A stretch of DNA of 64,000 bases from Eledone cirrhosa (lineage: Eukaryota). Shown here piece after piece: positions 1-64,000 of the stretch. The translations under genes and the position numbers were made by a program. The stretch covers positions 96,162,001-96,226,000 of the forward strand of contig OZ024740.1 of the NCBI GenBank assembly GCA_964016885.1, in the 5' to 3' direction. The notes beneath the pieces were generated by a model. That model made no database searches and had not been told where the DNA came from. It was given only the letters and a program-made list of their open reading frames with translations. Every line of letters begins with the position of its first letter. Positions within the stretch are counted from its first letter, which is position 1.

Positions 1-913
1 AACACTGGTTTAACCGCTTTACTTCCTTCCAAATAAGAGATATTATCTCGAAAATTAAGGACATTTAAATAAATCTAAGGCAAAAGAATAATTGTCAACA
101 ATATCTTTTGCATTTGCATTTATTTTTGTTTTTTATTCTATGTCCATACCTGTATTGTTTGGCTTTACAAATTCAAACGTGTATACCTCATTACGCCATG
201 CTTCAAGTGAACTATAACTTCCTCCTTTCCTTACGCCTGAGACAGACCCAGTTCACAACTGTAAAGAAACTCTTCCAACTATCTGAAAAGTGCGCCAAAG
301 CCGACTGCAAAATAAACTTCCTAACACGATGCCTGAATAACAACATCATCCCCCAAACTATCAAAAACCTGCATCTACCAACATGCTTCAAATCACCAGG
401 CCTCAAACGATCACTTAGGTACATACAATAATTCTGCCTAAGAAAACTCATACAACACTTACACTGCACGCTACAACAACACATACGGACTATTTCCAGC
501 CTTGTACCACAACTCGCCGAAACCCCAGAACCTCTGTCCAGAGTTATCTGCGTCGCTATAGACAGGTCATACCACCATCGCCGAGACTACGAGAAAATAC
601 GCCGAACGCAAACATTTCTCAAACTTAGCACGGCTAACCGTCTTAACAACATCCCGATTCTAAGCACCAACAGAGGCGAACAAGACGGTACCAACACCGA
701 ACCTAGCGGCGCCCAGACCAACAACACACCTGACGCAAAGCACCTCGTCACAGACTTGACAGGATCCCTCTCCCGAGAGAAATTAGACCTCCTCAGCCTG
801 GGTCCCAAGTTCATATTGAAACAGAGACTGGACGATAAATTATGACTCGACATAGAAACGAATTTCTGTCGGGCTGCCTACCAACTAAAATGGATATTTT
901 AGTTGGTAGGCAG
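1..913 (+). mobile_element. Penelope-like element (Poseidon-like), pLTR plus 5' part of degenerate ORF
   Basis: 1-220 is homologous to the terminal repeat at ~17580-17795 that follows a PLE RT/GIY-YIG ORF. It translates to PLE N-terminal motifs (KINFLTRCLNNNIIP; LDLLSLGPKF...IETNF...YQLKW) with stops and ends in an 18-bp fold-back (874-913). Confidence 0.7.
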
Positions 914-1005
914 ATAAGACTAATTGTCAACAATATCTTTTGCATTTGCATTTTGTTTTTATTCTATGTCCATACCTGCATTGTTTGGCTTTACAAATTC
1001 AAACG
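914..1005 (+). repeat. Second partial copy of the same PLE pLTR
   Basis: taattgtcaacaatatcttttgcatttgcatt...ggctttacaaattcaaacgt repeats ~89-180. Confidence 0.85.
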
Positions 1006-1111
1006 TTTATATATATGAATATATATATACTTTCAAATACGACTTAAAAGAAAGAAATATGTACTGGAGAGTGGCATATATCGAAATTGAATGGTTAAAT
1101 CCCGATTGTAT

Positions 1112-1187
<76 letters not shown>

Positions 1188-1257
1188 TTCTGTGCGTGTG
1201 TGTGTGTGCTCGTGTGTGTGTGTGTGTGTATTTGAACATGGAAGTGGTTATAGTAAA

Positions 1258-1570
1258 AAGGTGAAATTGGAAATAGCACGGAAAATATATTTAAGGGTCT
1301 GTTTTTTTTTCCTTTTATTAATCAATCTTTAGTTTTTAATTAATATGAATTACTTATAATTGTAATACTCAACATTTGGTAAGAAGACTTTTATTACTAC
1401 ATTAAACGGGCTATAATTTATATACTTCATATAACAATATGAAACTCTTTTTTAAATAATTGTCCCCATCACTTTTTCAATAATATCACTTTGACGTATC
1501 AAATAAAGGAAAAAAAACAAAAAAACTGACCCTTAAATATATTTTCCGTGCTATTTCCAATTTCACATTT
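1258..1570. repeat. Inverted repeat pair (~55-bp arms), MITE-like or fold-back element
   Basis: gtgaaattggaaatagcacggaaaatatatttaagggtc (1261-1299) is the reverse complement of gacccttaaatatattttccgtgctatttccaatttcac (1528-1566). Confidence 0.75.
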
Positions 1571-1571
1571 T

Positions 1572-2215
1572 CTTTTCTTCTTCTTCGCTCACTCATTCCT
1601 ATGAGGGATGTTAGGAGTCCTAAACATTCTGTTCAGTGGCTCCTGTCAGAAGCAACGGTCTCCAACTGATCTGGCTGGATCACAAATTGGGACCACTCAA
1701 GTGCACTGATGTTTTACAATCACCCTTCTCGGTGTCTACTCCCCTGGTCTCCTGCATATTGGTTTTGTCGGTAAAGTCTATCCAGTAATTCTTTCCTGAG
1801 ACAGTCGAACAACATGCCCACACTATCGGTGCTGCGAGCTTTTAATTTGGCAAAGCAGCGGCTCTAACTGGAGTGATTTATCATTTCCGTATTACGTACT
1901 TTATCGAATAACATTAATCCAATGACACTGCGGAGGAATCCCATTTCGGTCGCTTGTATTCGCGATTTTATACTTTCCGTTACTACCCAAGAGTCATGAA
2001 CATAGGTAAGGGTTTTCACAAATACTGAATTGAAGACCACAAGGTTGGCTTGTCTGCCTATTACCTTCTTTGCATGACTGATGGCTGAATCTGGCACAAT
2101 ACTGCACCAGTTTCTGCAATTCTTGCAATTAATTCAGCCTAATACCTTCACTCATTTGTGAACATGGCCTCGAGATATATGAACTTCTGTACATTATTCA
2201 GTGGAAAAGCATTAT
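1572..2215 (-). mobile_element. RTE-clade LINE 3' remnant
   Basis: ORF 1864-2097 (FNSVFVKTLTYVHDSW...RIQATEMGFLRSVIGLMLFDKVRNTEM) matches the RTE ORF C-terminal region. A short (GAA)n tail lies at ~1572-1585. Confidence 0.75.
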
Positions 2216-3049
2216 TCACAAATGTGAAGTAAATGAAAATACATTAATTCCTCACTGTTGCATATAATAGCAGACATTTTAATATGAGTTTTATATGCTT
2301 ATACGGAATACATTTCAGCTAATTGCCTACTCCCTTTTGTGTCCTTGTATCATTTTCTATAAACACTCATTGAATTATGCAATCCCGTAAAATATTCTTC
2401 CTAATATATTCTATTTACTTAAAGTATTTTAAAACCACTACATAATTTGACTGTTTAAAGCATTAACTATTATCAAAAATATATTAATATATTTAATAGT
2501 TACCTATCAATTTGCCTGTTAGTTGCTAGTTACCTATCAAGTTTTCCGTTTCGAATTTTGAATGTTACCGCATATAGACTTTGGATTGATGAGAATAGAC
2601 GCACAATGTGTGTACATCCCCAAACACAAATGATGTTCCACGATATTTGTTCCAGAATTGAACAAATATCAATAATTAACAACTAAAATAGACCATGTTC
2701 ATGAAATCTCATTTAAACACTCAATAGCTTAAGCGACATTGTTACCAGCATGTTTATTAAAACAACTGAAATTGAATCATTAAAATTAAAATCATCGACA
2801 TAAACCATAAAATTATGTAACTTTCTAGGTATTTTTTGAAACTGCTCAATATATTCATTCTTCTGGCTACTAGTTTAATGGAAGTTGTTTCCCTTACACC
2901 CGAACAATTCTCTCTGCAAGTCCGACACACGTCATACACAAACAATATATTCAAATTCAATTGAACATATTTCCGTATGCCTCACGAAATAATGCTCCAT
3001 TTTGTTTTGTGACAATCTTCTCCACTGTTTAGAACGTTTGGGAGCTCAG

Positions 3050-3304
3050 AAGAAAGAAAATGAGACAGGGTGAGAGAGAGATAGGGAGAGATAGATAGTG
3101 AGAGAGAGAGAGAGAGAGAGGGGTGAGGAGAGAAATACAGAGTTAGAGAGAGCTAGAAAATATCGAGGGAGATATGATTTGGGAGTGAATCAAAGAAAGA
3201 TGAAACAATATGAGTGACCTAACCTTAGAGAAGAGGAACTATATAGAGAAGATTAGCCAATGAATAAAAGAGAGATATTGAGAAAGAGAATGCTAGAGAG
3301 AGAG

Positions 3305-3352
<48 letters not shown>

Positions 3353-3380
3353 CGAGAGAGAGATAATGGGGGAGAGCGTG
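3050..3380. repeat. (GA)n-rich low-complexity tract
   Basis: Direct reading. Confidence 0.9.
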
Positions 3381-3899
3381 AAAGGAGACAGCATTTTTTG
3401 ACCATACCTTTACATATATAAGTTTCCGTAGTTGTGTGTGGTGTTTCATGTTTTTTTTCACCTATTATTGGCTAGCTGCGGATAAATTGTCTGTGCATAC
3501 GACTATTTTAGATGTTCTGAAATTGATATGCTAGTGATTTCCTTTTTGTTTTTGTTTAAATTGTTGAAAATCAAAATTCTTCATAAATGATACGTGCAGA
3601 GAGATTCTTTCAGTTGGATGACGTTCTGGGGAAGAGCTCTGTCGTAGTGGGTAAGGGGAGAAGAAAGGCATGTATGGCAAGTGTGCATGAGGGAAAGTGG
3701 AATGAAATCAAGCATATTCCAAACGCATGCCAATACAATAGGTATAAAAGTAAGACAGAATCAAGAGCGTGCCCGTCAGTGACTGTCAGGACACCTAATT
3801 GTGTGCCGAATATGAGTAAAAGTAATGAGTTGCAGTGATGATTTAGTTCCATATACACACACTCATCAAATCAAAGGAACAGTAACAATGAAAGGAGGA

Positions 3900-4420
3900 T
3901 TGTCCACAATACCTACCTCCAGCCTGGAAAAGTATATTCCCCTATCTCGTTTGAAGGCGCCCAGTTCCCCAAAATAAATAGGAGCCCATCCACTTCAACA
4001 CAGGCTGTTGCATCGGCTTGACCAAAACCATCTTGCGTATTTTCCCTCATTTTCCAAAACAGACGTTGGCTCAACTCAGTGCCATCACTATCGACTAGCA
4101 CTCAGCTGGACACCGACTGTTTCAGCCGGTGTTTCCCTGAGGCTAGGCCTCCGAATCTGTGAACCTCACAAATACCGCTGTGGTTCCACTCTGTATTCTC
4201 TCAGCCTAAACCTGCTGTCATACCGATAAAATGCTTGCCGCCTCCTACGCCATGCTGCATTCAATGACACCAGAGAGCAAGACCTGGATGCCGCAGACAT
4301 CTCTACCCAGTTCACGCTAGCAGGATCAGAACAAGGGGTCGGTAAATGTCTAGACTGTCCGGCAATCTTCCCGTTCTCTGATGGGAGCCACCTCGTTTTG
4401 GATGCCACTTGTCAAGAAAC
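3900..4420 (-). pseudogene. Possible ancient LINE (APE endonuclease-like) remnant
   Basis: GC-richer island. Fragments SLNAAWRRRR and VEVDGLLFILGNWAPS loosely recall L1/Tx1 APE motifs but are highly degenerate. Confidence 0.25.
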
Positions 4421-5331
4421 TTCCAGCAGTAAAATATGTTTGTTCGGTTATCAGTTCCGCTGCCTGTTAGACTGAAAATTGTCAAAGTATTGGATGCACG
4501 AAGATTGTTTTGTTGTCGAGCCTATAATTTTTGAGTTTTCCGGCATTCTTGTACCATGGACCACAAACCTATTCACTACTACCAGGGCGGAGGTACATAC
4601 GGAGAAGTGTGAGTCACGTGAGATCGAGTAGTTATTCCAGCGCGTCTCCTTCACCATCCTCCATCACAAGAATTTATCCATTATGTCTGCTGAGACTCCG
4701 AGGCAAATTTGACGTTAAAATACTCTTGTGTTGTGTGTTTATCTATTTACTTCCATTTTCAGTGATTGTTCACAATAAAAATAAATCAAATCATTCGCTG
4801 GTTTCATTTCAGTTATTCGACTGGACAGTGGTCAGTCGACTAGACGGCAGTCATATAGAGCAAAGTCTTAAAGAGTTTTGTCGACCAATAAAAGTGTATT
4901 ATTTCTCATAGATCTTAATTCTCTTAAGTACTTGATTGCTGAACAAAGGCTAGACAAAGCAGGAACATAACCACGTTTACAAACAAAAATCGAATATATG
5001 TTTTAAATATTATATTTATGCAAAGTTGCAATCATCATTTTTCAGGTTATTTTCCACAAACAAAATGACATTTTTTGCAAGTCACGTCAGTACAACTGAT
5101 AGTATTTATTAGCATTTATGTATTTCTGAGTGAATATGTGTCTGCGATTCGTGTTAAATTTTCTAGTGAAGGAAACGGGAGCTAGGCACTTTATAATATA
5201 ATAGATCATTTGAAAACTGTCCACCAGCTTATCGCTCTACTAAAGAATGGAAACGTTAGACAATTCGGAAAACTCAAAAGCGTGAAGCTAATAGACTAAT
5301 ATTTGTACTGTTTTCGTTCCTGTCTAAGATT

Positions 5332-5378
<47 letters not shown>

Positions 5379-5628
5379 TAGATTGTGTTAGAAACTCAAA
5401 ATAGTCTTTCATAATTAAATAGCTCAAAGAAGGGATCTTTCCGATCCGTGTAATATAATTGTATATATGAGAGGGATGAACACATATGTAAGAATACATG
5501 TGTCCAATTGCAAATGACCAAGTTAAATAGGTTGAAAAAATACTAATTTAAAACAATATGGTTTGCCTGACTCGATTTTAAGTAATCAATCAATACAAAA
5601 TAAAAACCTATATCTGGCAAGTGCCTTT

Positions 5629-5707
5629 GACACCCGGACAGAGCTAAATCTGTTACGCAATAATTATTATGTGAAAGCCAGAATTGTTGTACTCTTCTGC
5701 GGGTATC
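5629..5707 (-). ncRNA. Degenerate type I hammerhead ribozyme in a diverged relative of the 550-bp repeat family
   Basis: Minus strand: gatacccg CAGAAGA [helix II] GTAA caga tttagc tctg TC cgggtgtc. Helix I (8 bp), helix III and the GUC site are intact, with two core substitutions. Flank 5505-5620 resembles the 550-bp unit. Confidence 0.55.
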
Positions 5708-5899
5708 CAGGAAATGTGTACCTTCCACTTCAGTGGGTCTTAGAATACTGAACGATGTGCTAATATAAAAACACATTAAACTAGTATTTTTTCAACTTAG
5801 CTAACGTTTGCAAGTATTCTTATATCTGTGTTCTTCCTTCTCATATATCCAATTATATATATATATATATATATATAAAATAAAAAAAAGGTTCGCTCT

Positions 5900-6812
5900 A
5901 CATGGCTGAATACAATAAATGTAATCTGAGTTTTTCGAATATTAATAATTGTTTCTACTTTAGGCACAAGGCCAGCAATTACCCAGTGCATTACTGGTAC
6001 TTTATTTTTCGACCCCGTAAGGATGAAAGGCAAAGTCAACCTCGGCGGGATTTGAACTCAGATCGTAAAGGGACATAACTATGCTGGAAAGCATGGCGTC
6101 CGACTCTCTACCGATACTGCCAATCCACCACCCTTTTCGAATATTAATATTAAGATTAATAATACCATTCGATTCGATTGCAATTATGCAAACGAGCCTC
6201 GTTTTTAAAGCCATGTCCGTAGAATGAACCCTACATGTTGTTCTTGTGTCGGCATGTAAACAGGACTGCAGACACTAATGTTTCTGGATATCACCTTTCA
6301 TTCACTGTTCACCTGCCAAATGTCAGAGTTAGTGAAAATATATGCTATTTTTTTTTGAAATATACAGTGACTGATCGACCTGATTTACATATTATCAGAC
6401 TAGCTGATCAGTCAGATCTGTATTTTAGTAGATCCACTGATCAGCCAGACTTTCATATCAGCAGCCTGGCCAGTTAATTTTCTGTATACGAGTGATAAAT
6501 TGCCGGCTTTGCCACATAAAAAAAAGTCGATTTACATGGCTGAATACAATAAATGTAATCTGAGTTTTTCGAATATTAATAATAACATTCAATCCGTTTG
6601 CAATCATGCCAACAAGCCTCATTTTTAAAGCCATGTCAGTAGAATGAACCCATCATCCTTGCTCTTGTGGTGACATTTAAACAGAACTACAGACACTAAT
6701 GGTAAGAGCAAGAATGAAGGGTTCATTCTACTGATATGGCTTTAGAAATAAAGGTTGTTTGCATAATTGCAAACGAATCGAATGTTATTTTTAATATTCG
6801 AAAAACTCAGAT
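5900..6812. repeat. Tandem duplication plus inverted arm (fold-back repeat), interrupted by the SINE
   Basis: catggctgaatacaataaatgtaatctgag occurs at 5901 and ~6535. 6559-6667 is inverted at 6703-6812. Confidence 0.75.
5948..6133 (-). mobile_element. tRNA-derived SINE with Nin/Deu-like central domain, with 16-bp TSD
   Basis: A box tggcagtatcgg, B box gagttcaaatccc, core gcctttcatccttacggggtcga..aaagtaccag. TSD ttttcgaatattaata at 5932-5947 and 6134-6149. Confidence 0.9.
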
Positions 6813-6969
6813 TAGTAGCATCAGGTATGAAGAATATTCAAGGTATAGAGCAAATCCAGTCCACAGAGTAGTATTCCAGTTCATTTACTTTAGCAGAGTT
6901 TGAACACATTTGTTCACAATCATAATTATATGTAACTGGCAATGTACATTTTGTAGTAATCCCTAGCCT

Positions 6970-7000
<31 letters not shown>

Positions 7001-7700
7001 AAGCATTGGACGAGTGTTTCCCGTCGCCGAACAGGTACCACATGATATTCATCCACCACACAGTGAACCTATCCTTCTCCACCGCAACTATATGGCAGAC
7101 TATATGGCCAAAGTCAATACGGTGAAGTTGGGGAGAATCGACCGCGAACTACTGCAGGCGACCGATGCTTCTGAGGGAAAAGGGAGATCCCCATGGAAGC
7201 AGGGCCACCGGTTATGAGTCAGACCCCACGGTAGCCGATCTACTCGTGGAAGACACAGTACTCGACAAAGCAGATGGCACTGAACGACAGAAAGAAGCTC
7301 ACTCTACCGGCAGAACAACAGCCAGCGAATCGGGAGAACACCGCACAAAGGCCAGGATCCCGCGTAAGGATTGAGCAGCATACATAGGCGCAGCATCCGC
7401 CACATTTAAGTCGAGGGTGTACAATCACACGAACTCTTTCAAGGACCGGAACAAGAGACACTACACTAGGGTGGCGGATCTGATATGCGACTTGAAGGTC
7501 AGTGGCAGCACGTACGATCTCAACTGGAGTGTCGTTCAACTTGCTAATGCATATTCGGCCGGTGGGGGAAGTGCAAGCTGTGCCAGTCCGAGGCCATGGA
7601 AATTGTGAGATTAAAGTATAAAGTAGTCAACCTGAAATCGCAGATCATCATGACGTGTAGAAACTAACGAAAGTGCATACCCTCCGCATACAAACCCCCG
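7001..7700 (+). mobile_element. Naiad-type PLE 3' remnant with internal deletions
   Basis: MADYMAKVNTVK linker; GIY-YIG motifs YIGAASATFKSRVYNHTNSF and CKLCQSEA. Related to the 26620-29420 element. Confidence 0.75.
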
Positions 7701-8156
7701 GATGGCTCCAACTAGTGCCATACGGGGATGTGGACGTCGATCGGGGTGGTGGCGCGGGTCCATGGGATCCGACATCATACCTTGATGATTATGTATGTCC
7801 TGTGGGCCATGTCGACACACTCAATGCTGCGCATTTGACTCTGTACCTAATCTTTAACGCCACTGTTGCATTAGCCAGGACACGGCGGCTTAATTTCCGT
7901 ACGTCTACTCAATACCGTATCACACATCACTAATATACTACGTTTTATCCACAATACCATACTCCGTTACAAACTGTTTTTCCATATGTTCTCATGCAGT
8001 GTATGTGTTTTCTCTACATATTCCATTATGTAAAGTTTTATGTATTTTTCATGTACACCCTCATATGTAATATTGTTTATAATGTTTCATTATGTGGATT
8101 ATTTCACGTTAACACGCTAATCGAAAATCACACACACACAAATACACACCCGCACA

Positions 8157-8280
<124 letters not shown>

Positions 8281-8299
8281 ATGAACAGCATAAGATAAT

Positions 8300-8341
<42 letters not shown>

Positions 8342-8628
8342 TTATTTATTTATGAAAATAACAGATTAAAGTAAATCTGTTATTGAAATAAATATTTGCT
8401 CTGTGTTTCTTATATATTTGATATATTTTTACACTTTTCGCGGGAGTACTCCTCTCTGATCGTCAGTCCCTCTTTGGACCGCCACGTCCACTCTATATAG
8501 AGCGGCAGAATGATAATTGAAAGAGATGTACATAGATAGAGATAGAAATGCCACGCAATGATTTAGACAATGTGTTACAATGCGTGCGTGTGTCTCTGTG
8601 ACAAAAAAGGGGAGGACAAGACCTCGGT

Positions 8629-8671
<43 letters not shown>

Positions 8672-8859
8672 CTGGATGCAGTAAAAACTGTTTAGATGAT
8701 TAGTCACCTGAATTCCTGATGTTTGGTGCAGTACAGTGTGACACTATGAAAGATTCGGGAAATACCCTGCAGGAGCTCAAAAGTTGGTGTCCCAAATGTT
8801 TCATATATATATATATATATGATAAAGATAAAGAACCTTGCTAAACAAATACAGAAACG

Positions 8860-8951
<92 letters not shown>

Positions 8952-9129
8952 GTATATATATATATGTATATATATATGGATATATACATATATTGGAAAG
9001 TGAGTTTTTTTTACAAAATGAAAGATAACCGAGGTGTCCTACCCGAGTGAAAATATAAAGAAAAAAAGATGAAATCGAAAATGCAACTGAAGTCTTATTT
9101 AAAAAAAATATATATATATTTATTTGGTT

Positions 9130-9167
9130 CTTTTACCGGTTTCGGAGTTCTTCTGCTTTTCAAAAGT
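9130..9167 (-). ncRNA. Minimal hammerhead, U3-A8 core variant (3' pLTR copy)
   Basis: ctt TTGAAAA gcag aagaa ctcc GAAA CCGG TA aaag; palindromic helix III. Confidence 0.6.
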
Positions 9168-12100
9168 AGAGTTGAGATGGAGGATCTGTGGTTTTTCTCA
9201 CATCTGGTTGGTCTTTGAATGTTATTTGTTTTATATGGAAGAAAGTGGCTCGAAACGCCAGGTTTTTAGAGAAGTAATTTGATTGGTTGGTCAATATGTA
9301 TAATACATTTCGCGCCAGTTCGCGTTACAAAGTTCTTCAAACAATGGGTGCGGGGCTCAGGTCGTTTTTTTCATCTATGAGTGAAGTTTGGTTGGTTGAT
9401 GCAGTCACGTAAATAAGCACATCAGTTTTGGCGACAGTTGTTTGAATTTTTTTTTACTTAAAAAAAGGGGCTCACGAATGTTTTTTTTTTTGAAATGTAA
9501 TTTGATTGGTTATAAATGTAATTATGCTGTCACGTGAACAAGTTCATTAAAATCGCGCCCGTATTTGGAAATTTATTTTGTAGCCTTTTACAGAATTTTC
9601 TGACAAACAAAAGATAATTGTGAAGAGAAATGTGATGGGATTATTATTCTGGTTCAGTAAATATGGCTGGTTCGCTGGGGTGTCAGAATTCAGACTTTTT
9701 ATTGAAATAAAGAATGTATGTTTATTTGTGTGCTTGTGTGTGTTTGTGTGTGTATAGGAAAATGATTCCGTTGGTAGAAATATTTTTGAATGAACATATT
9801 TTCCTTATTTATTCGTATTTGTTCTGTTGTATTGTCAGCGCAAACGTATGTTAAGGTTTATTTAGTTCGGGTTTTTATTTTCTAAAGTAGGAGGTGTTAT
9901 GTGTGTGTATGTGTCTGTTTGGATGGTTAGCATGTTATGGTGTTGACATAATGTATATTAAACCATATTTAAGGCGGTCTGTATTTTTGAATAAATATAT
10001 TTTCCTTATTTATTCGTATTTGTTCTGTTGGATTGTCAGTGCAAAGGTAACATGGAAAGACTTGGAATGTGGGTGTCTTATAACTTGCGCATATGTCTAG
10101 ATATGCACTTAGTGGTATCTGTCTCGTGGTTGGATCTCGTAATTGTTGGCGATGAACTGTCATTCTGTTTCTGAGTGTGAGTTTAGTTTGTCCTATATAA
10201 TCTTCATTGCATCCTTTACATTTAATGGCATTAATTAGATTTTTTGGTGAGCAAGTGACGTGATTTTTTACAGCAACATTTTGTCCTGATTTAAATGTAT
10301 ACCTGTTGCCTTCAATGATTATGTTGTGTGTTTAAAGGGCTTTTTTTCATTATTGGGTCTTGTTTTAGTAGTGGGATGTTCTGTGAATAGTGTTGTAAGC
10401 TTCCGCATTTCTTGGGTTGTGTGTTGAGATATATGATAGACTATTGGACGTACCTTGAATTTGTTTCTGTTTTCGTAATCCATCAATGCATATTGCTTTA
10501 GCCCTTTCTGTTCCATTATTTATTAGTAATGCTGAGTAATGTCTTTCGAGTAGAATTTCGTTTAATTCTTGAAGTCTTTTATTTCGCGTTTCATAATTGG
10601 AGACAATTGTGCAAATTCTTCTTGCTAGGTTAAAAGGAATGTTCGTCTTCGTGTGCTTTGGATGGTTGGAGGTGAATATCAGGTATTGTTAGGAATCCGT
10701 TGGTTTGTAGAGTATGTCAGTTTCAATATTTGTGTATTTTTTTTAAGATTAAGATGTCCGGAAATGGGAGTTGATCTTGGCTGTATTCCATTGCGAATTG
10801 GATGTGGTTATTGATGGCGTTAATTAAATGTTTGAAATAATTCAGTTGCTCGAGTGTGTGGAACCAAAGAATGCGACAATCATCCAAGTAGCTTTTCCAA
10901 TTCTCTGATAAATATTGGTGGAAATTCAATCTGTATTTTCATTTGGACTGTTCATATATCTCGACTTCTAAGTATGCCGTGACTAAGTTGGCATAAGTTG
11001 GATGGGCTTTTATACACATCGCAGTCCCCGATATTTGCTTGTAAGTACAGCCATCGAAATCAATAAAGGTCTTCTGTAAGATACATTTTAGTCCGTCATT
11101 GATGAAACTTTTTTTAATTCTGCCATGTATATCATTGGGATATTTCTCTAGCCAGAATCCTATTGCTTCTAGTCCGTATTAGTTTGGGATAATTGTGTAA
11201 AGATTCACTACATCGAAAGACACAGTAATAGTGTCGTTGTTGACATGTTTGGGGAGGTGGTTTAAGAAGTCCAGATCGTCTCTTACAAGGCTTGGTATGT
11301 GTTTGAGAATTGTTTTTAGTAGTATGTCTATAAAGTTGCTCAGTCTGTGTGTTACACATTGTAGGCCCGCTACACTTGGTCTTAATTTAAGGTCTGTGGA
11401 GTATTGTGTGTTCACGCAGGTTGAGGTGGATTGTTTACAGGCGTCGTTAATTATGTTACACTTGTTGATCTTCGGAAGTCCGTAAAGGTTGCTGCTTTTG
11501 TATTCAAAATGTGTTAAATAATCGCGTTCCTTTTTAGTTAAGTCATCCTGATATGGACAAATCAGTGTGTTTAATCTGATCATTGTTTTTGATTTCTGGT
11601 AATTGTTTACTCTTTCATAGTAATTAGTATTTTGTAAGAGAGAGAACATAGAATTTTTATATTTTTCAGCAACCATAATGACAACAGTACTTCCCTTGTC
11701 TGCTTCTTAATTATAATATCCGTATTGTTTTTTAGTTCATGTATAATCTTCCATTACCTTCGATTCGTGTTGGGTTTGGGTATAGGTTGCGGTAGTTCAT
11801 GGTATGGGAAATAATCTACGTGGTGACAAAATTTGTCCAGAACTCTGTTTGTACCTTGTTTGGGGTTGTAGCTGCTTTTAGTCCGTACAATTGATTGGTC
11901 GTTATTCTCCTTGTCAAAGAATTCCTCTGTGAGACGCAATTTACTACAGAACTGTGAGATATTGTCATATATCTCATTGAGGTTAGAGTATTGTGGTGTT
12001 GGTGTGAATTTCAGTCCTTTTGAGAGAATTTTAACTTGTTTGACTGAGAGGTTTGTATTTGAAAGGTTGATTATTTTCGGTTTTTCCAAATCGGTTAGTG

Positions 12101-12179
12101 CCACCGGGTGTCGTGGGTCCTGTAGCCTTGGTCTAAAAAATGATTTTTCTAGAATGTTTTTTCAATGGTATTATTATAC

Positions 12180-12328
12180 GGCGGGATTTGAACTCAGCCC
12201 TTGCTATTCTCAGTTCAAATCCCGCCGAGGTTAACTTTGCCTTTCATCCTTACGGGTCGATAAAAAAGTACCAGTAATGTACTGGTGATTGCTGGCCTTT
12301 TGCCAATAGTAGAAACAATTATTATATC
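12180..12328 (+). mobile_element. 5'-truncated Nin/Deu-like SINE nested in the PLE ORF, with inverted-duplicated head
   Basis: cagttcaaatcccgccgagg..gcctttcatccttacgggtcgat..gtaccag..agtagaaacaatt matches the 5948-6133 SINE. Confidence 0.85.
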
Positions 12329-13461
12329 TAATGGCGTTTCCCCTGTTTGTTGTGTGGTCTTGTATAGAAGTTTCGGACGTATTGATGTTCGGTTTGTTGA
12401 TAGTGCGAGTTGTAGATTTTGTTTCTTTGTGTGGGTTGGGATCTACGATATTGGAGCTGGGTCTGTGTGATCAGGGGTCTACGGTTTTGGAATAGGTTTT
12501 GTGTGGATTGTGATCTGCGGATCGGGTCCTGTCTTGTGTTGGGGTATCTTCGGTATTTGTTAATAGGGTTATAGTTTTTTCTGTGTTCTGGGATTATCGT
12601 CATAATTTTGCTGGGGGTATGTTGGACGTTTTGTTACTTTTGTGTTATATGTTTGGCATGTGGTGTGTGAGTTTTAATTTGTTTTAAAAATGGGTTACCT
12701 GTATATTGTTCATTTTTGAAATCTATTTCTTAGTTGTTGAACCAGGTGGCGTTTTTTTCCCATAGCTGGAAGGATGTTAGTTTTTCATCCTCACAATTTT
12801 CTTTCCAAAGTTTTAAGGTTTTTTCATAGAGTAGGCCTACAGAGTGCCTTGAGATTTCTGTTTCCATCTATTAGTCGAGTGACTTGAATTTTTCTTCGTT
12901 GGAGTTGGCTCTTAATAGCAACAGTTCTATTTCTATTTTAAATTTTTCTGACGCAATCTTTTCCCTAAGTCTTTGTTGGTTTTCTGGTTCATTCAGGATG
13001 CTTATAATTTGGAGTTTTTTTAGGTGGATGATGGGGCTAGAGTTTAGCTACTTTTCATGTATGTCTGTCTTGCCATTATTTTTTAGGAGATTCCAAAAAG
13101 CGAATTTGCTAGCTGTGAGCTTTTGAGTTCATATATTGATTAGGGTGTTTTTCAATGAGGGGACATCTCGTAGATTGGGTTCTAATGGTTGTTCCAGCTT
13201 TTGGAGCTTGCTGTTTCAATGGTTTCGATTAGTTTAGTTAATGCTGGAGTAATATTCATCTCTTGGGTATTTTCTGTTTCTTCGTTGAGCCATTTTTATA
13301 GATATGTATTTGGTCCACATTGTTGGTCAAAATTGAAAGTGTGAGGGGAATCTCTTTTCTCTAAAACCCGGCGTTTCGAGCCACTCTTTTCGATATAAAT
13401 CAAGTAAAATTCAAAGACAACCAGATGTGAGAAAAACCACAGACCCTCCATCTCAACTCTA

Positions 13462-13497
13462 CTTTTGAAAAGCAGAACAACTGCTAAATCGGTAAAG
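13462..13497 (+). ncRNA. Minimal hammerhead, U3-A8 core variant (inverted pLTR copy)
   Basis: ctt TTGAAAA gcag aacaa ctgc TAAA TCGG TA aag; perfect helix II, G12 mutated. Confidence 0.55.
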
Positions 13498-13572
13498 AAC
13501 CAAATAAATAAATATATTTTTTTAGAAAATGAGACTCCAGTTGTATTTTCGATTTCATCTTTTTTACTTTGT

Positions 13573-13700
13573 GAAGGCGTGTGGCGGAGTGGTTAGAGAA
13601 TTGGATTCACGATCGTAAGGTTGTGAGTTCGATTCCTGGACCAGGCGATGCGTTATGTCCTTGAGCAAGACACTTTATTTCACGTTGCTCCTTCTACCTG
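13573..13700 (+). mobile_element. tRNA-derived SINE, second family
   Basis: A box tggcggagtgg, B box gagttcgattcc, body tgtccttgagcaagacactttatttcac. A second copy lies at 22242. Confidence 0.85.
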
Positions 13701-13791
13701 GAGTTGCGACCGATAGATAGTATTAGCAATTGGAAAGACCAACGGAAACATTGTTCCCTCGGTCCGATTTGACGAAAGTCGATCGTCCATT

Positions 13792-13868
<77 letters not shown>

Positions 13869-13869
13869 A

Positions 13870-14313
13870 TATATAAGTATGTATACGTACATACATATAT
13901 GTATACAGACGTACAGTAGTATGTATATATATACATACATGCACACACATATATATATTTACGTATTGATTTACATAACATTTATTATAATGCTCGGTTT
14001 GTTTGTAAACAAACAACCCAAATTAAGCCGTAAAGTGTTTAGCAACCATCGTTGCCCTTTTGTTCAACAATGACAAAGGAACTGTCTACTAGTTTCAAGC
14101 TTATTCGCTATCGTCAGTACCGTATACCTTCCTGCCAGATCATTGAACGTCTGAAAGTATATATTTTCCTTATGCATATAAACGGCTGAGCAGCCTAATT
14201 TCCATATCGAGTGAGTTAATCGGCCGGGCGCACCGATAACGATAAATGGAATAAAATGAAACGAAATTTCATTTCTCACTCTTAGTACGGATGTTACTTG
14301 AATATAAGTATGT

Positions 14314-14386
<73 letters not shown>

Positions 14387-15812
14387 GTACGTATTGATTT
14401 ACCTAACATTTATTATAATGTTCGGTTTGTTTGTAAACAAACATCCCGAATTAAGCCGTACAGTGTTTAGCAACCATCGTTGCACATTTGTTCAACAATG
14501 ACAAAGGAACTGTCTACTAGTGTCAAGCTTATTAGCTATCCTCAATACCGTATACCATCCTGCCAGATGAATGAACGTCTGAAAGTATATACACTCCTTG
14601 TGCATATTAACTGCTGAGCAGCCTAATTTGCATATCAAGTGAGTTAATCGGCCGGGCGCACCGAAAACGATAAATGGAAACAATGAAACGAAATTTCATT
14701 TCTCACTCTTAGTAAGGCTGTTACTTAAATATAAGTATGTATACATACATACATATATGTATACATACGTACAGTAGTATGTATATATATATACATACAT
14801 GCACACATATATATATGCAGGTGTGGATTTACCGAACATTTATTATAATGTTCGGTTTGTTTGTAAAAAAACATCCCAAATTAAGACGTACAGTATTTAG
14901 CAACCATCGTTGCCCTTTTGTTCAACACTGACAAATGAACGATGTACTAGTTTCAAGCTTATTACCTTGAAAAAAAGGGTAACGATGGTTGCTAAACACT
15001 GTACGGCTTAATTTGGGATGTTTGTTTACAAACAAACCGAGCCTTATAATAAATGTTCGGTAAATCCATAGGTACATATATATATATATGTGTGCATGTA
15101 TGTATATATATATACATACTACTGTACGTATGTATACATAGAGCTCATAGGGCAAAACAGCTCTTAAGAGTCAATGGCCATCCAAAATCACCGGGAGAGA
15201 TGACCCCTTAGCCTTTGTCAAGGCAGAATTCTAGGAGAAGGAAAACTCTGATATTACACCTGCAACCCTGATGGTATCCAATGATGTTGATTTGTTCTTC
15301 TTTTTTTGGTAAATATCATCTTGGTTAAGAGAGTGGGACAGGCTTTGTGCAGTGCCTTTGCTCACTATAAAAGCTTCACGGCACAGTCATTGCTTTATAT
15401 CTGGATATCTCTCTGCACTTGTCCTCACATGGTACCATGAGCCCAGCACTATGTGTCAATAATTGTCACAAGTGTAGTGTTTGTACCAGAGTTTTCAAGT
15501 CGCTGGCTGGACTAAAAACTCTCACTCGTTCAGCGCTTCGGTAGGGGTTCTCCTACATGGATATAAAGTAGTGGCCGTACTCGAAAACGAGTTGGCAGCC
15601 ACCATGTATGTACGTATACATACATATATTTAAGTAACATCCGTACTAAGAGTGAGAAATGAAATTTCGTTTCATTGTTTCCATTTATCCTTTTCGGTGC
15701 GCCCGGCCGATTAACTCACTCGATATGCAAATTAGGCTGCTCAGCAGTTAATATGCATAAGGTAAGTATATAATTTCAGACGTTCAATCATCTGGCAGAA
15801 AGGTATACAGAA
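13870..15812 (-). repeat. ~430-445-bp HHR-bearing tandem repeat (about 2.5 units plus inverted arm), older locus
   Basis: Unit tataagtatgtatac...gaaatttcatttctcactcttagt repeats at ~13870, 14300 and 14730, inverts at ~14965 and resumes at 15605-15812. HHR CTGACGA tagc gaataa gctt GAAA CTAG TA at 14081-14123 (minus). Confidence 0.85.
15141..15600 (+). mobile_element. Insertion resembling an RTE 5' UTR fragment
   Basis: Motif tctaggagaaggaaaactctga recalls RTE 5' UTRs. It interrupts the inverted arm of the 445-bp repeat. Confidence 0.45.
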
Positions 15813-15814
15813 TA

Positions 15815-17792
15815 TTACTAAGACACAAACAAGACCTATCGTGTCTAGCATAGAAGGACCCCGATACAAAATCTCCTGGCTCCTCTCCCAGGTCCTCAAG
15901 CCTCTACTCTCCATCTTTCCCAGGCATGTCAGTAGCTCCGACGAGGTCACACGTAGACTACACCAACTCCAGCCCAATGAACTTAAACTAAATAGATACG
16001 CATTTAGCCTGGACGTTCTCTCCCTCAAAACTACAGTCCCCTCTCATCCAGCAGTCGATTTATTGACGGACTCTTGGGCGCAGAGGACATCCACTGCTAC
16101 GGCCTCCATCCGACGGACATACACCAGATGTTGTCCTTCACAGTGGACAACAGGTACTTCACATTCCACCACCACACATACAGACAGACAACAGGATTAC
16201 CAATGAGATCCAGCCTATCGGGCCTGCTGGCCATCACCTTTATGAACCCGCTAGAATGCCGAGCCCTCAACACCTGCCATTGCTATACCCTCTTCATCCG
16301 ATATGTACATGGCATACTCATTCTTACATCATCCCGTGAGTAGGCGGATAAAATATACACGACATCTCCAGCATGGACGCCAGTATACAGTTCAACATGG
16401 AACAACCTGATGACCGCTTATCCCTATCCCTACTGGACTTCTAACTCGGGGTAACAGAAGAAGGTAACATCCACACCTGCTTCTATAAAAAAGCCGCCAG
16501 CAGGGACCTGTTCGTACATTTCAGATCGGCCCTCCCAGCCGGCGCTAAGTTCGGATACATAAGGAACGAACTAACACGTATCCGGAACAAATGTACTGAC
16601 GCTAGAGACCGAGACACACACACCACACATTTCATGGAAGTTCTCAAACTGAACGGATACCCGATGTCCACCACGAACCGTGCCAGAAAGAACAAGATCC
16701 GCACCCGTGGCACTAACACTTGATTTCTGAAGATCCCACCGTTCAGTGACGAAACAACAGCCATCCGCAGAGCTATCAGCAGAGAGGGACTGGATGACCA
16801 ACTAACTCACTCAGGACCTTCTCTACGCGGACAGCTAACCAAAAGACACTCCACCAGACATTACGGCCTCTGCAAGCTAGCCAACTGCCCCATCAATGAC
16901 ACAGACCTATGCCACCAGGCTTACGTCGTATACAGATTAGAGTGCGACTAATGCAGCAATGTCTACGTAGTTAGCACCACCAGACCACTTCACATAAAAA
17001 TAAAAGAACACCTCAATAGTAACGCATCATCATTTAAGAAACACCTAGTGAAATGTAAAAATACCGCCAAAAACATAACAGTTAGGATAGAAACCAAGGA
17101 AAGAAATCTCGGCAATCTTAGAATTAAGGAAGCACTGATTATAGACAAAACACAACCACCAATCAATAATAGACTAGAACTCAACACCCAATTTATAACA
17201 TGAAAGAGCACCCTCATTTACACCCCCTTCCACACACACGCACACGCACACACACACGAAAACGCACACACATACACGCTTACACCTTAACTTATTCTCT
17301 CTCTCACACACACATACACACACAAAGAGCAGTTTTAACATGATAGAGAAACTAGACCCCACATTTAAGTATATACATATCTTCTCACACTCACACACAC
17401 ACACACACACACGCATACTTACGCTTTTACGTATTCTCCCACACATTTAAACATACATGTACAAAACCACTTTTAAAGGGAGACTACTCTTTATCCACCT
17501 AACCTTCACTCTTTGACATTAGAGTTAGAATGGAATATCTATACAAGTTCCTGTCAGCATGACTTGGCAAGCTAATTAGAAGACTGGAATAACCATATTA
17601 CTTCCCTCCGAAGGAGATATATTATCTCACAAATTAAGGATATTTAAATAAATTAAAGGTAAAAGACTACTTGTCAACAATATCTTTTGCATTTGCATTT
17701 ATATTCTATATCCATCCCTGCATTGTCTTGGCCTTACAACTCCAAACATTTATACCTCATTACACAATGCTTCAAGTGAACTACATCTTCCT

Positions 17793-17795
<3 letters not shown>
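15815..17795 (+). mobile_element. Poseidon-like PLE, 5'-truncated: RT, GIY-YIG and pLTR
   Basis: RPIVSSIEGP, SLDVLSL, GLPMRSSLSG, IRYVHG (decayed YVDD), YKKAASRDLFVHFRS, VVYRLEC..C..VYV.STTRPLHIKIKEH. Many frameshifts. Confidence 0.9.
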
Positions 17796-17843
<48 letters not shown>

Positions 17844-17853
17844 ATATATACAT

Positions 17854-17919
<66 letters not shown>

Positions 17920-17924
<5 letters not shown>

Positions 17925-18650
17925 AAGATAGACATAGAATATTCGAAAATATTCTGTATGTTTATAATAAACATTTTGAAGACCTAATCGCTATAGAATA
18001 GAATACGTCACGTATTACAATTAGATTCTCGATAAAAGCAAGGGAAGTAACAACCGCTCTTTCAAACCAGTTCCTGTACACAGCTAAGTATTCTATAAGT
18101 CTCTAGCTGTGTCATTCTCGATAAAAGCACTGGATATGTAATCCTGAAGATTTCTAATAAGAATGAAACGCGTAGGTTACTTCCCTTGCTTTTATCGAGA
18201 ATCTAATTGTAATACGTGACGTATTCTATTCTATAGCGATTAGGTCTTCAAAATGTTTATTATAAACATACAGAATATTTTCGAATATTCTATGTCTATC
18301 TTCACATATATATCGCTATTTCAGAGCATTTATTCCAATTTCTAATTTCTGCCGAACCGGCAACCGCTCTTTCAAACCAGTTCCTGTACACAGCTAAGTA
18401 TTCTATAAGTCTCTAGCTGTGTCATTCTCGATAAAAGCACTGGATATGTAATACTGAAGATTTCTAATAAGAATGAAACGCGTAGGTTACTTCCCTTGCT
18501 TTTATCGAGAATCTAATTGTAATACGTGACGTATTCTATTCTATAGCGATTAGGTCTTCAAAATGTTTATTATAAACATACAGAATATTTTCGAATATTC
18601 TATGTCTATCTTCACATATATATCGCTATTTCAGAGCATTTATTCCAATA
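17920..18650 (+). repeat. 310-bp HHR tandem repeat, second locus (short inverted arm plus about 2 units)
   Basis: HHR gtaatc CTGAAGA tttc taataa gaat GAAA CGCG TA ggttac at 18138-18180 and 18448-18490. Inverted arm 17920-18050; flanked by (TA)n. Confidence 0.92.
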
Positions 18651-18717
18651 TATATATATATATATAAAATAAAATAAAATGCATGAGTAAAATGTTCAAA
18701 ATTTCGCTTCGTTTATT

Positions 18718-18772
18718 ACTGCTATATACATTTCGGTCACAGCCGTCTTTGGCTGTGACCTCTTCAGGCAGT
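18718..18772 (-). ncRNA. Type I hammerhead ribozyme (solo)
   Basis: actgc CTGAAGA ggtcacagcc aaagac ggctgtgacc GAAA TGTATA TA gcagt aataaa; perfect 10-bp helix II and 5-bp helix I. Confidence 0.9.
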
Positions 18773-19025
18773 CCAAATTATTGTCGTGGAGACGAGTAAA
18801 ATGATGTTGGGGTGTTTAAATTTGTCAATACTCTGATATGCTTACTTCCTTGTCAATACTCTGATATGCTTACTTTCCCTGAGGAACTGAAATCATATGA
18901 TTCCAGTTATTTATTTTACATTACTCCGGAGTAACCAAACCAGCCTGCACACTTCGTCGAGTGCTCCAATCTGCATACTGAAATGTTGGTATACAACCAA
19001 CATATAATCAATATATATATATACT

Positions 19026-19164
<139 letters not shown>

Positions 19165-20334
19165 GGAGGTGAGTTTTATTGTAGTACAATAAAGCAATGC
19201 AGATATCGGATAAGAAGCACTCTACAGTTTGTAGGACTGGAGTATACATAATATAAGATCAAAAGATGGTTAAAGGAGTTCCATGTATTTTATTATGCGC
19301 ATTTCAAAAACAAACATCATCATGCAATAATATTTGTGTTTTCATCAGATAAAACAGGAGAACATGATATGAAGGCTAAAAAACACCTGTGGACAGTGCA
19401 GTTTTAAATCAACATATGAAAAGTGGTTTTAGATTGACGTGTGATATTGGGAAAAATATTTTATTTAGAGAGGGGGGGTGGAAAGGATGAAAAGGGAAGG
19501 AGATGAGAGGGAGAGATGGTTTTTATAACAGAGAGTAGATATATAGTGTTACATAGAGAGGTTGAAAACCGTTGGAAGATAATGTATAAATTAAAAATTT
19601 TGAAAATTAACGAAGGGAGGATATGTACGAGGAAAAAAAAAATATATATTTTATTTAGGGATTGGGGGGGGGGTGAAAAAAAGGGGAGGAGATGAGAGTG
19701 AAGGTGGAGAGGGAGAGATGGGTGATAGAGAGAAAGAGATAGTTTTTATAACTGAGAAAAAGATATATTGTTTTAACATAGAGAGGTTGGGAACCGTTGG
19801 AAGATAATGTATAAATTAAAGGAATTTGAAAAATAACGAAGGGAATTTATGTATGAAGATAGAGAGAAAACAATAATAATTGTGGATGAATATTCTAACG
19901 TCAAAAAAAGAAATGTATGTATTGTGGCAATTTCAAAATTAACGAAGAGAAAAATTATTGAGGTTTGTGTGTAGAAGGATTTGAGAAAAAATGTGAAGTT
20001 AAAGTTTGTATATTGAAAGGATTGATAATATATGCGAATAAAGAGTTAATATGTATTAATAATGAGTTCGTTGATGGGGAGAAAAAAATAATAAATTAAG
20101 GATGAAATTGAGATTAAAAAGATTTATGATAGAGAGAAAAAATAATAATGATTGCGGATGAATATTCAAACGTCAAAAACAAGAAATGTATGTTATGATT
20201 TTATAAGGTGAAGATAGAATGAGGGTAATGAGTAAACAAGTATTATCGAGTGTATAATGCCCTTTAAAGTAAGGTAGATGGGTATATTTTAAAGAGGTGT
20301 ATGTATAAGTGCCTTTGAGAATAAAATACTAAAT

Positions 20335-21006
20335 ACTAAATCTCTTCCTTCCAATATTGAATTTCATAATAACAGTAATAGTACTCCCGACGTCATTGTA
20401 AACCCTAGGCTAACTTCTGTAAACCCAAATACAACGTCAAACACAACTTCGCTAAATGTTCATAATCCAACTCTAAATCAAGAAACTATTATTCCTATTA
20501 TTCCTATCGCAAATAACTTCTCCAATCCAATTCCTTCTATAGATAACACTAGATCACTCATTAATAATCTCTCTAATTGCAACTGCCGCATTAAAAATAA
20601 ATGTCCTCTCAACAACCATTGTCTCGATAAAAACTTAATTTATGAATGTAAAATTATAAATAGCACCAATTCCTTCACCTATTTTGGCTCCACTTCCACC
20701 TCTTTTAAAGCTCGTCTCTATAATCATCATTCATCTTTCAAATACAAACTTAAAAGAACCAACACTGCTCTCTCAGAACTCATATGGTCCTTAAAAGACA
20801 AAAACATTAAATATACCATCTTTTGGAAGAAGATTTCTTCTGCATCCTCATACTTGAACAGCTCTCTATCTAAAATCTGTAATCTCTGCCTAAATGAAAA
20901 ATTTACCATTATCTCTAACCTAGATTCTATAATAAACAGCCGTACAGATTTGTTTTCTATCTGCCTGCATAAATTCCATAGAACTTTTCACAAGGTATAC
21001 AGTTAA
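20335..21006 (+). pseudogene. GIY-YIG endonuclease C-terminal ORF fragment (no ATG, absent from ORF track)
   Basis: Manual translation from 20575: NCNCRIKNKCPLNNHCLDKNLIYECKII..YFGSTSTSFKARLYNHHSSF..ICNLCLNEK..ICLHK, TAA at 21004-21006. Confidence 0.9.
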
Positions 21007-22024
21007 TATTCAATTCTTTATCAATTTAGAATCTTTTCTCAAAGGCACTTATACATACACCTCTTTAAAATATACCCATCTACCTTACTTTAAAGGGCAT
21101 TATACACTCGATAATACTTGTTTACTCATTACCCTCATTCTATCTTCACCTTATAAAATCATAACATACATTTCTTGTTTTTGACGTTTGAATATTCATC
21201 CGCAATCATTATTATTTTTTCTCTCCATCATAAATCTTTTTAATCTCAATTTCATCCTTACTTTTATTATTTTTTTCTCCCCATCAACGAACTCATTATT
21301 AATACATATTAACTCTTTATTCGCATATATTATCAATCCTTTCAATATACAAACTTTAACTTCACATTTTTTCTCAAATCCTTCTACACACAAACCTCAA
21401 TAATTTTTCTCTTCGTTAATTTTGAAATTGCCACAATACATACATTTCTTTTTTTGACGTTAGAATATTCATCCACAATTATTATTTTTTTCTCTCTATC
21501 TTCATACATAAATTCCCTTCGTTATTTTTCAAATTCCTTTAATTTATACATTATCTTCCAACGGTTCCCAACCTCTCTATGTTAAAACAATATATCTTTT
21601 TCTCAGTTATAAAAACTATCTCTTTCTCTCTATCACCCATCTCTCCCTCTCCACCTTCACTCTCATCTCCTCCCCTTGTTTTCATCATTCCCCCCCAATC
21701 CCTAAATAAAATATATATTTTTTTTTTCCTCGTACATATCCTCCCTTCGTTAATTTTCAAAATTTTTAATTTATACATTATCTTCCAACGGTTTTCAACC
21801 TCTCTATGTAACACTATATATCTACTCTCTGTTATAAAAACTATCTCTTTCTCTCTATCACCCATCTCTCCCTCTCATCTCCTTCCCTTTTCATCCTTTC
21901 CACCCCCCCTCTCTAAATAAAATATTTTTCCCAATATCACACATCGATCTAAAACCACTTTTCATATGTTGATTTAAAACTGCACTGTCCACAGGTGTTT
22001 TTTAGCCTTCATATCATGTTCTCC

Positions 22025-22095
22025 TGTTTTATCTGATGAAAACACAAATATTATTGCATGATGATGTTTGTTTTTGAAATGCGCATAATAAAATA
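22025..22095 (+). ncRNA. Type I hammerhead in PLE pLTR (mirror copy ~19286-19356, minus)
   Basis: tgttttat CTGATGA aaacacaaatattatt gc atgatgatgtttgttttt GAAA TGCGCA TA ataaaata; palindromic helix III. Confidence 0.9.
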
Positions 22096-22172
22096 CATGG
22101 AACTCCTTTAACCATCTTTTGATCTTATATTATATATATATATATATATATATATTGAGTATATGTTGGTTG

Positions 22173-22203
<31 letters not shown>

Positions 22204-22241
22204 CTATATCTATATGTATGTGTGTGTGTGTGTGTGTGTGT

Positions 22242-22390
22242 GAAGGCGCATGTCTTAGTGCTTAATGCATTGGGCTTGCAATCGAAAGGTTGTGAGTTCA
22301 ATTCTCGGACCGGGTGATGTGTTGTCTCCTTGAGCAAGACACTTTATTTCACATTGCTTCAATTTAATCAGCTGTAGAAATAAGTACCGG
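22242..22390 (+). mobile_element. tRNA-derived SINE, second family
   Basis: gaaggcgcatgtcttagtg..gagttcaattctc..ccttgagcaagacactttatttcac..aaataagtacc. Confidence 0.8.
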
Positions 22391-22501
22391 CCTGCCCGCC
22401 CAGCCCGTGGGATGGAGATATCTTATGGCTAAAACAGCACGATTCTCCGTGACCAGCGGCGCCGATTGGCGCCCGAGAGGCTGGTCGATCAAGGTGATAT
22501 A

Positions 22502-22561
<60 letters not shown>

Positions 22562-22604
22562 ATATATTATATATATATATATATACATATGTAGATATAT
22601 ACAT

Positions 22605-22652
<48 letters not shown>

Positions 22653-22696
22653 TATATATATATATACATATGTACATATATATATATATATATATA

Positions 22697-25680
22697 TATG
22701 AATATAGACATAGAATATTCGAAAATATTCTGTATGTTTATAATAAACATTTTGAAGACCTAATCGCTATAGAATAGAATACGTCACGTATTACAATTAG
22801 ATTCTCGATAAAAGCAAGGGAAGTAATCTACGCGTTTCATTCTCGTTAGAAATCATCAGGACTACATATCCAGTGCTTTTATCGAGAATGACACAGCTAG
22901 AGACTTATAGAATACTTAGCTGTGTACAGGAACTGGTTTGAAAGAGCGGTTGCCGGTCCGGCAGAAATTAGAAATTGGAATAAATGCTCTGAAATAGCGA
23001 TATATATGTGAATATAGACATAGAATATTCGAAAATATTCTGTATGTTTATAATAAACATTTTGAAGACCTAATCGCTATAGAATAGAATACGTCACGTA
23101 TTACAATTAGATTCTCGATAAAAGCAAGGGAAGTAATCTACGCGTTTCATTCTCGTTAGAAATCATCAGGACTACATATCCAGTGCTTTTATCGAGAATG
23201 ACACAGCTAGAGACTTATAGAATACTTAGCTGTGTACAGGAACTGGTTTGAAAGAGCGGTTGCCGGTCCGGCAGAAATTAGAAATTGGAATAAATGCTCT
23301 GAAATAGCGATATATATGTGAATATAGACATAGAATATTCGAAAATATTCTGTATGTTTATAATAAACATTTTGAAGACCTAATCGCTATAGAATAGAAT
23401 ACGTCACGTATTACAATTAGATTCTCGATAAAAGCAAGGGAAGTAATCTACGCGTTTCATTCTCGTTAGAAATCATCAGGACTACATATCCAGTGCTTTT
23501 ATCGAGAATGACACAGCTAGAGACTTATAGAATACTTAGCTGTGTACAGGAACTGGTTTGAAAGAGCGGTTGCCGGTCCGGCAGAAATTAGAAATTGGAA
23601 AAAATGCTCTGAAATAGCGATATATATGTGAATATAGACATAGAATATTCGAAAATATTCTGTATGTTTATAATAAACATTTTGAAGACCTAATCGCTAT
23701 AGAATAGAATACGTCACGTATTACAATTAGATTCTCGATAAAAGCAAGGGAAGTAATCTACGCGTTTCATTCTCGTTAGAAATCATCTATATATCGCTAT
23801 TTCAGAGCATTTATTCCAATTTCTAATTTCTGCCGGACCGGCAACCGCTCTTTCAAACCAGTTCCTGTACACAGCTAAGTATTCTATAAGTCTCTAGCTG
23901 TGTCATTCTCGATAAAAGCACTGGATATGTAGTCCTGATGATTTCTAACGAGAATGAAACGCGTAGATTACTTCCCTTGCTTTTATCGAGAATCTAATTG
24001 TAATACGTGACGTATTCTATTCTATAGCGATTAGGTCTTCAAAATGTTTATTATAAACATACAGAATATTTTCGAATATTCTATGTCTATATTCACATAT
24101 ATATCGCTATTTCAGAGCATTTATTCCAATTTCTAATTTCTGCCGGACCGGCAACCGCTCTTTCAAACCAGTTCCTGTACACAGCTAAGTATTCTATAAG
24201 TCTCTAGCTGTGTCATTCTCGATAAAAGCACTGGATATGTAGTCCTGATGATTTCTAACGAGAATGAAACGCGTAGATTACTTCCCTTGCTTTTATCGAG
24301 AATCTAATTGTAATACGTGACGTATTCTATTCTATAGCGATTAGGTCTTCAAAATGTTTATTATAAACATACAGAATATTTTCGAATATTCTATGTCTAT
24401 ATTCACATATATATCGCTATTTCAGAGCATTTATTCCAATTTCTAATTTCTGCCGGACCGGCAACCGCTCTTTCAAACCAGTTCCTGTACACAGCTAAGT
24501 ATTCTATAAGTCTCTAGCTGTGTCATTCTCGATAAAAGCACTGGATATGTAGTCCTGATGATTTCTAACGAGAATGAAACGCGTAGATTACTTCCCTTGC
24601 TTTTATCGAGAATCTAATTGTAATACGTGACGTATTCTATTCTATAGCGATTAGGTCTTCAAAATGTTTATTATAAACATACAGAATATTTTCGAATATT
24701 CTATGTCTATATTCACATATATATCGCTATTTCAGAGCATTTATTCCAATTTCTAATTTCTGCCGGACCGGCAACCGCTCTTTCAAACCAGTTCCTGTAC
24801 ACAGCTAAGTATTCTATAAGTCTCTAGCTGTGTCATTCTCGATAAAAGCACTGGATATGTAGTCCTGATGATTTCTAACGAGAATGAAACGCGTAGATTA
24901 CTTCCCTTGCTTTTATCGAGAATCTAATTGTAATACGTGACGTATTCTATTCTATAGCGATTAGGTCTTCAAAATGTTTATTATAAACATACAGAATATT
25001 TTCGAATATTCTATGTCTATATTCACATATATATCGCTATTTCAGAGCATTTATTCCAATTTCTAATTTCTGCCGGACCGGCAACCGCTCTTTCAAACCA
25101 GTTCCTGTACACAGCTAAGTATTCTATAAGTCTCTAGCTGTGTCATTCTCGATAAAAGCACTGGATATGTAGTCCTGATGATTTCTAACGAGAATGAAAC
25201 GCGTAGATTACTTCCCTTGCTTTTATCGAGAATCTAATTGTAATACGTGACGTATTCTATTCTATAGCGATTAGGTCTTCAAAATGTTTATTATAAACAT
25301 ACAGAATATTTTCGAATATTCTATGTCTATATTCACATATATATCGCTATTTCAGAGCATTTATTCCAATTTCTAATTTCTGCCGGACCGGCAACCGCTC
25401 TTTCAAACCAGTTCCTGTACACAGCTAAGTATTCTATAAGTCTCTAGCTGTGTCATTCTCGATAAAAGCACTGGATATGTAGTCCTGATGATTTCTAACG
25501 AGAATGAAACGCGTAGATTACTTCCCTTGCTTTTATCGAGAATCTAATTGTAATACGTGACGTATTCTATTCTATAGCGATTAGGTCTTCAAAATGTTTA
25601 TTATAAACATACAGAATATTTTCGAATATTCTATGTCTATATTCACATATATATCGCTATTTCAGAGCATTTATTCCAAT
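22697..25680. repeat. 310-bp hammerhead-bearing tandem array (retrozyme-like): about 3.5 inverted plus 6 forward units
   Basis: Exact 310-bp period, near-identical units, inversion junction at 23787/23788, (TA)n on both flanks. Confidence 0.97.
23929..23971 (+). ncRNA. Minimal type I hammerhead (also at 24239, 24549, 24859, 25169, 25479 plus; 22823, 23133, 23443 minus)
   Basis: gtagtc CTGATGA tttct aacg agaat GAAA CGCG TA gattac; canonical core, palindromic CGCG helix III. Confidence 0.95.
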
Positions 25681-25821
25681 ATATATATATATATATATAT
25701 ACATGTACACTTAAATCTATCCACGATTCAGAGTACTCACAACCTCTAACTGGATTACCTATAACGAAAACTTGTTATCCCTTATATACATAGACACATA
25801 TACATATGTTTATATATATAT

Positions 25822-28800
25822 AGCTCTGTATAGTGGTGACTATGGTTCTTCCATAGGTGGTATGCCAAAATTAGCACTCGATATTCATCAGAGTAGAGTG
25901 TAGATATTATAAAGAAAACGAAACATCAGTGATGCATCTGGACTTAGTTTATTTCGTGTTACACATGTTTCGCCGACAGGTAGCTCGAGTCATGGTCCTC
26001 GTATGGATCTGGCTGATTCTGGTTCGGCGGGTTCTTTTAGACACGGGTGTTACGTCCGGAGCAAATTTTATCACTGGGGTGTTTTCATCAAAAAACACCC
26101 TCAAAAACCGTATTTCCACTCTTGTCATGCCATTGGCTGTTTTTACTCAACGTCATCACAAGTTCTGGTCTGTCTCTGCTGCCACACGGTTCATCAACCA
26201 TTTTCCGTCCGACACATTTCAATTGAGTCATGCTGGGTTCAGAACTTCATACTTCTTATTACACTCAGAGTGAGCACCCACACATACTAAAATATGTGTG
26301 TTTGTATGATAACACCCCAGTGATAACATTTGTTCCGGACGTAACACCCGTGTCTTAAAAAACCCACAGAAGTAGAATCTGCCAGATCCATACAAGGACC
26401 ATGACTCGAGCTACATGCCGGGAAACATTTGTAACACGAAATAAACTAAGACCAGATGCATCACTGATTTTTCGTTTTTTTCTTTATAATATCTACACTC
26501 TACTCTGATGAATATCGAGTGCTAATTTTGGCATACCGCCTATGGAAGCACCATAGCTACCACTATACACAACTATATACTACGCTCCTCCACAAGTAGA
26601 GCGCTTACAGCGATTTGCCATGGAAACATTCAACAACTCTTCTTCCATGAAAGACATAATGATCCCGTCAGATAACACGTACATGGGCCTGCTGTTATAC
26701 CACACCAACTTGTTCATCAGACGCATGATGTGGCGCGCATTTCACCACGACAGGTGGACAAAACAACAAGCGCCAGACGCCTCTCAGGACCGCCTAAAGC
26801 AGATATTTAGATCGAGAAGACACCCACCACACAATGCACAAGTGGAGGAATTTGAAAACCGTATTGTCAACATAGTTCGTAACATCAAGTTCCATAGGAA
26901 TACTGCGCGGCGGACAAAATATCTCAAAAGTCTCGGAGCCACCATGAAAACCATGGAAAAATACCAGGATTTACTCGAGCCCTCGGACATGACTGGTAAC
27001 TTATACATGCTTGACTATTTTACATATAATGACTGCCTCGGGAAAGAGATTAGGAAAAAACTATAGGACCACTGGACAGACAAATTTAAATAGTATTAAC
27101 GCCACGGCAAAAACGTGTACTGACGGGGCTAGGACTAGAGCATAGGACCGAGGTATATGTACCTAGAAAACCACGGATATCTATTAGGGACCACAAATTA
27201 GACTTTAACATTAAACTACCGGTTAGGTTAATAACACCATCCAAATCCGACATAGGAAGGACCAGTAAGAATATTATTGATAGGATAATATCGGTATTTA
27301 GAAGCAAAACTAAGCTTAGCCTATGGACCTCCACTAAGAAGGTAATTGACTGGTTCTCAGGAATAGATGACAAACACCAAGTACATTTTATTCAGTTAGA
27401 CATGGATAGCAATTACGGGTCGGTATCTCCGATACTAGTCAATAAGGCCCTAATAAGCGCCATGGCCAGATCTAGTCTCACCAGGGGCGAGCCCAACCTC
27501 ATAGTAGCAGCCAGAAAGACGCTGATTAATTTCCAAGACAAGTTATGGAAGAGGAAGGACAGACCAGACAGTTTCGATATCACCATGGGGTCAAATGACT
27601 CGGCGCAGGTGACCGATCTGGTGGGGATATATCTCATCCATAGGCTGACAGAGGAGATCCGGGGGATCGGAGGTAGAATATACAGAGAAGACGAAATCTT
27701 CACCTTCTGTTCCTTTAACCCCAGTCAGATGAAGCGCATGAGGAAGCGCATATCGCATTTTTTTAAACAACACGGCTTATCCGTGACAATCGACACTATC
27801 ACTAAGACGGTCAATTTCTTGGACGTTACCTTGGAAATGAATACGGGATTCCACAGACCGTACCATAAGCCCAACGAAATCCTGCAATATGTGAACAGAC
27901 AATCGAACCACCCGAAGTCAGTCATAGAAGCCATAGTTAAAGGGGTCTCTAAACGCATATCCACCCTATCGTCGAACGCAGGAGTGTTTAAACAGACGCC
28001 AAATACTATAATGAGGCACTACGCAGGGCCGGTTACAAAGACACCAGAGTATATACTACGGATAGAGTAGAGCCTAATGATATGGCGTGCAGAAATGCCA
28101 GTAGTGAGGGCGCCTCCTTAGGTAGAAGAATTGACCCGGTAGCAGTAGCCAGGAACACAAATAGCAACACTACTAACATTAAGGACACAGGACCGACCCG
28201 AGATATATCTAAGGCACCCATGGGAGCGGGACCACACAGTATGTGGAGGCATGGACCTGGCACACACACTGCATACTCCGTGGGAACTGGGACAGGACTT
28301 CGACAAATATGAATGGGGCACACGCCACGGAGCACGACAAGCCTAATTCTAGTGCTACAACACCGACAATAGCATCACATAGACCTAAGTGGAATAGACG
28401 TATAGATGACCACATAGAACAACGTAAATCTATAACTGTAGTGGGCAAATAGACAGGAACAACACACGAGACGAAATTGTGGTTGGGCAGAGCACTGGAC
28501 GGACACCGAGCCCTTGACACACCAACAAGGATCCACGCACACGAAGGAACAGATCTAAGGCCTTTACCTGGTTCAATGCACCTTACTCTAAACATGTACG
28601 CACCAACGTGCCACACGGTGACATTTTCCTTCTCCACGGCGCCGAATATGGCCGACTACATGGCTAGAACTAACGCGGTTAAGATGGCGCACACTTGCCG
28701 TCAACCGCGACGACAGAGTGACCATGTTTCGGAGCACGGAGAACCACCTAGGCACCTGCCTTCAAATGACAACCCAGCCCCCGAGGCGACCAGAGCGCCC

Positions 28801-29480
28801 GCCGAGGGCGATATGACCAACACCGAGAGGGAAATAGTGGAATGGGGGGGGACTAATGTGTCGGCGGTGTAACACTCTGAGAACCTTGAGAGGGCTATAA
28901 CAGATCGGGGCCCAGATATCGGACGCACAATATATGACATCAGAACTTGCAACCGTAGTGCGGGCACCCAGTGCCCCCTACAGGGAAAATGCTTAATGAA
29001 AGACTTAATATAAAAGTGTGTGGTTACAACCCAAAATGCGCATCGAACCTATATCGACGCAACATCAACGACCTTTAAATCGCGGATGTATAATCACACG
29101 ATTTCCTTCAGGGACCGTAGCAAAAGCCACTCCACTAGGTTAGCGGACCTCGTGTGGGACACCAAAGATCACGGCATTCTAAGCGCCCTGGAATGGATAT
29201 CGTTCGCCACGCGAGGGCATATTCAGCTGGAAGTAGAAAGTGCCGACGTGCCTACACGAGGCCATGGAGATATTCAGACTGAAGGATGTCGCCGTCAACC
29301 AGTAGTATGACATTATCATGACATGCAAACACCAGAGAAGATGCACATTTGCAACAGGGAATCCGCCGGGTTGCGCAGACAGGGGGCATGGGAATGAGTA
29401 CGCACAGACCCGATTAGCGAGATGAGGGGACCTGACGCCATGCCATGATGACGGTGTCCGACCCGTGGGGCAATCATATG
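25822..29480 (+). mobile_element. Near full-length degenerate Naiad-type PLE with inverted 5' pLTR
   Basis: 25822-26090 is inverted at ~26310-26570. ORF from 26620: SMKDIMIP..FIRRMMWRA, DMTGNLY, ITMGSNDSAQVTDLVGIYL, IYRED, NFLDVTL, YHKPN, SNHP, C..CPLQGKC, GIY-YIG. Confidence 0.92.
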
Positions 29481-29841
29481 TAAACCGGGTGCGCACGTGT
29501 GTGTGCGTGGGTGGGTAAGTGTGCGTATATATATGTATGTGTGTGTATGTGTATATATGTGGATGGGTGTATGTGTGCAGGTGCATGTATATGCGGGTCT
29601 CTATATGTGTGTACATGTATTTGTGCATACAAGTATGTGTTTATGTGCATCTCATAGGAATGTGCGCGGATGACTATATGTGGACTATATATGCTTTTTT
29701 TTATTATTACTACTATTCTTGTATTATTTTATCACATATCCTCTATATATATCCGTATATATCCGTATATGTATGACTCTGTGTACGTGTGTGTATATCT
29801 GTGTGTATATATATGTGTATGTATGCATATGTATTTAATAG

Positions 29842-29875
<34 letters not shown>

Positions 29876-30166
29876 TATTGCATATTATATTACATTGTAT
29901 ATTTCATTATTTTATGTTACGGTAATTTACCGTTGTTTTGTGGTATATTGTTCTTATTGCATAATGTATTTTTAACTGTTCACTTACAGGTGTATATGTG
30001 GTAGCACATGTGTGCGCGGGAAGATATGCATGCGTGCAGGTGTATGAATGTGGCAACACGTATGCGTATGCATGTGTAATTATATGTATATCGGCATATG
30101 CGTGGGTATTTGTATTTATATGTGTGGATGTGTGTAAGCATGTTAAGTTGTCTCTTTTCTTTTGTG

Positions 30167-30199
<33 letters not shown>

Positions 30200-30204
<5 letters not shown>

Positions 30205-30462
30205 AGTTAATATAAATTAATATATTTGATAAACACAAATACCAACATATTCATGTTTGTATTGTAAATGACCAAGTTAGCTAGATTGAAATATACTAAT
30301 AATAATAATACATTTTGCCTGTCTCGATTTAAGATAATAAATCAATAAAAACAAATCATATTGGCAATGGCCGTAGTGCTTGGACAAATTTAAATTTCAA
30401 AATCAAACCTGTTCCGTAGACTGTAAAAGACTGCCTGAGTTTTGAACTCATTATTATTGATA
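30200..30462 (-). repeat. Fragment of the 550-bp HHR repeat family with short inverted arm
   Basis: tacaagttaatataaattaa...ggccgtagtgcttggacaaatttaaatttcaaaatcaaacctgttccg, then inverted tgtaaaagactgcctgagttttgaactcattatta. Confidence 0.85.
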
Positions 30463-30463
30463 G

Positions 30464-30597
<134 letters not shown>

Positions 30598-30689
30598 CGT
30601 GTAAGTACTTGTGTAGGTAATGTCTATGTACGTATGTGTATTCGTATGTATGTTTGGACATGTATGAGTATACATTTATATATATATGT

Positions 30690-31737
30690 GTGTGTAGGTA
30701 TGTATATGGCCGCAATTGATGACGGTTTCGACTCGACTGTTGTTGAGATCAGGGAGTGCTTGTACGATATAGTAAAGCTCCATAAGACAGAGCTGGCAGT
30801 TCTTCTTGAAGGTGTAGGGTGTTGTGAGGTTGACAATTTTCCAATAAGTGCAGAAGCTGGTGCTAGCGTCTTTTAAACTAGTGATGTAATTGGCGAGGGA
30901 TGTAGAGTGCTTTAGCTTCCTATTTCTAAAAGAGTGAATATGCGCTCGAAATCTAGTCTTGAACGACCCAGAAGTGGCTCCTATGAAGCATTTGCTACTA
31001 TTGTGGCTACTAACAGTACATTTGTATATTACGTTTCTAGTTAGGCATTGGCCCCGTAGCGGACAGTTAGTGGGGTCACGACAGTTGCAGTACTTACTAC
31101 GATCACCTCGGGACCGGCTGTTGTTCGTGCCCTTCGCGATACTATTATTCATGATATTATTATTATTATAGGGACCACAGCTTCGATTGTTGTCGTTAGT
31201 ATTAGCAAAGTTAGGGATGCACAGGATAGTACCACATGTACGCCGTATGTTACCGCGCCTTCTACCGCGGTTTCTCGTACTATTGAGGTCTGTCTCGCAG
31301 CCCTCGGCCGTATTACTCCAGCGGTGAGTATGCCGGTCAAGGTTACCACCAACATTGCCGGATGTGGCTAGGGAATCGCTAAGTTTATCTAATCTGCCAT
31401 TTTCTCTAAGATTGGCTCTGCTAGGATGCTGGGTGTTAGTAAGCTTGTTGTAGTTACTTATCGCTATGAGGTCAGCTAGATTAGGCTTAGTGGAGAAGGA
31501 TATCTTAACGTTATTCCGTTTAAGGATGTTTCTGTATTTATGGTTGGGTGGGAACTTATGCTCTAAGACGTCGAAGAAGATTCTAGAAAAGTCAGAGTCC
31601 ACACTCCGAGAGTAAGGAGGATGGAACCAGAAAGCATTACGTTGGAGGTTACGTGTGGCTGTAGGTTTGCTATGGGCATCGCTGGCCGGGTGACCCTTCT
31701 TGTCATTGCTAATGTCTTGCTGGCTAGTGTGCATAAA

Positions 31738-31738
<1 letters not shown>
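30690..31738 (-). mobile_element. Naiad-type PLE 3' fragment (RT thumb, linker, GIY-YIG) with open frame
   Basis: WFHPPYS, FPPNHKYRNIL, CNCRDPTNCPLRGQC, VIYKCTV, FIGATSGSFKTRFRAH, CQLCLME, INCGH. Confidence 0.92.
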
Positions 31739-31791
<53 letters not shown>

Positions 31792-31925
31792 ATATATATA
31801 TATCAAAATATATATAGCCATATAGAAAATAAGTTAGAGAAAATCACGTTAAGTGTGATAGCAGCGATTCTTGGCTTAAACATTAATCTGTTATTTCAAT
31901 ATATATATATATATATATATATATA

Positions 31926-32002
<77 letters not shown>

Positions 32003-32337
32003 CTTCAGTAGTTAAGCACATCCAGACCACTAACTAACATAGAAGACATTAGTCAAATTTAATATAAAAAAAGAGAGGATTAGAATGTCAGTTTACAAAT
32101 GTTTCACTACTCCATATATTATTTCATGATCAATCGATGGTAAGATCGTTATTGATTTGGGGCAGAGAAAGTTAAGTAACTTAAAATAATAGTGTGAGGG
32201 ATGTAGCTTACAGGTATAGTCACCATGAGATTTGCAACTAAGATAATGCGAGGGAGGTAACTTATAGGTGTGTATGTGGTGGACTAACGATGTCTTTAGT
32301 TTGATATTTATAGGGAGGGGCATGATTAAAGGATAGG

Positions 32338-33715
32338 CTAAGTTGGGTCGAATATTCTGTTAGCGAAGGAGCTCACTCTGCGGTGGTGGCAGTTGATGAT
32401 CAACTCAATCCTGTCATTTCTGGGGGGTAGCCTTGACAAAGTTATGTGATATGTCTCGGTAAGACATAGATTGCAACAGTTTCTTCTCCCATTAAACGCT
32501 GGAGATCTAGCTAAGATGTCCCAAGTTAGTGAATGTTCAATGTTGGCTAGTTTCAGGTTTTTAATGAGGCTGGCTAGAGAGGTTGAGCATCTGTGATTAG
32601 GGTCGCGGAAGAAAAATGAGTGCGCATTAAAGCGGATATTAAAGGAGTTAGATGAAGAGCCAATATAAGAGCCAGTAGATGAGGCCGTTCTAACCATGGA
32701 CCTATATACAATATCGGGCGTAAGGCACTGCCGTTAAGCGGGCATGCCGTGGGCTTACGGTAGTCGCAATTACGATTGCGATTAGTAGGAGTAGGGTTGT
32801 TTAAACTATGCGGCTGGTGTGTACTAATGGGAGTGGAGGGGGCAGTTCTGCTACTAGGATGAGTATTGGTTTGGTTGCATGGTGTACTTATGGGGGGTTG
32901 CTCTGCCGCAAGGGTGGGAGAGGGGGGTTATATTCTTTTGTTTATGATGGTTGCTGGATGCGATGTGGCTAGCTAGGTTCGGTGTAATGGAGAAGGAGAT
33001 TTTAATAATGTTTTTATTAAAGAGTTTGTAATATCTATGGAAGGAGGGGGCGTAGATAGGATGGAGAAGAAGCGTTTAGGGATGTTAGGTTAGTAGCTAA
33101 ATTAGATGAGAAAGGGGTGTTAAGCCAGGTGATTTTTCTAGGCCTGTTATTTCTATGGGGTCTAGCATAATTGGCAGGGGCATTAACAGAGTTATTATTG
33201 CCAAAGTGATTGCTAATTGTCAGCCTATTAACATTTCGTATTCTAGGGTTGATTCTGAATCTGTTACTAGGAGTAGGGAGTAGGCCTCTGCCACTATTAC
33301 GATTACCTGTACAGGTAATGGTAGGCCTAAAATTCCGGCAAATCTGGTTAAATACTAATGTGTTTCTAGTTCTAGTGTTAATGTTATTGGGGTTGTGGTG
33401 AAGTTCAGTGTTATGGCATTTAGGTATGTAGTAGATAGACTGTGCATAACCTGATTCAGAAAGGGCATTATTATAATATGCTGCATGGGCATTGAATATC
33501 TCCTTATTGGCGGATAGCATGGAAATCCTATATGAGAAAGATTTGATGACTGCTCTGATGACTGCCGGTGGGTGGTTAGAGTTCCGGCTAATATAAGTAA
33601 GTAGCTCACCTGGTTTATGATAAGGGTAATATAAATTATTAGTAAGATCAATGTTGACATCTAGTAAATTCACTACCCTACTAGATAGACGGTTATTTTT
33701 AAAGAATCTATGTAA
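32338..33715 (-). mobile_element. Naiad-type PLE 3' fragment
   Basis: NLLDVNIDL..YHKPG..SNHPP, ITWLNTPFS, YIGSSSNSFNIRFNAH, CNLCLTE, INCHH. Confidence 0.9.
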
Positions 33716-34679
33716 TTGTTTTCTTCAGTAATTCAATGCCACGATCCGTGCAATTGTGGTCTACATATAGGGCGTCGTCCATATAAATCCACATTGAATA
33801 AGTGGGGGCTCAGCTCTAATGTTGTGCATATATATACTTATGGATACATTCATACATTTATGTATAGATATCTTTATTTCCAGAGAGTGTGTGAGGAGAG
33901 ATACTGAAGAGTGCGCAACCAAATGTATGCGTACGTGTTTTTCTCGGTTCTCGGGGATGTAGTTCTGTAGTATATCAGAGCGTTTCATATACCTGTGCAA
34001 TGCTTGTACACTTTAAGAGAAATATGTGTTCAATATACCCAGCGTATCAAAACTTGTTTTGTACGACAACTTTCAAATGTGAATTTCTTTGTTGCCTTTG
34101 CGGTTAATCTTGTGATGGGTTCGCTATGCAAGTTCCGAAATTGTTTTTGCCTGAATATAAATGAATATAAATTAAACTTTCTGCTCTGTAGTTTATGTTA
34201 AGATTTAACCATAATTTATGTTAAGATTTATATTAAGATTTAAACATAAAGTAATTGCATAGGCAGCGTGTATTGTACATACACATGTAAACCGAGACGC
34301 ATGCTTCTTGTTATAATATGTTATCGATTGTCTAATAATCCATATGCAGTGTAGATATATATATATATATATATATGCGCTTATGTATACGGGTTTATGT
34401 ATTATGTATATACTGTATAAATAACTTGTCATACGCTCAATCAATACATATGTTTTTGAATATGCTAACGTTAAAATACTTAATGCAAGTAGACCCAAGC
34501 AACATAATAGTCTTAATTCTCAGTCTATAATTATTTCATCACACTATTCTTCAAAGGAGGCATTTATTACTATATTAATTATGGGATTTTAGTAATTTAA
34601 TATGGGTGTAACCATTACTTATATTGATGATTTAATGAAACAAATACTATTTAGCAATTGAAAAAGTATGATATATACC

Positions 34680-34767
<88 letters not shown>

Positions 34768-34805
34768 TGTGCGCGTGTGTGTATGTGTGTGAGAGTGAGT
34801 GTGTG

Positions 34806-34839
<34 letters not shown>

Positions 34840-34842
<3 letters not shown>

Positions 34843-35115
34843 GGAAAAAATGAAACGATATTTCATTTCCCACTCTTAGTACGGCTGTTACTTAAATATA
34901 AGTATGTACACGTACATACATATATGTATACCGACGTACAGTAGTATGTATATATATATATACATACATGCACACATATATATATGCACGTATGGATTCA
35001 CCGAACATTTATTATAATGCTCCGTGTGCTTGTAAACAAACATCCCGTATTAAGCCGTAGTGTCTAGCAACCACCGTTGCTCGTGTGTTCAACACTGACA
35101 AAGGAACGCTGTACT
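34840..35115 (-). repeat. Fragment of the 445-bp repeat family
   Basis: Matches the unit; ends at ctgacaaaggaacgctgtacta, inside the HHR. Confidence 0.85.
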
Positions 35116-35204
35116 ATATATATACATATATTTATTTAGGTTTGTTGGTTTACCACTCAATTGAACTGGTCATTCCGTATAGTCAACCTCGATAGAATAT
35201 TATG

Positions 35205-35757
35205 GAGAGAATTCAACGTAATGCAACTCACCCGTCTTCGTTTGTCTAGTTAGTGGTGGGAGTACAGAGTTAATTATTATAAAATAACAGGCGGCTGGAA
35301 TGGTGTAATTCCCTGAAATGTTTATTATACTATGATTATTTCAATGACCAGGTTCAATATGAATCCGTTGATATCATCAGGCATTCAACATATAACAAAG
35401 GAATATAATAGACAAAGTACATGGGGCTGAAAATCAGAGATATCAGGGCGACCGAACATTTAGCAGCTCCTACCTCGGTCGAGAGCATTCAACGTAATGC
35501 AACTCACCCGTCTTCGTTTGCGTAGTTGGTGGTGCGAGTACGGAGTTAATTATTATAAAATAACAGGAGGCTGGAATGGTCTAATTGCTTGAAAGGTTTA
35601 TTATACTGTGAACATTTCAATGACCGGGTTCAGTATGACCCGGTGATATCATCAGGCATTCAAAATATAACGAAGGAATATAATAGACAAAGTCCATGGG
35701 GCTGAATATCAGAGACATGAGGGCGACCGAACATTTAGCAGCTCCTACCACGGTCGG
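35205..35757 (-). repeat. ~276-bp hammerhead-bearing tandem dimer
   Basis: attcaacgtaatgc at 35211 and 35487. Minus-strand atgc CTGATGA [helix II] GAAA taatca TA gtat (35327-35384) and a second copy at ~35603-35659. Confidence 0.85.
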
Positions 35758-35762
35758 CCGCC

Positions 35763-35835
<73 letters not shown>

Positions 35836-35840
<5 letters not shown>

Positions 35841-36870
35841 TAATAAAATAATGAATAAACAAAGAAACAGTTCCTTATATTAAAAAATTCATCATTTTAC
35901 GATCGTTTCTAGGATATATATGTTACTGTTGGTATGCATATCCTATAGATCTATGTAAAACTTTTACAAACTATCAGAGGGAATATACATACGTACACAT
36001 ATATATGCAGTCTTCAGAAATAATGATATTTGTTTATTGAAAAAAACCAACAAAGATTTAATACAATAGGTCTGTTTGGGAACTGATTTTGAATTGACCA
36101 ATAGAAAGATAGTGAAGGTCAAGATGATAAAATAGTAGTAAAAGAACAATAATTTATGGGTAGAGGGAGGTAGATTTCAGTTTTGGATGGAAATAATATT
36201 ATGAATGAAAGATAATTTTAGGGATGAAAATAGTTCATATGCTGACCTCAGAAATAATTATATGTGTTCATTGAATAAAACCTACTATATTAAATCTTTG
36301 TTGGTTTTATTCAATGAACAAATATAATTATTTCTGAGGTCAGCATATGACCTATTTTCATCCCTAAAATAATCTTTCATTCATAATATTATTTCCATCC
36401 AAAACTGAAGTCTACCTTCTTCTACCCATAAAGTAAGGTTCTTTTACTACTATTTTACCATCTTGACCTTCACTATCTTTCTATTGGTCTATTCAAAACC
36501 AGTTCCCAAACAGACCTATTGTATTAAACCTTTGTTGGTTTTTTTTCAATAAACAAATACCATTATTTCTGAAGACAGCATATATATGTGTAGGTATGTA
36601 TATTCCCTCTGATAGTTTGTAAACATTTTACATAGATCTATAGGATATGCATACCAACACTAACATATATATCCTAGAAACGATCATAAAATGATGATTT
36701 TTTTAATATAAGGAACTGTTTCTTTGTTTATTCATTATTTTATTAATTTATCTTGACTCTGTTTTCAGTTATTTTTCACCGAAAACATTTTTTGAATACA
36801 TCTCTTTTCATGATATTCGGATTACATTGAGTTCTTCATATGGATTGGACACTACCGTACATTTTGGTAG
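35836..36870. repeat. Fold-back solo pLTR (~450-bp arms) with long-helix-II hammerheads
   Basis: 35836-36285 is inverted at 36290-36750. HHRs at 35889-36026 (minus) and 36561-36697 (plus). Confidence 0.9.
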
Positions 36871-36974
36871 ATTTATCTACATATATATATATATATATAC
36901 ATACATACACACATATATATATATATATATATATACACACCCACACACATATATCTATATATATATATATATAT

Positions 36975-37810
36975 ATAAAGAAAAGAAGATGAAATCGAAA
37001 ATGCAACTGGAGTCTTATTTAAAAAAATATATATATATATTTATTTGGGTCCTTTACCGGTCGGTTTCGCTCTTCTTCTGCTTTTCAAAAGTAGTGTTGA
37101 GATGCAGGCACTGTGGTTTTTCTCACATCTGGTTAGTCTTTAAATGTTACTTTTTTTAAATGGAAAAAGGTGGCTCGAAACGCCAGGTTTTTAGAGAAGT
37201 AATTTGATTGGTTGGTCAATAAGTATAATACATTTCGCGACAGTTCTTCTACTTTAGAAAATAAAAACCCGTACTAAATAAAACATAACATACATTTTCG
37301 CTGACAATACAACATAACAAATACTAATAAGAAAGGAAAATACGTTCATTCAAAAGTACTCCTAATAACGGAATCATTTTCCTACACTCACACACACAAA
37401 ATATATATTCTCTTCATCTTAACATACTAACCATACACCCACACACACATAACACCCATACACAGACACATAATACACCCCCCCCATTTATACTAATATA
37501 ATTACTTTCCTACACATATACACACACACAAAATATATATATATTATCTTCATATTAACATACTCCCCCCTACACACATCACACATAACACCCATACACA
37601 CATCTCCCTTCCCCATTTCTACTAATAGAATCATCTTCCTATATACACACACAAGCACACAAATAAACATACATATCTCTACTTTCTTTATTTCAATAGA
37701 AAATCTGAATTCTGACACCCCAGCGAACCAGCCATATTCACTGAACCAGAACAATTCTCCCATCCCATTTTCTTGACCATTATGTTTTGCTTGTCATAAA
37801 ATTCTCTAAA
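36975..37810. repeat. Non-coding derivative of the 9050-13570 PLE pLTR with internal inversion
   Basis: 36975-37245 matches 9055-9320. 37250-37810 is the reverse complement of ~9590-9900. A U3-A8 HHR lies at 37052-37092 (minus). Confidence 0.85.
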
Positions 37811-38988
37811 ATGCTAAAATACCAACATAAAACCAAATTTCTCTAACTCTTCTAATACACAATATAGTAACTCTCAAAAAACTATTCATCCTATTACTCT
37901 AATAAATGTTAATATTAAAACTCCTAATAAACAAGCTAAACCACCTAAATCAACTAATCTAACTAAAAATGTGTGTGGTGAAGTCATTAACAATAATTCT
38001 CTTAATAAACATCAGGATACATCCTATAAAAACAATAAACAACATCGAAACCGTAATAGACGAGTTACTTGGTATAATGCTCCATTTAATTTAAAAATTA
38101 AGGATAATATACGTAACACATTTTTTAATATCCTAGAGAAGAACTTCCCGCCTAACCACAAATACCATCAAATGTTAAATAGATCAACGGTTAAATTCTC
38201 CTACTCAACGACCAAAAACATAAAACAAAATATAAGTGCCTACAATGCATATAAATGTAAAAAAAACATGAATATACCACCAGTACATCAAACTAACCAT
38301 AATATCTCCTCTGATACAGGATTCACGAAAAGCTGTAACTGTAGAAACAAAGCAAACTGCCCATTAAAAGGAAAGTGCCTTGTTAATAACATAGTATATA
38401 AATGTAAAGTTAACACTAAGGACTCAATTTATTCATATATAGGAGCTACCTCTAACCTATTTAAAGTAAGATTTAATACCCACAAAAATAGTTTTTAAAA
38501 TGCCGCATTAGCTAATACAACATCTCTAGCTGAAATAATTAATAATTATAGAAAGAGGAATATAGATTATGACCTGACTTGGAGTGTGCTCAAAAGGGCC
38601 ACCCCTTATCAAAATAATAGATATTAATGTAGATTGTGTTCCCAAGAACTTTTTGAAATAATGAAATCTAAGGATATCCTATTAAATAAGCGACAGGAAT
38701 TAATAATATCGTGTAATCATAAACTGAGAAAAACCTTTAAATATTATAAACCTAATTAATATACATTTTAGAAATTAATATATAAACTTTGTTTAATTTA
38801 GTTAACCTATAATTAATATTCTACTACTGATGAACTACATAATTTTACTTTCCTTTTTACAACTATCTTTTCCTAAAATTGATACCATTAAGTAAACATG
38901 TTTTAATTTCAGGTTATGATTCTATGTTTCTTGAAATCTCTATATATTTATTATTTCTCACTAATAAATTTAACTCCCCCCCCCCCAA

Positions 38989-39037
<49 letters not shown>

Positions 39038-39927
39038 TTTTCAAATTTTTTTAATTTCCCCTCGTCTTTAACAGCACTCTTCAATTACATCTAACTCTTA
39101 TTTATCATATCTATATGCATTAATATAATTTTACCAATATAAATATCCCCATCAATTAAATTAATTTATATTCTTTTCATAGATGTAAATTCCATATATA
39201 TTTTTTTCACTAACACTTTTATCCTAAAATTTTAGTCTCGTTAGATATTTACATTGGCATTATTCTTTTATAACAGCAACTGTTCGTGTACCTTTTACTG
39301 ACCTGACCTATTTTCACCCCTAAAATAACCTTTTCATTCTTCATACGCGTTCCATTCAAAACTGAAATCTGCCTTCTTCTACCCCTAAAATAAAATTCCA
39401 TTACTACTATTTTACCATTTGGCCAATTATTACCTTGCTATTGGTCAATTCAAAACCTGTTCCCAAACAGACCTACTATATTAAATCTTTGTTGGTTTTA
39501 TTCAATGAACAAATACAATTATTTCTGAGGTCAGCATATGACCTATTTTCATCCCTAAAATAATCTTTCATTCATAATATTCTTTCCATCCAAAACTGAA
39601 GTCTACCTTGCTCTACCCATAAATTAAAGTTCTTTTACTACTGTTTTACCATCTTGACCTTCACTATCTTTCTATTGGTCAATTCAAAACCTGTTCCCAA
39701 ACAGACCTATTGTATTAAATCTTTGTTGGTTTTTTCAATAAACAAATATCATTATTTCTGAAGACAGCATATATATGTGTAGGTGTGTATATTCCCTCTG
39801 ATAGTTTGTAAAAAATTTACATAGATCTATAGGATATGCATACCAACACTAACTTATATATCCTAGAAACGATCGTAAAATGATGAATTTTTTAATATAA
39901 GGAACTGTTTCTTTGTTTATTCATTAT

Positions 39928-39932
<5 letters not shown>
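37810..39932 (+). mobile_element. Naiad-type PLE 3' fragment with 3' pLTR
   Basis: VTWYNAPFN, FPPNHKYH, CNCRNKANCPLKGKC, IVYKC, YIGATSNLFKVRFNTH, CRLC..E, ISCNHK. 39300-39932 matches the 36290-36750 pLTR. Confidence 0.9.
39749..39886 (+). ncRNA. Type I hammerhead with 101-nt helix II insertion
   Basis: tcattattt CTGAAGA [39765-39865 long hairpin] GAAA CGATCG TA aaatgatga. Confidence 0.85.
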
Positions 39933-40006
<74 letters not shown>

Positions 40007-40555
40007 CCAGGAAAGTACAAGAAAGCATCTGCGAAATCAGAGAACCAATTATTAAGTATTGTCTCTGTACTTAAGCATTTTTCCAATCGTCAAGTTTTAT
40101 GTCACGGGATATGCAATATGTATACGTCCATCTCATGGCTCCCATAACACATCACAAGTCCATCCGAGTTTTACAACATGAAATCAATTCTACAATATAT
40201 CTTCGGAAGAGACCTCTCAAGCTAAATCCTATAGCTATATAATAGTAAAAAAGAAAAGAAAAACATTAGGAAATGCTAAAGGGATTTGCTATCAGAATAA
40301 TTGCACGATGTTTATTGATAAATTAGGAATGTCCTCCTTATTTGTACCAGTTACAGCTCATAAGCTTCTTCATACGACAAATTGAATTACATATTAATAA
40401 GAACAATAAGAATAAGGGAATAGAGTCGAGGTCAACAGCTTAAATAGATTGAATAAATTCTTCCCTGCTACTACAAATATTAATGGTGACACACAGAGAG
40501 AAATAAAGAAAACTACAGAAAAATTGTGAACATTTCTTTATATATATATGTATAT

Positions 40556-40738
40556 AATTGTTTCTACTTTAGGCACAAGGCCAGCAATTACCCAGTGCAT
40601 TACTGGTACTTTATTTTATCGACCCCGTAAGGATGAAAGGCAAAGTCAACCTCGGCGGGATTTGAACACAGATAGTAAAGGGACGTAACTATGTGGAAAG
40701 CATGGCGTCCGACCCTCTACCGATACTGCCAATCCACC
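40556..40738 (-). mobile_element. Nin/Deu-like tRNA-derived SINE
   Basis: Near-identical to 5948-6133. Confidence 0.9.
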
Positions 40739-40997
40739 TGTATATGTATATAATGTTTTCCCCATATTCTTCTCGTTCTCATTTATATGCAATTTAAATG
40801 CGTTATACAGTTCGATCCTATGAAGAAGCCTAGAAGCTGAAACCGGTATAAACAATGCGGAAATTCCTTATTTGTACATAAATGTTTTGCGGTTATCCCT
40901 TTAGCATTTTATATTTTTTTTCTTTTTCACTATTATATATATGTATATACCAACTCGTCTCCTACTTTTCCACATTGCATATATATATATATATATA

Positions 40998-41277
40998 TAA
41001 GTACGGGTGATACTTAAATATAAGTATTTATACGTACATACATATATGTATACAGACGTATAGTAGTATGTATATAAATACATACATGTACATATATATA
41101 TATTTATATATGTACGTATGGGTTTACCAAACATTTATTATAATGCTCGGTTTGTTTGTAAATAAACAGCCCGAATTATTAGCTGTACATTTTTCGGCAA
41201 CACTGTACGGCTAATAATTCGGGCTGTTTGTTTAAAAACAAACCAAGCATTATAATAAATGTTCGGTAAACCCATAC

Positions 41278-41324
<47 letters not shown>

Positions 41325-41390
41325 CATGTATGTATGTATATACATACTACTGTACGGCTGTATACATACATGTATGTACGTATACATACT
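40998..41390. repeat. Fold-back fragment of the 445-bp family
   Basis: 41015-41190 is inverted at 41200-41390. Confidence 0.8.
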
Positions 41391-41398
41391 TTTATATA

Positions 41399-41451
<53 letters not shown>

Positions 41452-41453
<2 letters not shown>

Positions 41454-42876
41454 TATTAATAATGAGTTCAAACCTCAGGCAGTCCTTTACAATGAAAAAG
41501 CTCCAAGAAAGAAGTATTTCCGAGCCGTGTACAAGTTAATATAAATTAATATATTTGATAAACACAAATACCAACATATCCGTGTTTGTATTGTAAACGA
41601 CTAAAGTTAGCTAGATTGAAAAATACTAATTATAATAATACAGTTTGCCTGTCTCGATTTAAAATAATAAATCAATAAAAACAAAGCATATTGGCAAATG
41701 GCCGTGGTGCTTGGACAAATTTAAATTTCAAAATCAAACCTGTTCCGCAGATAGGTCTAAACCTTAAAATCCAAATATGTTTCGAAAACTGAAAAAAGTG
41801 GAAGAATACCGCATTTCTATCTCCTCAGCAAGCACCAGAAAAATTGGTATGTTCCACTTCAAAATATTTAAAAAGACTGTTTAACGCACATGGTTTTTCA
41901 CATACGGCCATCCAGTGTCTAGCTGCCCCATACTCGTGCTGCTAGAAATAACAGCCGTTTATATGGGGCTAAATTTAGCTCTACCTAAGGAGCAGTGATA
42001 CTATTAATAATGAGTTCAAACCTCAGGCAGTCCTTTACGATGAAAAAGGTCAAAGAAAGAAGTACTTCCGAGCCGTGTAATACAAGTTAAAATAAATTAA
42101 TATATTTGATAAACAGAAATACCAACATATCCGTGTTTGTATTGTAAACGACTAGAGTTATATAGATTGAAAAATACTAATATAATAATACAGTTTGCCT
42201 GTCTCGATTTAAAATAATAAATCAATAAAAACAAAGCATATTGGCAAATGGCCGTGGTGCTTGGACAAATTTAAATTTCAAAATCAAACCTGTTCCGCAG
42301 ATAGGTCTAAACCTTAAAATCCAAATATGTTTCGAAAAATGAAAAAATTGGAAGAATACCGCATTTTTATCTCCTCAGCAAGCACCAGAAAAATTGGTAT
42401 GTTCCACTTCAAAATATTTAAAAAGACTGTTTAACTCACATGGTTTTTCACATACGGTTATCCAGTGTCTAGCTGCCCCATACTCGTGCTGCTAGAAATA
42501 ACAGCCGTTTATATGGGGCTAAATTGAGCTCTACGTAAGGAGCAGTGATACTATTAATAAGGAGTTCAAACCTCAGGCAGTCCTTTACAATGAAAAAGCT
42601 CAAAGAAAGAAGTATTTCCGAGCCGTGTAATACAAGTTAATATAAATTAATTTTGAAATTAATTTATGAATTGATTTTGAAATTTAAATTTGTCCAAGCA
42701 CCACGGCCATTTGCCAATATGCTTTGTTTTTATTGATTTATTATTTTAAATCGAGACAGGCAAACTGTATTATTACAATTAGTATTTTTCAATCTAGCTA
42801 ACTTTAGTCGTTTACAATACAAACACGGATATGTTGGTATTCGTGTTTATCAAATATATTAATTTATATTAACTTG

Positions 42877-42880
<4 letters not shown>
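41452..42880 (-). repeat. 550-bp hammerhead-bearing tandem array (about 2.2 units plus inverted arm)
   Basis: Period 550. HHRs at 41705-41837 and 42255-42387 (minus). Inverted arm 42670-42880; (TA)n flanks. Confidence 0.92.
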
Positions 42881-42914
<34 letters not shown>

Positions 42915-44080
42915 TATAATAGATATTCTTTTGATCAATTACATTTATCCAACCCATACATTTTTATGGATTTTTTTTACAACTGAATTCTCAATGCGTC
43001 TTTGACCTCTTATTTATAATATATTATAATATGTATGTAATTATATTTTCTACATGTTTTTAAATATACCTACTGCATGTTCATATCCATGATTCAAATA
43101 TAGAACAAATATCCAAACTATAAATTATTATAGACATTATTTTGAACTCCGAATTATCCAGGCATTTATTATTATTTTTCTTATATACATATATCTATTT
43201 AGCTGTAACATGTAGAACATTATTATATAACATTGTAACTGTTATCATTTACCTAAAGTATACTGTACCACCAATACCTAATATATATCTATATATACCT
43301 CCCTATATCTTCCTATACATAATTTTTAGTTAACTTCTAAATGTTTAGTTAACTTCTAAATTTCTTGATTAGGTTTACTCTGAACTAAGAATAATTAATG
43401 CATTTATACTCTGTTATATATAGGTGTATATTTAACTTTAACATGCCTCAATCTATTATTTTATTTTCTTTATCATTTACCTAAAATATACTGGCTCATT
43501 AATATATATATGTATATACACATAATCGTTATTTAAATATTTCTAACAATAATTACTTCATCAGCTTTACATACCATATACGCTGATTATCTCCGCTAAT
43601 GTTTACATTTAGGAAAATTATCAACAGTGTAAACTCTCATTCATGTTGGCCAGCTAATTCTTATAAATGTTACCCTCATAAAATTCAGAAGCTTAGAAAT
43701 GTTAACACACTTATTGAATTCATATAACTAATATATAAATAACCAGCAATTAAAAAAAAAAAATAAAAAAATCTTGATTTTCCACCCTAAAATACAATAA
43801 ATTTAATATTTTCAAAATTAACCGTTTAACTTTCGAGGTAAAAAAATCTCCTTCTGCATATATTAATTATACTTGCCTCTCATCAATTGTATCATACATC
43901 TTAATATCTCTATAACTGTTACATTAAGTAACGTTTTTTCTTACTCGCACTTTCTCTATTGAATTTATAACGTTTTCGCATTTTCTTATTATTAGGGTAT
44001 AAATGTTAAATTTTCTCTTTGGTCAATCACTACCTTCATTTAATCTTAACCATTTAATATCTCAGGGTATGTCATGTATC

Positions 44081-44143
44081 ATTATATTTTGTCTGATGAG
44101 TGCGTACTGTTGTACATCTGAAATATGTATAATAAAATGTAAT
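44081..44143 (+). ncRNA. Type I hammerhead at the 3' end of an AT-rich non-coding element (42911-44172)
   Basis: attatattttgt CTGATGA gtgcgtac tgtt gtacatct GAAA TATGTA TA ataaaatgtaat. 44136-44172 is inverted at 42911-42946. Confidence 0.88.
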
Positions 44144-44273
44144 TGATCAAAAGAACATCTATTTTATTAATATGTATATATTAATATTAATAACTCTGCA
44201 CAATTATTTTCTGTAGATGCTTCCAATCTACTGTAAAACTCATTATTTGACATACTCATTGTTTAACTATTTA

Positions 44274-44930
<657 letters not shown>

Positions 44931-45892
44931 TATATATATATAAACATAATTTTGGAATGCTTATATACTTTTCTCTTCTAACTTTAATTGTACACCTAAT
45001 TGTGTATGGTTGACGGTATATTTAATCGATTTCCACGTGCTATTAGAAATGCTGGGTAAATATTATATAGCTGTTGATCGCGGATAGATAGCTGTCGTTT
45101 ATTTATATATTATTTCTTTATAGATGCCTTTTAATCTTATAGCCTTGTTTAATTGTCTTTGTGTGTGCTTGATTATGCTGACTGGGAGAGGAAATTATGT
45201 ATATATTTTATCAAATGATTCTATGGACATACTTTATTGTACATATATACATATGTGTGTGTGTATGTGTGTGTGTGTATATATTTAATTAAATTTAAAT
45301 ATGTTTGCATATATATATACAGTGTAAGAGCCATCTAACTTTTGAGATACACAGTATTGTGTACATATAAAAAGCACATGCTATTTAGGAAAATATACTC
45401 ACTTCAAGGCAGAAAAGTTCTTCTTTCCTCGTGGAAAAATGATTTTATTTGTTTACCATCAAAAATTATCCTCTATCGCCAACTATCGATTTTGTAAGAT
45501 ACGGTAGACATAAATCAATCATTATAAATATATATGGGAGTGTGTATGTGTACGGCATACTTAATCCCATCAAACATTTGCAAATTTACCAGAAAACATG
45601 CCAAAAATATCAGCCAATGTCTACCACCCAAATATATCATTGCATCAACGTTTCATTCCCGCAAATGAACATTTATCTATCTTATAAATACATCGAATCA
45701 TTTCTATGACAGAATTGAAAAGAATGTTTTTCAGTCTATAACAATTAAACACAGTGGCTATTTCAAAATCCTATAGGGGAAAATATGACATTCTCGACGT
45801 AACTGTTTCATTAATTAAATTCAAAACGATTTCGGTCATAATTTCCTTTTTTGGTAAATCCTTTGCAAACTAGACATACCTTAATAATTTAT

Positions 45893-46076
45893 GAATTGGC
45901 TGTATCAGTAGAGGGTTGGATGCCATGCTTTCCAGCATAGTTACATCCCTTTACGGTCTGAGTTCTAATCCCGTCGAAGTTAGCTTTGCCTTTCATCCTT
46001 ACGGGGTCAATAACATAAAGTACCAGTATTGCACGAGGATAATTTCTGGTTTGTGCTAAAATAGTAACAATTATTA
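45893..46076 (+). mobile_element. Nin/Deu-like tRNA-derived SINE
   Basis: ttggctgtatcagtagag..gagttctaatccc..gcctttcatccttacggggtcaa..aaagtaccag. Confidence 0.85.
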
Positions 46077-46731
46077 AAACAACATATATCTATAAAAAAA
46101 ATATGTTTAAAAAATATAAATACTGAATTGGAAAGAGTGCTGCAAAATAACTAAGAATATATAATTCAACAAGTTATGGACATTTGTGGGGGCAAAATGA
46201 CAATTTGATAAAAGACAAAAGTTCATATTATGTTCTTGCTATTTGCGTTAGAGCAATTCTATTCTATAAATATATAATCGTATAAAAAGCAAACAAACCT
46301 CATATAGACCATATCATTAACATGATGGTAATTTTTTCCATCGCTAATATGAATTTACTCACAAAGGTTCAGAAAGTTAAATGTGTTAAGCTGTATAATT
46401 TTGGATTAATATATATGACGATTTAGAATCATGTCAATCGAAAAACATAATGTACTACTGGGCTGTAATCGAAAAATAGAAAGCAACATTTTCTAAGAAT
46501 ATCTTAACCTTGAATTAAGAATATTTCATGTTTTCTGTAAATAAAATGAATGATGGAAATGAAATTGAAGCACAACAAATTAATAAGTGTTGCAAATTAT
46601 ATTTACTTTGGAAATAGGAGAATGACTAAAAATGAATTTAAAATAAGAGAAATAAAATATAGATCTTATTTATATAAAAGTGTTTGTGTGTGAGAGAGAG
46701 GGAGGGGGGGGTGAGTATACTCACACTTACA

Positions 46732-46817
<86 letters not shown>

Positions 46818-46832
46818 TGTGTGTGTGTATAT

Positions 46833-46867
<35 letters not shown>

Positions 46868-46884
46868 CAAATATACATACATAC

Positions 46885-46931
<47 letters not shown>

Positions 46932-48825
46932 CACGAGTGAAAGTATACATATAAATACAGATAAGGCTCTATAATTTGGAACAGAACTTCGGTTAGAACA
47001 TTTGTATTTTTTATTGCTAAATAAAATTCTATTTTCTACGTTTCTAATTTTTTTCCTTTAATGAAATATGTATTAGCATTTCAGGAAAATGATTCGTTAA
47101 AATCAAACGGCAAAATATAAATAAACGTATGTAATTTCTCCAATTCATATATTTAATATTACAATTTATTTTGCTGCAATTCAGCACAGAGGCAACTTCT
47201 AGATAAACGCTCTGTTATCGTGTTTTTATTTTAATTGCTTCTGATGTATTCATTCGACATGGAATGAAATTTATTTCTTTATGTGTATTACAGAAATTCT
47301 AACATATCATTTACGTAATTTGTGGTGTGCATGAAAGAAAGCTATATAATATGTGAAAGACGATGTTTCGTTATGGCGTTAAATAAGTGAAGATCAGAGT
47401 TGCACTTGTTTTAATTTTCAGTGATATTTAATTGTAATAATACGTTGATTATATTTGATATTTCTGCAAATATGAACATTTGTTTTGCTAAAATGATATG
47501 GAATCATGAGATTACATCCCCTTCATAATAAAGCACGTTTTTCTTATCATCACATCAATAACATGTTCGATAATTTTAGGCTTCTTACCTAATTTCGTTT
47601 TCTAACAGTCATGTTAAATTGCAACACTCGAAATATATTTGATATTTTAAGATATATTTGCAAGGAACCGTATAATGTAAGGGATAATTACGACAAAATT
47701 AATAAGAAGATTCTATCAACAACACAAACAAATGCGTAAACTAAACCAAGACAAGAAAATGAAGACATTATATTCATTCAATTCAACAAAAGATATAATA
47801 TTCTGATAAATTTAAAGTTAGAAGCGAGTTAAGTATGTATATGTGCATTTACATATCTATCTATCCATGTATCTATCTATTTGGAATAAATAATAAAAGA
47901 TAAAAACAAAATAAAAATAAATATATATATCTATCTATCTATATATATGTATATATTACAGAAAGTGTGCGAAAAGTAAATAAAAACAGAAATACACATA
48001 AATACTGTAAGCATATACGTGTGTGAATATGCATATGTGTTTTACGTGAGAAAAGCGAGTCTGGATTTTGATATGCACTTGTATTTCTTTGTACGTACGG
48101 CGTATGTTGTCAAAATATACATGAAATAAAATGGAAAAGAATAATCTTTTGAAACAAAAAAGTCTCCCATAACTGATATATGCCCGGACTTATTGTAGGA
48201 TACAATACAAGGCTGCTATAGAGGCTTAAATGACTTCCGGTAGACTCCATTGTTGAATCCTATCGTTGTTAATTATGTTGTTTCTAATTCTTCACAATAA
48301 GCAGCAGTTGAGCAATGATAATTGAATACAAAGATAGGAACACACACACACAGACACGCAGACACACACACACATGCGCACGTGCACAAACACACACACA
48401 CACAAACACATACACACACACACATATATATATATATATAAATATATATACATAAAGAGAGAGAAGACAGATATATAGATATATAGACAGATAAATAGAT
48501 AGAGAGAGAGAGATATATATAATGCGCTGATCATGTAGAAGGTTTCCTCTATCCCTTACCATTAACTCAGTTAACGAGAGAGAAAGGGTTGAACACAGCC
48601 TCTAAAACGCTTACGCACCACGTGACACACACATATCCCATTAGCTTCAAATTATATTTCGTAAAAAATAAACGACTACTGGTAAAGTTAAATTGTAGTG
48701 TAATGATGATTATCACATGTTCCCTGAAACAATATAGGTCCAAGGACATTACATACCATGTTTGGACATGATTAGTTTAATGGTGTTTATAGTGAGTTGG
48801 TAACACATTGACCAACACACAAACA

Positions 48826-48873
<48 letters not shown>

Positions 48874-48902
48874 AAAGAATAGAGGTGTGACACACAAGTT
48901 AT

Positions 48903-49305
48903 TATATATTGGTAAAAGGAATAGAAAATGCTGACAAATTGTTCACTGTTGAAAAATGGTTTAATTAGGAATAAAAGAGAATTAGTAATTGTATGGGTTA
49001 GTATTCAGTTGTGGTTTTAAGTTTTTAAGTTTTTACCGATTGCGCATTTCTAAATGCTTTTCAAAAATAATTTTGAGATAGAGTGTCCGTGTTGTTTGCT
49101 CTGATCTGAGCAAACAACACGGACACTCTATCTCAAAATTATTTTTGAAAAGCATTTAGAAATTCGCAACCGGTAAAAACCTAAAAACTTAAAACCACGA
49201 CTGAATACTAACCCATACAATTACTAATACTCTTTTATTCCTAATTAAACCATTTTTCGACTGTGAACAATTTGTCAGCATTTTCTATTCCGTTTACCAA
49301 TATAT
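48903..49305. repeat. Fold-back (~195-bp arms) carrying a U3-A8-type hammerhead-like motif
   Basis: 48903-49101 is inverted at 49108-49305. ttt TTGAAAA gcattt ag aaatgc GCAA TCGG TA aaa at 49030-49067 (minus). Confidence 0.8.
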
Positions 49306-49913
49306 ATATATATATATATAACAACACTGACCTAAGAGAAGTATAAATAAGTAAAATAAAATAAAATAAGATAAATAAATACATACACAAGCACAATAAC
49401 ATCAAGCACATAAACACACACTAGTCACCCAGCAGACACAACACTATACACACTAGTCACACATCACACATAACACTATACACACACGCAATCGCATGCG
49501 CAAAGAAGACAAAATAAAATAAGATAAACAAACAAGCAAATAAATAAATAAATATATAGACAGACTGAATAAAAAATGGCGTAGACATACAACACAACAG
49601 GAGGAACAATGAATATAACACCACTGACGATGTTGCAGATGTGCAACGAAAGATTTATGTAAATTATGTAAACTATAGATATGTGTTTGTGTCTATATTG
49701 TATCTGTATTATTTTTGACCGCCGGTCAGTCAATGGCAACATTGAGGACCGAGGAAGTTAGATCGCAGATATAAAAGACAACGAGAAGCGAAAACCAACC
49801 AAACACTGAGTGTGTTCTGTTATTAATTCTGGCAATATTACACAAATATGACCCTCCCCAAATATAACAATATCTGTTTCGACACACGATTTCATATAAA
49901 AATCCTCGCTAAA

Positions 49914-49956
<43 letters not shown>

Positions 49957-49959
<3 letters not shown>

Positions 49960-51378
49960 TTAACACAAATCAATATATTTGATAAACACAAATATCCTCA
50001 TATTTATGTTTGTATTGTAAATGACCAAGTTAGCTAGATAGAAATATACTAATAATAATATTACAGTTTGCCTATCATGACTGAAGATAATACATCATAA
50101 ATCAACAAAAACAAATTGTATTGGCAATGGCCGTAGTGCTTGGACAAATTTAAATTTCAAAATCAAACCTGTTCCGTAGACAGGTTTAAACCTTAAAATC
50201 CAAATATGTTTCAAATAATGAAAAAGTGGAAGAAAATACCGCATTTTCATCTCATTATTATTGATTTTTCACTGCTCCTTCGTTGAGCTGATTTTAGTCC
50301 CATACAAACGGCTGTTATTTCTAGCAGCACGAGTATGAGGCTTGCTAGACACTGGATAACCGCATGAGGTTACCTCGTGCGCTAAACAGTCTTCCTAAAT
50401 ATTTTGAAGCGGAACATATCAATTTGTATAGTGCTTGCTGAGGAGATCAAGATGCGGTATTTTCTTCCACTATTTCATTATTCGAAACACATTTGGATTT
50501 TAAGGTTTAAACCTGTCTACGGAACAGGTTTGATTTTGAAATTTAAATTTGTCCAAGCACTACGGCCATTGCCAATACAATATGTTTTTGTTGATTTATG
50601 ATGTATTATCTTAAGTCATGATAGGCAAATGTAATATATTTATTAGTATATTTCTATCTAGCTAACTTTGTCATTTACAATACAAACATAAATATGAGGA
50701 TATTTGTATTTATCAAATATATTGATTCGTGTTAACCTATATTACACGGCTCAGAAATACTCTTTCTCGAGCTATTTCATTGTAAATGATCGCCTGAGAT
50801 TTGAACTCATTATTATTGATATTTCACTGCTCCTTCGTTGAGCTGATTTTAGCCACATACAAACGGCTGTTATTTCTAGCAGCACGAGTATGAGGCTAGC
50901 TAGACACTGGATAACCGCATGAGGTTACCTCGTGCGCTAAACAATCTTCCTAAATATTTTGAAGTGGAACATACCAATTTTTATAGTGCTTGCTGAGGAG
51001 ATCAAAATGCGGAATTTTCTTCCACTTTTTCATTATTCGAAACACATTTTGATTTTAAGGTTTAAACCTGTCTACGGAACAGGTTTGATTTTGAAATTTA
51101 AATTTGTCCAAGCACTACGGCCATTGCCAATACAATTTGTTTTTGTTGATTTATGATTTATTATCTTAAGTCATGATAGGCAAACTGTAATATTATTATT
51201 AGTATATTTCTATCTAGCTAACTTGGTCATTTACAATACAAACATAAATATGAGGATATTTGTGTTTATCAAATATATTGATTTGTGTTAACCTATATTA
51301 CGCGGCTCAGAAATACTCTTTCTTCGAGCTATTTCATTGTAAATGATCGCCTGAGATTTGAACTCATTATTATTGATT
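49957..51378 (+). repeat. 555-bp hammerhead-bearing tandem array (inverted arm plus 2 units)
   Basis: Inverted arm 49957-50250, period 555, (TA)n flanks. Confidence 0.92.
50429..50562 (+). ncRNA. Large type I hammerhead with GUC site (second copy 50984-51117)
   Basis: tagtgcttg CTGAGGA [39-nt helix II] GAAAC [~62-nt hairpin] GTC caagcacta. Confidence 0.9.
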
Positions 51379-51380
51379 TG

Positions 51381-51412
<32 letters not shown>

Positions 51413-51670
51413 CATGACGGAAATGTATAACTCATGCGGAAGTTAAAGCTGCAATATATTTTTTCAGATATTTCTTCCTTAAAAATGGTATTATTTCTAA
51501 TAGTAAATAGTTACTATGAGACACGAATATAATATTACCCAATTACTGAAAAAAGTCACGTAATTCCACCGAAACTACTGCATTACCATTTCACATCATA
51601 TACACATGAAGGCAACATTAAAGTCATTATTCTAGGATACATATAAAATCAAAACGATCACGCTCAAACA

Positions 51671-51702
<32 letters not shown>

Positions 51703-51709
<7 letters not shown>

Positions 51710-51900
51710 GAGCTTCTACAGGACTAGAACTGTTTCATTCGTGAGGAATCAACACGGGGCTCCGTGATGATACCTCACGAATGAAACAGTTCTAGTCCTG
51801 TAGAAGCTCTTCTATATTAAAGCGTTTATACTCTGCTATGTATTTATTATTGAGTACCATACTTACTATGTTTACCTCCGATTCAACTCGGAATAACTTA
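51703..51900. repeat. Short fold-back element with degenerate hammerhead-like core
   Basis: tagaagagcttctacaggactagaactgtttcattcgtgagg (51705-51746) is inverted at 51773-51814. GTGATGA..gaat GAAA cagttc TA gtcc. Confidence 0.7.
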
Positions 51901-52010
51901 TATATATAGTAATAATAATAAATGTGAAGACTAAAATCCAAAGAGGGTTCGATAAGGATAATATATATCAAATATATAAGAACCGTAGAGCAAATATTTA
52001 TTAAAATAAC

Positions 52011-52082
52011 AGATTAAAGTTTAAGCAAAGAATCGCTGATTTCACCCTTAACGGGATCTTCAGAAATTAACAAAGTCAATAT
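52011..52082 (-). ncRNA. Type I hammerhead in pLTR (other copies 55283-55353 minus, 57092-57163 plus)
   Basis: Consensus agttt CTGAAGA tcccgttaagggt GAAA gca gcgattctt tgc TT aaact. Each copy carries 1-2 substitutions. Confidence 0.75.
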
Positions 52083-53019
52083 GTAAACGCAGAAGTGTAT
52101 ATTTCAAAAAACGTTGCAACCGGAGGAACACAGGAATACGATACATTGGTTCGTGGAAACGTTCCCTGGCAAAGAGAGGGAAAAACGCATATAATACGTC
52201 ATTAATAGGAGGGGTGAAAAGCAATTACGCGCAAAAACAGAACCACGTTCATGGTATAAAATGAGTCGTAGACTAATGTTCACTTAGGTGGTTTATAGAG
52301 AAGTTCTCTGGCAATGAACGGAAAAAACGAAGATAATATGTTGTATGTGGACCGTGGAGAACAATTGCACGCAAAGACAAGACCACGTAAATGGTATAGC
52401 TGAAGTCGTAGACGAAAATTCTAACTGGGAAACCGAATGAATCTTCGCTTCAGAGTTAAGAATAAAGTAAATAAAATACAATACAGAGGTATTAGAAATT
52501 AAATAAATACATACACGCATGCAAATACGTACATACACAAGCATACGCGAAAACACTGCCATAGGTATACAAAACCACGCACATACAAATATGTGTATGT
52601 GTGTGTGCGTGTATACAAATAAATAAATAATTAAATAAACCTATATAAATAAATAAATACGTATATAACAAGCGCACACACATACCTACATGTAAATACA
52701 CAAACGTTCGGAGACGTAAGTCAACCAAAACATGAAGTACACATATACACACACGCAACATACGTACGAACCTGCACACTCACACAGAAGCAAAACTCCC
52801 GTATCCACATAACCAAACCATATGTACCAGAATATATAAAAAAAATTATACGCCATAACATATACAATCAAATATACGTACGAGAAAGTATACGTACCTT
52901 CACAAAACATACATGTAATATATACGTACCCATGCAAATAAGTAATGGTATAAACAAAACATATACTTAGCTACCCCATCACGACGTAAATTATCCACGT
53001 ATAGATGGTAGTATCCGTT

Positions 53020-55135
53020 AGGGTATAGCGTGTGGTTGTAATACAGGAAAGTTTTGTGCAATTCATGTTTACAAGCCGTAATCGCCTCAGATTGTTTGTT
53101 AAGGATGTGGTCTGTGGCGTAGAGTATTTTCAGGGCCTCAGCGGCGCAGTGGTCACATGGTCTTTTATTTCCGTTATACGATCTAGCCCTAGCTAGGATC
53201 TCCCAGTGTAACTTATATTGGGTGTGGTTGTCTTTTAGACTCCAGATATAAGCTGAAAGTGACGTCATATTCCTTCTTAGAGGGTAACGAAAAGAATGCG
53301 TATGAATGTAAAGACGCTGCTTGAATCTATTGGCGGTTAACCCTATGTAGGCCCTACGGGATGTGGCTGTTTCAACCTTACATTTGTAGACAATGTTACT
53401 AGAGAGGGATTTCCCGGATAGGTGGTAATCAACCCGATTCCTACAATTACAGTTAGTACTAACTTCCCGAGTTGCACGTGTTGCGACGGGTAGGAAGTTT
53501 AGCTAAATTTGAAGCTGTGATGTTTTGTGCAATGTTAGGAGTAGTAGAGTAAGACATTTTAATAGTATTTCTATTAAAAATGTTACTATATTTATGTGTA
53601 GGGGGAAAATTCTTCGTAATAAGGGAAAGAAAGATCTTAGCTGGCGGTGTGGCCACCTCCATATTATATAGTTGGTTATACCAACAAATGCGACGGGATC
53701 TATTTCTTCTAGGTCTATTTTCGTACTCAGTATATGCTTCCTTATCGACAAATCCACTCCGAGCAAGAGCTTCATTGTAATAAGTGGAATGGTCGTTGAA
53801 AATATACTTGTTAGTAGATAGACGGGAAAGCCTCAACGAAACGTTTCTTACCACGTTCTTAGTTATGCTGGTAGGATGGTTGGAATGTTTACTTATGGAA
53901 TTAAACGTATCATTCGGCTTTCTATGCGGGTAATACAACCCATTCGATAAATTGAGGGTAACATCGAGGTAATTACCGACCGAGAGATTGGCCTCAACCT
54001 GTATAGATAGGTTGAAGCCTTTAAAGAAGGCTGTGATTTCTTTTCTGAACATGTCGCAAGCACGAGGTCCGCACTTAGTTATTGTCAAAACACCATCATC
54101 ACGGCACAAACCACCGCCCGCGTTGGGGAATTCGTCCTTGATAGAGAAAAAAAGGAAAAGGCCGATAAGATCAGTACCTCCGCAGAATCGCTGGCGCCCA
54201 TACTCACGTCGAATGGGGTACTATTGGATTTTTTTATCCAAATAGAATGGCGAAATTAATCACCGACTTACGGGCATTGAGGGTGAAATCAACTTCGAAA
54301 TCCTTAACCACTGTGAGTGTTTTAGCGAAATTGATAGCTCTAAGGAGAAGTGGTAAAGTGATGGAGGAGTAGTAATTGTTGATGTCGAATTGGATAACAC
54401 GGCAATGTTCCTTGTTGTATATGCCGTTGAACCAATCAATCCCCGAAATATTTGTTCCACAGTGCAAGAGGGGCCAAACTTCTAATTTCTGGTATAATTC
54501 TATCAAGAATCCTTTTACTAAGCCTACCTAAATCGGACTTCGTAGGGGTAATAAGCCGAATAGAGGGGTTGTTCGGAAAATTGGATTTGTGATCCTTCAG
54601 GGTAAAGTGGGGGAGAAATAGGGTCCAGAGGTTCGTTCCGGTCAGGATGTTGAGATCAGAGGTGATGTTTAACCCAGCATCGTTGATTTCATTGATGACG
54701 CACCGATTAGTTTTACGGTAATCCTCAGTTACAGCATTATGTAGCAGTTGATGGTAAGTACTGCGCTCCACTTGATATAGGTTGCCAGTTTTGTCGGAAT
54801 GGACGTGCACTGCATTAGAATCCTTAATTAAACGAAATCTATTCTTCAGGTCCTGCTGGAAGGAATTGCTCCTATTCCGAAATTTGATACTCCGTATGAG
54901 TTTCAAGACATCATTTTCGAAGGGTAGCAATGCTGTGTTAAACGGGGGGTTATTATAGATTTTAAACCCACATTTATCCTGTTTGTTGTCTGCTTTTCGC
55001 GGATTATCGAAATAAAGGCACGCCAACGCAACCGTTTAATGAACGCGTCTGTTTTCTGTATCAGGAGTTTTAGGTATGTTTCCTGCTTGGTAAGGGTATG
55101 TTCTTTGTAGAAATATTCAGGATTTGTTTCTGCAT
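53020..55135 (-). pseudogene. Frameshifted Naiad RT-GIY-YIG ORF
   Basis: MQKQILNISTKNIP, FIKRLRWRA, DKTGNLY, LKDHK, RLITPTKSDLG, QFDINNYYSSI, CRDD, NYLDVTL, SNHP, CNC linker, CDHCAAE, ACKH. Confidence 0.92.
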
Positions 55136-57184
55136 GATGAATATAAGTCAATAGAGTGCTCAACCAAGGGAGCGAAATAGTAATAATAATAAATCTGAAG
55201 ACTAAAATTCAAAGATGGCTCGATAAGGATAAATATATATCAAATATATAAGAACCGTAGAGCAAATATTTATCAAAATAGCAGATTAAAGTTTAAGCAA
55301 AGAATCGCTGCTTTCACCCTTAACGGGATCTTCTGAAACTAACAAAGTCAATATGTAAACGCAGAAGTGTATATTTCAAAAAACGTTGCAACCGGAGGAA
55401 CACAGGAAGACGATACTTTGTTTCGTGGAAACGATCCCTGGCAAAGAACGGGAAAATACGAATATAATACGTAATTAATAGGAGCGGTGAAAAACAATTA
55501 CGTGCAAAGACAGAACCACGTTTATGGTATAAAAGAAATCGTAGACTAATGTTCTCTTAGGTGGTTTATAGAGACGTTCTCTGGCAATGAACGAAAAAAA
55601 ACGAAGATAATACGTCGTATGTGGACTTTGGAGAACAATTGCACGCAAAGACTAAACCACGTAAATGGTATAGCTGAAGTCGTAGACTAATATTCTAACT
55701 AGGAAACCGAATTAATCTCTGCTTCAGAGTTAAAAATAAAGTAAATAAAATACAATACAGAGGTAATAGAAATTAAATAAATACATACACGCATGCAAAT
55801 ACGTACATACACAAGCATACGCAAAAATACTTGCCATATGTATACAAAACCACGCACATATAAATATGTGTGTGTGTGCGTGTATACACATAAATAAATA
55901 ATTAAATAAACGTATATAAATAAATAAATACGTATATCACAAGCGCACACACATACCTACATGTAAATACACAAATGTTCGGAGACGTAAGTCAACCAAA
56001 ACACGAAGTACACATATACACACACCCAACATACGTCCGAACCTGCATACTCACACAGACGCAAAACTCCCGTATACACATAACCAAACTATGTGTACCA
56101 GAATATATGAAAAAAGTATACGCCATAACATATACAATCAAATATACCTACGAGAAAGTACGTACCTTCACAAAACATACATGTAATATATACTTACATA
56201 TGCAAATAAGTAATGGTATAAACAAAACATATACTTAGCTACCACATCAAGACGTAACATATCCACGTATAGATCGTACTATCCGTTAGGGTATAACGTG
56301 GGGCTGTAATACAGGAAGGTTTTGTGCAATTTATTTTTAAGATTTTTTGTTAAGGAAGTGGTCTGTGGCGTAGAGTATTTCCAGGGCCTCAGCGGCGCAG
56401 AGGTAAACAGGTCTTTTCTTCCGTTATACGATCTAGCCCTAGCTAGGATCTCCCAGTGTAACTTATATTGGGTGTGGTTGTCTTTTAGTCTTCAGATATA
56501 AGCTGAAAGTGACGTCATATTCCTTCTTAGAGATTTACGAATCTATTGGCGGTTAACATTATGTAGGCCCTACGACGCGTGGGTTTTTCAACCTTACATT
56601 TGTAGACAATGTTACTAGAGAGGCATTTCCCGGATAGGGGGCAATCAACCCGATTCCTACAATTACAGTTACTACTAACTACAGGGTTGCACGTGATCCT
56701 ACGGTTAGGTAGTTTTGCTAAATTTGAAGCTGTGATGTTATGTGCATGGTTAGGAGTCGTAGAGTAAGAAATTTTAATAGTATTTCTATTAAAAATGTTA
56801 CTATATTTATGTGTAGGGGGAAAATGCTTCGTAATAAGCGAAAGAAAGACCTTAGCTAATGGTGTGGCCACCTCCATATTATATGGTGGGTTATACCACC
56901 AGATGCGACGGGATCTATTTCTTCTAGGTCTATTTTCGTACTCAGTATATGTTTTTCACCGCTCCTATTAATGACGTATTATATTCGTTTTTTCCCGTTC
57001 TTTGCCAGGGAACGGTTCCACGAACCAAAGAATCGTCTTCCAGTGTTCCTCCGGTTGCAACGTTTTTTTAAATATTCACTTCTGCTTTTACAGATTGACT
57101 TTGTTAGCTTCAGAAGATCCCGTTAAGGGTGAAAGCAGCGATTGTTTGCTTAAACTTTAATCTGTTATTTTAATATATATATAT

Positions 57185-59297
57185 ATAAATGTAAGTATGT
57201 ATGTATACGTACATACATATATGTATACAGACGTACAGTAGCATGTATATGTATATATACATACAGGCACACATATATATATATGCACGTATCAGTTTAC
57301 CGAACATTTATTATAATGCTCGGTTTGTTCGTTTGTAAACAAACAAACAGCCTGAATTACGCCGTACAGTGTTTAGGCAAACACGTCACCCTTTTGTTCA
57401 ACACTGACACAGGAACGATGTACTGGTTTCAAGCTTATTGGCTATCGTCAGCACCGTATACCTTTCTGCCAGATGGTTGAACGTCCGGAAGTATATACTT
57501 TCCTTATGTAAATTAACGGCTGAGCAGCCTAATTTGCATATCGAGTGAGTTCAGTCGGCCAGGCGCACGGAAAACGATAAATGGAATAGAATGAAACGAA
57601 ATTTCATTTCTCACTCTATACGGCACTTACTTAAATGTAAGTATTAGCTAATAAGCTTGAAACTAGTACATCGTTCCTGCGTCAGTGTTGAACAAAATGG
57701 TTACGTGGTTGCCTAAACACTTTACGGCGTAATTCAGGCTGTTTGTCTGACTACAAACGAACAAACCGAGCATTATAATAAATGTTCGGTAAACTGATAC
57801 GTGCATATATATATATATGTGTGCATGTATGTATATATATATATACATGCTACTGTACGTCTGTATACATATATGTATGTACGTATACATACATACTTAC
57901 ATTTAAGTAAGTGCCGTACTAAGAGTGAGAAATGAAATTTCGTTTCATTCTATTCCATTTATCGTTTTCGGTGCGCCTGGCCGACTGAACTCACTCGATA
58001 TGCAAATTAGGCTGCTCAGCCGTTAATTTTCATTAGGAAAGTGTATACTTTCGTACGTTCAACCATCTGGCAGAAAGGTATACGGTGCTGACGATAGCTA
58101 ATAAGCTTGAAACTAGAACATCGTTCCTGTGTCAGTGTTGAACAAAAAGGTGACGTGGTTGCCTAAACACTTTACGGCGTAATCCAGGCTGTTTGTTTGT
58201 TTACAAACGAACAAACCGAGCATTATAATAAATGTTCGGTAAACTGATACGTGCATGTATATATGTGTGCCTGTATCTATATATATATATATATATACAT
58301 GCTACTGTACGTCTGTATACATACATGTATGTACGTATACATACATACTTACATTTAAGTAAGTGCCGTACTAAGAGTGAGAAATGAAATTTCGTTTCAT
58401 TCTATTCCATTTATCGTTTTCGGTGCCCCGGGCCGACTGAACTCACTCGATATGCAAATTAGGCTGCCCAGCCGTTAATTTTCACAAGGAAAGTATATAC
58501 TTTCGGACGTCAACCATCTGGCAGTAAGGTATACGGTGCTGACGATAGCTAATAAGCTTGAAACTAGTACATCGTTCCTGTGTCAGTGTTGAACAAAAAA
58601 GGTGACGTGGTTGCCTAAACACTGTACGGCGTAATTCAGGCTGTTTGTTTGTTTACAAACGAACAAACCCAGCATTATAATAAATGTTCGGTAAACTAAT
58701 ACGTTATTATATATATGTGTGCCTGTATGTATATATATACATGCTACTGTACGTCTGTATACATATATGTATGTACGTATACATACATACTTACATTTAT
58801 GTAAGTGCCGTACTAAGATTGAGAAATGAAATTTCGTTTCATTCTATTCCATTTATCGTTTTCGGTGCTTCTGGCTGACTGAACTCACTCGATATGCAAA
58901 TTAGGCTGCTCAACCGTTAATTTTCATAAGGAAAGTCTTATACTTTCGGACGTTCAACCATCTGGCAGAAAGGTATACGGTGCTGACGATAGCTAATAAG
59001 CTTGAAACTAGTACATCGTTCCTGTGTCAGTGTTGAACAAAATGGTAACGTGGTTGCCTACACACTGTACGGCGTAATTCAGGCTGTTTGTTTGTTTACA
59101 AACGAACAAACCGAGCATTATAATAAACGTTCGGTAAACTGATACGTGCATATATATATATATGTGTGCCTGTATGTATATATATACATGCTACTGTACG
59201 TCTGTATACATATATGTATGTACGTATACATACATACTTACATTTAAGTAAGTGCCGTACTAAGAGTGAGAAATGAAATTTCGTTTCATTCTATTCC

Positions 59298-59300
<3 letters not shown>
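57185..59300 (+). repeat. ~445-bp hammerhead-bearing tandem array (1 inverted plus about 3.7 forward units)
   Basis: Inversion at ~57645. CTGACGA at 58088, 58539 and 58983; (TA)n flanks. Confidence 0.95.
58533..58575 (+). ncRNA. Minimal type I hammerhead (also 58082, 58977 plus; 57415-57457 minus)
   Basis: acggtg CTGACGA tagc taataa gctt GAAA CTAG TA catcgt; palindromic CTAG helix III. Confidence 0.93.
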
Positions 59301-59383
<83 letters not shown>

Positions 59384-61967
59384 TTCGAGAGTGTACTACG
59401 CCATATTTATAGTAAGCCTTGTATTTCTTTAATTCCACATAATACTATCTTTTGCGCTATATGCAACTGGAGAAATGGTGTTAACTCTGATTTACTTTTC
59501 ATAAATTATAAACATTTTAATATTAAAATCACCACAATTATTTTTAAAACATTCTATAATAGTAGGAACCAAATTAAACCCATTTCTTCAATCGAACAGA
59601 AGCATCTAATTAGATTTTTAATGATGACTGCAATCATATTTCCTTTTTAATTAGCACATTATGACGTTGCAGTTGCGATTTTAGGAACTCTTTGCGATAA
59701 AAGCTAATGCCATATTCTGTGATTTTAACAATCTTCTTATTCATATGAAGATCAATTCTGTAAGTTGAAGATACATTGGCCTTTAGTATTTAATTGAGTG
59801 TAAAATAAAATTGAAACGCAAATGCTTGTGTGGATCTTGCTGATTTGGAAATGATTTGATAATAATGAAGAACGAAAGCCTATAAACGAATGGCTTATAT
59901 GTTGAATTATATAATAGTCCTTGCTGTAATAAAGAACATTATTAAGTAGCTGACCCAGTATTGCACGGATGTAAATATTGCACATTTCAAATAATTAAAG
60001 ATTGAACAGTTTAATGGAATAAACTGATTACGAGATTCCCAAAGAAAACTGTATATGCAATACTTCAACAATTACGAAAATGCCGCCGCGTTTTTCGTAA
60101 TTGTTGAAACAGTTGCATCATATTTACATCTACAATACGCATTGGAGATCAAGTATTATACGAAACCTATTATATATAGCTTCATATAAAAGCTTCCTTA
60201 AAGCGAATTTTAGCTAATCTAAATAAAATATATTTTACTTAATGATATCAACGGTTAATTGTACACTTGCATAACCAAAGATAAAAGATATAATGAACAA
60301 TAATTGGATTTATGTTACATAATATAAAAACGATATCTGTTTATTAACATCAGAAGTAATTTTCCATTATAAAATAATTTGTGTTGCCTTTTGTTTCCTG
60401 AAAATGATAGCGACTGTCTTGAAATATAACGTTAGATCCAGTTGTAAAGAAAAGTCCTTTGGAGAGCATATACCAATATTATACTCTGACGGGGCGAAGA
60501 GGAAACAAATTTAACTCAGGGATATATTGTAGGTGTCAATGAGAAAAGCATGGGTTAATCTACGAGTAGCTCATACATTCTAAACAAGGTAGTTTTTAAT
60601 TAAAATGTTAAGGAATTATTTAGTTATTAAAGTCATTTTATATAAACATATTCGTGTGTGTGTATTTGCAGTTACAACATAAACATATCAAACTATAACA
60701 AATGTGTCATTGCTTTATCCTCTTCGGGCGCGGAGGAAGAATATTTTAGTAACGATCTATGCATAAAACATCAGTCAAGTGGCCTGAATATAAAAACGGT
60801 GGGTAAAATGTAAAAAAACACTTCTTCATCAAACATATAAGCGGTCAAATATTGTCTAAGACGGTGGATAAAAAAAGAGAATTAAATATGTACATTATTA
60901 AAATACAATGTTAAAATTTAAATATGGCCCAACTATAATCAATTTCAAATGATAAGAAAAATACACAGATACATATGTGTATACATTCCTCGGTGGTAAT
61001 GTTCTACCAAAGAATATGTTATTCACCAGTCATATCCTCAGGTGGAAGTGTGAAGGAAACTATGGAGGTAAGTAAATACAAACACACACTCACATCTATA
61101 TATGTGTGTATAGATATATATATTTACAACAGAAAAGAAACGAGAATGTTTCGTTTACCAGTAAAAGATTCCCGTTGTGCATCGAGTTGCTACGAGCGTT
61201 TCACAGAAGTTTGGCTGAAGATGACACATAAGTGTTATGTACTCGACTCCACTATACATCTGTGCTTCAGAATGGTGACAAGACAGACATATATATTTTT
61301 GTTACATCGCCAATCTGAAGAGTTGGTCGATAGTGAAGTCAGGTCCATAACTCCTATGGGTGGCCTTGAGCCAATCATCTGCGAAACGGGCGTTATAGTT
61401 TTATACGCAATAAATATATTTTACATGTAAATGAACCTACCTAGATTTTGTCTAATGTATACACTGCTACAGTGCTTGCTTTGGTTCCAACACCAGTAAT
61501 TAACTGAACCACATTGAGTACATATACGATATATATATATATTTCACATGTAAAAGAATTGCGCCATTGAATCCATTCTTCTCTTTTTCAACATATTTTA
61601 CGGTATCAAAGAATATATTTCATTCTCTACTACATACACATGTGTATGTGCTTATGTATTAATATGATTGAATTATCGAGTATTAAGTATCAGTGGTCAA
61701 CACATCTGTGATACTCTCTGTTTTAATAAGGCCCATCTAGTCCGTGTTATTTATTATGCTGCCGTCATTCCTCCTCTTGTAATTAAGTAGTTTTCTGGTC
61801 TTGAGCTTTTTATCTAAGCTCAACGAGAAGAGCGCCTACAAAGAGTCAGATATCGACAATGCTGACCCGAGCATGCAATATGCTCTGAGTGTGGTGCTTT
61901 TTGCGCAAGCAAGGCAACCGAAAGATACATATACATACAAATGCACTCTAACGCATACACCACATGT

Positions 61968-62063
61968 TTCTTCTTCTTCTTCTTCTTCTTCTTCTTCTTC
62001 TTCTTCTTCTTCTTCTTCTTCTTCTTCTTCTTCTTCTTCTTCTTCTTCTTCTTCTTCTTCTTC
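61968..62063. repeat. (TTC)n microsatellite
   Basis: Direct reading; explains the poly-Ser/poly-Glu ORFs. Confidence 0.97.
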
Positions 62064-62169
62064 GCTCGTATGCGTTTGCGGTTGTGATACTGTGATGTGT
62101 TTATATTTAGAATGTGGTGCTATGTTGCGCATAGGTGGGGCGGTTTCCCTAAATGTGGTTGATCTTGCG

Positions 62170-63800
62170 TATATAGGATTCTATATTTGCAGCCGTAGAG
62201 TATGAGAGTTTTATAGTTTTTCTATTGAGGATTTTATTATATCTATGTGATATAGGGAGGTGTTTATCTATTAGTTTAAAAAACTAGAAGGCAGTCTAGT
62301 TTTACAGAGGAGTTGAAGATTGGATTAAACCACAGGTATTTTCTTTCTCTAAGTCTTCTACAGTTTCTAGGGTTTAAATTATTCGTGTTTGGACCACCTA
62401 CTCTAGGTGCTATTTGCCTACCTCTATGTCTAGTCATGTTACCTTTATTTTTCTGTGAGCGGTTGGTGTCAGTGTTAGTGGGTTTGTTTGAGTTGTGCTT
62501 ATCTGTTATAAACAGCAGCTTTTATTTGTGTCCGACCCTATGTAATTCCGCGTTATAATAGTTAGCATGCTCATTAAACATGTCTAGGTTTGAGGATAAG
62601 CGTGATATTCTAAGGGATATACTACGTGCTATGGATTTGATTATGCATGGATGGTGGTTTAAATTATAACTAATGTAAGCCAAATTTTCCTTATTTTTGT
62701 GCAAGGGCTCTATTAATGCCGTATTTAGATTTAGAGTCACATCTAGAAAGTTTGCCTTTTTATGATTCAGTTCGTAGGTAATACTTAGGCCCAGTTTTTT
62801 TAAAGAATGTTCTAATGTTTTTTCTTAATCTTTCTATGCTCTAGTTATTTAAGTTCCTAGCTATAAGGAGCGTGTCATCTCCATAAATCCCTGGAGGTTA
62901 CTGAATTCTTTATGTAGGTTGTGAGCTATAAATAACCCCACGACGTCAGAGCTGAGTCGTTCGATCCCATTGTGATATCGAAGCTGATTATCCTATTTGT
63001 TCTTACCCAATAGCTATTTTTCAAATTTCAGATAGTCCTTCTAGAAGCTAGTATTATTTCAATTTAATCAGGGTAAGATCGGAGTTATTTTGGGCAAATA
63101 TAAGCGCTCTATCTAGGGTGGCTGGGGATATGGACGCGTAGTAATCGTTTATCTCGAATTGTATGAAGTTACATGTTACTCTATTTCCTATTTTACTGAA
63201 CCATTCAATCGCCTCGTTAGTGTTACCCCATAAATTGATTTCTAGTTTTCCCTTTATTTGTGCGATTACCCTATCTAGAATATTCTTGCTAATGTTACCT
63301 ATATCCGACTTAGATGGGCATATTAATCGGATAGTAGGATTTGCTTCAAATTATTTGTGTGATCCTTAATGTTAAATGTGGGGTTGCATGGGGTTAGAGG
63401 CTCGGTTCAATCGGATATTCCGATTTTATTTACTAACCTAAGACCCTCCCTGTTAATGCTGTTGAGTGTGGATTCATTTTTTTTTTTTTTTGTATTTTTT
63501 GTGTAGTTCACGCTGAATGAAATTATTGTATGTGTTAAGCTCGATAGAATATACGTTTAATGTTTTGTCTGCCTTTACTATGATACCGTTTGTGTCCTTT
63601 AGTTTTCTTAGTAGTGTATTCATGTCATTTTGTAATTTGTTGTGGGGTGTTCCTTTTTTGAATTTCATTCCACTTATCATATTCATGAGGTCCAGCTCGA
63701 AGGCATCGTGCGTGGAGTTGTTTGGAGGGTTTTTGCGGGATTTGAATCCGCCTATTGGCGAGCAGGTGCCTTGATTCGAGACTAGTGTACATGTGTGCGG
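62170..63800 (-). mobile_element. Degenerate Naiad-type PLE RT region
   Basis: GMKFKK, KADKTLNVY, RLICPSKSDIG, QFEINDYYASI, DITMGSND, IYGDD, NFLDVTL, NHHP. Many frameshifts. Confidence 0.85.
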
Positions 63801-64000
63801 TGAACACGGGCAACTCCACTTGGCATTACATTGGATCCAGCTAATTTATTCGAGTATCGTTGGGATTTGTTGGTATTGTCATTATTGCTATTATTGTCCT
63901 GATTTTATGCCACTGCTATATATAGAAGCCATGTATTTCCTATGCCTATGTATTTCATTCATTCTCGCATGGTCTGATGAATTGACTGGATATAACAGAG

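Follow-up and report, generated by a model that had tools for sequence, protein, structure and literature searches.

According to Cervera and de la Pena (2020, PMC7229834) and Li, Clavereau and Pollet (2026), metazoan non-LTR retrozymes are GC-poor, do not code for protein and carry one type I hammerhead in every tandem unit; they occur as dispersed monomers to short arrays in PLE-rich genomes and cover a range of 51-972 bp (bioRxiv 10.64898/2026.07.22.740005). Their units measure 170-400 nt in PMC7229834, where molluscs are already represented by mussel retrozymes of 350-390 bp, and the helix III of animal hammerheads is usually 1-2 bp according to PMC4209133. A PLE origin of animal retrozymes is proposed in bioRxiv 10.64898/2026.07.22.740005. 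EN+ PLEs, those of the Hydra clade in particular, whose anatomy we take from Craig et al. (2021, PMC8557442), combine 5' truncation, partial tandems, an inverted truncated partner, a tail at one end, (TA)n targets and a type I hammerhead; for a purified PLE, the tail was traced to two internal reverse-transcription start sites (Frangieh et al. 2024, PMC11167929). Cervera and de la Pena (2014, PMC4209133) report type I hammerheads with a large helix III from fungal and protist PLEs, for example in Serpula lacrymans; in the fungal form, a single motif is enough for cleavage. Finally, pseudoknot hammerheads (Perreault et al. 2011, PMC3088659; PMC11300833; RF03152) have a very short helix II, and a hairpin located 5' of helix I reaches the helix II region with its loop, forming a pseudoknot of about 6 bp. 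Where stem II is reduced to one pair, the hammerhead depends on a pseudoknot (PMC3088659).

Here, we analyzed a repeat family of Eledone cirrhosa whose units, like those of metazoan retrozymes, are non-coding, low in GC-content, arranged in tandem, provided with one type I hammerhead motif each and scattered, singly or in short arrays, over a PLE-rich genome. As judged from sequence, it agrees with non-LTR retrozymes in every feature of the class that could be tested. Unlike metazoan retrozymes, the family presents a helix III of about 28 bp in one clade of long-helix subfamilies, a helix II region of 35-42 nt with only 2-3 firm pairs (subfamilies A, B and F) and a conserved pairing of the 5' flank; its arrays rarely exceed 2-3 units. 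It shares the features listed above with EN+ PLEs but contains no ORF, and its tail is longer (71-85 nt vs 30-40 nt in PLEs). The likeness to fungal and protist PLE hammerheads (type I, large helix III, PLE context) is drawn from the text description, and those motifs sit in EN-deficient telomeric PLEs, without recognisable helix I-II contact according to PMC4209133. The flank pairing differs from that of pseudoknot hammerheads in its extent (15-21 bp in three segments), and we found no upstream hairpin common to all subfamilies. In the literature on long-helix-III and cephalopod hammerheads that we covered, mostly main texts outside subscription journals, we found no description of this family or of such a flank pairing in an animal retrozyme. 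The class of retrozymes is known; what is new is the covarying flank pairing in six subfamilies and the excess of 5' truncations past the ribozyme in the long-helix subfamilies.

The hammerhead locus and its relatives in the window

The locus lies in a stretch of 64,000 nt (GCA_964016885.1, contig OZ024740.1, positions 96,162,001 to 96,226,000 of the forward strand), hereafter the window, in which all coordinates are given. The sequence is AT-rich (33% GC), and the window contains many inverted repeats. A sequence-only reading had proposed an oversized hammerhead with a GUC site in a repeat of 550 bp. The hammerhead was confirmed: the plus strand carries two type I motifs, at 50429-50562 and 50984-51117, and a descriptor combining a helix I of at least 8 bp, the core and a helix III of at least 40 nt folding below -15 kcal/mol matched four times in the window and never in 10 block-shuffled windows. 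The 550-bp period applies to the copies at 41-42 kb but not to the flagged locus, where the two motifs are spaced by 555 nt.

In the first motif, the 5' strand of helix I (TAGTGCTTG, 50429-50437) is followed by the core CTGAGGA (50438-50444), a 39-nt helix II region (50445-50483), GAAA (50484-50487), C15.2 (50488), a 62-nt insert, GTC (50551-50553) and the 3' strand of helix I (CAAGCACTA, 50554-50562), with a predicted cut after C17 at 50553. The long helix III (50487-50552, plus strand) contains about 28 bp, including 6 G.U pairs, and is capped by a cUACGg loop sequence of the UNCG type (50517-50522); UNCG loops are extra stable. The second motif presents its core at 50993 and C17 at 51108, and cleavage at both copies would free a 555-nt monomer (50554-51108). 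The helix III of the commonest copy comprises 28 pairs (18 A-U, 4 G-C and 6 G.U) with one U-U mismatch, and folds at -23.0 kcal/mol, relative to -10.0 kcal/mol for its antisense. The folding z-scores of the four window copies range from -3.1 to -3.95 but are not strand-specific by themselves, since the antisense of the first copy also reaches -3.28.

No hammerhead was present among the best 150 of 154 Rfam matches of the window, nor among the 11 matches obtained for 50380-50600. The sequence-only reading had anticipated that length-limited searches would miss such a motif. This is borne out by the matches listed, but the long helix III cannot be the only reason, because a short-helix relative (subfamily E) obtains just 15.6 bits against the cut-off of 56.3 bits for RAGATH-1-hammerhead (RF03152); subfamily A presents no match. 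These scores also place both subfamilies outside the RAGATH-1/PK hammerhead class.

The flagged locus is a single insertion between two (TA)n tracts, at 49917-49957 and 51381-51412, both of them target microsatellites. It consists of an inverted, 5'-truncated arm of 301 nt on the minus strand (49953-50253), which contains helix III and GUC without the CUGAGGA core, and of a main arm of about 2.03 units of 555 nt on the plus strand (50245-51377). The inverted arm ends 3' at what we call fixed site 1 and the main arm at fixed site 2; the 82-nt tail of the main arm extends from site 1 (51298) to site 2 (about 51377). No reading frame of at least 90 codons overlaps the insertion. A subfamily B insertion on the minus strand (41457-42879) is built in the same way from a minus arm (41457-42651) of about 2.2 units of 550 nt, with hammerheads at 42378-42264 and 41828-41714, and an inverted arm (42671-42879). 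It belongs to a subfamily that is 83% identical to that of the flagged copy. Both insertions contain tandem hammerhead dimers, with cores at 50438/50993 and 42378/41828, and thus have hammerheads in the two or more successive units by which bioRxiv 10.64898/2026.07.22.740005 defines retrozymes.

Two further family copies, both on the minus strand, were found in the window. An older subfamily C insertion with a short inverted arm (5374-5860; hammerhead at about 5710-5630) presents a short helix III, the core CAGAAGA and a decayed GAAA, and a truncated two-armed copy without ribozyme core lies between (TA)n tracts at 30200-30462. Fragments of PLE reverse transcriptase and GIY-YIG endonuclease are abundant in the window. 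Pfam recognized GIY-YIG in two of the 10 PLE fragments searched (one of them below the cut-off) and no reverse transcriptase family. A decayed copy of an autonomous PLE with Hydra-clade motifs, a candidate enzyme source, lies on the minus strand at 52450-55800.

Six subfamilies with a conserved core and their own helix I

Searches of the family's own genome yielded six subfamilies with units of 555 (A), 550 (B), 558 (D), about 513 (F), 498 (C) and 518 nt (E), which are 56-81% identical to one another when helix III is left out. Each search scored the best 40 of 575-2053 first-look candidates, so that the samples lean towards query-like copies. The copies are dispersed over many contigs and the units present a GC-content of 33-37%. 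In 60 arbitrary 10-kb stretches (600 kb), we detected one insertion, which scales to about 5,000 insertions in the 3.0-Gb genome with a very wide interval of about 130-28,000; the family is likely present at thousands of genomic places.

The helix III insert is 62-64 nt long in A, B, D and F, and 12 and 16 nt long in C and E, respectively, giving about 28 bp in the former and 5-6 bp in the latter. In an unrooted tree reconstructed without helix III, C and E split from the other subfamilies with 100% support, and the long helix III is the mark of one clade (A, B, D and F). The sequence-only reading had described the motif as the opposite of the minimal, dimer-dependent PLE hammerhead, in which helix III is absent or 1-2 bp long with a palindromic loop. 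This is true for the 28 bp of A and B; self-dimerisation over 16 pairs is possible through the short helix III in 26 of the 30 subfamily C copies. The unit had also been thought unusually large, and 555 nt does exceed the range of PMC7229834 but falls inside that of bioRxiv 10.64898/2026.07.22.740005. Neither the unit size nor the long helix is as unusual as it had seemed. We rejected an origin of the long helix III by duplication of the short C hairpin: its ends match at 8-9 of 14 positions, a score equalled by internal offsets. RNA-editing scars were likewise rejected (sense-strand A>G vs T>C changes of 31/41 in A, 35/50 in C, 33/22 in B and 40/30 in D); the excess in B and D is significant when counted by copies (P = 0.014-0.015) but not by sites (P = 0.24 and 0.06), among 24 comparisons.

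We aligned 26 hand-picked copies of subfamilies A-E, five subfamilies with unit identities of 57-81%. Positions G5, A6, A9, G10.1, C11.1, A13, A14, A15.1, C15.2 and GUC are invariant in this set. In the larger subfamily samples, CTGAGGA, GAAA and GTC are found in 32, 37 and 39 of the 39 A copies, and each of them in all 22 F copies; in B, the core is kept in 30/32, GAAA in 30/32 and GTC in 28/32, and in E the core in 23/26. Subfamily C presents A at core position 4 in 28/30 copies. Subfamily D carries U3-A8 in all 31 parsed copies and the core TTGATAA in 30; the swap from C3-G8 to U3-A8 is a known natural functional covariation (PMC3088659; PMC4209133).

Helix I presents double-sided changes at seven of its nine pairs in the same set. 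The sequence-only reading had compared helix I between two loci. The double change from A-U to G-C between the flagged copy and the subfamily B copy (TGGTGCTTG/CAAGCACCA) is present, but it is a single event and weak alone; helix I covariation is really supported because other subfamilies show it too. Paired cells amount to 93.1%, relative to 85.1% in shuffles and 18-50% in slid controls, and 73 cells changed on both sides vs 26.9 in shuffles. Two of four tree-aware measures do not exceed shuffles (double-change pairs, 10 vs 9.7; pair types, 23 vs 28); these two respond least to relatedness among the copies. With five or six lineages, independent covariation events are few, but the helix I sequence differs from one subfamily to the next. 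Another A-U/G-C swap was observed within D (22 vs 7 copies). Pair 10.2-11.2 varies between A-U and C-G, and the base of helix III is invariant.

Contrary to what the sequence-only reading had assumed, covariation does not back the long helix III: of 24 pairs counted, 11 are constant, eight changed on one side, one presents a double change in a single sequence and four vary only via unpaired cells. Its support is of another kind, namely one-sided changes that keep the pair, a bias towards G.U and the loop sequence. G.U pairs number from 6 (A) to 9-10 (D) in the commonest copies, which contain no 1x1 A.C mismatch; the sense helix folds better than its antisense by 12-18 kcal/mol; and the c-U-N-C-G-g loop sequence is found in 28/39 A, 29/32 B and 30/31 D copies. 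The invariant core, the covariation of helix I and the swap of C3-G8 to U3-A8 support selection on a type I hammerhead within a retrozyme-like repeat. Although divergence between units reaches 44%, the core and this pair have persisted, which would scarcely be expected in the absence of catalysis.

Predicted pairing of the 5' flank with helix II

In all six subfamilies, a flank of 27 nt preceding helix I can pair with the 5' strand and the loop of helix II, a feature absent from the sequence-only reading. We compared this pairing with that of dinucleotide-shuffled flanks in 137 of 158 copies of subfamilies A-E, dropping those without a flank of their own: 5, 0, 0, 0 and 3 of 1000 shuffles, respectively, were as good. 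Subfamily F was discovered after the idea was formed and gives a similar result (8/1000). The best partner of helix II is its own flank in C, D and F, and the near-identical A/B flank in A and B; the helix II of E does not discriminate among flanks, and its distal flank part taken by itself is not significant (39 and 96 of 1000 shuffles as good). Within B, one flank-pair position is G-C in 15 of the 32 copies, G.U in 5, A-U in 11 and A.C in none, with one copy unscored. In the flagged insertion, the flank strand of the second motif (50961-50982, plus strand) pairs with about 51004-51029 at -11.3 kcal/mol (9/200 shuffles as good). The pairing has decayed in the first copy (core at 50438), whose mutated flank strand (50406-50427, plus strand) forms a duplex of -7.3 kcal/mol that 116/200 shuffles equal.

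In nested folds of five units, the base pair of helix II invariably had a probability close to 0, and the flank, when fully paired, took the place of helix I in B, C, D and E. The probability of helix I falls below 0.5 in 3/33 A, 16/29 B, 18/24 C, 10/27 D and 15/24 E copies. For both reasons, the hammerhead fold may be inactive as transcribed. One reading of these folds is that the flank pairing acts as a lock that forms first during transcription and holds the core in a hairpin loop, leaving the RNA or its circle uncut until refolding or protein intervenes. In one copy each of A-F, the prefix up to GAAA does fold into the flank hairpin; folds with and without helix I differ by only about 1-4 kcal/mol; and in C and E the helix II strand that pairs with the flank could instead form a full helix II. 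Moreover, PMC7229834 points out that no self-block is predicted for most animal retrozyme circles, whose cutting has to be prevented by other means. We nevertheless consider the lock somewhat unlikely. Helix I wins in 30 of the 33 A copies, and the folding program, which does not handle pseudoknots, has to select one of two pairings that might coexist in the RNA. The alternative is that the flank pairing forms a pseudoknot standing in for helix II. We tentatively favor the pseudoknot over the lock because F, A and B would retain almost no helix II without the flank pairing.

Insertion ends, the candidate enzyme and the mode of spread

We further analyzed the ends of the insertions, counting arms of at least 60 nt and at least 84% identity that were clear of the locus edge, with identical arms counted once. 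The vast majority of these arms (196/229) end at one of two fixed 3' sites, which lie 81-85 nt apart (at +189 and +271 from the cut site in A), and (TA)n directly follows 172 of the 196 fixed ends, the target also used by PLEs of the Hydra/Naiad/Neptune type. In F, which is outside this count, the two sites lie 71 nt apart. Among 73 head-to-head pairs, 52 combine site 1 with site 2, one combines like with like and 20 include an off-site end; thus, 52 of the 53 inverted pairs with both ends at a fixed site use one of each. The 5' ends are variable: 77 of 179 arms exceed one unit and the longest reaches about 3.2 units, but most are shorter than 1.5 units. By anatomy (5' truncation, partial tandems, inverted partner, two-site tail and (TA)n targets), the family is a presumptive non-autonomous PLE.

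The 5' ends also carry a mark of the ribozyme. In loci chosen by a query 3' of it, arms stopping at +1 to +25 past the cut site number 9/39 in A and 12/31 in D, relative to 0-4 in neighbouring windows of 25 nt, whereas C (4/33) and E (4/38) do not depart from the neighbour rate. The long-helix A and D thus differ from the short-helix C and E (21/70 vs 8/71 stops; P = 0.007, a value inflated because both arms stop there together in several insertions and are not independent, and because a duplicated locus entered the counts), and samples that cover the ribozyme agree (14/116 vs 2/80 arms; P = 0.017). The stops concentrate between +9 and +22, immediately beyond the 3' strand of helix I, with almost none at +1. 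These truncations show a barrier on, or end of, the RNA template past the ribozyme in the long-helix clade; they fit either a cleaved end with helix I still paired or a stall at the uncut structure. Still, 49 of the 70 A and D passages run through the cut site, and uncut multimers or circles would therefore be the main template. An excess of 5' ends at the second initiation site is significant in A (14/70), marginal in D (6/36) and absent in B, C and E. We rejected it as a sign of one full turn of a circle.

The candidate donor of the enzyme is an abundant PLE family, many copies of which contain open frames of about 713 codons. Its motifs (RWR for RWK, DKT, CxCx5C, CxxC and CxH) are those that PMC8557442 lists for the Hydra clade, an assignment judged by motifs and not by a tree. 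It ends in (TA)n at two sites 89 nt apart, a spacing that differs from the 81-85 nt of the retrozyme. No hammerhead was found inside it in the 11 loci scanned. At two of 255 candidate-PLE loci (L186 and L287), a subfamily E arm is fused directly to a 5'-truncated PLE copy; at L186, the outer ends are site 1 of the PLE and site 2 of E, with (TA)n at both, and the L287 fusion could be a later PLE insertion. These fusions are suggestive of a Hydra-type PLE as the enzyme donor, a link that concerns subfamily E and not A. A tail sequence shared by the retrozymes and this PLE was considered and rejected (125/500 shuffles as good), and no significant similarity of the unit to pseudo-LTRs was found in the one autonomous PLE family examined. 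An autonomous element with this unit as its pseudo-LTR was found neither in 9 of 165 loci matching PLE proteins, nor in 31 PLE loci, nor in 46 of the 255 candidate-PLE loci, seven further near neighbours being judged by coordinates only.

Taken together, these results are probably best explained by a 555-bp, non-coding, tandem non-LTR retrozyme that is in effect a non-autonomous PLE, with likely single-motif cutting after GUC, a helix II propped by the flank and a borrowed PLE enzyme. Tandem copies would be transcribed, and the hammerhead RNA would cleave itself after each GUC as a single motif, giving 555-nt monomers, while the flank pairing would prop up the 2-3-bp helix II as a pseudoknot. 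By analogy with PMC7229834, the monomers may be ligated into circles. Reverse transcription, target-primed on either side of a break and starting at two internal sites, may then follow by analogy with PMC11167929, and the borrowed PLE enzyme would write the RNA back into (TA)n tracts. The long helix III would remove the need for a dimer and is a likely barrier to the reverse transcriptase. It is not essential, because subfamilies C and E spread without it. Subfamily C has also spread despite its A4 core change, which suggests that fast cleavage may be dispensable.

That core change also suits another reading, in which the ribozyme is kept structurally but is barely active in vivo: the units would be orphan PLE pseudo-LTRs derived from read-through tandems, no circle would be involved and the long helix would serve stability or protein binding. 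Arms mostly below 1.5 units and the missing pile-up of 5' ends at +1 are consistent with it, as are the anole PLE hammerhead mutants that had no effect on insertion in vitro in PMC11167929; the hammerhead of the PLE tested there depended on protein, and insertion in vitro could do without it. Eight of nine Xenopus retrozymes did not cleave (bioRxiv 10.64898/2026.07.22.740005), but those of coral, mussel and axolotl do cleave and circularise (PMC7229834). Considering also that the core and its C3-G8/U3-A8 pair persisted across the divergence of the subfamilies, we find low activity unlikely. A hammerhead arising by chance in a DNA-level satellite or fold-back repeat is hardly credible: although the sequence is AT-rich, the window is rich in inverted repeats and the antisense also folds better than shuffles, the shuffled windows yielded no descriptor match, the G.U bias affects one strand, core and helices covary, and the copies are dispersed, 5'-truncated and fixed at their 3' ends.

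If a self-cleaving retrozyme is accepted as the preferred reading, a bolder version of it can be put forward. In this version, which we hold to be rather doubtful, the family would be a self-locking animal retrozyme: a flank switch would block the self-cutting of circles, the 28-bp helix III of one clade would make its motif a stand-alone cutter and leave the reverse transcriptase stop mark, and the family would ride on a Hydra-clade PLE without a hammerhead of its own. If true, the flank switch would be a self-block that animal retrozymes mostly lack in the literature.

The insertion anatomy provides genomic support for the mobilisation of retrozymes by PLEs, which has been proposed and not demonstrated. 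Descriptor and Rfam searches miss this architecture, and such families are therefore probably undercounted. Finally, the six subfamilies constitute a natural series within one genome, in which helix III length, the core (C3-G8, U3-A8 and A4) and the strength of helix II vary while the upstream pairing is kept. With short transcripts, this series could be used to ask how animal retrozyme circles escape self-cutting and whether cleavage plays any part in their spread by PLEs.

Hammerheads and tandem repeats in the window

Besides the non-LTR retrozyme repeats, several other hammerheads were identified in the window. We observed an inverted pair at 22033-22087 (+) and 19348-19294 (-), which flanks a GIY-YIG fragment (20293-21006); in both motifs helix III is minimal and palindromic, and the helix II region spans 35-36 nt. 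No significant flank pairing was found when this pair was tested, and the two motifs are typical pseudo-LTR ribozymes of Penelope-like elements (PLEs). Compact hammerheads with an additional base following A9 were found at 57451 (-), 58539 (+) and 58983 (+) within a 445-452-bp tandem family, which is unrelated to the retrozyme family. A further hammerhead-like motif (43886-43798, -) presents the core TTGATGA, a helix II region of 45 nt and a helix III insert of 31 nt. Finally, 310-bp tandem arrays of 97-100% identity lie in opposite orientations at 18051-18654 and 22690-25685; no match of the hammerhead descriptors was listed for them.

A PLE family with Hydra-clade motifs and other elements

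A PLE family with Hydra-clade motifs (window 52450-57180; genomic loci L187-L196) is very abundant; it has a tail of 89 nt, and numerous intact reading frames of about 713 codons are present. PMC8557442 describes hammerheads as universal among Hydra elements; in contrast, none was detected inside this family across the 11 loci scanned. Arms of retrozyme subfamily E are joined directly to 5'-truncated copies of these PLEs at two loci (L186:958-6789 and L287:1-3797), and the joints lack (TA)n. In the window, perfect or near-perfect fold-backs adjoin (TA)n tracts at 49055-49154, 44374-44795 and 51713-51807; they probably represent other elements that inserted as very short two-armed copies.

Subfamily C and diverged relatives

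Retrozyme subfamily C (L060-L085) presents a high copy number, with A fixed at core position 4 in 28 of 30 copies. Its short helix III could self-pair over 16 bp as a dimer. More diverged relatives of the retrozyme family were found at L174:379-970, L189:660-882, L013:537-718 and L072:758-1091. Since these share only 68-80% identity with their closest subfamily, the number of subfamilies exceeds the six defined here.

Follow-up and report, generated by a model that had tools for sequence, protein, structure and literature searches.

The window analysed here, a stretch of 64,000 nucleotides from Eledone cirrhosa (assembly GCA_964016885.1, contig OZ024740.1, positions 96,162,001 to 96,226,000 of the forward strand), is AT-rich and of animal type, contains 77 runs of (TA)6 or longer and holds many broken reverse transcriptase (RT) and GIY-YIG fragments; some SINE-like stretches appear cephalopod in character. 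The locus at 57186-59303, termed locus D, belongs to a genuine family of non-coding units of 444-451 bp that occurs at three further loci of the window (A, B, and C). All four loci are homologous, with 77-94% identity to the reference unit (the reference's own copy excluded), in agreement with a preliminary description of this DNA that had assigned them to one family. Tandem Repeats Finder reports a repeat of 452 x 3.7 with a period of about 450 at 57645-59303, and the cleavage-to-cleavage spacings in this array are 450, 451, and 444 bp. Locus D is free of ORFs of 110 aa or longer, and the two 2-kb bins spanning it have a GC content of 0.38 and 0.33, below the 50% that delimits non-LTR retrozymes. 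All four loci end in TA runs and form a dispersed multi-copy family without LTRs. The variable internal TA-like microsatellites mentioned in the same description were recovered: 11 of 12 segments carry a tract of 44-72 nt, and the twelfth (A2) has a pure TA expansion unmatched by the search pattern. In the unit shown, this tract and a self-complementary hairpin region span 58244-58353 on the plus strand (unit positions 126-235).

Units of this family carry a hammerhead ribozyme (HHR). A strict HHR pattern matched the window 12 times, but not one of 200 block shuffles. The 445-bp family accounts for eight HHR sites, of which two are intact, two are severed by inversion junctions, and four are mutated; loci B and C lack the core, so that the earlier statement of one HHR per unit applies to loci D and A only. 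The intact type I copies lie on the plus strand in consecutive units, as is characteristic of retrozymes, at 58533-58575 (predicted cleavage after GUA, 58569) and 58977-59019 (predicted cleavage after 59013), and the latter may serve as dimer partner of the former. At 58082-58124 (plus strand) GAA replaces the GUA cleavage triplet and the copy is probably inactive. The remaining mutated copies are situated on the minus strand: in the inverted arm of locus D (57457-57415) loop II reads CAATAA and helix III is non-palindromic, and in the inverted arm of locus A the copy at 14123 has an intact core with a mispaired helix I, while the core of the copy at 14551 is mutated.

The letters of the HHR quoted in the preliminary description are exact at 58533 and 58977, but its classification as a minimal HHR has to be revised. 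Helix I consists of 6 bp with a closing stem and an internal loop (UAU/U). Helix II comprises a U·U plus 3 bp and a 6-nt loop, and helix III one pair and a palindromic tetraloop suited to dimers, with a predicted self-duplex of -4.8 kcal/mol. According to the portions of PMC4209133 covered here, a canonical metazoan type I HHR has a 6-bp helix I, a 4-bp helix II and a palindromic loop III, whereas the min-HHRs of Penelope-like elements (PLEs) possess a helix II of 6-8 bp, an extra nucleotide after A9, a short helix I and a poorly defined loop 1. By these definitions the predicted ribozyme is of the canonical metazoan type I in its dimer-working form, and its short helix II and its 6-bp helix I with internal loop set it apart from the PLE min-HHR. 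In Rfam no match reached the gathering level, the sole hammerhead hit being Hammerhead_HH9 (16.3 bits, E 1.6). Single HHRs of the family do not fold better than shuffles (z -1.4, -1.0, and +0.4), and the predicted minimum free energy structure of a single HHR draws core bases into pairs. The exact HHR patterns had no match among metagenome, viral, and prokaryotic contigs, as expected of an animal repeat.

Beyond the ribozyme, one linear unit folds with a z of -3.6 relative to shuffles, and circular folds of the subfamily majority rows yield z of -5.4 and -9.2 (40 shuffles each); the stability of the monomer is partly owed to its self-complementary TA tracts. Rfam miRNA matches on the TA tract, all under the gathering score, were rejected as low-complexity. 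With a structure predicted from locus D alone as yardstick, four subfamily changes preserve pairing (2.7 expected) and eight disrupt it, and covariation in the unit body is thus an unproven feature of the model. A two-row alifold, in which all six changes at paired sites are compatible, was rejected as circular, and the D-only control does not support it.

Three of the four loci (D, A, and C) are head-to-head inverted, an arrangement that the preliminary description omits. Both arms point outwards, and the outer ends are consequently the 3' ends of the HHR-sense strand. In case of locus D, the inverted arm (57186-57644, minus strand) runs over about 1.03 units from unit position 227 to position 239 of the next unit, and the direct arm (57645-59303, plus strand) comprises 3.7 units, starts within helix II of the HHR, 24 nt ahead of the cleavage site, and terminates at position 296 in the target microsatellite (TA)40 at 59301-59380, which forms the right end of the locus; a shorter TA run (57172-57185) forms the left end. 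The two arms are unequal (3' ends at 239 versus 296, 5' ends at 227 and 428) and not mirror images of each other. The inverted arm of locus A (13872-14964, minus strand, about 2.5 units) starts in loop II of the HHR (-20) and ends at about 235 in (TA)n, and its direct arm (14967-15809, plus strand, unit positions ~20-417) is split by an unrelated insert of 462 bp at 15141-15603, which is single-copy in the window and presumably similar, on the minus strand, to the 5' end of RTE-type elements. Locus B (34837-35117, minus strand) is a single arm of ~0.65 unit that begins 3-5 nt ahead of the cleavage site and reaches position 296, with TA runs on both sides. Locus C (40998-41392) consists of head-to-head partial arms covering positions 44-256 (minus strand) and 48-233 (plus strand) in (TA)n.

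Six of the seven arm 3' ends join TA runs, three at unit positions ~233-239, one at 256 and two at 296, the last being common to loci D and B, with an A/T overlap of 1-5 nt judged by eye. The seventh, that of the direct arm of locus A, joins a Penelope-like fragment directly and in the same orientation, a junction present on one side of the locus only. Target-site duplications were not readable within the TA runs. Altogether, the inverted 5'-truncated copy, the tail at one end and the (TA)n target make up the signature of a PLE-type insertion.

A second, unrelated family of 310 bp shows the same anatomy twice in the window. The insertion at 17914-18649 has an inverted arm ending at 139, a direct arm ending at 165 and the loop TAATAA, and the young insertion at 22690-25680 is composed of 3.5 inverted and 6.1 direct units; both insertions end exactly at 139 on one side and at 165 on the other. 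The 9.6 units of the young array are 99.3-100% identical to one unit across the inversion. Between the two insertions 8 of 310 sites differ. Six of these lie within the HHR: a helix I wobble shift, N7, two positions of loop II, and one core change that only the second unit of the 18-kb copy has. The young array agrees with a single twin-priming rule (133 versus 139), but this rule was rejected, as it fails for loci D and C and for the 18-kb copy. In both families together, the interval from -30 to +3 around the cleavage site holds 5 of 11 arm 5' ends (p 0.0013), and in the 445-bp family alone 3 of 7 (p 0.011); with an interval chosen post hoc, this clustering is a lead only.

The unit bodies of the 445- and 310-bp families have no significant similarity in BLAST (best E 0.23), and the loop TAATAA is common to the former and the 18-kb copy of the latter, as had been noticed before. 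As for the conservation of this loop, a UAAYRA pattern is retained, but it is not an invariant UAAUAA: TAACGA occurs in all nine HHRs of the young 310-bp array (22.7-25.7 kb), and TAACAA in ~49% of the reads of a public run described below. Since loop1-loop2 contacts are regarded as a defining property of canonical type I HHRs in the covered parts of PMC4209133 and PMC6155905, a tertiary role of loop II is plausible by analogy and not a new idea. The HHR of the 310-bp family has the same scaffold, and judged from sequence this entire common scaffold (UAU/U, U·U, UAAYRA) is a better sign than the loop alone.

Outside the TA tract, leave-one-out divergence amounts to 2.5% (39/1547) for locus D, 5.6% (53/947) for A, 8.0% (13/162) for C and 10.9% (19/174) for B, the latter two being upper bounds. 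The graded decay reported previously is therefore present, but is in part a subfamily effect, as 28 diagnostic columns including an 8-nt gap set A, B, and C apart from D and imply at least two source lineages. Together with the many divergent copies in public DNA, these subfamilies and the graded decay support the long-lived amplification that had been proposed. At locus D, 2 of 35 variable sites are common to units, and the divergence of the inverted arm equals that of the direct units; given this star-like pattern, the units were probably copied together from one template. Both locus D and the young 310-bp array fit a single template that was either circular or homogeneous. The pattern of locus A differs from a star, 10 of its 40 variable sites being common to units (some scored on a single outgroup), and indicates either a template in the form of a heterogeneous multimer or a local duplication.

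The preliminary description had asked whether the HHR core is the most conserved segment and had named a core no better conserved than its flanks as a refutation of its reading, and this is formally what the copies of the window show: core versus flank changes are 3/124 versus 33/1248 at locus D (p=1.0) and 4/62 versus 33/867 at locus A (p=0.30). As inserted copies decay neutrally, a comparison among them is mis-specified, and a core decaying like its flanks is what neutral decay predicts. Constraint would be expected between subfamilies, where the visible HHR changes appear structure-compatible, which is suggestive and not significant.

A 406-bp stretch of the unit was mapped against 4 of 16 listed public runs at a threshold of 82% or better. 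The 16 runs include no RNA run, which has no bearing on expression. The matches comprise 86,657 of 12,467,656 reads in run X14, a RAD-biased figure that does not represent a copy number, 10,069 contigs in X1 and, for the runs with a small share, 129 in X4 and 11, partly with short matches, in X7, from which no host range is derived. In the 31-nt segment from the core to the cleavage site only N7 (9,106/18,216, 50%) and loop II position 4 (9,350/18,931) vary in X14 among the 40 of 74 variants listed. The same listed variants include, in helix I, G>T at 58536 (6,061/17,820, 34%) and, at the position pairing with it, 58572, T>G (6,578/20,561, 32%), both of which are found in 73 X1 contigs each. 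Although unphased, these two are consistent with a swap from G·U to U·G. HHR variants among public reads thus seem to sit at free or compensating positions, again a suggestive and not a significant observation.

In X1, loose ends reproduce the B-type end at unit position 296 followed by ATATAT (46 records, agreement 0.66). End pile-ups in X14 (17,055 and 11,980 loose ends after 58391/58392 and 4,339 before 58632) were considered as RT start sites in the hairpin loop and rejected, as they coincide with the AATT sites at 58388, 58457, 58477, and 58633. Molecule ends in this run lie at 58388, 58457, 58460, and 58477, and a large read pile-up starts at the left edge adjoining CATG, which points to an artefact of double-digest RAD with the enzyme pair that we presume for this library. 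An opposite-strand joint of 58390 and 58634 was discarded for the same reason. Separately, 4,368 X14 reads have loose ends at 58667 with a GC-rich hairpin in place of the AT-rich one; these read starts suggest copies that lack an internal TA tract and may represent a third subfamily absent from the window.

PLE remains are found throughout the surroundings of these loci. Traces of the Hydra type comprise six CxCx5C-like linkers and two DKT motifs. The fragment adjoining locus A (15812-17200, plus strand) is a 5'-truncated, broken RT and GIY-YIG fragment (RVT_1 E 0.009, below the cut-off) that we take to be Penelope-like partly on the basis of its motifs; from this one locus, the 15809/15812 junction may result either from template switching or from a later insertion or deletion. 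Between this fragment and the next (TA)n, the segment 17580-17795 matches positions 1-226 (81%) and 916-1011 of the window and is part of another PLE-like element. Pfam matched 4 of 13 ORF fragments, one of them above the cut-off (GIY-YIG at 9972-10331); a LIF_OSM match was dismissed as weak and unrelated. Atlas matches of the ORF fragments were RT-like or unnamed eukaryotic clusters with no clade assigned. Among ten regions of the window compared, including 15812-17800, no autonomous PLE sharing the unit sequence was detected.

Several further elements were observed. At 51890-57180 (minus strand) a partial-tandem Hydra-type PLE is located, with a 231-bp inverted copy (55266-55496/56950-57180) that abuts the left TA run of locus D. 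At 19243-22138, inverted repeats of 1.1 kb (96.8%) in (TA)n surround a Hydra-type endonuclease fragment and each carry an HHR with palindromic helix III (19348, 22033); this is likely the 3' end of an autonomous PLE. A 276-bp dimer with CTGATGA...GAAA cores and long helix II (35205-35756, minus strand) adjoins locus B and is probably another HHR tandem family. Inverted arms and a long helix II mark a ~555-bp tandem family with CTGAGGA cores at two loci (41500-42900 and 49950-51380), which by its predicted motifs represents a further HHR-bearing family with PLE-type anatomy. A relaxed scan revealed isolated HHR-like cores at 18767 (minus strand) and 44093 (plus strand), and found no HHR core in a 234-bp dimer at 39304-39772.

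The earlier label "retrozyme-like" is borne out, since by sequence criteria the 445-bp family belongs to the non-LTR retrozymes. We regard it as highly probable, as far as sequence allows, that the family is a non-autonomous non-LTR retrozyme mobilised by PLEs, and the head-to-head loci with TA-joined 3' ends fit such mobilisation. Tandem copies would be transcribed, and adjacent HHRs, as in homologous systems, would pair via the palindromic helix III; cleavage at GUA would then release monomers of ~445 nt that could be ligated into circles. An RT/GIY-YIG protein, presumably of a PLE, would then nick (TA)n, and reverse transcription would be primed at internal A/U-rich RNA sites at unit positions ~231-240, ~255, and 296. 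The RT would read across HHR junctions and copy more than one unit, and the other strand of the target would prime a second cDNA, to be joined head-to-head. Within this model, motif, anatomy, signs of co-insertion and subfamilies are directly observed. As to the cleavage step, the covered portions of Li, Clavereau and Pollet (2026, bioRxiv 10.64898/2026.07.22.740005) report that only 1 of 9 predicted Xenopus dimers was cleaved in vitro. This counts against the model, as do the small number of intact HHRs, the poor folds of single HHRs, the core that decays like its flanks, the mixed template of locus A and the failure to detect an autonomous PLE with the unit sequence in the ten regions compared. 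A more elaborate version is tentative and rather unlikely as a whole: the loci would be fossils left when a retrozyme circle was reverse-transcribed in a rolling-circle, two-ended and PLE-primed manner, with the folded HHR as preferred stop, locus A would be a template-switch chimera of a Penelope RT copying its own RNA and the retrozyme, and one HHR scaffold would have been shared between unrelated retrozyme bodies.

The units could instead be orphan pLTRs, i.e., 3' ends of an autonomous PLE, and the arrays its partial-tandem, 5'-truncated insertions. PLEs are known to make partial tandems and inverted copies (portions covered of PMC8557442), Xenopus retrozymes are related to pLTRs (covered parts of bioRxiv 10.64898/2026.07.22.740005), and locus A adjoins a PLE ORF fragment. 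However, the 3.7 units of locus D follow each other without a coding spacer, the PLE fragment at 15812-17200 is dissimilar to the unit, and the pLTR-type HHR at 19348/22033 differs in type by its long helix II, which leaves this origin improbable.

Still less probable is a dispersed minisatellite amplified at the DNA level, by unequal exchange and by fold-back repair where TA runs are fragile, in which the HHR would be a non-functional relic. The variants that adjacent units of locus A have in common, the decay of the core at the pace of its flanks and the near mirror palindrome of locus C would suit it, whereas the star-like units and unequal arms of locus D, ends that recur across loci and in the second family, and HHR variants compatible with the structure would not. 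Least probable of all is a SINE-like element mobilised by a non-PLE LINE, e.g., RTE or an L1 with twin priming, which head-to-head inversions resemble; the direct arm of the young 310-bp array starts at 133, right beside the outer end of the other arm at 139. Against this stand the lack of a poly(A) or fixed 3' tail in the copies, their ends at several internal sites within the tandem unit, and the (TA)n bias with a one-sided tail, both PLE traits in the covered sections of PMC8557442.

The putative PLE-mobilised retrozyme has close counterparts in known systems. The retrozymes described in the covered portions of Cervera and de la Pena (2020, PMC7229834), e.g., Rtz331 and Rtz353 of the axolotl and the 350-390 bp repeats of mussels, are likewise tandem, non-coding repeats of 150-450 bp with low GC, a structured monomer, and one canonical type I HHR per unit with weak palindromic helix III, the comparison being with a family known here from its DNA alone. 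The U·U pair closing the base of helix II and the palindromic tetraloop are as in axolotl retrozymes (U·U in HHR_Amex2). The 445-bp family differs by its new sequence, its position at the upper end of the size range and its internal TA-like tract, and head-to-head (TA)n insertions are not described in those portions. In the parts covered, the PLE link that Li, Clavereau and Pollet argue for is based on how animal retrozymes are distributed and on their pLTR homology, with vertebrates as the main source. The 445-bp family likewise co-occurs with PLEs, and locus D, with two consecutive units and complete HHRs, would count as "active" by their sequence rule; unlike in their retrozymes, no pLTR homology was detected and the link is given by the insertion anatomy.

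PLE copies are inverted, 5'-truncated and bear a tail of 30-40 bp at one end, and (TA)n targets are a trait notably of the Hydra clade with CxCX5C linker and DKT motif, according to the covered portions of Craig et al. (2021, PMC8557442). For Poseidon PAc, the available parts of Frangieh et al. (2024, PMC11167929) report a PLE protein that cuts and extends both strands from internal RNA sites, with an insertion that does not need HHR cleavage. As in these EN+ PLEs, the 445-bp family combines tandem and inverted 5'-truncated structure, a one-end tail, an HHR, (TA)n or AT-rich targets and putative internal RT starts. Its ends spread over about 65 nt, and those of the 310-bp family over 26 nt, compared to the 30-40 bp PLE tail. 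In contrast to EN+ PLEs, the unit is devoid of an ORF, and its HHR is canonical while most PLEs carry a min-HHR. In the partially covered literature we found no description of the 445-bp family, nor of such an insertion anatomy for retrozymes.

As such, the 445-bp family extends a widespread class in an ordinary way, and its main value lies in the insertion anatomy. The insertion route of retrozymes and the enzyme behind it are proposed and not demonstrated in the portions covered of PMC7229834 and bioRxiv 10.64898/2026.07.22.740005, and the anatomy of these loci provides a third line of evidence for mobilisation by PLEs. It yields testable coordinates, namely priming at ~231-240 and 296 (139 and 165 in the 310-bp family) and stops at the HHR, and singles out Hydra-type PLEs as candidate partners.
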